Source: Candidatus Saccharimonadota bacterium (GTDB lineage Archaea; Micrarchaeota; Micrarchaeia; Micrarchaeales; Micrarchaeaceae). Taken from it: a DNA stretch of 32,000 nucleotides. Below are positions 1-32,000 of the stretch, in pieces; the first letter of the stretch is position 1; each line of letters starts with the position of its first letter. A program made the position numbers and the translations under genes. The notes below the pieces were generated by a model. That model was given only the letters and a program-made list of their open reading frames with translations. It ran no database searches and had not been told where the DNA came from. The stretch is from contig OY970071.1 of assembly GCA_963705375.1 (NCBI GenBank), positions 420,001 through 452,000 of the forward strand, given 5' to 3'.

Positions 1-590
1 CCACTGCAGAACCTACATTTGATCCGTCGACAGAGAACTGCACCGTACCGGTAGGCGTGCCCGCTGCAGATGCGACTAACGCAGTGAATGTCAAAGAATT
101 GGAGTATGCCGACGGGTTAGTTCCAGAGGTCAAGGACACAACTGTTAAAGTGCTTGCAGGATTGACTGTCTGTGACAGAGGTGAAGACGTGCTTGCTGCA
201 AAGTTGGTAGTTGCAGCATATGCCGCGCTTATTGAGTGCGTACCAGCAGACAAAGAGGATGTGGTAAGTGTGGCAGTTCCTGAAGAAAGTGCCACTGCAG
301 AACCTACATTTGATCCGTCGATGGAGAACTGCACCGTACCGGTAGGAGTACCTCCTGTAGATGAGACTGTAGCGGTGAAGGTCAAAGAAGTGGCGTATGC
401 CGAAGGGTTAGTCCCAGAGGTCAGCGATACGCTTGTCGAAGTGCTTGCAGGGCCGACGGTCTCCACGACGGCGGAGCTCTCACTACCCTCATAGGTATTT
501 GCCACTCCGGAGTATATTGCCATTATAGAATGAGTCCCAACTGAGAGTGCAGAGGTGGTAAACGTTGCGACTCCAGCATTTAATGTACCT
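1..590 (-). repeat. Tandem ~292-bp coding repeats (Ig-like domain units) inside the edge-truncated surface-protein gene
   Basis: Bases 1-56 recur almost identically at 293-348 (ccactgcagaacctacatttgatccgtcga...gcaccgtaccggtagg). Similarity decays over the next ~130 bp. The period equals one ~97-aa Ig-like unit. Confidence 0.6.
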
Positions 591-1186
591 GTACCTATTG
601 AAGTACCGCCATCATAGAATGTCACGGTCCCTGTCGGAGTTCCCTCTTTATAAGAAGTCACTGTTGCTGTGAAAGTTACAGAGGCACCGTATGTCGGAGA
701 GGCTGAGGTCGTAGACAAGGCAGCATAGGTAGCAGGTACCTCTGCAATATACGAGTAAGGAAACAGGCCACCACCATACGGACTCACAGAATAGACGATG
801 GCATAATTGCCTAGAGCGTTAGCGTCAGTGAATATGTACTCATTCGTATGATAGTAGTAAGCTTTGCCACCATAAACAATGACATAGTTGGTGGCTTGTG
901 TTAAAGGTGTAAAAGCACAATCTCCGGTTCCGTCGCCCGGCCTACTTCGATTATACAGATAAAGCCAGCAGGACTGATTGGCGGTGAGTATGCTCTCGGT
1001 GAACGGGTAGTATACATCATAGCTCCCGGTCCCGGACGGGGGCAGATAGACCGCGTAGTTTGTCGGCACGCCTGATGGCGGGCTAGGCAGATATTGAGCA
1101 AATGCTGTTGATGGACATGCAGCAAGCAGAATAACCGCAGATAGCATAAGCAGTAAAAGCGGCTTTGTATAAGCGTACAGTTTCAA
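1..1186 (-). CDS. Secreted Ig-like-repeat surface protein/adhesin, N-terminal part (3' end lies beyond the left edge)
   Basis: The minus-strand frame is open from position 1 up to TTG at 1186. The next in-frame ATG is at 1147 and the upstream in-frame stop is at 1277-1279. It is absent from the ORF track because it has no stop codon inside the window. Translation starts (M)KLYAYTKPLLLLMLSAVILLAACPSTAFA-QY, a signal peptide. It continues with ~97-aa units such as SLTFTATVSSTGGTPTGTVQFSIDGSNVGSAVALSSGTATLTTSSLSAGTHSISAAY, typical of Ig-like domain repeat surface proteins. Confidence 0.75.
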   Translation of the reverse strand, partial: MKLYAYTKPLLLLMLSAVILLAACPSTAFAQYLPSPPSGVPTNYAVYLPPSGTGSYDVYYPFTESILTANQSCWLYLYNRSRPGDGTGDCAFTPLTQATNYVIVYGGKAYYYHTNEYIFTDANALGNYAIVYSVSPYGGGLFPYSYIAEVPATYAALSTTSASPTYGASVTFTATVTSYKEGTPTGTVTFYDGGTSIGTGTLNAGVATFTTSALSVGTHSIMAIYSGVANTYEGSESSAVVETVGPASTSTSVSLTSGTNPSAYATSLTFTATVSSTGGTPTGTVQFSIDGSNVGSAVALSSGTATLTTSSLSAGTHSISAAYAATTNFAASTSSPLSQTVNPASTLTVVSLTSGTNPSAYSNSLTFTALVASAAGTPTGTVQFSVDGSNVGSAV

Positions 1187-1447
1187 GACATCACGTAGTG
1201 TGTATGTACTTGTACTAGACCTGGCTACACAGTGGCTACCCCCGTATCCACCGAAATACCCACAGAGTGCATTATGTTAGCCCATGCACAAGACATTTAC
1301 CCGATGGATATGATGAGACCTGGAGATATATAAGGTTTTCTAATGTGTTTTTAAAGCTTTGCATCATGCCTGACAAAAAGCACAATGACACACAACCTCT
1401 TCAGAATAGTTTATGGCTGGTTTTTGGACCTAGGCAAAATGGCCTTT

Positions 1448-4078
1448 TTATAAAGGCTGCTGAGGTGGATCTTCGCTCTTTTTGTTTCCAGAGGAGATAC
1501 GGCGGGACGTCAGGAACGCCACCATGGCCAGGATGACTACGATTGCAGCCACAACATAAGTATTGCTTGAAGCAGGAGGTACGGCGGCAGATGCGGGCGC
1601 AGGCGTGTTGGTTGTTGATGCATTTACCGGCGCATTTGATGTGTTAGACGGGTTAGGCACTATTGTTGTTGTCGGCGTGTTGGTCGTTGTATTTTCCGGG
1701 ATTGTGGTCGTTGAATGTGTGGTATTGTTGGTCTGGTTTGTAACGGTAGGAATTGCCATCGCACACACATCGACGGTGATCGTGTGCTCTATTGGAATGT
1801 AGCTTATGCCCGTTACGTCTGCGGCGTAGTTGAAGTTGCTGTCCTTGAACAGCACTGTGGACGAATTGAGTTTAAGCACATAGGTGATGCCGTTTATTAT
1901 CAGATCGGTAGAATTTGGAGCAATTGTACTGACCGTCACAGCGAACGCGGTGCCGTTCAGCGTGAAGTGTTCGTAGTTTGGTGTTGTGAAGTTGGCCACA
2001 TGGTAGCAGGCGGCACCGTTCTGCGTGCGCTGCGTCAGGCTAGGACCTGAAGGGCCTCCACCACTTGGGGCATAGCCACCGCCACCTGAAGGCGGCGGCG
2101 TGTACACGGATGTGAATAGGCCTATGACAGGATCGGCCGGCACGTTAAAGGATATGGTGCAAGCCGCTGTGTTAGAGCTGTAGTTGAGCAAATGCCATGA
2201 ACTGCCGATCAGCTTGTACGGAGCAGCGTTTGAGCCGCAGGGTATTCCCATTGTGAGGGCGTACACCATTGTAGAAGGCGTGCTGTTGGTCATGGTGAGA
2301 TTAAGCAGGACGACTTTTGAGAAGTGCGTGTAGCTGACGAAAGGCGTGGATGTGTAGTTGCTGGTGACGTTGGAAATGATGACATTGGTGTTCACGTTGT
2401 TAGAAGAGGTTATTGAAAGAGTCGCGTTCGCTTTTGAATATGTGATGTTCGTTTCCGTGTTGGACGGCACGCTTACGACGAAATTATAGGTTGAATTTGG
2501 TATGAATGAGTTGACGGTTATCACATTGCTTATCGAGTTGAAGACGTATGCAGGGGCAATGCCTGTGTCTGTCGCTATCGCATTGAACGTTAACTGGCCG
2601 AGAACTGTCGGAGTGTAAGAGAGAGTTATGCTGTTGCCTCCGGCATCCGGTATTGTGTTCGTGCTGACCACATTGCCAGTATAGACAAGGTTAACGGTGA
2701 ACGGACCAACGCCTGCTCCTGAAGGTATGTTTGCAGTGTATGTTATTGCTTGGCCTATGTCTATGCTGTTGCTTGATGGCGTAATAGATATCGTAGGAAT
2801 CTGGACCACGACCTGTGATGTTGCGGAACTTGTGCTCCCGCCATAATTCGCAGATCCAGAATATGTCGCGAATATTGAATGGGTTGCGATCGAAAGTGCA
2901 GAAGGAGCCAGTGTAGCAACTCCGCCAGTCAACGCAACAGCGCCTATTGGAGTTGCACCGTCATAGAAGGTCACTGTTCCTGTCGGAGTTCCGCTGGAAG
3001 ATGTCACGGTTGCAGTGAATGTTACAGAAGCCCCATGCATTGATGGGTCTTGGCTTGAGTTCAGCACGGTGGTTGTGGGAGTCAGGGCATATGCATATTG
3101 GACTTCGTTATACGGGCTAAAGCTGCCGCCCAGGCAGTAGATGTAGTTGTTTGCGGTGACGCAACTATGATCATACTCTCCTACTGAAAGCGTATTGCTG
3201 CTTTGGGAGGTCCATGCAGAGGTAGGGTTTCCTGCACTTGTGATCGATGAATATTGGACGTTTGATGCGGAAGGGGAGCCACCCATGCAGTAGATGGCGT
3301 TGTTCGCAGTGACGCAGCTATGCCCCCATTCACCTACAGCAAGTGTATTGCTTTGGGAGGTCCATGCGCCGGTGGGGCCGACACCGCTTGAGATCGATGT
3401 GTATTGAACGACAGAAGTTTCGGAGCCACCACCCATGCAGTAGATGTAGTTGTTCGCTGTGATGCAGCTGAATCTGAATTCCCCAACAGCAAGATTGTTG
3501 CTTTGGGATGTCCATGTCGATGTGCCGCCATTTGGCAGGATCGATGCGTATTGCACTACAGGGGGTCCGTATGCGCCACCCATGCAGTAGATGTAGTTGT
3601 TCGCCGCTACGCAGCTAAGGCCCCAGCCTCCGACGGCAAGAGAATTGGTAGTTTGCCATGCAGTTGTGCCTCCGCCGGGCAGGACCTGCGCGTATTGGAC
3701 CACATCATAAGGGCCAGGATATACAGAGTTGCCCATGCAGTAGATGTAGTTGTTCGCGGTGACGCAGCTCATGTAGTCTGTCGCAACAGCAAGGGTATTG
3801 CTTTGGGAGGTCCATGCCGCAGTACCTCCTCCAGGCAGGACCTGCGCGTATTGGACAGTAGGAAAGAGGGCAATACTGGTAGAGCTCATGCAGTAGATGT
3901 AGTTGTTTACGGTTACGCAGCTGTCTGCATACGTCGTATTAGAAAGGGTATTGCTTTGGGAGGTCCAGGCAGTCGTGGCTACAGCCTGAGCAGAAGTAAA
4001 TGGTGCCATGGCGCAAAGAGCCGCTAGCAGAGCCATTGCAAATAAAACATGGTTGTTTTTCATATAAGCACTTCCCAT
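1448..4078 (-). CDS. Surface glycoprotein: signal peptide, six Kelch-like beta-propeller blades, Ig-like domain, sequon-rich beta domains, Thr/Asn-rich stalk, C-terminal TM anchor
   Basis: The ORF spans 1448-4120, where the 4120 start is GTG. In-frame ATGs at 4078 and 4063 precede the signal peptide MKNNHVLFAMALLAALCAMAPFTSAQA. Six ~50-aa repeats follow the pattern W-TSQSN-L-V-...-SCVTANNYIYCMGG-...-VQY, with the Kelch-type GG doublet and conserved Y and W. An Ig-like unit follows (GASVTFTATVTSSSGTPTGTVTFYDG...THSIFATYSG). The tail reads TTHSTTTIPENTTTNTPTTT...YVVAAIVVILAMVAFLTSRR, a stalk plus TM anchor. A TATA-like CTATAAGG sits on the minus strand near 4136-4143. Confidence 0.85.
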   Translation of the reverse strand: MGSAYMKNNHVLFAMALLAALCAMAPFTSAQAVATTAWTSQSNTLSNTTYADSCVTVNNYIYCMSSTSIALFPTVQYAQVLPGGGTAAWTSQSNTLAVATDYMSCVTANNYIYCMGNSVYPGPYDVVQYAQVLPGGGTTAWQTTNSLAVGGWGLSCVAANNYIYCMGGAYGPPVVQYASILPNGGTSTWTSQSNNLAVGEFRFSCITANNYIYCMGGGSETSVVQYTSISSGVGPTGAWTSQSNTLAVGEWGHSCVTANNAIYCMGGSPSASNVQYSSITSAGNPTSAWTSQSSNTLSVGEYDHSCVTANNYIYCLGGSFSPYNEVQYAYALTPTTTVLNSSQDPSMHGASVTFTATVTSSSGTPTGTVTFYDGATPIGAVALTGGVATLAPSALSIATHSIFATYSGSANYGGSTSSATSQVVVQIPTISITPSSNSIDIGQAITYTANIPSGAGVGPFTVNLVYTGNVVSTNTIPDAGGNSITLSYTPTVLGQLTFNAIATDTGIAPAYVFNSISNVITVNSFIPNSTYNFVVSVPSNTETNITYSKANATLSITSSNNVNTNVIISNVTSNYTSTPFVSYTHFSKVVLLNLTMTNSTPSTMVYALTMGIPCGSNAAPYKLIGSSWHLLNYSSNTAACTISFNVPADPVIGLFTSVYTPPPSGGGGYAPSGGGPSGPSLTQRTQNGAACYHVANFTTPNYEHFTLNGTAFAVTVSTIAPNSTDLIINGITYVLKLNSSTVLFKDSNFNYAADVTGISYIPIEHTITVDVCAMAIPTVTNQTNNTTHSTTTIPENTTTNTPTTTIVPNPSNTSNAPVNASTTNTPAPASAAVPPASSNTYVVAAIVVILAMVAFLTSRRISSGNKKSEDPPQQPL
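3083..3979 (-). repeat. Six tandem ~150-bp coding repeats (Kelch-like blades)
   Basis: The core catgcagtagatgtagttgtt(c/t)gc recurs near 3131, 3284, 3434, 3581, 3734 and 3887 on the plus strand, which is antisense to the gene. Confidence 0.8.
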
Positions 4079-4318
4079 CCCACTGACGATTCCGTGTCTG
4101 AATCGGCGAGGACGCCCCACAGCATCCGCACACGACCTTATAGCAGAATTGGAGCGCCGGAGATATATATAGGTTTGTTAAAGTTGCAATTTTATCAAGT
4201 TTATTTGTTAAAATGACACTTGTCTTCCGCGCAACTTAAAAGAAAAAACAGGACAAGCACTCGAAAACCAAGAGTTTGCACCACAAGAGATAAAAGGCGT
4301 AGCGAAAATAGTAAGAGC

Positions 4319-4843
4319 ATGCAGCTTGTTTACATACCAAAGGAAAGGATCAGGCGCCTATTCGATAAGAAGGATATGATGGACAGAATATGCAAGGCCT
4401 GCAACTGCAAGCTCTTTTTGGAAGACGGAGAAGCGGTGAGGATAGAGGGCGCGGCATACGACGAGTTTGTCGCAAGGAATATTGTGCATGCGTTCGGAAG
4501 GGGCTTCGACGTAGATATCGCGTGCAGGCTTGCGAACAGCGAGTATTACTTCAGCGCGATAGACTTGGAGCAGATTTTTGGGAACGAGAAACGCATAAAG
4601 CAGGTCAAGGCAAGGATCATTGGAGAGAACGGAAGAACGAAGCGCTACATAGAGCAGGTGAGCGCCACAAGGATAAGCGTGTACGGCAACACTGTAGGGT
4701 TCATAGGAAAAGTAGAAGACATAAGAGAGGCAGAAGTCGCAGTCAATACATTGATAGATGGAGGCACACATAGGCTTGCCTACAAGAAGATGGAAACAGA
4801 GCACAGGAAAAACATGCAGAAAGAAAAGGACGCTAGGTTTTGA
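4319..4843 (+). CDS. KH-domain RNA-binding protein, archaeal Dim2/Pno1-like
   Basis: The first ATG in ORF 4220-4843 is at 4319; the 4220 start is TTG and would add a basic 33-aa extension. Starting at 4319 gives 174 aa beginning MQLVYIPKERIRRL. KH-type GxxG segments are present, e.g. IIGENGRTKRYIEQVSATRISVYGNTVGFIG. Size and two-KH layout match archaeal COG1094-type proteins. A 5-nt gap separates it from top6B. Confidence 0.75.
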   Translation: MQLVYIPKERIRRLFDKKDMMDRICKACNCKLFLEDGEAVRIEGAAYDEFVARNIVHAFGRGFDVDIACRLANSEYYFSAIDLEQIFGNEKRIKQVKARIIGENGRTKRYIEQVSATRISVYGNTVGFIGKVEDIREAEVAVNTLIDGGTHRLAYKKMETEHRKNMQKEKDARF

Positions 4844-4848
4844 TTTCT

Positions 4849-6444
4849 ATGGAGGAGAGACACGCAGATGAGATTTTCAAGGAGTTCAAGGAGCATTCTG
4901 TAGCGGAGTTCTTCAAGAAGAACAGGCAGATGCTCGGCTACGCCGGGAAGGTCAGGTCTATGACGACAGTGGTGCACGAGTACGTGACCAACGCGCTGGA
5001 CGCCACTGAAGAGGCAGGAGTGCTGCCGGAGATAGACGTCAATGTGACCCAGATCGGCGAAGAAAGGTACAGGATAGGAGTGCTAGACAACGGTCCAGGA
5101 ATACCGAAGAATTACATCGGGAAGGTGCTTGCGACTGTGCTCGCCGGAACGAAGTTCCACCGCTACATGCAGCAGAGAGGCCAGCAGGGCATAGGCGGCG
5201 CAGGGTGCACCATGTTCGCGCAGACGACGACAGGCAAGCCGATATTCGTGAAGGCATCGACAGGGCCTGGAAAGGCCTATTCGTGCAATCTCGCAGTCGA
5301 TACGATGCACAACAAGCCAGTGGTGAGCAGCCTGCAGGACGTTACAGAAAACTTCAGGGGCCTGTTCGTCGAAGGGGAATTCGCAGGCATCAAGTACGAG
5401 AACAGCGAGCACGGCGTCTACGAGTACATAAAAAGGACAGCGCTGGCAAACCCTCACGCGCAGATCAAGCTTACCGATCCTGAAGGCAAGGAGCACGTTT
5501 TCATGAGAGCCGTAGAAAAGGTGCCGGATCGCGGAAAGCCGGCGCAGCCGCATCCTCTCGGCTTGTCGGTCAACGACCTCCTCGAATTCGCGCACGCGAG
5601 CCCAAGCAAGAGGATCTCGTCATTCCTTGTAGAGAGCTTTGAAAGGGTCACATCGAACAAAGTCAACGAGCTGAAAGCGATAGCAACCAGCGTCGATTTC
5701 TCTAAGGAACCGAAAGCGCTCGCGTGGCCAGAAGCCGAGGAAATCATCAAGGCGTTCAAGGCAGTCAGGTGGATCTCTCCTGATGCCAGCAGCGTGAAGA
5801 CCATAGGCACAGACCAGATAACGCTCGCACTCAAGAACGTGCTCAATCCTGAATTCATGAACGTGGTAGAGAGGAAGCCCGCAGTGTTCAGGGGAGGCGT
5901 GCCTTTCATAGTCGAAGCCGCTGTTGCGTTCGGAGGCAATTCCGGCCGCAAGACAGAGGAGGGCTACGCGGGCAGCATACTGAGGTTCGCGAACAGGGTG
6001 CCTCTGCTATTCGACAGCGGCGTGTGTGCAATCACAGTAGCAACAAAGGACATAGCGTGGAAGCGCTACGGAATAGACATGGACACGCAGCCTGTCAGTG
6101 TGTTTGTCAACATCTCCTCGGTGTACATCCCTTACTCTGGCGTCGGAAAGGAAGCGATCTCGCAGGAGGAGGCCATAATCGAGGAGATAAAGCTTGCGAT
6201 AATGGAAGCCGCGAGAGGCGTGCAGCGCTACATACATGGAAAAAGGCAGTTGAGCAGCGAGGAGGGCAAGTACAAGACGATAATGCGCTATTCGAAGCAG
6301 CTCTCACAGGATCTTGGGGAGATGACGGGCAGGGACAGCCAGAAGATAGAGAAAAGCGTGAACGAGCTTGTTCTCAAGCACTATCCGAGGCTCAAGCAGA
6401 ATGATGAAAAAGACACCCCACAGGAGCAACAAGCCAGTGGCTAA
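4849..6444 (+). CDS. top6B: DNA topoisomerase VI subunit B
   Basis: 531 aa from ATG 4849; the track start at 4840 is TTG. GHKL/Bergerat ATPase motifs are present: HEYVTNALDA (N box), DNGPGIP (G1) and GQQGIGGAG (G2). The N-terminus SVAEFFKKNRQMLGY and the length are typical of Top6B. Confidence 0.95.
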   Translation: MEERHADEIFKEFKEHSVAEFFKKNRQMLGYAGKVRSMTTVVHEYVTNALDATEEAGVLPEIDVNVTQIGEERYRIGVLDNGPGIPKNYIGKVLATVLAGTKFHRYMQQRGQQGIGGAGCTMFAQTTTGKPIFVKASTGPGKAYSCNLAVDTMHNKPVVSSLQDVTENFRGLFVEGEFAGIKYENSEHGVYEYIKRTALANPHAQIKLTDPEGKEHVFMRAVEKVPDRGKPAQPHPLGLSVNDLLEFAHASPSKRISSFLVESFERVTSNKVNELKAIATSVDFSKEPKALAWPEAEEIIKAFKAVRWISPDASSVKTIGTDQITLALKNVLNPEFMNVVERKPAVFRGGVPFIVEAAVAFGGNSGRKTEEGYAGSILRFANRVPLLFDSGVCAITVATKDIAWKRYGIDMDTQPVSVFVNISSVYIPYSGVGKEAISQEEAIIEEIKLAIMEAARGVQRYIHGKRQLSSEEGKYKTIMRYSKQLSQDLGEMTGRDSQKIEKSVNELVLKHYPRLKQNDEKDTPQEQQASG

Positions 6445-8795
6445 CCCAGCATCTCGGCAGGGTTGTCTGCATCGACAAGACACACCATGCCCGCAGAGAC
6501 GTAAGCCTTCAGCACCTCGGCATCCGAATTGACAGCCCTGTACATGCCGATCTTGAACTCGTCAAGCCTTGACGCGTTGAGGAAAGTAAGGTAGGTCTTG
6601 GATCCTGCAAACACAGGCATGTCCTTGAACTTGCTCGTGTCAGAGTATATCACTATGTACCTGCGATCGCCGCGGATCGTCGCAACTATGTCTGCCGAGT
6701 TGCTCATATCAAGATCTGTGAACACATACGCATGGGTTACAAGGAACAGTCGGAGTTTCTTGAACGTGGAGAGGTACTCTATGTCGTGCTTGCTGAGCGT
6801 CTCCCAGTCTTTTGGAGCGTACAGGTTGTCAGCGCGGACAAGGCTGTTGTTCGCTATCAGCTTGTCCAAAATCAGGGATATGTTGGCGTATGTCAGGCTT
6901 ACCGGCATGTTGTTGAAGCGTATGTTCGTAAGTATCGCCGCGTGGATTTCTTGCGCGGACAGGGGCATGAAGCGCCAGTGGTACGATGTGTTAAGCTTGC
7001 TGAACGCGGAGAGTATCTCATTGGGTTTGAGCTTTATGGCAGTCTTGGGCGAGGAAGGAAGAGATTGGACGTCTATGTAGAACTCGTCCCTGTTCGGCGC
7101 CCTTATGAGCACAACCATCAGCAAACAGACAAATCCGACAATGCCCAGCTCTATGTAATCCTTGTTTATCACTATGGCCGTAGACGGGCTAGAGGCAGCG
7201 TAGTGCAGCGTCTGCCCTAGCAGGTTTATCTCGAAATCGGAGTTGCCCTGCTGCGCAGGAGTTCCGCTAGGAAGCGTATACGAGAGCGTGCCGTTGCTGA
7301 GAACGCCGCTGGCGGGATAAGCGCCGTTGATGCTTATTGTGTAGTTTATGTTAGAAAGGGGGTGGCCGAGCGAGGTTATGTTGAAAGTGAAAACGCCTTT
7401 GGCTATGTCAGTCTGCACGAGCTTTACATTTATCTGCGATACGTTGAACATCGAGGCAGCATACTCGCCGTTTGTGAAGCTCTGCAGCTCAGCTATGTAC
7501 GTGCCAGGGCCAACGCCGAAGTTGATGTAGTTGATGAATGTGAAGTTGCCGCTCGCAGTAGAAAAAGGCAAAGGTATGCTCCCTACAGGAGTCATGTTGT
7601 TCAGCGCGTAAACGGTGATGTGCGGCTGTATGCTCGTCTGCGCATTGCCGTGCGTGGCCACTGTCATCGTAACGGAAACCGTTGAACCTGGCACTATCTG
7701 CGAAGGCACGAGAATAGAGCCGTTTAACATGAAGTGCGGCTTGAAGTAGAGATACTCATAGGTCGTGTTCTGGCCTGTGGTGGAAGGGTTTGACGCCTCG
7801 ATCGAAAGCACAATTGTGCCATTATTGATGTATGAAAGAGCATGGAGATACAACGGAATAGGCGAGAGCGTAACTCCGAAAGACCCGGAAGTAACGATGT
7901 TGTTTGTGCCTACCGAGCCGCCGGAATATTTGGTCAGCCAGAAGAGCTGCCGTATCGCCTCGGCAATATCATGACCGGCATAGCCTGCAGAGCTCCAGGA
8001 GCTCGGAGAATTTGGGAACACTACGAGCCAGCCCTTGCTCACGTTCTCGTATGACATTGACCCGTAGCTTGTGCCGGACTTGAGCGAAAAGGTGCTGGAG
8101 TTGAAATAGTAGCCAGGAACAGAGCCATGCGAAGCAATGCTAGTGTCAAGGAAGGCTAACCTTGAAAGGTCAGAAGGCACGACAACAGACCCGGGCACAA
8201 GAGAGCGAGAAAAGTTCTGCCCTACATATATTATGCTTGCTCCTCTGTTCAGCATCGACATTATTGGCGAAACACTGGAATTTCCTCCTGCTAAGAATGC
8301 GCTTGGAAGAAGGCCGTTGAGCACCACAAGAATCGCGTAAGGCGGTAGCGCATTCAGGTTTGAGATGTCGAGATAGTGGACGTTGCTTGAGCTGTTTACG
8401 ATCCCGTATGCGAGCAGATCAGAGGCTATCGCCGAGTCTATTGCACCGGTGTTTCCGCAGTCGAAGCATTCGTTGTCGGAGTTGAGTATGTATATGGCCC
8501 TTGGGACCTTTGAGCTGAAGATCGAGACGCTCATGTTGAGCATCGAAGTGTTTAATACACTGTACTTGACAAGCAGGTACGGATTCACAAGTTGACTGCC
8601 AGAATATAGCAGATCTTGATTGGACACGTTAGCCGATAGGAAGGGAACCGAAGCCTTTTGCGTTGAATTGGTGGATGCGCCGCCGATGAGCGCAGACACT
8701 ACCGACTGAAGGTACAGCACGGCCACTACCGCCAACAGCAAGACCACGACTATGGCTAGCAGTGCGGGCTTGCTGAGAATCTTTCTACCGGGCAT
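6441..8795 (-). CDS. Bitopic membrane protein with large sequon-rich ectodomain and ~220-aa cytoplasmic C-terminal domain (function unknown)
   Basis: 784-aa ORF with an ATG start. It has an N-terminal TM (ALLAIVVVLLLAVVAVLYL) and a ~520-aa N-x-S/T-rich region with Ig/CARDB-like beta stretches. A second TM (LGIVGFVCLLMVVLI) is followed by a soluble tail. No family was recognised. Confidence 0.8.
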   Translation of the reverse strand: MPGRKILSKPALLAIVVVLLLAVVAVLYLQSVVSALIGGASTNSTQKASVPFLSANVSNQDLLYSGSQLVNPYLLVKYSVLNTSMLNMSVSIFSSKVPRAIYILNSDNECFDCGNTGAIDSAIASDLLAYGIVNSSSNVHYLDISNLNALPPYAILVVLNGLLPSAFLAGGNSSVSPIMSMLNRGASIIYVGQNFSRSLVPGSVVVPSDLSRLAFLDTSIASHGSVPGYYFNSSTFSLKSGTSYGSMSYENVSKGWLVVFPNSPSSWSSAGYAGHDIAEAIRQLFWLTKYSGGSVGTNNIVTSGSFGVTLSPIPLYLHALSYINNGTIVLSIEASNPSTTGQNTTYEYLYFKPHFMLNGSILVPSQIVPGSTVSVTMTVATHGNAQTSIQPHITVYALNNMTPVGSIPLPFSTASGNFTFINYINFGVGPGTYIAELQSFTNGEYAASMFNVSQINVKLVQTDIAKGVFTFNITSLGHPLSNINYTISINGAYPASGVLSNGTLSYTLPSGTPAQQGNSDFEINLLGQTLHYAASSPSTAIVINKDYIELGIVGFVCLLMVVLIRAPNRDEFYIDVQSLPSSPKTAIKLKPNEILSAFSKLNTSYHWRFMPLSAQEIHAAILTNIRFNNMPVSLTYANISLILDKLIANNSLVRADNLYAPKDWETLSKHDIEYLSTFKKLRLFLVTHAYVFTDLDMSNSADIVATIRGDRRYIVIYSDTSKFKDMPVFAGSKTYLTFLNASRLDEFKIGMYRAVNSDAEVLKAYVSAGMVCLVDADNPAEMLG

Positions 8796-8805
8796 TGGTC
8801 CACTC

Positions 8806-8958
8806 TTACTTTCCAGAATCTAACCGCGCTTCTTTCCTGCGCTCTATCATGCGCATCAAGAATTTCGTAAGGAAGGTCTCGTTGTCATGGAGCTTTTTGA
8901 CGATCGCAACCACGCGCATGTTTTTGACACGCTTGTTTATCACGACAGCATATTTCAC
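8806..8958 (-). CDS. Small basic protein, 50 aa (below the ORF-track size cutoff)
   Basis: GTG at 8958 to TAA at 8806-8808 gives VKYAVVINKRVKNMRVVAIVKKLHDNETFLTKFLMRMIERRKEARLDSGK. It fills the gap between the stop of the 242-aa gene (8963) and the start of the 784-aa gene (8795) with spacers of 4 and 10 nt. The only support is operon fit and a non-random-looking sequence. Confidence 0.35.
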   Translation of the reverse strand: MKYAVVINKRVKNMRVVAIVKKLHDNETFLTKFLMRMIERRKEARLDSGK

Positions 8959-8962
8959 AACA

Positions 8963-9691
8963 TCAGCTCTTTATCTCCACATAGCCGAGAGACACCATCT
9001 TGTTGAGTATCTGTTCTGCTCTTGCGGGCTGGGTCTTGTAGTTGCTGGCAAACTCGTTTATGTCTATCGTGTTGCCGTGGGACTCCACCCAGTCCTCGAC
9101 CATCGCCATGAGCGCGTCGTCTGAGTACGTTTCGAGCTCCTTCAATCGCTCCTGCAAGTTCTTGTTCTCCTCGCTTAGTTGCGATGCTTGTACGGTGAGG
9201 GTCTTGTTTGACGCGGTGAGCTCGATGTTCAGCCTCTTTATCTCCCTGTACTCGTTGAACAGCGAGTCATAGTTGTTGAACAGTGCGCTGTAGCTCTGAG
9301 ACAGCGAATCCAGCACGTTGTCTATCGCAGAATCCGTGTGCTGGAAGAGTTCGCGGTTGTCAGCGGCGTATAGGTCAGACACCAGCGACAGCGTGCTCAG
9401 CAGAGTCTTTATGACTAATAGCCTGCGCAGCTTTGGGCTCGAGTCAGGCGCTATCGTGTATTCTACTTTAGCAGAATCCTTTCCAAGAGTCATCAGCATG
9501 AAAAGGAACGGCTTTTTCTGTATGTCCCTGCTCTCGACCCTTAGCAGCGAAACGCCGTTCTCTGTCTCTTTGATGGAAAAGAGCTCGAGCGTTGAAAGGC
9601 GAGACATTATGTCGGCATAGCTTCCGACGAGCTTCGCCTTCACCTCAAGCGCGTCAGTGTTCGGTTCAATCGAAGTAGTATCGCCAGGCAC
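8963..9691 (-). CDS. Coiled-coil protein with C-terminal winged-helix-like domain (function unknown)
   Basis: 242-aa ORF. The central heptad-like region reads LTASNKTLTVQASQLSEENKNLQERLKELE. The C-terminal segment INEFASNYKTQPARAEQILNKMVSLGYVEIKS resembles a wHTH. It is the first gene of a three-gene minus-strand operon. Confidence 0.75.
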   Translation of the reverse strand: MPGDTTSIEPNTDALEVKAKLVGSYADIMSRLSTLELFSIKETENGVSLLRVESRDIQKKPFLFMLMTLGKDSAKVEYTIAPDSSPKLRRLLVIKTLLSTLSLVSDLYAADNRELFQHTDSAIDNVLDSLSQSYSALFNNYDSLFNEYREIKRLNIELTASNKTLTVQASQLSEENKNLQERLKELETYSDDALMAMVEDWVESHGNTIDINEFASNYKTQPARAEQILNKMVSLGYVEIKS

Positions 9692-9985
9692 ACGACCACA
9701 ATTGGCGTTCTATCTCAAATTTACTATAAATATCTTTGTTTTTGCCTACATTCATGAAAATTGAGAAGTGCTATTCAAAAAGGACAACCGCGTTGTGCTG
9801 GCGCCAAAAGCTTAAAAATGCTTGTGCATACGCCTGCCGATCGGAAAGAAAGGAAAGCGCGCCCTCGTGGACTTTCTCGAAAGCTACAGAAAAAAAACAG
9901 ACCCAAGAAAAAGTACAGTGCCTTATTTGAAAAGCTGCGTTCTGGGCCACGTATTTAACTTCAGAGAACTGAGATGCAACGAAAG

Positions 9986-10018
9986 TTTTAAATATATGTT
10001 TAAACATATGTTTAAACA
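9986..10018 (+). promoter_or_regulatory. vapBC promoter/operator: TATA-like TTTTAAATATA plus two tandem 12-bp repeats forming a 22-bp perfect palindrome
   Basis: ttttaaatata lies at 9986-9996. atatgtttaaac occurs twice in tandem at 9994-10005 and 10006-10017. tgtttaaacatatgtttaaaca at 9997-10018 is a perfect palindrome ending 18 nt before the vapB ATG (10036). It overlaps the transcription start expected ~25 nt downstream of the TATA. Confidence 0.45.
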
Positions 10019-10035
10019 CATAATTAGGCGGATCA

Positions 10036-10248
10036 ATGGTCAAAACAATAACGATAAGGGAAGAGGTTTACAAAGACCTAATGAAAATAAAAAGTGTGGA
10101 CGAAAGCTTCAGTGTGCTCTTTGAAAGATTGATCAAGTCAGCGAGCCCAAGGGACGTACTTGCAAAAATTAGAGGGAGTGTGGAGTTCAAAAACAAAAAG
10201 AAGATGATTGCAGAGATTTACGCCAAAAGGGCAGAGGTAAGGGCGTGA
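10036..10248 (+). CDS. vapB: VapB-type antitoxin (COG1753/PF02697-like, as recalled)
   Basis: 70 aa. The N-terminus MVKTITIREEVYKDLMKIKSVDESFSVLFERLIK matches the archaeal small-antitoxin pattern. A 4-nt GTGA overlap links it to the downstream PIN gene. Confidence 0.75.
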   Translation: MVKTITIREEVYKDLMKIKSVDESFSVLFERLIKSASPRDVLAKIRGSVEFKNKKKMIAEIYAKRAEVRA

Positions 10249-10619
10249 TAGTCATAGATACTGACGTATTGATGGAAATATATGATAAAAGGTCTAGATC
10301 AGGAAATGCAGCATTTGAAAATATCATGAATAGCGGGGACATATTTTGCATAACTGCGATAAACCTCCACGAAATCTTGTATGGGCTCCTGAAATATGCA
10401 AAGCCTTCGGAATATCTGCTACAATTGCCAGTATTGGACTACACTAAGGAAGATGCGCAGCTTGCTGCAGAAATGGAAGTCAGAGCAGAATTGAGGGGCA
10501 GAAAAGCACTAAGAACCGATGCGATGATTGCAGCAATAACAATCAACAATAATGCTAAGCTGTACACAAACAACAAGAACCATTTCGAACATTTTGATGG
10601 CCTAGAGCTGGTTCACTAG
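10245..10619 (+). CDS. vapC: PIN-domain ribonuclease toxin VapC
   Basis: 124 aa. MIVIDTDVL carries the first acidic PIN residues. NLHEILYG and LRTDAMIAAITI supply the further conserved E and D. Size and coupling to the upstream antitoxin are typical. Confidence 0.88.
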   Translation: MIVIDTDVLMEIYDKRSRSGNAAFENIMNSGDIFCITAINLHEILYGLLKYAKPSEYLLQLPVLDYTKEDAQLAAEMEVRAELRGRKALRTDAMIAAITINNNAKLYTNNKNHFEHFDGLELVH

Positions 10620-10737
10620 AGTTTGACATTCGTATGCAAAGACCTAAGGCGTAGAGCATACTTCATAGTTCCAGCGTTTTCTGTTTGCGACGAAGGCAGG
10701 TTTTGCCATGTGCGCAGGATGGGCCCGCGAGTCGCGT

Positions 10738-11103
10738 CTATGCGTTTGGCTTGGCTTTTGTTTCCGGCATGCGCAATGCAGGCATCCAGCTGAGCTGCGA
10801 CAGCAGGTACATGAAAAGCACAACGGCACCTCCATAGATCACGCCCTTCATCGGATTGAACGCCACAAGCACCGCAGCAAAAACGATCCCGATGGCAACG
10901 CATTCGGCCTGGTGCCTTTTGTACTTTTGGCGCACGTTCCTATAGTTCTCGAAGCAATCGCGGCACACGACAAGCCCGTATTTCTTCTCGGTGCCAGTCA
11001 CGCGTTTGAACCACCTTATCGTGTTTAGCACGTAGTCCGGTAGGACTTCGAGACCTTCACGTTTGTTGCCGCACATTATGCAGCGGGATTCTTTTGCCTT
11101 CAT
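10738..11103 (-). CDS. Zn-ribbon membrane protein (N-terminal CxxC...CxxC, two C-terminal TM helices)
   Basis: 121 aa. The Cys pairs are CIMCGN...CRDCFENY, followed by the basic linker RNVRQKYKRHQ. The TM helices are CVAIGIVFAAVLVAF and VIYGGAVVLFMYLLSQL. It starts 4 nt after the upstream gene and is the last gene of the ATPase operon. Confidence 0.7.
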   Translation of the reverse strand: MKAKESRCIMCGNKREGLEVLPDYVLNTIRWFKRVTGTEKKYGLVVCRDCFENYRNVRQKYKRHQAECVAIGIVFAAVLVAFNPMKGVIYGGAVVLFMYLLSQLSWMPALRMPETKAKPNA

Positions 11104-11107
11104 AGCA

Positions 11108-11416
11108 TCAACTCATGTCCAGCGCCGCGTCGTATATGCGGCCTGCCTCTGCGCTGACGCGCTCTTCGTCAAGCGTTTCAAAAACTTCATTTATCGTGAG
11201 GTCGTCCATTCCAAGACGCCTCAGCACATCCGCACACCTGTCACGGTCTATGCCCCCTTTTTCCAGCGCGGCCGTAAACGCCAATGCGTTGATGTGCCTG
11301 TGGCTCTTCTCCATGCTGCTGAACAAAGACTGTATGGCCTTCTCACTCATGCCGAAGATCGTGAGAACGCGCCTCATCTCATTCCTTGCTATGGTGAAGG
11401 TGGTCGCTTTAGGCAT
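11108..11416 (-). CDS. Small helical protein homologous to the C-terminal domain of the adjacent ATPase
   Basis: The ORF spans 11108-11431 with GTG at 11431. ATG at 11416 gives MPKATTFTIARNEMRR... and an 8-nt overlap with the ATPase stop. An ungapped ~67-aa alignment to the ATPase tail shares the core I-x-S-L-F-x-x-M-x-x-x-H-R. Confidence 0.7.
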   Translation of the reverse strand: MPKATTFTIARNEMRRVLTIFGMSEKAIQSLFSSMEKSHRHINALAFTAALEKGGIDRDRCADVLRRLGMDDLTINEVFETLDEERVSAEAGRIYDAALDMS

Positions 11417-12926
11417 GCCCGACACCCGCACTTGAGATTATCCTTGTTATCAACGTATCCTCTATGCTCATGCTCTTCAGGAATGATACTATGTTCGATA
11501 GGCTCACGTTGGCGCCGGCAAGGCTCCTTATGAGGTCCAGTATCTTCATGGCGCGGTGATGGTTGTCCATATCAGTAAACAGGCTGTCGATGGTATCTCC
11601 GCCGACGTTGTACTCTATCAGCTTGTTCTTGAGCTCCTCCTTCTCGAACTGGTATTCGCGCGTGAGGACGTTCGCGGCTATCTCACTCTGCATTAGCACG
11701 TCGCTGAGGTCTAGAGTATAGACGTACAGCGGCTCTTCCCCGTGTATGCGCCCGAGGACGAACGTCTCTGGGAAGCGCAGCGAAGTCTGGAAGGCCATCT
11801 CGACAGCGGCTTGGCCGACACCGAATTTGCTTATCTCGTCACGTATGAAATCTGAGAAGTTGAGCGACCCCTGTATGTAGTTCATGAAGCGCTCGAATTT
11901 TATTCTCAGTATGAAGTTCGTGCCCACGTTAGAGAATATCGCCTCTGCTATGTCTGTCGGGTTTTGCGATGCGACTATGAGGCCGAACTGGTATTTCCTG
12001 CCTTCCCTGACTATCATGATGGCGTCGCTCTTCTCATCGCTTGCGACCTTCCATGCCTCGTCAAGGACCACGAGGGCCCTGAGCCCCTTTGTTTCGCTCC
12101 AGCCTTCGAAACGCATCTGCTCCTTCAGCGTCTGCAGTATGAAAAGCGCTGCGAGGGCCCTGAAGCGCTCGTCAGGCAGCGCTGACAGGTCCATGTCAAC
12201 GAGCCCGGATTTAACGAGTTCGCTTATGTTCAGGGTGCTCTGCCTTGCGAAGTAATCTTCACCTTCTCTTGCGAACTGCTTGAGCCTGTATATCGTGTTC
12301 TCCAGTTCTGCAGGATACTGGTATGTGCCCTCCTGAAGCTTCTCCTGCAGATACTTGACTACATCGTTCAATGTAGGGGCTTGGAGAGCGGCCGGTGGAA
12401 GCTCCGCAAGCTCGAAGCCTGCCTTCGCATATGCCTGTTCCAACGCCTCTTGCGTCAGGCGCCTCTGCTCAGGGTACTGCGCTATGTCGGTCAGTATCTC
12501 GAATGAGGTTATAAGCTGCTTTGCCCTGTCTATCGGCTTCATGCCTGACAGGTCCATTATGTTTAGGAAGTCGCCCTTTCCTAGAGCAATCACTACGCCG
12601 CCGGTCTGCTTCACCCATGCCCTGTATTCGCCAGCCCAGTCTATTATAACAGCGTTTGTGTTCCAAACGTAGCTTGCGCGTATGAGCAGCGTCTTGACGA
12701 AGTAGCTCTTACCGGAACCAGTTATGCCGACAACGCATATGTGCGGGTTCGTCAGATTGAGGAACGACCATGTGAACGGCACCTTGAAGATCTTGGTCAT
12801 GCCTATGTAAATGGATTGGAAGGGGTCGCTGAGCAGCACGCTTGCGGGCGGTTCCGGAGGCCTTGACAAGAAAGCCCTTCTGGCTATCTCGTTGCTCATT
12901 ATGTGCTGCAGTTTGAGCATGGTCAT
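11409..12926 (-). CDS. FtsK/HerA-superfamily ATPase, VirB4/TrbE/CedB-like ATPase domain with extra C-terminal helical domain
   Basis: Walker A is VVGITGSGKSY and Walker B is ALVVLDEAWKV (DEAW type). REGRKYQFGLIVASQNPTDI corresponds to the RK...TQ motif of VirB4/HerA. The track ORF begins at GTG 12980. ATG 12926 lies ~28 nt downstream of a TATTTATA box (12951-12958), consistent with a leaderless start. ATG 12899 is an alternative. Confidence 0.88.
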   Translation of the reverse strand: MTMLKLQHIMSNEIARRAFLSRPPEPPASVLLSDPFQSIYIGMTKIFKVPFTWSFLNLTNPHICVVGITGSGKSYFVKTLLIRASYVWNTNAVIIDWAGEYRAWVKQTGGVVIALGKGDFLNIMDLSGMKPIDRAKQLITSFEILTDIAQYPEQRRLTQEALEQAYAKAGFELAELPPAALQAPTLNDVVKYLQEKLQEGTYQYPAELENTIYRLKQFAREGEDYFARQSTLNISELVKSGLVDMDLSALPDERFRALAALFILQTLKEQMRFEGWSETKGLRALVVLDEAWKVASDEKSDAIMIVREGRKYQFGLIVASQNPTDIAEAIFSNVGTNFILRIKFERFMNYIQGSLNFSDFIRDEISKFGVGQAAVEMAFQTSLRFPETFVLGRIHGEEPLYVYTLDLSDVLMQSEIAANVLTREYQFEKEELKNKLIEYNVGGDTIDSLFTDMDNHHRAMKILDLIRSLAGANVSLSNIVSFLKSMSIEDTLITRIISSAGVGHA

Positions 12927-12950
12927 ATGGCAGAAAGCACTCATCCAAAG

Positions 12951-12958
12951 TATAAATA
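12951..12958 (-). promoter_or_regulatory. TATA box (TATTTATA on minus strand) for the ATPase operon
   Basis: Plus-strand tataaata at 12951-12958 is centred ~28 nt upstream of the in-frame ATG at 12926. Confidence 0.4.
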
Positions 12959-13058
12959 CTTTCTCCTGCAGGCTTTGCACACAAGATATTCGGAAATCCG
13001 GTCAAATATTGAAATCACGGTTTGTGCGAAGGCCTGTTTCATGAAGGAGACGCTGGCA

Positions 13059-13703
13059 TTATTTTCTGGGTTCGAAATCAGGTTTTGGTCTTGGCGCATC
13101 TTTAAACCATAGAACAATGCCGCGATGGTCTTTATTCGAATGACGCGCATCGACGTGCATCATTTGTTCACGAGCGTTGTAGTTAGGGGCGTGGAACACC
13201 ACATAGCCGAGCCCGGGCTCTAGGATTATAGGAGGGATACTTCTGTCGGGCAAACGTACCCTGTAGATGAAGTTAATCCCCGCGCCAGGAACTTTTGCAA
13301 TCGTGGCACCCATACGATGTGAAATCTCAGCTATTTCGGATTCCGATCTGAGGAAATCCGTTCCATGCTGCATCGTTATTATATTGTGCCCGTTTGGAAA
13401 TTCCAGGAGTATGTGCCGGACCCAGACGTCGTTGCCTATCGCGTTCAAGATCTCCTGCCCTGTCGCTGTGTGATATCCTTGTATTTTAAGGCATGCGTCT
13501 TTACCCTTAATCTGAGCATGCCCATCCACAAGCTGCTGCGGAGTGAAGCGCTTACAGGATATGAGCAGTTTGTCCTCGCTTTCGTTGCCCAGTATGCCTT
13601 CGACGAATAGCACTTGTATGTCAGGTCTTTGTTTTATCTCTGCCCGTATGTCGTCTGTTTGCTTTCTCTCTTTCTCATTTTCTTTAGGGATAGATTGTTG
13701 CAT
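13059..13703 (-). CDS. Hypothetical soluble protein, 214 aa
   Basis: ATG-initiated ORF with no TM segments. It has a charged N-terminus (KENEKERKQTDDIRAEIKQR) and a His-rich C-terminal part (FHAPNYNAREQMMHVDARHSNKDHRG). No family was recognised. Confidence 0.65.
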   Translation of the reverse strand: MQQSIPKENEKERKQTDDIRAEIKQRPDIQVLFVEGILGNESEDKLLISCKRFTPQQLVDGHAQIKGKDACLKIQGYHTATGQEILNAIGNDVWVRHILLEFPNGHNIITMQHGTDFLRSESEIAEISHRMGATIAKVPGAGINFIYRVRLPDRSIPPIILEPGLGYVVFHAPNYNAREQMMHVDARHSNKDHRGIVLWFKDAPRPKPDFEPRK

Positions 13704-14108
13704 GTGGTTTCCCAGTCATGTAACATTCGCTTGCGTTGCCGAGATACTTATTCCTATGCTTTGCTGCGACTCTGGGACAAAAGTCCTTCTCACTCCTAGA
13801 TAAGAACCAGAATAGAAAAGGCTACTTGCTGTTTTAAGATGCCTTTTGGATTCACTCGGTCTAAACGGCCTTTTTCTATCGTTCTTTGACGACAGAACGG
13901 ACATTATTACTGATCCGCCTTGCTCTGGTCAATATAATTTGGATGCAAAACGATAAAGATTTTGGCAGAGATAATATAGAAGACCTGAAAAGGTAGAGTG
14001 CCAAAATAATGGTTGACTTATGTCCCAGACTCCTTTGCTGCATTTCGTCGACATATGCGGTTAAACTTCCAGGATAATGCCAGAGCGCGCCTATTGTTTG
14101 CGAAGGCT

Positions 14109-14951
14109 TCAGCTCTGCTGGTCGAACTGTGCCGCTAGCGCGCCGAAAGATGTAGGCAGTGAGAAGTTGAACTGGAACAGAGTGTAGAGCTCGCTCCCCA
14201 CCACACGGACAAGGTCCACATCAAGGCCACTCATGGCTATCTGCAGAGCGTTTAATTGTGTAGACAGTGCGTCAAGCGAGGCCTTCTCGCTCACGCCAAC
14301 TGCAGTAGTCTCCAAGTACATGATTGTCGCTATTGGCTTCTCGCCCTGCGATATCCTGTCTATCTGCGTTTGCAGCACAGCTATCCTTCGTCTCAGGTCG
14401 GTGAGTATCATCTCATTGGAGGAGCTGCTCTGCATTGCCCTTGCCAGTTGGAACTCCTGGAACGAGCGTTTGCCTTCGATTTCGTCGCGCGCTTTCTGAA
14501 CATCAAGACCGGTTGACAGCACATGGAATTTGAACGGAAAGTCCAGGTTCATGAGGATCCTCTCCCAATTCTCAGGGGCCTGCAGGAGCTTTGCCTGGTC
14601 AGCCTCGGCATTTGCCTGCTCTTGCTTGAAGTAATACGGGAACAGGTTCCCGCTAAGATAGCCTGTTGCATAGTAAAGGCCCTTGACATTCTTGACTATG
14701 GCATCCTGGCTGCTGATGATCTTGTAGTTGATTGCCGGTTGGAACGTTATGCCAAGAACGTTCGTCACGAAGGAGAAGACAGTATAGTCTATGAAGTTGA
14801 GCACCAGAAGCAGGCCCATCCCGGCGATGATAATAAGCAGCGCGACGATGGAGAGAAAACCCTTGCCTATCGAAGCAAGGTTGGTTATCGCAAGCAGCGG
14901 CATGAGCATCGTCATGACGAGATAGGATATTCCTTCAGAGTCCACCATCAT
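14109..14951 (-). CDS. Membrane protein: N-terminal TM hairpin plus ~200-aa soluble domain (paralog of 14948-15781)
   Basis: 280 aa. The TM helices are LVMTMLMPLLAITNLASI and FLSIVALLIIIAGMGLLLVL. The soluble domain contains GLYYATGYLSGNLFPYYF, DFPFKFHVLSTGLDVQKARDEIEGKR and ...IATIMYLETTAVGVSEKASLDALSTQLNALQ. An ATGA overlap links it to the upstream gene. Confidence 0.8.
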   Translation of the reverse strand: MMVDSEGISYLVMTMLMPLLAITNLASIGKGFLSIVALLIIIAGMGLLLVLNFIDYTVFSFVTNVLGITFQPAINYKIISSQDAIVKNVKGLYYATGYLSGNLFPYYFKQEQANAEADQAKLLQAPENWERILMNLDFPFKFHVLSTGLDVQKARDEIEGKRSFQEFQLARAMQSSSSNEMILTDLRRRIAVLQTQIDRISQGEKPIATIMYLETTAVGVSEKASLDALSTQLNALQIAMSGLDVDLVRVVGSELYTLFQFNFSLPTSFGALAAQFDQQS

Positions 14952-15781
14952 ATCACCTGCTCCTGTATGCCCTTGCTTATCTGCTCGCTGACTGTCGAGT
15001 ACGGAATGAGGAACTCCGGCTCTATGAACGTCAGGAGATCTTTGCCCGTCACTATGCTAGGAGAGATGCCGAGAACAGTGCCTATTCCGGCCATGAGCTC
15101 CTTTGCCTTCTGCTGCGCTATTGTGGCGGCTTCGAACTCCTTGCTTCCGAAAGCGGATATCGCCGCGTAGCTGGCCAGTTCCAGAGAGGTCGTTGCGCTC
15201 ACGTTGTCTAGCATCTTTCGCCACATCGAAAGCTGGCCTCTCACGCGCTCTATTTTGGGCTGAGGAGCACTTTCCTGGACAAGATTGCTCTCTTCCGCTT
15301 CTTTGTTGTTTATCGCGTCGCGCAGCTGCTGTATGTACGAATCTTTGTTCATGATATAGAGGCTTGTCGTAAACCTTGTAGGGTCCTTGCTGATGCCGAC
15401 AAGCCGGCTGACCTGCCTTGTGAAAGCGGTCTTCTCGTCATCGCTCATCTCTGTCGATGAGCTGTAAAGAGGGATGCTTATGTACACTGTTGCAGTGTAC
15501 GTGTCGCCGTGCTGCTGCAGGACCGAATCTGCGCTTGTGGAAAGACGGTAAGGTTCCTCTTTGCTCAGCACCACGTTCCTGCTGCGCTGCTGCAGCATGG
15601 GCATTATTATGTATGAGTAGCGCCTTGAGAGGCACGCACCAACGTCAACGTCCACTGCGATAAGCAGAAGAAGAAGCTTTACCAAGTCCATGATCCCGCC
15701 ATGGGGAAGAACGATGGCTAGCCCGAGAATCGCAAAGGATGCAACCAATAGGCCCAGGAACAAAACGGTCTTGCTGTCCAC
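14948..15781 (-). CDS. Membrane protein: N-terminal TM hairpin plus ~200-aa soluble domain (paralog of 14109-14951)
   Basis: 277 aa with a GTG start. The TM helices are VLFLGLLVASFAILGLAIVL and LVKLLLLLIAVDVDV. The soluble domain contains DTYTATVYISIPLYSS, TRFTTSLYIMNKDSYIQQLRDAINNKE and ...LELASYAAISAFGSKEFEAATIAQQKAKEL, collinear with the downstream paralog. A TATA-like ATAAAAAT lies ~32 nt upstream. Confidence 0.8.
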   Translation of the reverse strand: MDSKTVLFLGLLVASFAILGLAIVLPHGGIMDLVKLLLLLIAVDVDVGACLSRRYSYIIMPMLQQRSRNVVLSKEEPYRLSTSADSVLQQHGDTYTATVYISIPLYSSSTEMSDDEKTAFTRQVSRLVGISKDPTRFTTSLYIMNKDSYIQQLRDAINNKEAEESNLVQESAPQPKIERVRGQLSMWRKMLDNVSATTSLELASYAAISAFGSKEFEAATIAQQKAKELMAGIGTVLGISPSIVTGKDLLTFIEPEFLIPYSTVSEQISKGIQEQVI

Positions 15782-15828
15782 TCAACTCGGAGCAGAATCT
15801 CAACCAAGATTTTTATGCCTTTACTTTG

Positions 15829-16959
15829 CTACACGAATGAGCGTATCTTGTTTGCGTTTCCATATGTGCCGCCCAGGAAACTGGAGAACTGCGCTATCGT
15901 AGCATACACCATGCCTATTATGAGCGCAGGATAGAAGAGCACAAGAAGCCAGAACGATGACATGTTGGCCTGAACATTCTGCAGCTGCATCGCAAGCGGG
16001 CTGTCAGGCCCAGCGGCATTGGCAGCAGCACTGCTCGCGTCAGAACCGAATCTATTCATCTGCGCGGCCGAAGCAGACATTGACGACTGTACAGAAGGGC
16101 TTGTCAGATAGAATGCTATCGCAAACATCGATGGCATCACGAGATAGAACGAGATGCCTATCGCCATCATGGTGCCGCCAAGTGCCCTTGTCGGAAGGAA
16201 AGCCCTGAACACCACGCCAGGAACGATGAACACGGGGATTGCCGCTATCGAGAAGAACACAAGAACGTAGTATTCGGACCACAGGGCGAGCATGCCGTCT
16301 ACAAGGAAGAACGCTATCGCTCTCGCAGGGTCCAGGAAGCCTATGCTAAGAGGAAGGGTCAGGAAGGAGAGTGTTGACTGCAGGGAGAACGAGGCACCGT
16401 ACGCAGATGAGTAGGTGATGTCCTGGGCAAGGACCCATTTCAACACATAATAGACATTGTATATCGAGGAGAACAGATTTTGCGCCGTGCCTAACGTGCT
16501 GGTGATCAAATTCAGCGCTGTCGCATATGGATTTATGGCACCCACGAGTATTCCAGGGAAAACGCCGAACATCACCGCACACACGTACACGAATATTCCG
16601 ACAATGATCGCGCTTGCAATCGCTTCATATATCTCAGCTATCCCGAAGTTGCGTATCCTGTCGCTCTTGAACGCTATGCCGATCATAACAGCAATCGATG
16701 CGATGCTAAAAGCCAGCAGCACTGCAACGACAGCTATCGGCAGCTCGGTCTGCCACTGCTGGTATATCGCATAGTTTATCGGGCAGTACCAGGTGTACCC
16801 CCCGAGCGCACCACTTATAGATGATGGCAGGGAAGCGCAGCACTCTTGCGGGTAGTTGGCATCGTTTGGGTTGCAGGCGACTGGAGTGTCTGCACGTATA
16901 GTCCCAGTAACCAGGACAGCCATTACGAGCAGCAGCATCATAGCGATAGCGAGTTTCAT
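15829..16959 (-). CDS. Polytopic membrane protein, paralog 1 of 6 (PFTR-GG family; candidate VirB6/TrbL/CedA-like)
   Basis: Signal peptide MKLAIAMMLLLVMAVLVTGTIRA, then a short Cys-containing ectodomain and multiple TM helices. Family motifs are RNFGIAEIYEAIAS and VFRAFLPTRALGGTMMAIGISFYLVMP. AGGTGG overlaps the upstream stop codon 4 nt before ATG 16959. Confidence 0.85.
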   Translation of the reverse strand: MKLAIAMMLLLVMAVLVTGTIRADTPVACNPNDANYPQECCASLPSSISGALGGYTWYCPINYAIYQQWQTELPIAVVAVLLAFSIASIAVMIGIAFKSDRIRNFGIAEIYEAIASAIIVGIFVYVCAVMFGVFPGILVGAINPYATALNLITSTLGTAQNLFSSIYNVYYVLKWVLAQDITYSSAYGASFSLQSTLSFLTLPLSIGFLDPARAIAFFLVDGMLALWSEYYVLVFFSIAAIPVFIVPGVVFRAFLPTRALGGTMMAIGISFYLVMPSMFAIAFYLTSPSVQSSMSASAAQMNRFGSDASSAAANAAGPDSPLAMQLQNVQANMSSFWLLVLFYPALIIGMVYATIAQFSSFLGGTYGNANKIRSFV

Positions 16960-16967
16960 CACACCAC

Positions 16968-18047
16968 CTACACAAGGCCTCCAAGGAGCGACATGAAGTC
17001 GAGCTTTTCTCCGAATGCTTTGGAGAAATCAACTATAAATGCGTCCAGTATCATGAAATTCAAGAACGGTATGAATGTGAACCCCGCTATGAGGTAGCCG
17101 AATTGCGTGATCAGCTTCGGAAGCACCGACGGGTCACCGCCCAGACTAAACATCGCCCAGATCCCCTGGAAAAGGGTTATCAGCGCATTCTGCGAGAGAT
17201 ACTGGGTAATTCCGAGGCTTATGATCTGAAAGTCTATGAAGCCATAGGTTATGCTTATGAGCAAGGGATACACCAGGCCAAGACCCAATCCGATAGCGAT
17301 CATCATGCCTCCGAAGCTCCTTGTGAAGCCGAGGGTCCTTGCCACAAGGCCCAGGGTCATGAAGAAAGCGAGGAAGAAAGGAGCGCACGCGAGAAGGAGC
17401 ACCTGCAGCTGGCAGATCAATGCGCACATCAGGAAAGCCTTAAGGCCTATGCTGAATATCTGACCTATTGTTGGCGGAAGGAGAGACGGCGTATACATAC
17501 CGAAAGAAAGGCCTTTAATCGGAGTGAGCGAGATGGACAGGCCAGGAATCAGACCTGTCACGAAAGGCACGTACATCACCAGAGTCCCGACATCGTACAC
17601 ATAGCCCGTGAAGAAATTGAGGTCGCACTGCGACAGCGAGAATATGTCAGCGGAGGTAGAGCAATCTGGAGGAGCGCCACTTGGAGTGGCACCAGGCGGG
17701 GAGTACTTTGGAACCATGTTAAGGTTGGAATACGCGCCTTGTGGGTTGAACATGAACACATACGAGAAAGCGCCGAACACCATCAGCATCACCAAAGAGA
17801 GAAGCGCCTCGTAGATCTGTATGCGCGCCCATCTTTTTGCGTTTTGGCTTGCAGAAAGGCTGCTGAGAGCGTACACCATCGCAGCGACGGTAGTGACAGC
17901 CAACACACAAATGGCGGCAACAGGCATCCAGTATGAGACCGTCGAGGATATGTTCTGCGCAGGGGATATTGTGGTCGTCGTGGCCTGCGCTAGCGGCAGG
18001 GCTAGGCACACGGACAGAAAAGCCAGTGCAAGCGAGTAGTCTCTCAT
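16968..18047 (-). CDS. Polytopic membrane protein, paralog 2 of 6 (PFTR-GG family)
   Basis: Signal peptide MRDYSLALAFLSVCLALPLAQA. Family motifs are RWARIQIYEALLS and LVARTLGFTRSFGGMMIAIGLGLGLVYP. There is a 4-nt gap to the upstream gene. Confidence 0.85.
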   Translation of the reverse strand: MRDYSLALAFLSVCLALPLAQATTTTISPAQNISSTVSYWMPVAAICVLAVTTVAAMVYALSSLSASQNAKRWARIQIYEALLSLVMLMVFGAFSYVFMFNPQGAYSNLNMVPKYSPPGATPSGAPPDCSTSADIFSLSQCDLNFFTGYVYDVGTLVMYVPFVTGLIPGLSISLTPIKGLSFGMYTPSLLPPTIGQIFSIGLKAFLMCALICQLQVLLLACAPFFLAFFMTLGLVARTLGFTRSFGGMMIAIGLGLGLVYPLLISITYGFIDFQIISLGITQYLSQNALITLFQGIWAMFSLGGDPSVLPKLITQFGYLIAGFTFIPFLNFMILDAFIVDFSKAFGEKLDFMSLLGGLV

Positions 18048-18051
18048 AATA

Positions 18052-19146
18052 TCATATCAGACCGCGCAGCGCGCCCCTCTGGCTGAGCGCAGGAGAACCC
18101 AGCATGTCGCCAAGAGTCTCCATGAAGTCCATAGACATCATCAACGAAAATACAACACCGAGTATCAGATAGAACGACGGCTCCACAACATTGCTCATGA
18201 AATACGGCAGAATCGGCTGCATTTGGGGAATATTTAAGAACGTAGTAATTGTATTAAACCAATTATTTTGGTCTGGTTGGAAAGTTGGCAGACTGAGAGT
18301 ACTGGGGACCTGCACAGACACGACGGCCTGGCTGGACGGCAATAGGAAGAAATAGATAAAGAACGGGAACGCGAAGTAGAATGCGATAAACAGGCCAAGG
18401 AAGGAGCCGCCCGCGGCGCGCGTGAAGGGCAGCGTGCGCAACACTATGCCTACGTAGAAGAACAGCGGAAAAATAGAATAGAAGATGCCTATCATGATAG
18501 CAATAGTCATGAAAAAGATAGCCATTACGCCGGTGAACATCGCGAAGTTCCCAATTAGGCCATCAGTAGTGTCGGTCAGAGGAGAGAGACCGCTTAGAGG
18601 TGACATGAAAGGGCCGAAGTCCCCAGGCTGTATTGCTACAGTCAGAGAGCTTATCATCGTGAATATGTTCTGGTCGACACTGAGAAGGGCCCATATGTTG
18701 ATCATGTTAAGCGAGGTGCTGGCGAGTGTGGTGCAGTCCTTGGTAAACACGTTGTCCAGAGTGTTTCCTGTAGCTGCCTTGGTTACGAAGGTGCCAAAGC
18801 CGGAAGTGCCCGACACGGTGGAGAAAGCGCCGATGAAGACGAGCACGATGAGGCAGGTTATCGCGACTTCTCTCATCTCGTCCTTCGAGAACTTGAGCAG
18901 AAGATTTATGTTGAAAGCAGTGCCAAGCATGTACGCGATGATACTAACCATCAGCATCGTCAGCATCAGAAGCGCGGATATTTCAAGAAGCTGGCCCTGA
19001 CCCGAGATGTTGGAGCTGCCGAATATCGGCGGAGTTTTCATCACGCCGGAGCTGGAGCATATGTTGGTCGCCTGATCCTGGGCAGCAGGAACGCCCATAA
19101 GAAGAGAGATCAGCACAACAATAATTGCGATCTTGAGTTTGTCCAT
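18052..19146 (-). CDS. Polytopic membrane protein, paralog 3 of 6 (PFTR-GG family)
   Basis: The track ORF runs to 19173. ATG 19146 gives MDKLKIAIIVVLISLLMGVPAAQDQ (signal peptide) and a 7-nt gap after the upstream stop. Family motifs are FSKDEMREVAIT and IVLRTLPFTRAAGGSFLGLFIAFYFAFP. Confidence 0.85.
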   Translation of the reverse strand: MDKLKIAIIVVLISLLMGVPAAQDQATNICSSSGVMKTPPIFGSSNISGQGQLLEISALLMLTMLMVSIIAYMLGTAFNINLLLKFSKDEMREVAITCLIVLVFIGAFSTVSGTSGFGTFVTKAATGNTLDNVFTKDCTTLASTSLNMINIWALLSVDQNIFTMISSLTVAIQPGDFGPFMSPLSGLSPLTDTTDGLIGNFAMFTGVMAIFFMTIAIMIGIFYSIFPLFFYVGIVLRTLPFTRAAGGSFLGLFIAFYFAFPFFIYFFLLPSSQAVVSVQVPSTLSLPTFQPDQNNWFNTITTFLNIPQMQPILPYFMSNVVEPSFYLILGVVFSLMMSMDFMETLGDMLGSPALSQRGALRGLI

Positions 19147-19153
19147 ACGATCA

Positions 19154-20584
19154 TCAGGGCACCAGCCTTGCAAGGCCTGCGAGATCGGTATCGCCGCCCA
19201 TCAGGCCGGAAAGACCTCGCAACGAGGATATCGCTATAATGATATTTAGAAGTGGCAAAAGGTATATGTCTATCCCCATTATGCCATATGCGTTGAGGAA
19301 TTGATAGAATATTTTGGTCGCGTCCTTGTAATAGCATGTTTGAGGCAGAGCGAGGTCAGGCGCGAAGGTCCCCACTTGGCCTGACGAAGTGAACAGGCCC
19401 ACTATCTCAGAACCTATGGCGTAGAAAGGAACGAGCAACACATCCAGATCTTCTACCTCAGCCCCAAGAAGGTTGCCGTCTGACGGCCAACAGCCGTTAT
19501 TTGATATGACGTTTTTCATATTGGGCTGTACAAAGAAGTTGAGGGTGTACGTCCCTGAAGCAGTGGATAGTGATTGTATCTGAGTGATTGAATTGAAGCC
19601 GTATATCGCGGCGGAGTTGGAGATGTTAGAATTTGAAAGGGAGAGGTACTCTATCGCGTACGTCGCAGGAAAGACCAGCACCATCACCAGCGCTACCGCT
19701 ATGAAGAGACCCCCCAGAGGCCTTGTGAACAGCGTTGAGCGCAACACAAGGCCTATGAAGAGCAGGTACGGCCAGATATAGAGGCACATCACAACGAAAT
19801 ACAGTTGGGCAGACAGCAGCTCGACAGACGTCGTGAGCAGATTTCCGAAAGTGCCTAGATTCTGGATCAGCAGATCATAGCCGGCATAGGGCATGAAGTA
19901 ATATTGGAATTCTGCCAAGGGAGGCAGCGCGCCTTCTATGGGCAGAAGGCACTGAGAATCCACATTGCTGTCATCCGTGCACACCCAGAATGACGGCTTT
20001 ACGCTGTTGAGGAAGCCCAGATAAGCGTCGAAGATGAACGCAGCGTTGACATTCGCGGCAGTCTGATTTGTGATGTTTGCGATTATTGTTGCGGCAGCCG
20101 CAAGAGGATAATCTATCCGTGTGGTCAGGTCAGGATTTTGGGAGTTGGCATCAGACACCACGCCGCATATGCCTTTGAAAGCCAACCCTGAGCTAGTGGT
20201 GGGGCTTGAGAGCAGCGAGTTGGAACTCCCGATCAATGAAAGAGGAGAGGTGCGCATCACATTCGCGCACAGGCTGTTGATCGCGGCAGAGCTCATCAAT
20301 TGGGTGGATTGTCCTAGAACGCTGAAGAACACACCACCATAGACGGTCATGAAACTGATTATTATCAAAGCCAGTATGAAAGTGCCCACGAGCTGGTACA
20401 ATTCGCTCCTGGCCGCGCTCTTGGCCCTGTCGCTGCCAAGTATGACACCTATAAGGTACCAGATGCCGACTATCGCAGAATCCAAGAGTAGCGCGACGAT
20501 GACCACAGGCATGATATAGCTCTGCGCAGTGGTGAAGCTGGTCACGAAGAGGAACTTGCCAGCGATCATCGGGTATTGCAACAC
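19154..20584 (-). CDS. Polytopic membrane protein, paralog 4 of 6 (PFTR-GG family) with enlarged Cys-containing extracellular loop
   Basis: GTG start at 20584, preceded by AGGTG (5-nt spacer) that overlaps the upstream TAG. Family motifs are KSAARSELYQLVG and LVLRSTLFTRPLGGLFIAVALVMVLVFP. Confidence 0.85.
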   Translation of the reverse strand: MLQYPMIAGKFLFVTSFTTAQSYIMPVVIVALLLDSAIVGIWYLIGVILGSDRAKSAARSELYQLVGTFILALIIISFMTVYGGVFFSVLGQSTQLMSSAAINSLCANVMRTSPLSLIGSSNSLLSSPTTSSGLAFKGICGVVSDANSQNPDLTTRIDYPLAAAATIIANITNQTAANVNAAFIFDAYLGFLNSVKPSFWVCTDDSNVDSQCLLPIEGALPPLAEFQYYFMPYAGYDLLIQNLGTFGNLLTTSVELLSAQLYFVVMCLYIWPYLLFIGLVLRSTLFTRPLGGLFIAVALVMVLVFPATYAIEYLSLSNSNISNSAAIYGFNSITQIQSLSTASGTYTLNFFVQPNMKNVISNNGCWPSDGNLLGAEVEDLDVLLVPFYAIGSEIVGLFTSSGQVGTFAPDLALPQTCYYKDATKIFYQFLNAYGIMGIDIYLLPLLNIIIAISSLRGLSGLMGGDTDLAGLARLVP

Positions 20585-20592
20585 ATTGACAC

Positions 20593-23154
20593 CTATATGC
20601 TGTTCCAGAACGAACCGACTCCCTCAAGCCCGGAGTTGAGCGCCTTTGCCAGCCCTGTCGCGAAGCCTATCGTTATCGCAAAGTTTATACCGAATAATAC
20701 AACAGCCTGGAATAAATACTGCGCCATCTGCGTGATGAGGTTGCGCGCATCGTTCATCACATTCCACGGGTTTAGCAGCTGGACGTTTGAGCTGAGAGTG
20801 TTCCAGAAGAGGCCGCCAGCGCTCAAGAATGCCGATCCAGCGTTCGATAATGCCGACCCTGATGTTGAGGACTCGGAAGAGAAGAAAGAATTCACATTTA
20901 TGTTATTCAGCATATAGCTCTGGCCGGAATTTGTGAGTGCATAATTCATTATCGTGGAGTCGAATGCTATCGTAAGGGGATATATCAAGTACATTGCGAT
21001 CGCCAACGCCAGCAGCGCGTTAGCGGATTTCCTAAGTTCAGTACCAGTGAATGCAAGAGAGCGCATGATTATCGCGACGGGCAGTATGGTGGTGAACGCG
21101 GTATACTCCATCACCACAAGCAGCAGATACTGCAGAAACAGCGCTCCGGTCGCCATCGTGATCATCGGAGAGAATAGCGCCATGTACAGTTGTGACAGCG
21201 AGGTGAACACGCTAGACAGAGCGTTTATGTTTGGCAGCACCAGCGACACTGATAGGAAAGAGCTCGAAAACAGAGGGAGACCGAAGTCGGAAAACATCTT
21301 GCCTGCATTCTCGTAGCCAGCGCCGCTGACTGCGCCGCCGAAGAAGTCCAAGACCTGGTAGATTATCTGTGCCTCGACCTGGTATGCGACGGAATAGGAG
21401 TAGAGCTGGGTCAGCAGCCCCACGCCAGTCACTGTGGCCAGGTTCCCTATATAATTGTCAGCGAACTGGAATGGATTAAGGTTATTCCCGTTTTCGTAGT
21501 TCTTTGTGTAGCTCACAGACAGGTTGCATGCGACCTGCGCAGACCCTACCAGTATGGCTATTATCACTGCGCTGAGCAGGATCTGGCTTGACTCGGCCTT
21601 TACAGCATCTATAAGCTTGGCCCTGGTCTTTGCCGGAAACACGTTGGCTATCGCATACACGAATGCTACGACAGTCAGGCTTATGAGTATGACCAAGAAG
21701 TTTATGCCTATCCAGTTGCCCGTGTAGCCATTGCCGCCATTGGCGTAAAGCGCGCACGTTGCTATTGTGGTTGTGCTGGTCGAGGTAGATGTCGAGGTAC
21801 TCGTCGTTGATGATGTTGTAGTGGTGGAGTATACCACCATCGTGGTGTGGTCCCCGCTTGGGTTGTAGTTAGAGTCTCCTTGGAAGGCGGCATATATGGT
21901 ATGGGTGCCCAATCCAAATGCAGACGCAGGTTTAGTAAGTGACGCTTGATAAGTAGAGCCCGTTTGTGTAGTTGCATAACCTATTTGGTGTGCAGAGTCC
22001 ATAACGTCTTCGTAGAAATACACAAAGTCGTTCGCTTGCGGCCTAGGAGAGATGTATACGGCCATAGTTACAGGAGCGCTACCAAGAAGTACAGAATTAG
22101 GAGCCACGACCAAGGTGGTAGGTGCCGTTCCAGGATACACGGATACCTGAATGGTTCCGCTACTCGCAGTGTGGAAGGTGACTATCGGACTACCGGCAGA
22201 ATATTGAGAGAGTGTTGCGGAAAAAGTGTAAGTGTTTCCTCCTTGCAGGAGGCTCGACGGAACAGTCACACTATACTGGCCACTACTTGGGAATGATGCT
22301 CCGAATTGCGACTGAAGGCTTGCGCCCAAATTCTCATACACAATCACGCACGACGTAGTTTGTGAGGCAGAACATGGGCGCAGCGTGGCAGAAGATGCGG
22401 ACACAGTGCCAGATATGGTTACTGAGTTTGGATATGTCACAGATGATGACGAGCTAGAAATGGATATGGCCGTGTTGACTATCGTGGTGCTAGAGGTTGT
22501 AGAGGTGGAGGTCGTAGATGTGGTGGTGGAGGTGGAGGTTGAGACCGAGGTGGTGAACGACGCGGAAAACCAGACCACGTCCCGGAAGTTGCACGTCGCA
22601 TAGCTGCAACACGACATACAGCCTACGCTGTAACCATTAACACAGTCACAGCCGCAAGTTCCCCAAGGCGCATACTGAAACAAAAAGACATAGCCCTGTG
22701 CTGCTCCATTTTTAGTGTAGGACCACACTTCAGTACCCTGCTGGTATAGAACAGTGCCACTACTCCAAGTATCGGGAGAGGAACTGGAGGAGCCGTGGCA
22801 GTATGGGAAGCTGTATTGGTTAGTATTAGTAAAAACATACGTTTTTGAGCCAGATGTGCACGTGAATGAAGAGACAGATGATGTAAGGTACCCAGAAGTA
22901 TAGTGGTTACCACCAAGCATACATTGAACGGTAGTCGTGTCTAGACCCGCATCTCCGGCATTTTGAGATGCACTCCCGAAAGTAAATGAGCAGCCTGGAT
23001 TAGGAGCCCAAGAATATCCATAATATGTAGTACCGCCAACGATGCAGGAAGTAGGGTCTGCCTTTATGTACGTGCACAGTCCCAGCAGCATTATGACAGA
23101 TATCAGAAGAATGAAGGCCAGCAGGTGCGGGTGTGTGCGGTTGTGTGGTGCCAT
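20593..23154 (-). CDS. Chimeric surface/membrane protein, paralog 5 of 6: signal peptide, Cys-rich domain, Ser/Thr linkers, Ig-like domains, then C-terminal PFTR-family membrane module
   Basis: 853 aa with a signal peptide (HLLAFILLISVIMLLGLCTYIKA). It has a ~160-aa Cys-rich region (GTCGCDCVNGYSVGCMSCCSYATC) and S/T tracts at aa ~199-239 and ~443-464. An Ig-like unit ends GTHTIYAAFQGDSNY. The membrane module carries a degenerate motif, IIMRSLAFTGTELRKSANALLALAIAMYLIYP. Confidence 0.85.
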   Translation of the reverse strand: MAPHNRTHPHLLAFILLISVIMLLGLCTYIKADPTSCIVGGTTYYGYSWAPNPGCSFTFGSASQNAGDAGLDTTTVQCMLGGNHYTSGYLTSSVSSFTCTSGSKTYVFTNTNQYSFPYCHGSSSSSPDTWSSGTVLYQQGTEVWSYTKNGAAQGYVFLFQYAPWGTCGCDCVNGYSVGCMSCCSYATCNFRDVVWFSASFTTSVSTSTSTTTSTTSTSTTSSTTIVNTAISISSSSSSVTYPNSVTISGTVSASSATLRPCSASQTTSCVIVYENLGASLQSQFGASFPSSGQYSVTVPSSLLQGGNTYTFSATLSQYSAGSPIVTFHTASSGTIQVSVYPGTAPTTLVVAPNSVLLGSAPVTMAVYISPRPQANDFVYFYEDVMDSAHQIGYATTQTGSTYQASLTKPASAFGLGTHTIYAAFQGDSNYNPSGDHTTMVVYSTTTTSSTTSTSTSTSTSTTTIATCALYANGGNGYTGNWIGINFLVILISLTVVAFVYAIANVFPAKTRAKLIDAVKAESSQILLSAVIIAILVGSAQVACNLSVSYTKNYENGNNLNPFQFADNYIGNLATVTGVGLLTQLYSYSVAYQVEAQIIYQVLDFFGGAVSGAGYENAGKMFSDFGLPLFSSSFLSVSLVLPNINALSSVFTSLSQLYMALFSPMITMATGALFLQYLLLVVMEYTAFTTILPVAIIMRSLAFTGTELRKSANALLALAIAMYLIYPLTIAFDSTIMNYALTNSGQSYMLNNINVNSFFSSESSTSGSALSNAGSAFLSAGGLFWNTLSSNVQLLNPWNVMNDARNLITQMAQYLFQAVVLFGINFAITIGFATGLAKALNSGLEGVGSFWNSI
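21763..21828 (-). repeat. Second Ser/Thr-coding linker tract immediately before the membrane module
   Basis: Encodes STTTTSSTTSTSTSTSTSTTTI. Confidence 0.6.
22438..22560 (-). repeat. Low-complexity Ser/Thr-coding tract (probable O-glycosylated linker)
   Basis: Encodes SFTTSVSTSTSTTTSTTSTSTTSSTT...SISSSSSS. The plus strand shows gtggaggt/gtagaggt-type short repeats. Confidence 0.6.
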
Positions 23155-23158
23155 GGTA

Positions 23159-24727
23159 TCACGCGAGTTTGAACTTGCCTACGCCGAGCCTGACGGAGCC
23201 CCCAAGCGGCTTTGCGATTGCGTTCGCAGCTATGAGCGTGATTATCATGTCAAGGAAGAACAGTATGAACTGTATGCTCATGCCCGCACCGTATCTCGTT
23301 ATGAAATTCATGACGGGAAAGATGCTGTTGATGTTCAGTATGTTTAGGCCTGTAGTGAGGCCGTTGTTGAATGCGGGCACGTTTACGTTCTGAGAGCCGA
23401 CGACCATGCCCATCAAAACCGTAGGTATTGCAGACAGCGCACTGACTAAAAAGGAGATTACGCCATCGACTGCGTCGCAGAAAATTCCGGAGCTGTATGC
23501 GGTGGCGCACGACCCGCTAGAAGGAGGTACAGACGTCACGTAGCTGAAATAGTTGGTGACTGGCATGTTAAGCACCAGCATGAGAGTGGGGTACACCAGA
23601 GCTATCGCTATGCCGATACCTATCATCGTGCCGCCTATCGGGCGCAGGAAGGGCATGGAACGGAGTATCACGCCCATCGGAACGAAAACCGAAAGCCCGA
23701 GCACGACTATCGTGGGCAGAAGATCGTATTGGAATTGCAAGAGCATCAGCATCGGGACTATGACGATCGTCAGTATGTCCTTAAGGAAAGAGTAGCCTGC
23801 GCCGCCTGTAGATGTAAGGAAGTTGCTGGCAAGCAGTTTTACGTTGTAAGACCCGAACTTGAAGGTTACGACCGTGACCAGAGGAGTTTCCGGAGGGGGC
23901 AATGGTATCGGAAACCATGTCGAGAGCATCATGCCGGTCAACGTGCCCAGCCCAACGGACAGACCCATGATTGCGGAGAAGGCAGCGTAGGCCGCGTTCA
24001 GCTGCGGAGTGAGATAGCCAGAGTACACGTTCTGATACAGCGCGCAAAGGTTCGTGGTCAATGCTGAGCTCGTTATGCAAGGATTTGCAAACGTGCCGCC
24101 AGTCGAGGAAGCGATATTGGAAGCAAAAGCGGTCGAGACGTTGCTCACCATCACCAGGACGCTGTACAGTACCGCGATTATCAGCGCGCTCTTGGTGACT
24201 TCCCACAGTTCGCCCCTGTACCAATTCTGGAAGCCGTCGATCCTGAGCACTTCACCCATCATGTATGCCACAGCTACGAACGAGAGAGATAGCATTATGC
24301 CGACGCCTGCTATCGGCATCGAGTCGGCGATGCAGCTGCCAAGGTCTCCGGCAGTTCCGATTATGCAATGGAAAGGATTTACGGTCACCTGAACGCCTGC
24401 GCCAGGACCGATCATCGTACCCGATGAATCGTAAGGATAAACATTCACAACATAGTTTGTTTGTGTTGACGCCGATAAGATCATGGTGCACGTGCTGCTT
24501 GACGATGAGCAGGAATTTGGCTCTTGATTGCCAGTATTGCTGTTTGTAAGGAACCAGCTGTAGGTCGCAGGAGTTCCACCAGTAACGCTGGCAGTGAAAG
24601 TGGATGCAAAGCCCGAACTGACGATATTTGTAGGCGAGACGGTGAGAGAATCTTGTGCCGCATTTGGCATATGCGCAAATGAGAGCACAACAAATAACAG
24701 CAGCAGCAGCAACTGCGCCTTCCGCAT
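23159..24727 (-). CDS. Paralog 6 of 6: signal peptide plus one Ig/PKD-like domain fused to a PFTR-family membrane module
   Basis: 522 aa. The signal peptide is MRKAQLLLLLLFVVLSFAHMPNAAQD. The ectodomain reads LTVSPTNIVSSGFASTFTASVTGGTPATYSWF...VVNVYPYDSSG. Family motifs are WYRGELWEVTKSA and VILRSMPFLRPIGGTMIGIGIAIALVYP. A TATA-like CTAATAAAAGG lies ~27 nt upstream of the ATG. Confidence 0.85.
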   Translation of the reverse strand: MRKAQLLLLLLFVVLSFAHMPNAAQDSLTVSPTNIVSSGFASTFTASVTGGTPATYSWFLTNSNTGNQEPNSCSSSSSTCTMILSASTQTNYVVNVYPYDSSGTMIGPGAGVQVTVNPFHCIIGTAGDLGSCIADSMPIAGVGIMLSLSFVAVAYMMGEVLRIDGFQNWYRGELWEVTKSALIIAVLYSVLVMVSNVSTAFASNIASSTGGTFANPCITSSALTTNLCALYQNVYSGYLTPQLNAAYAAFSAIMGLSVGLGTLTGMMLSTWFPIPLPPPETPLVTVVTFKFGSYNVKLLASNFLTSTGGAGYSFLKDILTIVIVPMLMLLQFQYDLLPTIVVLGLSVFVPMGVILRSMPFLRPIGGTMIGIGIAIALVYPTLMLVLNMPVTNYFSYVTSVPPSSGSCATAYSSGIFCDAVDGVISFLVSALSAIPTVLMGMVVGSQNVNVPAFNNGLTTGLNILNINSIFPVMNFITRYGAGMSIQFILFFLDMIITLIAANAIAKPLGGSVRLGVGKFKLA

Positions 24728-24872
24728 GCTACGTTATAACAAGGAAGCCTTTTATTAGTTAGCTCTCGGCAGAAGAACGGAGGTCGTTGCCGCCGTGCAG
24801 ATTCCTGAATGCGCGCCAGCCAGACAGCAAGGATTGCTCTGCACTAGCACTTCTGCGGCAAGACGGAGAGCA

Positions 24873-25604
24873 TCAGCGCTTCAGCATCTTGAACCTGTTT
24901 ATGTAGAACTCGCCCTGGAGCACCACAAGGAAAGGCAGTATGAAGAGCGAGCTGAATATCAGCATCGCGTACCTTGAGACCAGCGTACCGCCCACCAGTA
25001 TGAATATGAAATCGAAGGCGCTCAGAAGGACCACTGCCACTACGGCCCATATCGCAAAGTAGTCAGGCCTGCGCATGAAGAACCTGAAGCTTGAACGCAG
25101 GGAGTGCAGCACCCTGCTGTCGTCAATGACCACGGACGATGGCGCATAGAAGAAAAGCGGAGTCAGCGCCAGGCCTGCGACAGCGGCAGCCGATGCGGAG
25201 TAGCTGGTGCCATAGAACAGCACGCTGACAAGAAGCAGTATGAGCGTCTCTAGCATCAGCAGCATGAACACCTTGCTCGTGTATGTCTCAAGACCTTCCA
25301 TGACCTCGCGCCGTATCCTTGTGTGGGTCCTGCTGTGCTTGCACATGACGTTGATAGCGACTATCGCAAAGCTGAGGAACAGCAAGGAGAAGAACACAGC
25401 GACAACTATGACTGCGGTGCTGAGAACGGTCATGTTGAGGAACACGCTTGAGGTCCTCAGCAGTATCGCACCCATGTCATTGTATGTGGGAAAAGCGGCA
25501 AATATGGGAATGAGGAACGCGAGCACGAACGCCAGCGAGAACAGGAGTATCAGCTTTATGTTCTTCATGTACGTGCCAACTGAATAGAGCAGTATGTTAG
25601 ACAT
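24873..25604 (-). CDS. Polytopic membrane protein (~6 TM), function unknown
   Basis: The track ORF starts at TTG 25631. An ATATTTTTATTG TATA-like element at 25634-25645 favours ATG 25604 (MSNILLYSVGTYMKNIKLILLF...). The protein has hydrophobic helices throughout and basic loops (KHSRTHTRIRRE, RFFMRRPD). Confidence 0.8.
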   Translation of the reverse strand: MSNILLYSVGTYMKNIKLILLFSLAFVLAFLIPIFAAFPTYNDMGAILLRTSSVFLNMTVLSTAVIVVAVFFSLLFLSFAIVAINVMCKHSRTHTRIRREVMEGLETYTSKVFMLLMLETLILLLVSVLFYGTSYSASAAAVAGLALTPLFFYAPSSVVIDDSRVLHSLRSSFRFFMRRPDYFAIWAVVAVVLLSAFDFIFILVGGTLVSRYAMLIFSSLFILPFLVVLQGEFYINRFKMLKR

Positions 25605-25744
25605 AAACGCACGCAGACTAATGCCTGGCAATCAATAAAAATATGTCGCTTGCCTGCCGCAGGTTTGGAATGGCAGTGAGACCTGCCTTTTCATCGCAGC
25701 AGGAGCGCACTGCCGCAGCGCGCACCTTTCTTCGCTAGCAAGAA

Positions 25745-25790
25745 TCAATAGAAGAAATGAAAAGAAAGAATCTTGGCAAAGACTGCCAAG
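25745..25790 (-). terminator. Hairpin plus T-rich tract downstream of the pilin-like gene
   Basis: cttggca (25772-25778), a 5-nt loop, then tgccaag (25784-25790). On the minus strand this is followed by ATTCTTTCTTTTCATTTCTTCTATTG. The hairpin starts ~44 nt after the stop at 25834. Confidence 0.45.
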
Positions 25791-25833
25791 TGGCCAATGC
25801 CGCGCACAGTTTAGCAGATTAGCTAACTGCGGA

Positions 25834-26220
25834 CTAACCGCATTGAGATGCAATAGAGGTGTTGCTGGTTATGACGCCCATGATCCATGGAGCTATCATC
25901 GCAAGCACGACGCCGGCAATCCCTCCGGTTATCATGCCCATGCCGTAGCCCTGGATCTGTCCCTTGAGGTTTCCTGGAGCTATGTTGCCGCCAGCATACA
26001 GCATGGCGCCCAGAACAAGAAGCGTAAGGCCGAGCACATACACTGCGGTGTGCACGATGCTGTACACCGCGCATATAGGAGCGAGCACGTTGGCAAGGCC
26101 CGACGTCGCCGCTACAGGCACCAGAGCGCACACATATCCGAGGAACATTGCAAACATTATGGTAAACTTGAAGTACATCCCGTACTTCTGCATCGCCAAT
26201 AGGATTTTGCTTGGATTCAT
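25834..26220 (-). CDS. Small two-helix membrane protein, candidate VirB2/TrbC/CedA1-like conjugative-type pilin
   Basis: 128 aa. It has a long leader with a hydrophobic core ending ALVPVAA-TSG. Two Gly/Ala-rich hydrophobic helices follow (VYVLGLTLLVLGAMLYAGG and GMGMITGGIAGVVLAMIAPWIMGVI), joined by a short loop containing a basic residue (NIAPGNLKGQ). It has its own promoter region and terminator. Confidence 0.5.
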   Translation of the reverse strand: MNPSKILLAMQKYGMYFKFTIMFAMFLGYVCALVPVAATSGLANVLAPICAVYSIVHTAVYVLGLTLLVLGAMLYAGGNIAPGNLKGQIQGYGMGMITGGIAGVVLAMIAPWIMGVITSNTSIASQCG

Positions 26221-26266
26221 TTTATGCGCCCGTACTTAAAACAGTAGGAATATTGCATGCACAATG

Positions 26267-26274
26267 TTTAAATA
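26267..26274. promoter_or_regulatory. Near-palindromic TATA element TTTAAATA in the 60-bp divergent intergenic region
   Basis: tttaaata at 26267-26274 lies between divergent starts at 26220 (minus) and 26281/26344 (plus). A second AT-rich element, GAATATTG, is at ~26248-26255. Confidence 0.4.
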
Positions 26275-26280
26275 ACTATC

Positions 26281-27555
26281 ATGCGTCTAACCCCAAGGCA
26301 AACAATATATATTAAGCGTGTCAAAACAGAATATGGTGGTTGGATGCTGCAAATAATGCTGAGTTTCGGCGCATTGTACACGTTCATACCGATAATAATA
26401 ATCGTCATACTCATAGCGGCCGCGGCAGGATTGAGCAGGGGATGGGACATATTCACGCTCTTCGGCTTCGAGGCCATAACCAACATGGCAAGGGGCGGCG
26501 GCAGGGGCGCAGGCAAGGGCATGAGGGCAGGAGGATACACGGCAGGTTCGTCAGCGGCAATCACGTTCAGGTCGAGGGTGCCTGCTCCTATGAAGTCTCC
26601 TGGAAAGGGAGCGGCAGGCACACTCGGAGCAAAATTGGGACAACCTATAAAAAGGAAATATCAGAATTGGAGAGCAACAAGGGCAGAAGCGCAAGTAGCG
26701 GCAGGAAAGAAAGGTAGGATTACTGGGAAACCGGCACAACTATACGCACCCAGACAGGGGACATTCAGACATCGAATAGGGGGCAAGGCACCAAAGGAGC
26801 TCACGATTATTAAGTCTCCGGCCGACGTAAAGGCACCAGCAGGGCTTTCTAAGAAGAGCACAGCATTGCATCAAGAACTAGGGTATCTCAATCCCGGAGC
26901 AGGAAAAACATCAACATCAGGAGAGTACTTGCAAAAGGGAGGTGATAAAGCAACTAGGGACTACCTTCGCAGCCACAAGGAAGATTACAGGCAGTACAGG
27001 GCAGAAATCAGGGCAGCCCAGAACATAAAATATGGAAAAACAGCATCGTATGCAAATATGGCAATATATGCAGCGATGCAAAAACAGATGGGAAACAGTC
27101 CAAAACTAAAAGGCACTCTGCCTCCAAGTCCATTTGGAAGTAATACTCCAGGGCGCATGGCAAGGGCAAAGTTTGTGTTAAAAACACTGAAGAATGCCGG
27201 ATTTAAGAATGTAGTTAAGGCAGAATGGGGTGCGGAAAAACAATTTTACAGAAAGGCATATGGGAAGACTGCACACACGCGAGGCATCACATATACCAAA
27301 AGCAGATTGACTAACTGGCTGCCCACCCAGAAAAAGACGATAGACAATCTAATGATAAAAGATCCGCTCAATATGCTGCATGCACGAGAAGAATTTCTCA
27401 AGGATCTCAGGGTAAAGTGGAACATTGCTCCTGACGCTAAGCTTGAGGTTTTGGACTTGACACACCATCAAGCGACGAAACTCATAAAATACATGAAGAA
27501 TTACACTGCAACCAAGAAGTCCCGGAACCAGCTTATTGGGGCGTTAAAGCCGTAG
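26281..27555 (+). CDS. Membrane-anchored, extremely basic Lys/Arg/Gly-rich protein (function unknown)
   Basis: 424-aa ORF with ATG at 26281 and an alternative ATG at 26344. It has a single TM (LSFGALYTFIPIIIIVILIAAAAGL). Low-complexity basic sequence follows (ARGGGRGAGKGMRAGG, KSPGKGAAGTLGAKLGQPIKRKYQNWRATR), then a K/R/Y-rich C-terminal half. Confidence 0.75.
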   Translation: MRLTPRQTIYIKRVKTEYGGWMLQIMLSFGALYTFIPIIIIVILIAAAAGLSRGWDIFTLFGFEAITNMARGGGRGAGKGMRAGGYTAGSSAAITFRSRVPAPMKSPGKGAAGTLGAKLGQPIKRKYQNWRATRAEAQVAAGKKGRITGKPAQLYAPRQGTFRHRIGGKAPKELTIIKSPADVKAPAGLSKKSTALHQELGYLNPGAGKTSTSGEYLQKGGDKATRDYLRSHKEDYRQYRAEIRAAQNIKYGKTASYANMAIYAAMQKQMGNSPKLKGTLPPSPFGSNTPGRMARAKFVLKTLKNAGFKNVVKAEWGAEKQFYRKAYGKTAHTRGITYTKSRLTNWLPTQKKTIDNLMIKDPLNMLHAREEFLKDLRVKWNIAPDAKLEVLDLTHHQATKLIKYMKNYTATKKSRNQLIGALKP

Positions 27556-27767
27556 CAAAGACTGCCAGAAAAACCAGTAAAGCGTTTGCGCAGTCACAGA
27601 TATTGGCCTATGAGAAAACGCCAAGAACGTGCGCACAGAACGCATCAGAGATTGCGATTTCTTCCAACGTCTAGCCAAAAGTTCCGACACACAACCATAG
27701 TGCGCAACAAAAATATGCAAGCGTTTTATATTCTTTTTGTTTCTTATACTGCATTAATGGTGAATTT

Positions 27768-27983
27768 GTGGCACTAATCGACAGCCTAGGCATAACGATC
27801 GACAGCTTGATAGGGAAGCTCCACAGCATGCTTGCGAACTTCGCAAGCGACATCGAGGACATGATCGAAGAGAACGAGGCAGTCACTGTAGACGACATTC
27901 CGCACTCTGAGGGAGAAGATACAAGAGCGGCTCGACAGGAACGAGGAGATAACAGACAACCAGAAGCTCCTCACGATGCTTGA
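27768..27983 (+). CDS. Small acidic protein, or 5' part of a frameshifted ~134-aa coiled-coil gene
   Basis: GTG start 13-40 nt downstream of a TTTTATAT element (~27724-27731). The sequence reads ALIDSLGITIDSLIGKLHSMLANFASDIEDMIEENEAVTVDDI, followed by a low-complexity tail. Confidence 0.45.
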   Translation: MALIDSLGITIDSLIGKLHSMLANFASDIEDMIEENEAVTVDDIPHSEGEDTRAARQERGDNRQPEAPHDA

Positions 27984-28173
27984 CCTTTTTGCAACTGACA
28001 AGGCAGTGCTTGAGATAATACGCGAAGACGCAGACGAATGGATCCAACTCCTGGAGAGCATAGAGAACAACATAAAAGGGGGCTCAGGAGAGATAACCCC
28101 AAAAGAAGAGGAAGAGATAAAGCAGATAGGCAAGCTGACCTCGGAGATAAAAACGCTCATAAGAAAAGACTGA
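27976..28173 (+). CDS. Small acidic coiled-coil protein, or 3' part of a frameshifted gene
   Basis: The sequence is MLDLFATDKAVLEIIREDADEWIQLLESIENNIKGGSGEITPKEEEEIKQIGKLTSEIKTLIRKD. This frame is already open from 27892. Confidence 0.5.
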   Translation: MLDLFATDKAVLEIIREDADEWIQLLESIENNIKGGSGEITPKEEEEIKQIGKLTSEIKTLIRKD

Positions 28174-28205
28174 GCGTTTCTAGCCCTAAGACGGCATGAC
28201 GCCTG

Positions 28206-31200
28206 TCATGGCTTTGTTGCAGTCAATGGATTTACAGGTGCATACTTGCTGAGATTGACCGCAGGTGCCGGAGTCGGACCATACAATCCACTGAGAATTC
28301 TTCCGAGCTTGTCAAAATCAACCGCAGAACCACCAAAGGCAGTAAGATGCTGGACTGCATTGTCTGCAGTGACTGGGCCAAGGGCGCTATATGCTTCGGC
28401 GAGCTTGGTCACACCAGGCACAAATCCTGCGAGGGCAGGTTGACCTGCTTCAATGAGCGCAGCTGTGACTTTCAGCGCGTCGTCCACATGTTTCACTAGC
28501 GCCAGCCCCAAAGGAGTGTTGACATGACTAGACGCATAGGTTGCCATTCCGACAAGATTGGCATGGTAGTTCGGATATGCTTCATCAAGCGCCTGTATTG
28601 CAGTCGCATTGTCCGCAATAAAGGCCTTAACTTCGTCCATGTGTATTGCGGCCACGGTTGTAGGCGTCACAGCGTGGAGATGGTCAAGACAGTCTTTCCA
28701 TCTTTGTTTAGTAGCTGCAGGAGCAGCTGCATATGCCTCTTGAAGCGCAGCCTTTTCAGGCCCGTGCCAGAAGGTCTTCTTCGCCAACTCGGTCTGCTCA
28801 TGGACAATATCAAGCGTGGGACTCGGCCTGTTCGTTTGTGTTATATTACGCCTAGCAGTAGTTTCGGGATGCATCAAAGGCCCAGCATTGGGCATACCTG
28901 CCAGAAGCTCTAGCGCCCTAACAACACCACCGCTGCCCGCTTTCTGGATTATGTTGATGTCGAAGAGCTTGGCAGAACATTGACCAAGCCGATCCATAAT
29001 CTGTGCCAAGGTCAGATCTTCTTCGTGCTTGTCAGCATAGCTTACAGTATATGTGATAGTAAGAGTTGTGTCCACAAAGGTATCAATTAGAGCAGATGCT
29101 GCCGTTACGGTAGCACCAACATTAGGAAGGCCCTTCTTTTCTATAGAGGCGAGCTCGTTTAGTTTTGCACGTAGCGCTCCGAAGTCGCCGTGCCTGCCGG
29201 CAAGCTGAGTGCCTTTGATGCTTGAGCCAAGCACCTCCTCCAAAGTAGCAGCGTACGCTTTGACCAGTTTGTATTGTTCGGCAGCCTCACCAGACAGAGT
29301 CCTGGCAAATGAAGCCAAATTGGGGTTTGGTTGTCCTTTTTGCACTTGCAGGCGTGATAGGATATCTTCATGACCGGCCTTGCAACCATGGTCATAGCTG
29401 TCAGCATTATCGTCAGTTTTGTTTTCTATCAGAGAAAGCAGAGCTCCAGACAATTTGTCTGCCGCATTTATACGCACCAGGAGCGCCTGTGCCTGGGTAG
29501 TGTACTCAGATTCTGCGTCACGTAACGCGTCACGTGCCGCTGAGACCTCTGCCATTGCGTCACGCACAGCCTGAACAGCCGCATTATTGGCAGACAACAG
29601 CTCCTGCTTAGCATCTCGTAGAACAGCAGGTAAGTCCAAGGTATTATCACCATCTCGTATTGTGCGGAATGTATTTAGAGCTTCCAGCTGCAGTTCAACC
29701 TTCGCCTTTTGAGGAGCGGTGGTGTTCGGATCGTCACGTTTTGTAGTGAGGTTTTTAACAAGATTATCTGTGCCAAGGCCAAGAGCATAAGAGGCTGTTG
29801 CGGAGTTAAACGGTGCGCGGTTCATCAAATCAAAAATAAATGCATCAAATACGGCTCGTGCGTGTTTAATTTCGGTCCTTTTGGCATCTTCTGCTGCCAG
29901 TTTCGCATCCAAGTCACTTTCCAGAGCAGGTATATGAAGTGTAATATCGTGCAGTTCAGTTAATTGGGCATCTCTGTCGCCCTTTAAAATTTCCTGTCCA
30001 CGATTAGAAAGCCTTTCGACAGTTTTCGCTGCTGATTCAGCTGCCGTCATTCCGAGTATAGTGGCCTCATTGGCGTTGGATTTTGAGTATGGTATTTGCA
30101 TAATATCACGTAGATTGTTAAGTGTTTTAGATATATATTCTTTTGCTTTGTGATATGGAAGCCTATTTATATCTTCCGGTACTGGCAGGATACTGAGGTC
30201 GACGAGAACCGGTTCGTTTTCGGGGATTGACGGGATTCCGGGCTCGGCACGAATCGGCACGCGGCTTATGCCCAACAGGGCAGCGACCGGGGCATCGTGC
30301 TCGTTTCCATCAAGGGCCTGCACCGTCTCGACAGGCACAGGCGCTCCTTTCACAGGCAAGAGCTGTTTCAGGCTTTCCAGTTTGTCGGCGCAGTAGCTTA
30401 TCTTGTCCGAGTGAGAGTCCAGCATTTCAGGATTATCCAGGGAATGCGTGGTCTTTTTGTCCAGCGAAGCGGCAAGCGCCTCCAGATCGTTTTGCAGCGA
30501 ATCCACCTGAGGGGCCAACAAGGAGCGGTCGTCTCCAGCATTCAGACCGTCAGCAATACTGTCAATCACAGCAATCACTTGCTGCAGGCTGGAATCGTCC
30601 TCGCCGTCCAGCTTTCCGTTAAACGTGGCAAGGATGCTCTTCACGTTATTCAGCAGATCCATCGGGTCTTTCGGCGGCGCAGAGCGCAAAAGGGCGTCAA
30701 GCGCGTCGACCTGCTCGTCCGATCTGTAATCTTCATCATCACAACCCACAGACTCCGGATCGGCATCGGACGGAACACCGCCTTCGGTCCCGCCCTTAAA
30801 CACGTCGATCAAAGGCCCAAGCATCTCCGTGGCGGCATCCACCACATAAGCAGCATCAGGATCGCACAGTCCGAGCGAATTACTTAATGGAACCAGCAGT
30901 AAAAATACAGAATTCAGTTGCGGATACAGCACCGCGCCATCGTCTTCTGTATCAAGCGTTGTTGAAAGTGCGTCTAGCGCACCAAGCACGGTTTGCAATC
31001 CCGATATGTCTGGGATGTTGGGATTTGCAAGAAGGCCTGACAGAACATCGCGGGCTGATGACAGCACGTCTTTTGGCGCTTTTTCAGAGAAAGGCACAGG
31101 CTCATTGAGCGCCTCTAGCGCAACCGGCGAGAGGACCAGAGGAAGTTGAAGCGGAGAAGATAGCCCCTGTTCGAGTGCCTTTGCCTTGAGTTCCGCATCT

Positions 31201-32000
31201 TTCACTGCCTTCTGATTGCTTGATGACTCTGCAGTCACCCTTGCAAACTCATTCCACGCAAAGGCAGCCGCATCAAGCGCTTCTGCCTTTACCATTGCCT
31301 CTGCAGGCTGGTCTTCAGCCATAGAATCGACATATCCCTGAAGCACGGGCACGGTCTGACGCACCCTCTCCACCACGTCCACCTCATAAAATTCGGCGTT
31401 CCACTTCTCGTTCGCTGCAATTGCCGCGGCCTTCGCCACTTCTTCTTGCCACTCTAGCTGCGCTACCAACTCGGGATCGGAATTCTCGTCAGCCCGTGCA
31501 TTCTCGAGAGCCGCAGTCGCATCTTCTGCCGCATGGGCCGCTTTCTCCGCAGGTTCTTTGTGGGTCAGGGCCCTATCAACGAAGGCAGATGATACATCAA
31601 CTGACGCACGCACTTCCTCGAATGCAGACTCCTGCCGCTCTTTTGCCGATGCACGCATGGCTTCCTTCTCAGCCTGCAACTGCTCTAATGCGGATATTTT
31701 CGGGATAACCTCTTCGTCTAATTCGGTAGACGCTGCCAATGCCTTTTTTGCACGGGCCTCTGCCTCGCCGCCAGTCTTGAATGCGGCATCTGCCGCATCA
31801 CTCTGCACATCTTCTGGTGCCCGTCCGGCTTCAGCTACGACGTCTAGCGCATGAGCCGTTGCCGTTAATGCCGCACTTATGACCATGAACGAGGTAGTCG
31901 CCACATGCAATACATTCTCGGCAGCATCCAATGTCGCAGCAGCTTCTTTTTCCCGCAGACCTGCAGCCTTCGATGACGCGCCTGCTGCACGGGCCAGCGC
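28206..32000 (-). CDS. Giant acidic, Ala-rich, predicted all-alpha protein (>1264 aa; 5' end beyond right edge), function unknown
   Basis: The frame is open from the stop at 28206 to the window edge. The track start at 31931 is only the first TTG and no upstream stop is seen. The visible part has no TM helix and no signal peptide. It is rich in A, D, E and L, with helical segments such as AVRDAMAEVSAARDALRDAESEYTTQAQALL. No catalytic motif was recognised. Confidence 0.85.
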   Translation of the reverse strand, partial: ALARAAGASSKAAGLREKEAAATLDAAENVLHVATTSFMVISAALTATAHALDVVAEAGRAPEDVQSDAADAAFKTGGEAEARAKKALAASTELDEEVIPKISALEQLQAEKEAMRASAKERQESAFEEVRASVDVSSAFVDRALTHKEPAEKAAHAAEDATAALENARADENSDPELVAQLEWQEEVAKAAAIAANEKWNAEFYEVDVVERVRQTVPVLQGYVDSMAEDQPAEAMVKAEALDAAAFAWNEFARVTAESSSNQKAVKDAELKAKALEQGLSSPLQLPLVLSPVALEALNEPVPFSEKAPKDVLSSARDVLSGLLANPNIPDISGLQTVLGALDALSTTLDTEDDGAVLYPQLNSVFLLLVPLSNSLGLCDPDAAYVVDAATEMLGPLIDVFKGGTEGGVPSDADPESVGCDDEDYRSDEQVDALDALLRSAPPKDPMDLLNNVKSILATFNGKLDGEDDSSLQQVIAVIDSIADGLNAGDDRSLLAPQVDSLQNDLEALAASLDKKTTHSLDNPEMLDSHSDKISYCADKLESLKQLLPVKGAPVPVETVQALDGNEHDAPVAALLGISRVPIRAEPGIPSIPENEPVLVDLSILPVPEDINRLPYHKAKEYISKTLNNLRDIMQIPYSKSNANEATILGMTAAESAAKTVERLSNRGQEILKGDRDAQLTELHDITLHIPALESDLDAKLAAEDAKRTEIKHARAVFDAFIFDLMNRAPFNSATASYALGLGTDNLVKNLTTKRDDPNTTAPQKAKVELQLEALNTFRTIRDGDNTLDLPAVLRDAKQELLSANNAAVQAVRDAMAEVSAARDALRDAESEYTTQAQALLVRINAADKLSGALLSLIENKTDDNADSYDHGCKAGHEDILSRLQVQKGQPNPNLASFARTLSGEAAEQYKLVKAYAATLEEVLGSSIKGTQLAGRHGDFGALRAKLNELASIEKKGLPNVGATVTAASALIDTFVDTTLTITYTVSYADKHEEDLTLAQIMDRLGQCSAKLFDINIIQKAGSGGVVRALELLAGMPNAGPLMHPETTARRNITQTNRPSPTLDIVHEQTELAKKTFWHGPEKAALQEAYAAAPAATKQRWKDCLDHLHAVTPTTVAAIHMDEVKAFIADNATAIQALDEAYPNYHANLVGMATYASSHVNTPLGLALVKHVDDALKVTAALIEAGQPALAGFVPGVTKLAEAYSALGPVTADNAVQHLTAFGGSAVDFDKLGRILSGLYGPTPAPAVNLSKYAPVNPLTATKP

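Follow-up and report, generated by a model that had tools for sequence, protein, structure and literature searches.

A conserved array of six paralogous membrane proteins beside a VirB4/HerA-class ATPase in Micrarchaeota, as candidate subunits of a T4SS-like machine

The window, by which we mean the whole stretch of 32,000 nucleotides that was analysed (contig OY970071.1, positions 420,001 to 452,000), comes from an archaeon of the Micrarchaeota (DPANN), which are tiny, host-dependent archaea. It contains a chromosomal gene cluster of about 20 kb (6441-26220), in the midst of which lie six consecutive minus-strand genes, M1 to M6 (15829-24727; 377, 359, 373, 476, 853 and 522 aa). The genes of the cluster, in the direction in which they are read, are the following.

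25834..26220, minus strand: U2, 128 aa, a VirB2/TedC-like pilin candidate by its architecture only
24873..25631, minus strand: U1, 252 aa, conserved polytopic membrane protein
23159..24727, minus strand: M6, 522 aa; five-TM M core preceded by a signal peptide and a weak PKD/Ig-like N-domain
20593..23154, minus strand: M5, 853 aa; extracellular extension followed by a five-TM M core (~20593-21735)
19154..20584, minus strand: M4, 476 aa; M core, no N-terminal signal peptide
18052..19173, minus strand: M3, 373 aa; signal peptide and M core
16968..18047, minus strand: M2, 359 aa; signal peptide and M core
15829..16962, minus strand: M1, 377 aa; signal peptide, small N-terminal outer segment with four Cys, M core
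14948..15781, minus strand: D1, 277 aa; N-terminal two-TM hairpin, then a cytoplasmic alpha/beta domain of ~220 aa
14109..14951, minus strand: D2, 280 aa, D1 paralog
11409..12980, minus strand: ATPase, 523 aa, HerA/VirB4-class P-loop ATPase
11108..11431, minus strand: E0, 107 aa, soluble; its reading frame overlaps the ATPase stop codon
10738..11103, minus strand: E1, 121 aa; zinc ribbon (CxxC...CxxC) at the N-terminus, plus a hydrophobic membrane segment
8963..9691, minus strand: E3, 242 aa, cytoplasmic; N-domain, coiled coil and winged-helix-like C-terminal end
8806..8958, minus strand: e50, 50-aa basic protein
6441..8795, minus strand: E4, 784 aa; N-terminal TM, extracellular domain, second TM, cytoplasmic domain

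An earlier note, made from the letters of the window, had described M1 to M6 as tandem paralogous polytopic membrane proteins. The six reading frames agree exactly with its coordinates and lengths, and every motif string that it quoted is found, in collinear order, in a MAFFT alignment of the six proteins, in which three columns are invariant (R253, R259 and P277, numbered as in M1). In public gene calls M1 begins one codon further in (376 aa), and the start of M3 is probably an internal ATG (MDKLK...). BLASTP between the M proteins returns weak, collinear matches. When profiles are compared by HHalign, using orthogroup alignments of 66-83 sequences each, all 15 pairs of M families match at 89.7-99.2% probability (E 2e-6 to 1e-19), while the neighbouring membrane proteins used as controls (U1, U2, D1, D2, E1, E3) score at most 6% against M, with the exception of M5-U2. 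These comparisons bear out the tandem array in an archaeon: M1-M6 are anciently diverged paralogs of one five-TM module. The exceptional pair, at 47%, has the TM1-loop-TM2 part of M5 in register with U2, and we regard it as an echo of the published relation between CedA1 and CedA and between VirB2 and VirB6 (PMC9905601), for which our own control comparison gave 12.7% in HHalign.

It had also been suggested that the family might be undescribed, and this appears to be so: the M proteins have no match in Pfam, NCBIfam, PHROGs or PDB sequences, nothing emerging from Pfam and NCBIfam even at E <=1, and a literature search found no description of them. No CedA match occurs among the NCBIfam results for any M protein, the presence of a CedA model in that library being unconfirmed.

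All six paralogs share one predicted topology, with the N-terminus outside, five TM helices, a large outer loop between TM2 and TM3, and the C-terminus inside. The module begins with a signal peptide, TM1, a short basic loop and TM2, which opens with the motif [E/Q]xx[E/Q]; it continues with the large Cys-bearing outer loop, TM3 and a tight cytoplasmic turn, R-x-x-P-F-T-R-x-x-G-G, and it closes with TM4, ending in (Y/F)P, a second outer loop, TM5 and a short basic tail. The motifs all face the cytoplasm by predicted topology and are conserved at 80% or more inside each M orthogroup. What had been called an invariant Glu is not invariant, but is instead a pair of positions with at least one Glu, Q standing at the first position in M2 and at the second in M4 and M5. 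The cysteines are indeed confined to predicted extracellular segments, but their numbers are not always even, where paired cysteines had been noted. The longest TM2-TM3 loop of the six is that of M4 (166 aa, 4 Cys). In a model of M1, the paralog chosen for AF2 prediction (pLDDT 84.6, pTM 0.75), the helices are 35-60 residues long and reach far past the bilayer.

The paralogs differ most visibly at their N-termini. The segment before TM1 has a median length of 18-75 aa across the M families and is short in most members, while some members carry fused SprB, Big_3_5, Ig or PKD domains. The extension of M5 comprises 472 N-terminal residues with an Ig-like Big_3_5 domain, Ser/Thr-rich linkers and 15 Cys; at 853 aa this protein is an outlier peculiar to the window, its orthologs being typically ~400 aa. 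The degenerate motif of M5, as correctly observed before, is that between TM3 and TM4, and since it is degenerate in 67/67 M5 orthologs we take this to be an ancient feature rather than local decay.

Each M paralog has a 1:1 ortholog in relatives, with the order kept. At least 176 species-level genomes encode a relative of M1, and 83 loci for comparison were taken from the species-representative genome scan that revealed 176 stretches encoding them. All six M genes are present in 65 of these loci and the whole cluster set in 43, the incomplete loci being interrupted at contig ends. Only one gene order is seen: U2-U1-M6-M5-M4-M3-M2-M1-D1-D2-ATPase-E1-E3-E4. Within the array of the window the genes are tightly packed, with intergenic gaps of -20 to +8 nt. 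Topo VI-B and a KH protein adjoin the cluster in all three genomes examined for flanking genes (the window, Ca. Mancarchaeum Mia14 and OY969114), and the GC content is unremarkable. The cluster is a chromosomal core feature of Micrarchaeota, found phylum-wide.

The ATPase has a Walker A motif, GITGSGKS, at residue 85 and a Walker B motif, LVVLDE, at 303, and it possesses neither the N-domain of VirB4 nor the HAS barrel of HerA. It matches DUF87, AAA_10 and the TraG P-loop in Pfam. In NCBIfam it comes closest to CedD (3e-21), CedB (4e-18) and VirB4-like (3e-16), all far under the family cut-offs. HHalign places it against the VirB4 C-terminal domain (residues 414-704; 13 VirB4 sequences) at 98%, E 2.5e-13; against PDB it finds HerA (4D2I) at 1.7e-10 and VirB4 at 7.6e-8, and against the HerA models of PADLOC it scores down to 1.8e-20. 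Its sequence is thus equally near to HerA, including HerA of defence systems, and to VirB4.

D1 and D2 are paralogs (HHalign 96.8%, E 2e-10) and adjoin each other at every locus. Neither shows similarity to VirB4 at the level of sequence or, in HHalign, of profile, but when a D1 model of moderate quality (pLDDT 67) was compared with PDB by Foldseek, the best 14 matches were all TrwK/VirB4 chains (E 0.012-0.078, probability 0.82-0.96), with a TM score of ~0.26, short of significance, and with the aligned region of VirB4 not given by the search. On this fold resemblance, D1 is a candidate for a VirB3-like anchor joined to a VirB4-like, probably N-terminal, domain.

The remaining genes are also found in relatives. 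U2 heads the cluster in 56 loci and is duplicated in several. Its leader bears a site of signal-peptidase type and is followed by two hydrophobic helices separated by a basic loop; in an alignment of 26 orthologs its mature part has one invariant Cys near each end (C49 and C126). It has no sequence match to PDB pilins and reaches only 5.9% against VirB2 in HHalign. U1 (64 loci, invariably between U2 and M6) is without a Pfam match and has conserved polar motifs, FPTYND and YAPxSIVID among them. E0 is kept in 67 loci; read by eye, its sequence looks similar to the helical C-terminal part of the ATPase. E1 is kept in 65 loci with its Cys pairs conserved, and E3, in 61, has weak Pfam matches to the ZapB coiled coil and to Rrf2/EAP30. 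The position of e50 is held in relatives by a gene of 47-49 aa, tblastn detecting e50 in 38 loci. E4, the final cluster gene before Topo VI-B, is kept in 60 loci and has an extracellular domain of ~500 aa with many N-x-S/T sequons and a cytoplasmic domain of ~215 aa, with nothing like it in Pfam or PDB. Among the cluster genes we recognised neither a VirD4-like coupling protein nor a homolog of relaxase, VirB8 or VirB1.

The earlier note also proposed a link to VirB6/TrbL, for which the evidence is divided. The predicted topology of the M core is that published for VirB6, with the N-terminus out, five TM helices, a large outer loop and the C-terminus in (PMC6120205), and the gene context is of T4SS type. 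The highest-probability fold matches of the M1 model in PDB are TrwI/VirB6 chains (probability 0.57-0.80), although these matches are not significant (E 0.2-0.5, TM 0.27-0.34). The matched chains, of 260-272 residues, belong to the R388 stalk, and must be TrwI/VirB6 because they are longer than an IncW VirB5 homolog of R388 TrwJ (229 aa). Homology at the level of sequence or profile does not appear: against narrow (116 sequences) and broad (24 sequences) VirB6/TrbL profiles, every M orthogroup scores at most 0.4% probability. The F-x-x-T-R motif, which had been named as a TrbL/VirB6 hallmark, is conserved in VirB6 of the pTi type, where the TM that follows the large loop ends with it on the cytoplasmic side, but a region-restricted comparison gives no in-register or significant alignment with M. 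Given the negative profiles and the non-significant fold matches, membership of M in VirB6/TrbL is not shown, while occupancy of the VirB6 role is the best functional reading.

We favour, with a probability of roughly 0.55, the interpretation in which M1-M6 are polytopic membrane subunits, in the place of VirB6/CedA/TedA, of a phylum-wide Micrarchaeota T4SS-like machine driven by a VirB4/HerA-class ATPase, a machine of which we found no description in the literature. Most likely they make up the membrane channel of what is a highly diverged machine, and the putative assembly is probably hetero-oligomeric. An ATPase hexamer would dock at the membrane via D1/D2, which would supply a VirB3-like TM hairpin and the VirB4-like domain missing from the ATPase, and the cytoplasm-facing motifs of M may be the interface with the motor or among M proteins. 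Six distinct M proteins would build a channel or platform whose long helices and outer loops project outward; this could carry a pilin-like filament or conduit of U2 and move a macromolecule, DNA or protein, through the envelope. The variable Ig-like N-terminal fusions would place adhesin domains there, possibly at the contact with the Thermoplasmatales host, and a role in host contact is possible. Paralogy, the constant number and order of the genes, the topology, the class of the ATPase and the place of the cluster in the chromosomal core follow from the comparisons above, whereas T4SS descent, hetero-oligomeric assembly, translocation and host contact are inferences.

The strongest competitor, which we consider rather unlikely, is a novel envelope machine driven by a HerA-class ATPase and not of T4SS descent, whose task might lie in taking up DNA or nucleotides, in building filaments or nanotubes, or in remodelling membranes; M would then be a new family, and its likeness to VirB6 convergent or coincidental. 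Such a machine would account for the uniformly negative profiles of M, D1/D2 and U2 against VirB6, VirB4 and VirB2, for an ATPase that scores HerA no worse than VirB4, for fold matches that all have E >0.01 and TM <0.35, and for the lack of further recognised T4SS hallmark genes. It does not so readily explain why, among 350,542 chains, the models of M1 and D1 independently have as their highest-probability matches different components of the R388 T4SS inner-membrane complex, both foretold before searching, nor why M should agree with the topology of VirB6 (PMC6120205). Furthermore, the components of Ced and Ted are mutually dissimilar in sequence and are still accepted as T4SS derivatives (PMC9905601).

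We think it improbable that the M proteins are mainly anchors or scaffolds for Ig-like adhesins, or an S-layer tether, without a channel, the ATPase serving their assembly or an unrelated process. The variable SprB, Ig, PKD and Big_3_5 domains and the long, Cys-containing outer loops would suit such a role; however, the short N-termini of most members imply that display is optional, the best-conserved features face the cytoplasm, and exactly six paralogs in fixed order, phylum-wide and, in the window, tightly packed with the ATPase module, indicate a stoichiometric machine rather than interchangeable anchors. That M are solute transporters or permeases, or an array in an integrated conjugative or viral element outside the host core, is very improbable despite their polytopic nature and the frequency of VirB4/HerA-like ATPases on mobile elements, given that M match no Pfam/NCBIfam family, transporters included, that the helices of the five-TM module extend well past the bilayer, and that the Topo VI-B/KH synteny in three genomes, the constant order across 83 loci, the ordinary GC content, the 176 stretches with an M1 relative, and the lack of any recognised integrase or relaxase among the scanned cluster genes speak against a mobile element.

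The T4SS-like interpretation can be placed against known systems. The ATPase shares its core with HerA, the archaeal DNA-repair and defence-associated helicase/translocase, but it differs in its lack of the HAS-barrel N-domain, has no NurA, Mre11, Rad50, Sir2 or other defence partner beside it, and is encoded amid a dozen conserved genes, mostly for membrane proteins. Together, D1/D2 and the 523-aa ATPase have the domain content of VirB3-VirB4 (TrwM-TrwK) fusion proteins, here divided among three genes with the non-ATPase part doubled, and with the reservations on D1/D2 given above as to sequence and matched region.

With VirB6/TrbL (PF04610) the M proteins share, besides topology and fold match, a gene beside a VirB4-class ATPase and an F-x-x-T-R-type turn at the cytoplasmic TM end behind the large loop, where the two do not align in register or significantly. 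They differ in their conserved set, R...R...GG...P plus [E/Q]xx[E/Q], and in that no invariant Trp is seen in the lists of invariant columns, a Trp being reported as essential for VirB6. The parallel drawn earlier with Rickettsia is genuine: five tandem VirB6 paralogs, RvhB6a-e, ~80% divergent and with variable extensions, lie beside virB3-virB4 (PMC2653234). Both arrays consist of divergent paralogs in a reduced-genome, host-dependent organism, but there are six here against five, and the M proteins belong to an archaeon that has an S-layer but neither outer membrane nor peptidoglycan.

The remaining comparison is with the DNA-import systems of Crenarchaeota, Ced (CedA/CedA1/CedB/CedD) and Ted (TedA/TedB/TedC/TedD). 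DNA import has been demonstrated for Ced, whereas translocation by the Micrarchaeota cluster is a proposal; its ATPase scores 76 bits against a Ced family cut-off of 600 bits; it has six channel-position paralogs rather than one and one ATPase rather than two, and D1/D2 are without counterpart in Ced/Ted. Nevertheless, all are chromosomal, domesticated, minimal archaeal T4SS-like systems whose components are not recognisable from each other by sequence; CedD and CedB are the top NCBIfam matches of the cluster ATPase; and each system combines a polytopic channel protein (6-7 TM in Ced/Ted; here the candidate M proteins), a two-helix pilin (here the candidate U2) and VirB4/HerA-like ATPases.

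The six consecutive genes for polytopic membrane proteins described in the earlier note, which we call M1 to M6, lie exactly where it placed them, all on the minus strand, and adjacent M genes are spaced by gaps of -20 to +8 nt:

15829-16962, minus strand: M1, open reading frame of 377 aa
16968-18047, minus strand: M2, open reading frame of 359 aa
18052-19173, minus strand: M3, open reading frame of 373 aa
19154-20584, minus strand: M4, open reading frame of 476 aa
20593-23154, minus strand: M5, open reading frame of 853 aa
23159-24727, minus strand: M6, open reading frame of 522 aa

Since pairwise BLASTP between these proteins returns only weak similarity (20-40% identity along collinear segments), we tested their paralogy with profiles. 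One alignment per paralog, or orthogroup, was built from 66-83 sequences, with orthologs drawn from 83 related loci. All 15 of the 15 M-M pairs match by HHalign, with probabilities of 89.7-99.2% (E 2e-6 to 1e-19); against neighbouring membrane proteins the M profiles reach at most 6%, the sole exception being M5 with U2, a gene upstream of M6. The paralogy of M1-M6 is real. The shared motifs are collinear as well, for every string quoted in the earlier note falls within one common alignment block. Three columns are invariant across the M1-M6 alignment, two of Arg and one of Pro, all in the ...LRSLxFTRxxGG...(Y/F)P region. The glutamate that had been called invariant is not; it belongs to an [E/Q]-x-x-[E/Q] pair in which one residue or both are Glu. 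The late motif is indeed degenerate in M5, and is so in every M5 ortholog. The length of 853 aa is peculiar to the window's genome, the orthologs having about 400 aa.

When one genome for each GTDB species is scanned, 176 stretches prove to encode an M1 relative, and an exhaustive search with a six-paralog HMM returns 2,887 representative clusters at E<=0.001, the best 150 of these 2,887 being listed. The homologs are nearly confined to Candidatus Micrarchaeota/Micrarchaeia bins, and include those of Ca. Micrarchaeum sp. (harzensis) A_DKE, whose locus is NZ_CP060530: 804308-825351, and of Ca. Mancarchaeum acidiphilum Mia14, whose M1 ortholog bears no annotation beyond 'multipass membrane protein'. 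A few records bearing the cluster are labelled Marsarchaeota (several), Methanothrix, Acidiferrales or Saccharimonadales (loci L021 and L023; protein P0067); these contigs are probably mislabelled or mis-binned.

In all 83 related loci the gene order is U2-U1-M6-M5-M4-M3-M2-M1-D1-D2-ATPase-(E0)-E1-E3-(e50)-E4, where U1 and U2 lie upstream of M6, D1 and D2 encode proteins with two transmembrane (TM) helices, and the E genes lie beyond a VirB4/HerA-class ATPase. All six M genes are present in 65 of the 83 loci and the complete gene set in 43; every departure from this order is a contig-end truncation or a split or duplicated gene call. Genes for Topo VI-B and an archaeal KH protein flank the cluster in the window, and the cluster adjoins the same two genes in Mia14 and OY969114, the two other genomes whose flanks were examined. 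Thus, the cluster belongs to the chromosomal core and is not a mobile element. Given the fixed order and the retention across loci, the six-fold duplication of the M gene is older than the radiation of the phylum, and every copy has been retained.

The cluster in the window has two insertions that are found in no relative. One is a gene for a 214-aa soluble protein (13059-13703, minus strand), which stands between D2 and the ATPase in a cluster that is otherwise invariant; none of the 83 related loci has a counterpart, neither Pfam nor PADLOC matches it, and it is apparently an insertion specific to this lineage. The other is a pair of small genes (10036-10619, plus strand; 70 and 124 aa, with a 4-nt overlap) in the interval from E1 to E3, which in relatives is no more than a short gap; read by eye, the pair looks like a VapB-like antitoxin with a PIN/VapC-like toxin, and PADLOC gives no match to it. 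Upstream of U2, a divergent gene (26281-27555, plus strand) encodes a very basic 424-aa protein with one N-terminal TM helix and Gly/Arg/Lys-rich stretches, which has no significant Pfam match and is absent at that position in Mia14 and OY969114. An open reading frame of 1241 aa (28206-31931, minus strand), with no Pfam or PADLOC match, may encode a large surface or S-layer-type protein.

The P-loop protein of the cluster is as follows:

11409-12980: ATPase, with DUF87/HerA, AAA_10 and TraG P-loop domains

Its Walker A (GITGSGKS) and Walker B (LVVLDE) motifs are both intact. An HHalign comparison with a profile made from 13 plasmid VirB4 proteins places it on their C-terminal domain, residues 414-704 of VirB4, with a probability of 98% (E 2.5e-13). 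In NCBIfam it scores best against CedD, CedB and VirB4-like ATPases, in each case far under the family cut-off (38 bits against a cut-off of 643 for VirB4_CagE, and 65 against 700 for CedB). It has neither the VirB4 N-domain (PF03135) nor the HerA barrel, and about 75 residues precede Walker A. The ATPase also matches PADLOC HerA models; a defence-system reading was rejected in view of about a dozen conserved, mostly membrane partners and the core synteny. The stop codon of the ATPase is overlapped by E0 (11108-11431, minus strand, 107 aa), which is kept in 67 loci. By eye, E0 resembles the last ~100 residues of the ATPase (about 11409-11800) in the pattern ...SLF..M...H....L........, which suggests a duplicated helical C-terminal domain.

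The proteins D1 and D2 are paralogous (HHalign 96.8%), and each has two N-terminal TM helices followed by a cytoplasmic domain of about 220 residues. That D1 might be a split-off VirB3 plus VirB4 N-domain was suspected from its sequence before the fold search, in which the top 14 matches are all TrwK/VirB4 chains of the R388 type IV secretion system, or T4SS (E 0.012-0.078, probability 0.82-0.96); the D1 model is of moderate confidence (pLDDT 67), and the search does not give the region of VirB4 that is matched. On this model, D1 and D2 may supply, as separate proteins, the N-domain that the ATPase is missing. HHalign of D1/D2 against VirB4, VirB3, VirB5 and VirB1 gives no match, 30 D1 orthologs scanned against Pfam at E<=10 show no consistent family, and profile searches of D1 and U2 against PDB sequences find nothing.

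The small protein U2 (25834-26220, minus strand) consists of a leader and a pair of hydrophobic helices with a basic loop between them, the same architecture as that of VirB2, TedC and CedA1; against 12 VirB2 sequences it reaches 5.9% by HHalign. Several relatives carry two or three tandem copies of it. The ortholog alignment contains an invariant pair of cysteines, Cys49 just ahead of helix 1 and Cys126 right at the C-terminal end, and a disulfide between them would tie the mature ends together. Such a putative bond is reminiscent of the T-pilin and of RP4 TrbC, pilins that are cyclised head to tail. The remaining conserved neighbours in related loci are U1, E0, E1 (a zinc ribbon with a membrane segment), E3 (a coiled coil with a winged-helix-like end) and E4, a large glycoprotein-like bitopic protein. 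Where scanned, U1, U2, D1, D2 and E4 have no Pfam match above the curated threshold.

By hydropathy and positive-inside analysis, all six M proteins share one topology plan. A cleavable-looking signal peptide, missing from M4, is followed by TM1 and a loop of 4-12 residues bearing two or three Lys/Arg. TM2 starts with the [E/Q]xx[E/Q] motif and leads into a loop of 53-166 residues; TM3 is followed by the R-x-x-P-F-T-R-x-x-G-G turn; TM4 is Gly/Ala-rich, with (Y/F)P at its end, and precedes a loop of 35-80 residues; and TM5 is followed by a basic tail of 14-19 residues. Cysteines are confined to the predicted outside segments. M1 was modelled with AlphaFold2 from 48 orthologs. The model is confident (pLDDT 84.6, pTM 0.75) and has helices of 35-60 residues; its first outer loop forms a small beta-hairpin. 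Given their length, the modelled helices must reach well past the bilayer. A further proposal, that the TM1-2 and TM3-4 hairpins are homologous and both pilin-like, was rejected (0.1%).

The same plan is that of VirB6, which has an outside N-terminus, five TM helices in A. tumefaciens, a large periplasmic loop and a cytoplasmic C-terminus (PMC6120205); all six M proteins agree with it by hydropathy and positive-inside analysis, as does the helix layout of the M1 model. The relationship to TrbL/VirB6 raised in the earlier note receives no support from profiles. No M orthogroup exceeds 0.4% by HHalign against either a 116-sequence pTi-type profile or a deliberately widened one of 24 sequences from 11 plasmid T4SS loci, and none of the six proteins matches TrbL (PF04610) by Pfam hmmscan at E<=1 or any NCBIfam model at E<=0.1. 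Among the top-ranked matches of M1 in a fold search of 350,542 chains, the highest probabilities belong to chains of TrwI, the VirB6 of R388 (7o3v_J 0.80, 8rtd_L 0.63, 8rt9_F 0.57), with E of 0.2-0.5 and TM of 0.27-0.34. The suggestion in the earlier note that an F-x-x-T-R-type motif is a hallmark of TrbL/VirB6 has a basis, since pTi-type VirB6 conserves GyLFd.Tr (residues 184-191) at the cytoplasmic end of the TM helix after the large loop, a topological position equivalent to that of the M turn; but region-restricted HHalign against the M motifs is non-significant and out of register. Because profiles, motifs and fold scores are negative or non-significant, membership of the M proteins in PF04610 is not supported. 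Ced and Ted components, however, also lack mutual sequence similarity (PMC9905601), and common descent is thus compatible with negative profiles.

The TM1-loop-TM2 segment of M5 aligns in register with U2 at 47%, whereas the pooled M hairpin reaches only 3.6%; the control comparison of VirB2 with VirB6 gives 12.7%. The M5-U2 alignment resembles what has been reported for CedA1, which is similar to the N-terminus of CedA, and for VirB2, which is similar to VirB6 (PMC9905601). Taken together, the evidence supports placing the M proteins in the VirB6/CedA position of a machine with a VirB4/HerA-class motor.

A more far-reaching version of this reading, to which we assign a probability of roughly one in four, is that the cluster is a chromosomally fixed and extremely diverged T4SS derivative carried throughout the Micrarchaeota. 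The channel in the VirB6 position would then be a hetero-hexamer in which each of six specialised paralogs serves one protomer of a six-fold inner-membrane complex; VirB4 would be split into the ATPase and two anchor/N-domain paralogs; and the whole would be the long-sought conduit for attachment to wall-less Thermoplasmatales hosts and for exchange of DNA, protein or lipid. The likeliest rival reading, itself rather improbable, is a HerA-driven machine not descended from T4SS. The ATPase is about equally close to HerA and to VirB4, and Pfam and NCBIfam scans recognise no VirB8, VirB1, VirD4 or relaxase in the cluster; its T4SS-like elements are the VirB4 C-domain homolog (98%), the VirB4-like fold of D1 (a moderate model) and the VirB2-like architecture of U2.

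It is unlikely that the M proteins are adhesin or S-layer anchors with no channel role. Long members of the family, M5 and M6 among them, carry N-terminal SprB, Big_3_5, Ig_2/3/7 or PKD domains, which fit an outside N-terminus and surface exposure; the motifs conserved across the family, judged from topology and motif conservation, all lie at the cytoplasmic face. Elsewhere in the window, an 890-aa protein (1448-4120, minus strand) with Kelch repeats and a strong match to Big_3_5 (E 1.8e-20), the Ig-like family that also occurs in the M5 extension, is probably another surface protein. That the M proteins are transporters, or the array a mobile element, is highly improbable, the mobile-element reading of the cluster being rejected on synteny.

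Searches of M1-M6 against Pfam, NCBIfam, PHROGs and PDB sequences return only weak Ig/PKD matches in the N-terminal extensions, and Foldseek of M1 against the viral BFVD returns only uncharacterised proteins with non-significant scores. A putative secretion system that Makarova et al. 2015 proposed for archaea (arCOG01314, MoxR ATPase, vWA) was set aside, its composition differing from that of the cluster. We found no description of the cluster in a literature whose subscription journals were thinly covered, so that absence is not proof. We regard the cluster as more likely a T4SS/Ced-like system than something categorically new.

In the T4SS-derived machine that we propose, a hexameric ATPase would be tethered to the membrane by D1/D2, and the six M paralogs, held together by their long helices and by the conserved turns on the cytoplasmic side, would form a hetero-oligomeric channel or platform. 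U2 would polymerise on this assembly or line the conduit, and E4 and the Ig-like N-terminal domains of some M proteins would reach the cell surface. Because exactly six distinct copies are strictly kept beside a six-fold motor, we speculate that there is one M copy per motor protomer. Micrarchaeota depend on Thermoplasmatales hosts, and the accounts of the Mia14 and A_DKE co-cultures that we consulted list no such system; a possible role at host contact is therefore attractive.

The cluster is a concrete and testable candidate, with about 16 co-oriented genes in the same order in every related locus examined. It defines at least 10 conserved protein families with no Pfam match above threshold when scanned, four of which were also scanned against NCBIfam with no match. 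Since Mia14 and A_DKE exist in co-culture, proteomics, cryo-ET and heterologous expression are feasible. If the T4SS reading holds, the cluster would extend the domesticated archaeal T4SS derivatives, Ced and Ted, to a DPANN phylum. The tandem VirB6 expansion of Rickettsiales, to which the earlier note had pointed, is a genuine parallel: Rickettsia has five tandem VirB6 paralogs, about 80% divergent and with variable extensions, adjoining virB3-virB4 (PMC2653234). The M array would be the first archaeal counterpart of these multi-VirB6 arrays, and would point to a logic common to reduced-genome symbionts.

Follow-up and report, generated by a model that had tools for sequence, protein, structure and literature searches.

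A candidate VirB2/TrbC-type pilin heading a conserved secretion-machine-like gene cluster in Micrarchaeota

INTRODUCTION

Conjugative pilins of the TrbC/VirB2 type (PF04956), represented by the T-pilin VirB2, RP4 TrbC, and R388 TrwL, reside in the membrane with both ends outside the cell and a short loop in the cytoplasm. Resemblance between the first hairpin of a polytopic protein and the pilin has been reported for VirB6 and VirB2 and for CedA and CedA1. Some pilins, namely, TrbC and TrhA, are cyclized head-to-tail (PMC13434634, PMC12037004), and RP4 TrbC is an exception to the stoichiometric lipid of tubular F-, T-, and R388-type pili (PMC13434634).

Domesticated, chromosomal derivatives of the T4SS are known in archaea from the Ted and Ced DNA import systems of Crenarchaeota, with their pilins TedC and CedA1 (PMC9905601, PMC11868833). 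A bacterial parallel is found in the Patescibacteria, ultra-small and host-dependent organisms in which VirB2-like pilin arrays lie in chromosomal clusters where no relaxase was detected (PMC12102498).

For the physical link between DPANN archaea and their hosts and the exchange of material with them, a 14-gene system in Micrarchaeota offers a concrete candidate. Cryo-ET of a Micrarchaeon co-culture has revealed intercellular tubes and a large envelope complex, the proteins of both being unnamed (PMC11329633). Here, we analyze a gene in a 32,000-nucleotide stretch of Micrarchaeota DNA (the window), whose product we read, with a probability of roughly 0.6, as the precursor of a VirB2/TrbC-type pilin in a T4SS/Ced/Ted-like system. 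This reading is anchored by family-level matches to PF04956 and to PF18895 (T4SS_pilin), together with a cluster that contains a VirB4/TraC/CedB-like ATPase. Most likely, the protein is distantly related to the conjugation pilins of bacteria and constitutes an undescribed variant of VirB2-like pilins, belonging to a chromosomal T4SS/Ced/Ted-like system of DPANN archaea. Our literature search found no description of the family or the cluster in DPANN, and every member of the 14-gene system is at present annotated as "hypothetical," with no Pfam domain on record.

THE PUTATIVE PILIN PRECURSOR AND ITS HAIRPIN DOMAIN

The features of the locus are collected in Table 1. The pilin gene is considered real because it has 268 representative relatives at E ≤ 1e-3; close relatives of the window pilin number 10. 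A first-pass annotation, made from the DNA letters and an ORF list, had described a 128-aa ORF, matched exactly by the ORF list, with a leader and a two-helix hydrophobic hairpin. A long Sec-type leader, two helices, and a basic loop residue are all shared with the TrbC/VirB2 pilins.

Table 1. Features of the pilin locus and the downstream cluster in the window
Feature	Position	Strand	Basis or remarks
BRE/TATA-like promoter (GATAG TTA TTTAAA C)	26262..26282	-	upstream of pilin gene
Pilin-like ORF, 128-aa precursor	25834..26220	-	ATG start; stop codon included in coordinates
Sec-type leader, predicted	26107..26220	-	residues 1-38, ending VAA↓TSG; read directly from sequence
Hairpin domain, Cys50 to Cys127	25840..26073	-	domain consensus, AF2 model; helix 1, GNIAPG loop with K86, helix 2
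Terminator-like element	25741..25790	-	hairpin 25790-25772, then T-rich tract 25771-25741
TATA-like box ATATTTTTATTG	25633..25644	-	~30-40 nt upstream of next gene; separate promoter for machinery genes
g243, 6-TM membrane protein	24873..25604	-	synteny, 243-aa gene call in L001, TM scan
Six paralogous polytopic membrane proteins	15829..24727	-	522, 853, 476, 373, 359, 377 aa
g277 and g280	14109..15781	-	each with a soluble domain of ~200 aa besides 2 N-terminal TM helices; immediately precede ATPase
HerA/VirB4-superfamily P-loop ATPase	11409..12980	-	Pfam DUF87, AAA_10, P-loop_TraG
g121, g242, and g784, conserved cluster tail	6441..11103	-	synteny in L033-L052

The leader (MNPSKILLAMQKYGMYFKFTIMFAMFLGYVCALVPVAA↓TSG) consists of a basic n-region followed by a 20-residue h-region, with V at −3 and A at −1. 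A-x-A, AAQ, or AQA sites stand at the equivalent position in relatives, which agrees with the small-residue site that had been noted at the end of a long leader. Sec-type cleavage, predicted at VAA↓TSG, would remove ~38 residues. A predicted signal-peptidase-I site is also a point of likeness with TedC (AVA↓QA, compared with VAA↓T in the window pilin and AAQ in relatives).

For the mature part, AlphaFold2 supplied with a 93-sequence alignment returned a confident helical hairpin (pLDDT 89), in which helix 1 spans residues 3-39, the GNIAPG loop 40-45, and helix 2 46-80 in mature numbering; the model of the full-length precursor reached a pLDDT of 67. K86 lies at the boundary between the loop and helix 2, and R or K occupies this position in 160 of 162 family domains, in keeping with the two hydrophobic helices and short basic loop of the first-pass annotation. 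The predicted cytoplasmic loop is the best-conserved part of the domain, with P, R/K, G, Q, G, and Y/W nearly invariant. The mature pilin, of ~90 residues, would form a hairpin with both ends outside the cell and the GNIAPGNLK loop, carrying the single invariant basic residue, in the cytoplasm, as in conjugative pilins.

Two cysteines flank the hairpin, one near each end, and both are present in 129 of 162 family domains. The Cys50/Cys127 pair probably forms an extracellular disulfide that would staple the hairpin. This arrangement departs from the TrbC/VirB2 pilins, some of which are instead closed head-to-tail in bacteria, and neither the Cys pair nor tandem intragenic repeats are described for the Patescibacterial arrays in the report on them (PMC12102498).

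As a small, secreted, hydrophobic archaeal protein and a candidate for a surface filament, the product also has traits of the archaeal type IV pilins, and the "KYG" in its leader could be taken to indicate prepilin-peptidase processing, as of a type IV pilin or an archaellin-like protein. However, the leader G is unconserved among relatives, leaving no conserved class III motif, as had been claimed at the outset; three hydrophobic segments replace the single N-terminal helix and beta-rich globular head of such proteins, the mature domain being a two-helix hairpin; and the cluster contains no PilB/PilC-type genes. On these three counts, the identity was rejected, and we regard it as scarcely conceivable.

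Foldseek searches of the PDB with the full-length and mature models, a method that discriminates two-helix hairpins poorly, returned generic helical hairpins only (best E 0.39), with no pilin in the top 50 and neither CedA1 nor TedC among the results. The top matches came from the tripartite alpha-pore-forming toxins SmhB and AhlB, whose membrane-inserting hairpins gave query-normalized TM-scores up to 0.70; this would suit a pore former that inserts into the membrane or a hairpin of a holin-like toxin. Yet the E-values are 0.4 or worse and the matched element is a bare helical hairpin; the surroundings show no sign of a phage, toxin, or immunity system, and the gene occupies a conserved chromosomal position beside housekeeping genes such as Topo VI B. 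A scan of viral contigs found no pilin relatives, which further argues against a viral origin. The toxin identity was rejected as fold triviality, and a pore former appears highly improbable.

RELATION TO KNOWN PILIN FAMILIES

The window pilin itself is below detection, as single-sequence and small-profile searches of Pfam and the PDB gave no match even at E ≤ 10, and the likeness to known pilins emerges at the level of the family. Among 136 full-length precursors, 39 matched PF04956 (best E 1.3e-7) and 18 matched PF18895 at E ≤ 0.01, whereas any other Pfam family was matched by at most two. When the 93 hairpin domains were searched instead, the only Pfam families at E ≤ 1e-3 were PF18895 (5 members, best 5.7e-6) and PF04956 (2 members, best 2e-6), and at E ≤ 10 PF18895 was the family matched by most domains (45, compared with 16 for PF04956). 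Members of one family share ancestry, so their matches do not add up as independent evidence and the best E-values alone count.

The six individually displayed TrbC alignments, all of full-length precursors, run in register over the whole TrbC model, leader through helix 2 (profile positions ~6-97 of 98), at 17-23 bits. These scores lie under the cut-off, as do those of all individually displayed relatives: 17-25 bits for PF04956 and 14-21 bits for PF18895, against Pfam gathering scores of 27.9 and 26.6 bits, respectively. Extrapolation from the listed bit/E pairs places the best PF04956 relative (E 1.3e-7) at ~32 bits and the best PF18895 relative (E 5.7e-6) roughly at the gathering threshold. 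On sequence grounds, membership in PF04956 would be marginal for the family and does not extend to the window pilin itself, which likewise falls short of the PF18895 gathering threshold, having no match.

Other comparisons were less favorable. An NCBIfam scan of the 136 relatives yielded TM noise only at E ≥ 1e-3, plus one TrwL match at 1.3e-3. The alignment of 93 domains, compared by hhalign with 120 Agrobacterium-type VirB2 sequences, gave a probability of 1.4% against 20% for the reversed control; because this VirB2 set is one narrow clade, the negative result limits the broader homology without overturning it. The profile and structural likeness to VirB2-type pilins expected from the first-pass annotation is thus largely borne out at the level of the family, in PF04956 and PF18895; it is not seen for the window pilin taken singly or in hhalign against Agrobacterium-type VirB2, and Foldseek returned generic hairpins.

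The family includes multi-domain and fused versions, and fusions of the domain to large proteins are atypical of conjugative pilins. Some proteins carry 4-7 tandem pilin domains, and in ~40% of family representatives the domain is fused to a large protein; in ~60 of 159 representatives, the partner is a large Ser/Thr-rich or Ig-like surface protein, with the domain at its C-terminus (in a few, at its N-terminus). Such architectures, together with the sub-threshold scores of the individually displayed matches, might mean that the hairpin of ~85 residues serves surface proteins generically, as a two-TM membrane anchor or a module for sorting, of which the small stand-alone proteins are minimal versions and whose resemblance to T4SS pilins is compositional. 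TM-rich families do give recurrent noise, exemplified by the lipoprotein signal peptidase model of NCBIfam, matched by 14 members at E ≥ 1.4e-3. However, the best pilin E-values, 1e-7 to 6e-6, lie far past a noise level of ~1e-3 and fall on only two families, both of pilins and independent of each other. A passive anchor would have no need of the loop, the most conserved part of the domain, nor would seven diverged tandem copies in one protein make sense for it, and the strict linkage of the gene to a cluster with a VirB4-like ATPase also speaks against it. We consider an anchoring role unlikely and retain the TrbC/VirB2-like pilin as the preferred reading.

A PROBABLE SEPARATE TRANSCRIPTION UNIT

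The pilin gene is flanked by recognizable promoter and terminator-like elements. Upstream, a TTTAAA at 26272..26267, preceded by GATAG, places the TATA element 52 nt before the pilin ATG. A TATA-like hexamer, often preceded by GAAAG, occurs at −62..−29 in 27 of 38 related pilin genes, compared with 3.5% of random windows. Downstream, the sequence CTTGGCAG-TCT-TTGCCAAG can fold into a hairpin with a stem of eight pairs including one G-T, or seven Watson-Crick pairs, and is followed by ATTCTTTCTTTTCATTTCTTC; the hairpin with a 7-bp stem and T-rich tract noted in the first-pass annotation is therefore present. In 15 of 35 related loci, the last small pilin gene is followed within 110 nt by a hairpin with a T tail, against a background rate of 1.5% in random windows and 3.6% after other long ORFs. 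The next gene starts at 25604 and has its own TTTTTATT box (Table 1), and TTTTTATT or ATATTTATTA boxes are found at the equivalent place in L006, L007, L010, L050, and L052.

Because the promoter and terminator-like elements recur across genomes, the pilin gene can be viewed as a separate unit bounded by both, as originally proposed. Comparative conservation is consistent with transcription from its own BRE/TATA promoter, with most transcripts probably ending at, or being stabilized by, the hairpin and T tract. The subunit could thereby be produced at higher levels than the machinery, whose genes have a promoter of their own.

THE CONSERVED GENE CLUSTER

A secretion-machine-like cluster of ~20 kb, comprising the pilin, channel-like paralogs, and a VirB4-like ATPase and headed by the pilin gene, is present in every related locus recovered. 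The order of its 14 genes, pilin-g243-six paralogs-g277-g280-ATPase-g121-g242-g784, is conserved in ~50 recovered loci, and all 30 of the 30 genome loci are from Micrarchaeota. This synteny upholds the earlier placement of the pilin gene at the head of a membrane cluster. Among the conserved genes, g243 invariably comes directly behind the pilin gene or genes; in L045 and L046, the pilin gene lies ~570 bp upstream of g277-g280-ATPase. The ATPase follows g280 in all of the ~20 loci long enough to show the order. The pilin gene is thus linked to a VirB4-family ATPase within one conserved cluster, which it heads as TrbC/VirB2 pilin genes do in clusters with a VirB4-type ATPase.

Conservation of the ATPase with its orthologs begins near M19 (~position 12926). 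Its best NCBIfam matches, CedD (3e-21) and CedB (4e-18), constitute a further likeness to Ced and are followed by a VirB4-like model (3e-16). All three are under the cut-offs, with bit scores of 75.7 for CedD and 65.2 for CedB against 600 and 700. In the PDB, the ATPase matches HerA and VirB4 (4ag5), the latter over 270 residues, and among plasmid proteins it comes closest to TraC/VirB4; of the 516 plasmids with a match, 354 are conjugative. By these comparisons of sequence, it is a member of the same superfamily as CedB and CedD, not their ortholog. It differs from the Ced/Ted counterparts also in lacking a TM or N-terminal domain, while two separate 2-TM proteins, g277 and g280, precede it. 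These two are paralogous (hhalign probability 95%, E 4e-8) and have no match in the PDB.

The six polytopic proteins, several of which bear Ig-like or Ser/Thr-rich ectodomains, are clearly related to one another (mutual hhalign probabilities 95-99%) and are candidate VirB6/CedA-like channel components. Searches of Pfam and PDB profiles with these paralogs, g277, g280, and g784 gave no VirB6/TrbL, VirB3, or VirB8 signal. The TM1 region of the 853-aa family aligns with the pilin domain (hhalign probability 82%, E 1e-5; reversed control 0.2%), which suggests that the N-terminal hairpin of a polytopic partner resembles the pilin, as is reported for the CedA/CedA1 pair. Of the cluster tail, g121 has a Cys-rich N-terminus, read by eye as a zinc ribbon, and one TM; g242, whose Pfam matches (ZapB, Rrf2) are weak, combines a coiled coil with a C-terminal region that carries the Rrf2-type HTH match; and g784 is a membrane protein with no known domain in the Pfam and PDB profile searches.

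Neither a relaxase nor a coupling protein was seen in the cluster, which for this reason looks domesticated and not plasmid-borne, like Ced and Ted. In contrast to TrbC/VirB2 systems, it also lacks VirB7/9/10, and its host is a one-membrane archaeon. The differences from Ced and Ted are the phylum, which is DPANN, and the six channel-like paralogs in place of one or two. The resemblance to the Patescibacterial loci extends to the presence of several diverged pilin genes per locus (six in L008); yet those loci are bacterial, and the Micrarchaeota partners are six novel polytopic paralogs, not MPF-FATA components.

An alternative reading accepts the homology to T4SS pilins but has the protein build no filament, assigning it to the translocation channel as a subunit that is embedded in the membrane or forms a short "stub." Archaea, like monoderms, have no outer membrane, monoderm T4SS classes are noted to lack pilin genes (PMC12102498), and the pilin-like first hairpin of the polytopic paralog suggests that the domain can work inside an integral membrane protein. 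Members consisting of the domain only lean toward PF18895 over PF04956, and the same may be true of the PF18895-type proteins in systems of monoderms and Patescibacteria, for which a VirB2 pilus has not been observed. Against this, a promoter and a terminator-like element of its own suit a subunit that is required in large excess, CedA1 and TedC, as archaeal relatives, do form pili (PMC9905601), and the tandem poly-pilin proteins and ectodomain fusions are more easily explained by polymerization and surface display. We give the stub subunit a minor though appreciable share of the probability, and the filament-forming pilin remains our preferred reading.

A PROPOSED CONDUIT AND ITS IMPLICATIONS

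In a mechanism modeled on T4SS, Ced, and Ted, the ATPase and membrane platform encoded by the chromosomal, vertically inherited downstream cluster may extract the pilin from the membrane and polymerize it into a pilus or a short conduit. Such a structure could mediate contact and the exchange of macromolecules, possibly DNA, with other cells, plausibly the host. The pilin and its cluster are thus candidate hardware for the contact of these tiny symbiotic Micrarchaeota with other cells. T4SS-derived archaeal machines, known from Ced and Ted, would extend beyond Crenarchaeota and would find a parallel in Patescibacteria, the ultra-small symbionts among bacteria, with their pilin arrays and chromosomal T4SS. 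The conjugative-type pilin would gain new design variants, namely, the Cys-stapled hairpin, proteins of 4-7 tandem pilin modules, and pilin-adhesin fusions.

A broader and more tentative proposition, which we hold to be possible but rather doubtful, is that Micrarchaeota universally carry a domesticated, relaxase-less T4SS-like nanomachine in which a disulfide-stapled VirB2-like pilin and its poly-pilin and adhesin-fused variants build the physical conduit to the host. If true, this machine would match, on the archaeal side, the pilin array that is reported to be essential in one Patescibacterium, the so far anonymous structures connecting ARMAN/Micrarchaeota and their hosts would be identified in molecular terms, and the conserved Cys pair would represent a third way of closing the pilin hairpin, after head-to-tail cyclization and linear pilins.

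Identity of the pilin with the 6.7-nm intercellular nanotubes was considered and rejected, as the authors assign the tubes to the host (PMC11329633) and, by our own estimate, pilins built as helical hairpins would form a wall thicker than the ~1.2 nm of the tubes.

The predicted pilin precursor and its conserved domain

The precursor of the predicted VirB2/TrbC-like pilin opens with a Sec-type leader, MNPSKILLAMQKYGMYFKFTIMFAMFLGYVCALVPVAA, followed across the predicted cleavage site by TSG; the equivalent site reads AAQ, AQA, or A-x-A in close relatives, and the leader would be cleaved at A38. AlphaFold2, supplied with a 93-sequence alignment, models the mature protein as a helical hairpin (pLDDT 89) whose helices, mature residues 3-39 and 46-80, flank a GNIAPG loop. 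Searching 1.84 billion representative proteins with a profile recovered 268 relatives at E<=1e-3. Their conserved unit is a domain of ~85 residues with the consensus C-x-[VI]-Y ... LGGALYAG-x-H-[IL]-[LM]-P-G-x-x-[RK]-G-x-x-Q-G-[YW]-G-M-G-M-I-x-G-G ... A-P-[YFW]-I-L ... C. The leader and the two-helix hairpin with a basic loop residue, both described in the first-pass annotation, are thus borne out by the sequence, the model, and the family, in which the loop position is R or K in 160/162 domains.

Both flanking cysteines are kept in 129/162 family domains, 128 of the 162 having exactly two, and the pair may form a disulfide that staples the hairpin. Because the number of transmembrane (TM) helices per unit is even, every copy is expected to be N-out/C-out. 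The loop of the domain, with its invariant basic residue, is predicted to face the cytoplasm, like that of conjugative pilins.

Features of the window (window positions)
Feature	Position	Strand	Remarks
Pilin ORF	25834-26220	minus	128 aa
TTTAAA box	26272-26267	minus	GATAG before it; 52 nt upstream of pilin ATG
Hairpin CTTGGCAG-TCT-TTGCCAAG	25790-25772	minus	T-rich tract directly after
Inverted repeat GGCAGGTCTCACTGCC	25672-25687	minus	G+C-rich; pilin-g243 intergenic region
TTTTTATT-type box	25644-25633	minus	own box of g243, the next gene
Six consecutive polytopic membrane proteins	15829-24727	minus	mutual paralogues (hhalign 95-99%)
g277, g280	14109-15781	minus	paralogues; each 2 N-terminal TM helices and ~200-aa soluble domain
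Soluble ORF	13059-13703	minus	214 aa; between g280 and ATPase
Large surface protein	1448-4120	minus	Big_3_5 Ig-like domains, Kelch repeats
Large surface protein	20593-23154	minus	Big_3_5 Ig-like domains
g424	26281-27555	plus	424 aa, very basic, one TM helix; divergent from pilin gene
Acidic protein	27976-28173	plus	65 aa
Ala/Asp/Glu-rich protein	28206-31931	minus	1241 aa

Probable relationship to type IV secretion pilins

Since the window pilin alone matched nothing in Pfam or the PDB, family members were scanned against Pfam individually. Among 93 hairpin domains, 45 matched PF18895 (T4SS_pilin) and 16 PF04956 (TrbC/VirB2 pilin) at E<=10; at E<=1e-3 these were the sole Pfam families matched, by five members (best 5.7e-6) and two members (best 2e-6), respectively. 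With 136 full-length precursors at E<=0.01, PF04956 was matched by 39 (best 1.3e-7) and PF18895 by 18, and any other Pfam family at most twice. The six individually displayed TrbC alignments of full-length precursors run over model positions ~6-97/98, from the leader through helix 2, at 17-23 bits against the PF04956 cut-off of 27.9. Matches by related members do not count independently of one another, so weight is placed on the best E-values, for which the recurrent TM noise of the family in an NCBIfam scan (E>=1e-3) provides the comparison level. That the product is a type IV pilin is a very unlikely alternative.

The proposed similarity to VirB2-like profiles therefore holds for the family and fails for the window protein taken singly. 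The proposed structural similarity to conjugative pilins was not recovered: Foldseek searches with the pilin models returned generic helical hairpins only. Also counting against homology, hhalign of the pilin-domain alignment with 120 Agrobacterium-type VirB2 sequences was negative (probability 1.4%; reversed control, 20%). A generic membrane anchor is an unlikely alternative reading, and a pore-forming hairpin a very unlikely one. The study defining CedA1 and TedC emphasises that even between Ced and Ted, the DNA-import systems of Crenarchaeota, components lack recognisable sequence similarity (PMC9905601). With moderate confidence, we place the family within the TrbC/VirB2-T4SS_pilin superfamily, as a distant branch.

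P0208-P0210 (locus L054) form a divergent subfamily that retains the Cys pair and whose loop motif reads GAETRARA..W. Its links to the pilin family (E 1e-9 to 7e-5) and to PF04956/PF18895 are weak, its gene in L054 does not adjoin the machinery cluster, and it may connect the family with other lineages.

Transcription signals

Sequence signals support the pilin gene as a separately promoted unit, putatively bounded by a terminator or stabiliser. The promoter and the 3′ hairpin with T-rich tract that had been ascribed to it are present and have counterparts among related loci. Of 38 small pilin genes, 27 have a TATA-like hexamer between -62 and -29, in many cases with GAAAG before it, versus 3.5% of random windows. 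In 15/35 loci the last small pilin gene has, no more than 110 nt downstream, a G+C-rich hairpin that runs directly into a T run; the rate is 3.6% after other long ORFs and 1.5% in random windows. A few more loci show plain T runs. These elements are conserved in position among related loci, not in sequence. They speak only indirectly to transcript levels, and the pilin subunit may be expressed in excess. Boxes similar to that of g243 also occur in L006, L007, L010, L050, and L052. The GGCAGGTCTCACTGCC repeat scores as a terminator on the plus strand only, and no gene ends there.

The membrane gene cluster and its ATPase

The pilin gene heads a co-directional series, pilin(s)-g243-g522-g853-g476-g373-g359-g377-g277-g280-ATPase-g121-g242-g784 (genes named by product length in aa), whose order is conserved in genome loci and 22 metagenome loci; loci L045 and L046 place the pilin gene just 5′ of g277-g280-ATPase. 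The g243 product has 6 TM segments. The six polytopic paralogues share the motif LR(S/T)xPFxRxxGG, match nothing in Pfam or the PDB, and appear to be a new family of membrane proteins that expanded to six copies within one operon. In the g853 family, the first hairpin resembles the pilin domain (hhalign probability 82%, E 1e-5; reversed control 0.2%), echoing the pilin-resembling relationship reported for CedA/CedA1 and VirB6/VirB2 (PMC9905601).

The ATPase directly follows g280 in all loci of sufficient length, and g277 and g280 always directly precede it. By sequence, it belongs to the HerA/VirB4 superfamily, with Pfam matches to DUF87, AAA_10, and P-loop_TraG, and PDB matches to HerA and VirB4 (4ag5). 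Its best NCBIfam matches, every one well short of the cut-off, are to CedD, CedB, and a VirB4-like model. Against plasmids, TraC/VirB4 proteins match best, and 354/516 matching plasmids are conjugative. In CedB and CedD, the ATPase is fused to TM segments and to halves of a VirB4-like N-terminal domain (PMC11868833), whereas the cluster ATPase has neither; by analogy, g277 and g280 might be split-off tethers resembling VirB3 or the VirB4 N-terminal domain.

Building on the observed or directly predicted leader, hairpin, conserved loop and Cys pair, ATPase-cluster linkage, and conserved promoter and hairpin-T elements, we propose that the ATPase and polytopic platform would extract the pilin from the membrane and polymerise it into a pilus or short conduit, which may serve cell-cell contact and macromolecule exchange. 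Less probably, the pilin homologue would be a non-filament channel subunit.

The 214-aa ORF has no Pfam match and no homologue detected among related loci, where g280-to-ATPase spacing is usually ~0-150 bp (L034-L036 and L051, with a ~1.3-kb gap, fall outside this comparison); it looks like a lineage-specific insertion. The two large surface proteins give the cluster adhesin-like surroundings. The 424-, 65-, and 1241-aa neighbours have no Pfam match; g424 homologues occur in L018, L020, and L036, and directly upstream of a poly-pilin gene in L055.

Tandem, fused, and arrayed domains

In ~60/159 representatives the domain, mostly C-terminal, is fused to large Ser/Thr-rich or Ig-like ectodomains. 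Tandem domains occur in P0011 (seven copies), P0012 (four), and P0013 (at least four). In P0011 (L055, 2675-5890) they follow a 390-aa ectodomain; with pairwise identities of 36-60% and the Cys pair present in 6/7 within the aligned stretches, the repeats are real and old. These "poly-pilins" may be either cleaved or built in as concatemers. Locus L008 (355-10312) has six pilin-domain genes in a row, two small and four large (494-984 aa, domain C-terminal), upstream of the same type of machinery cluster, similar to the VirB2 arrays of Patescibacteria (PMC12102498).

Distribution and chromosomal setting

Relatives returned by a search of annotated databases are "hypothetical" where named, apart from one mislabelled as a cytochrome oxidase subunit, and none bears a precomputed Pfam domain. 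A literature search found no paper tying Micrarchaeota or DPANN to VirB2-like pilins or a T4SS-like cluster, and cryo-ET of a Micrarchaeon co-culture left the proteins of intercellular structures unidentified (PMC11329633). The family and cluster, known here from sequence alone, are of clear interest for DPANN biology and the study of archaeal cell surfaces.

Topo VI B and a gene of KH/KRR1 type mark the window as archaeal, and the identical protein is encoded on a contig of 1.21 Mb. Neither a relaxase nor a coupling protein nor an integrase was recognised, viral contigs yielded no relatives, and the cluster is flanked by housekeeping genes; like Ced and Ted, it thus appears to be chromosomal and inherited vertically. 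All 30 related loci from GTDB species genomes are Micrarchaeota. Set against these, P0161 and P0207 are labelled "Candidatus Marsarchaeota" in NCBI, which could reflect mis-binning or a wider distribution of the family.
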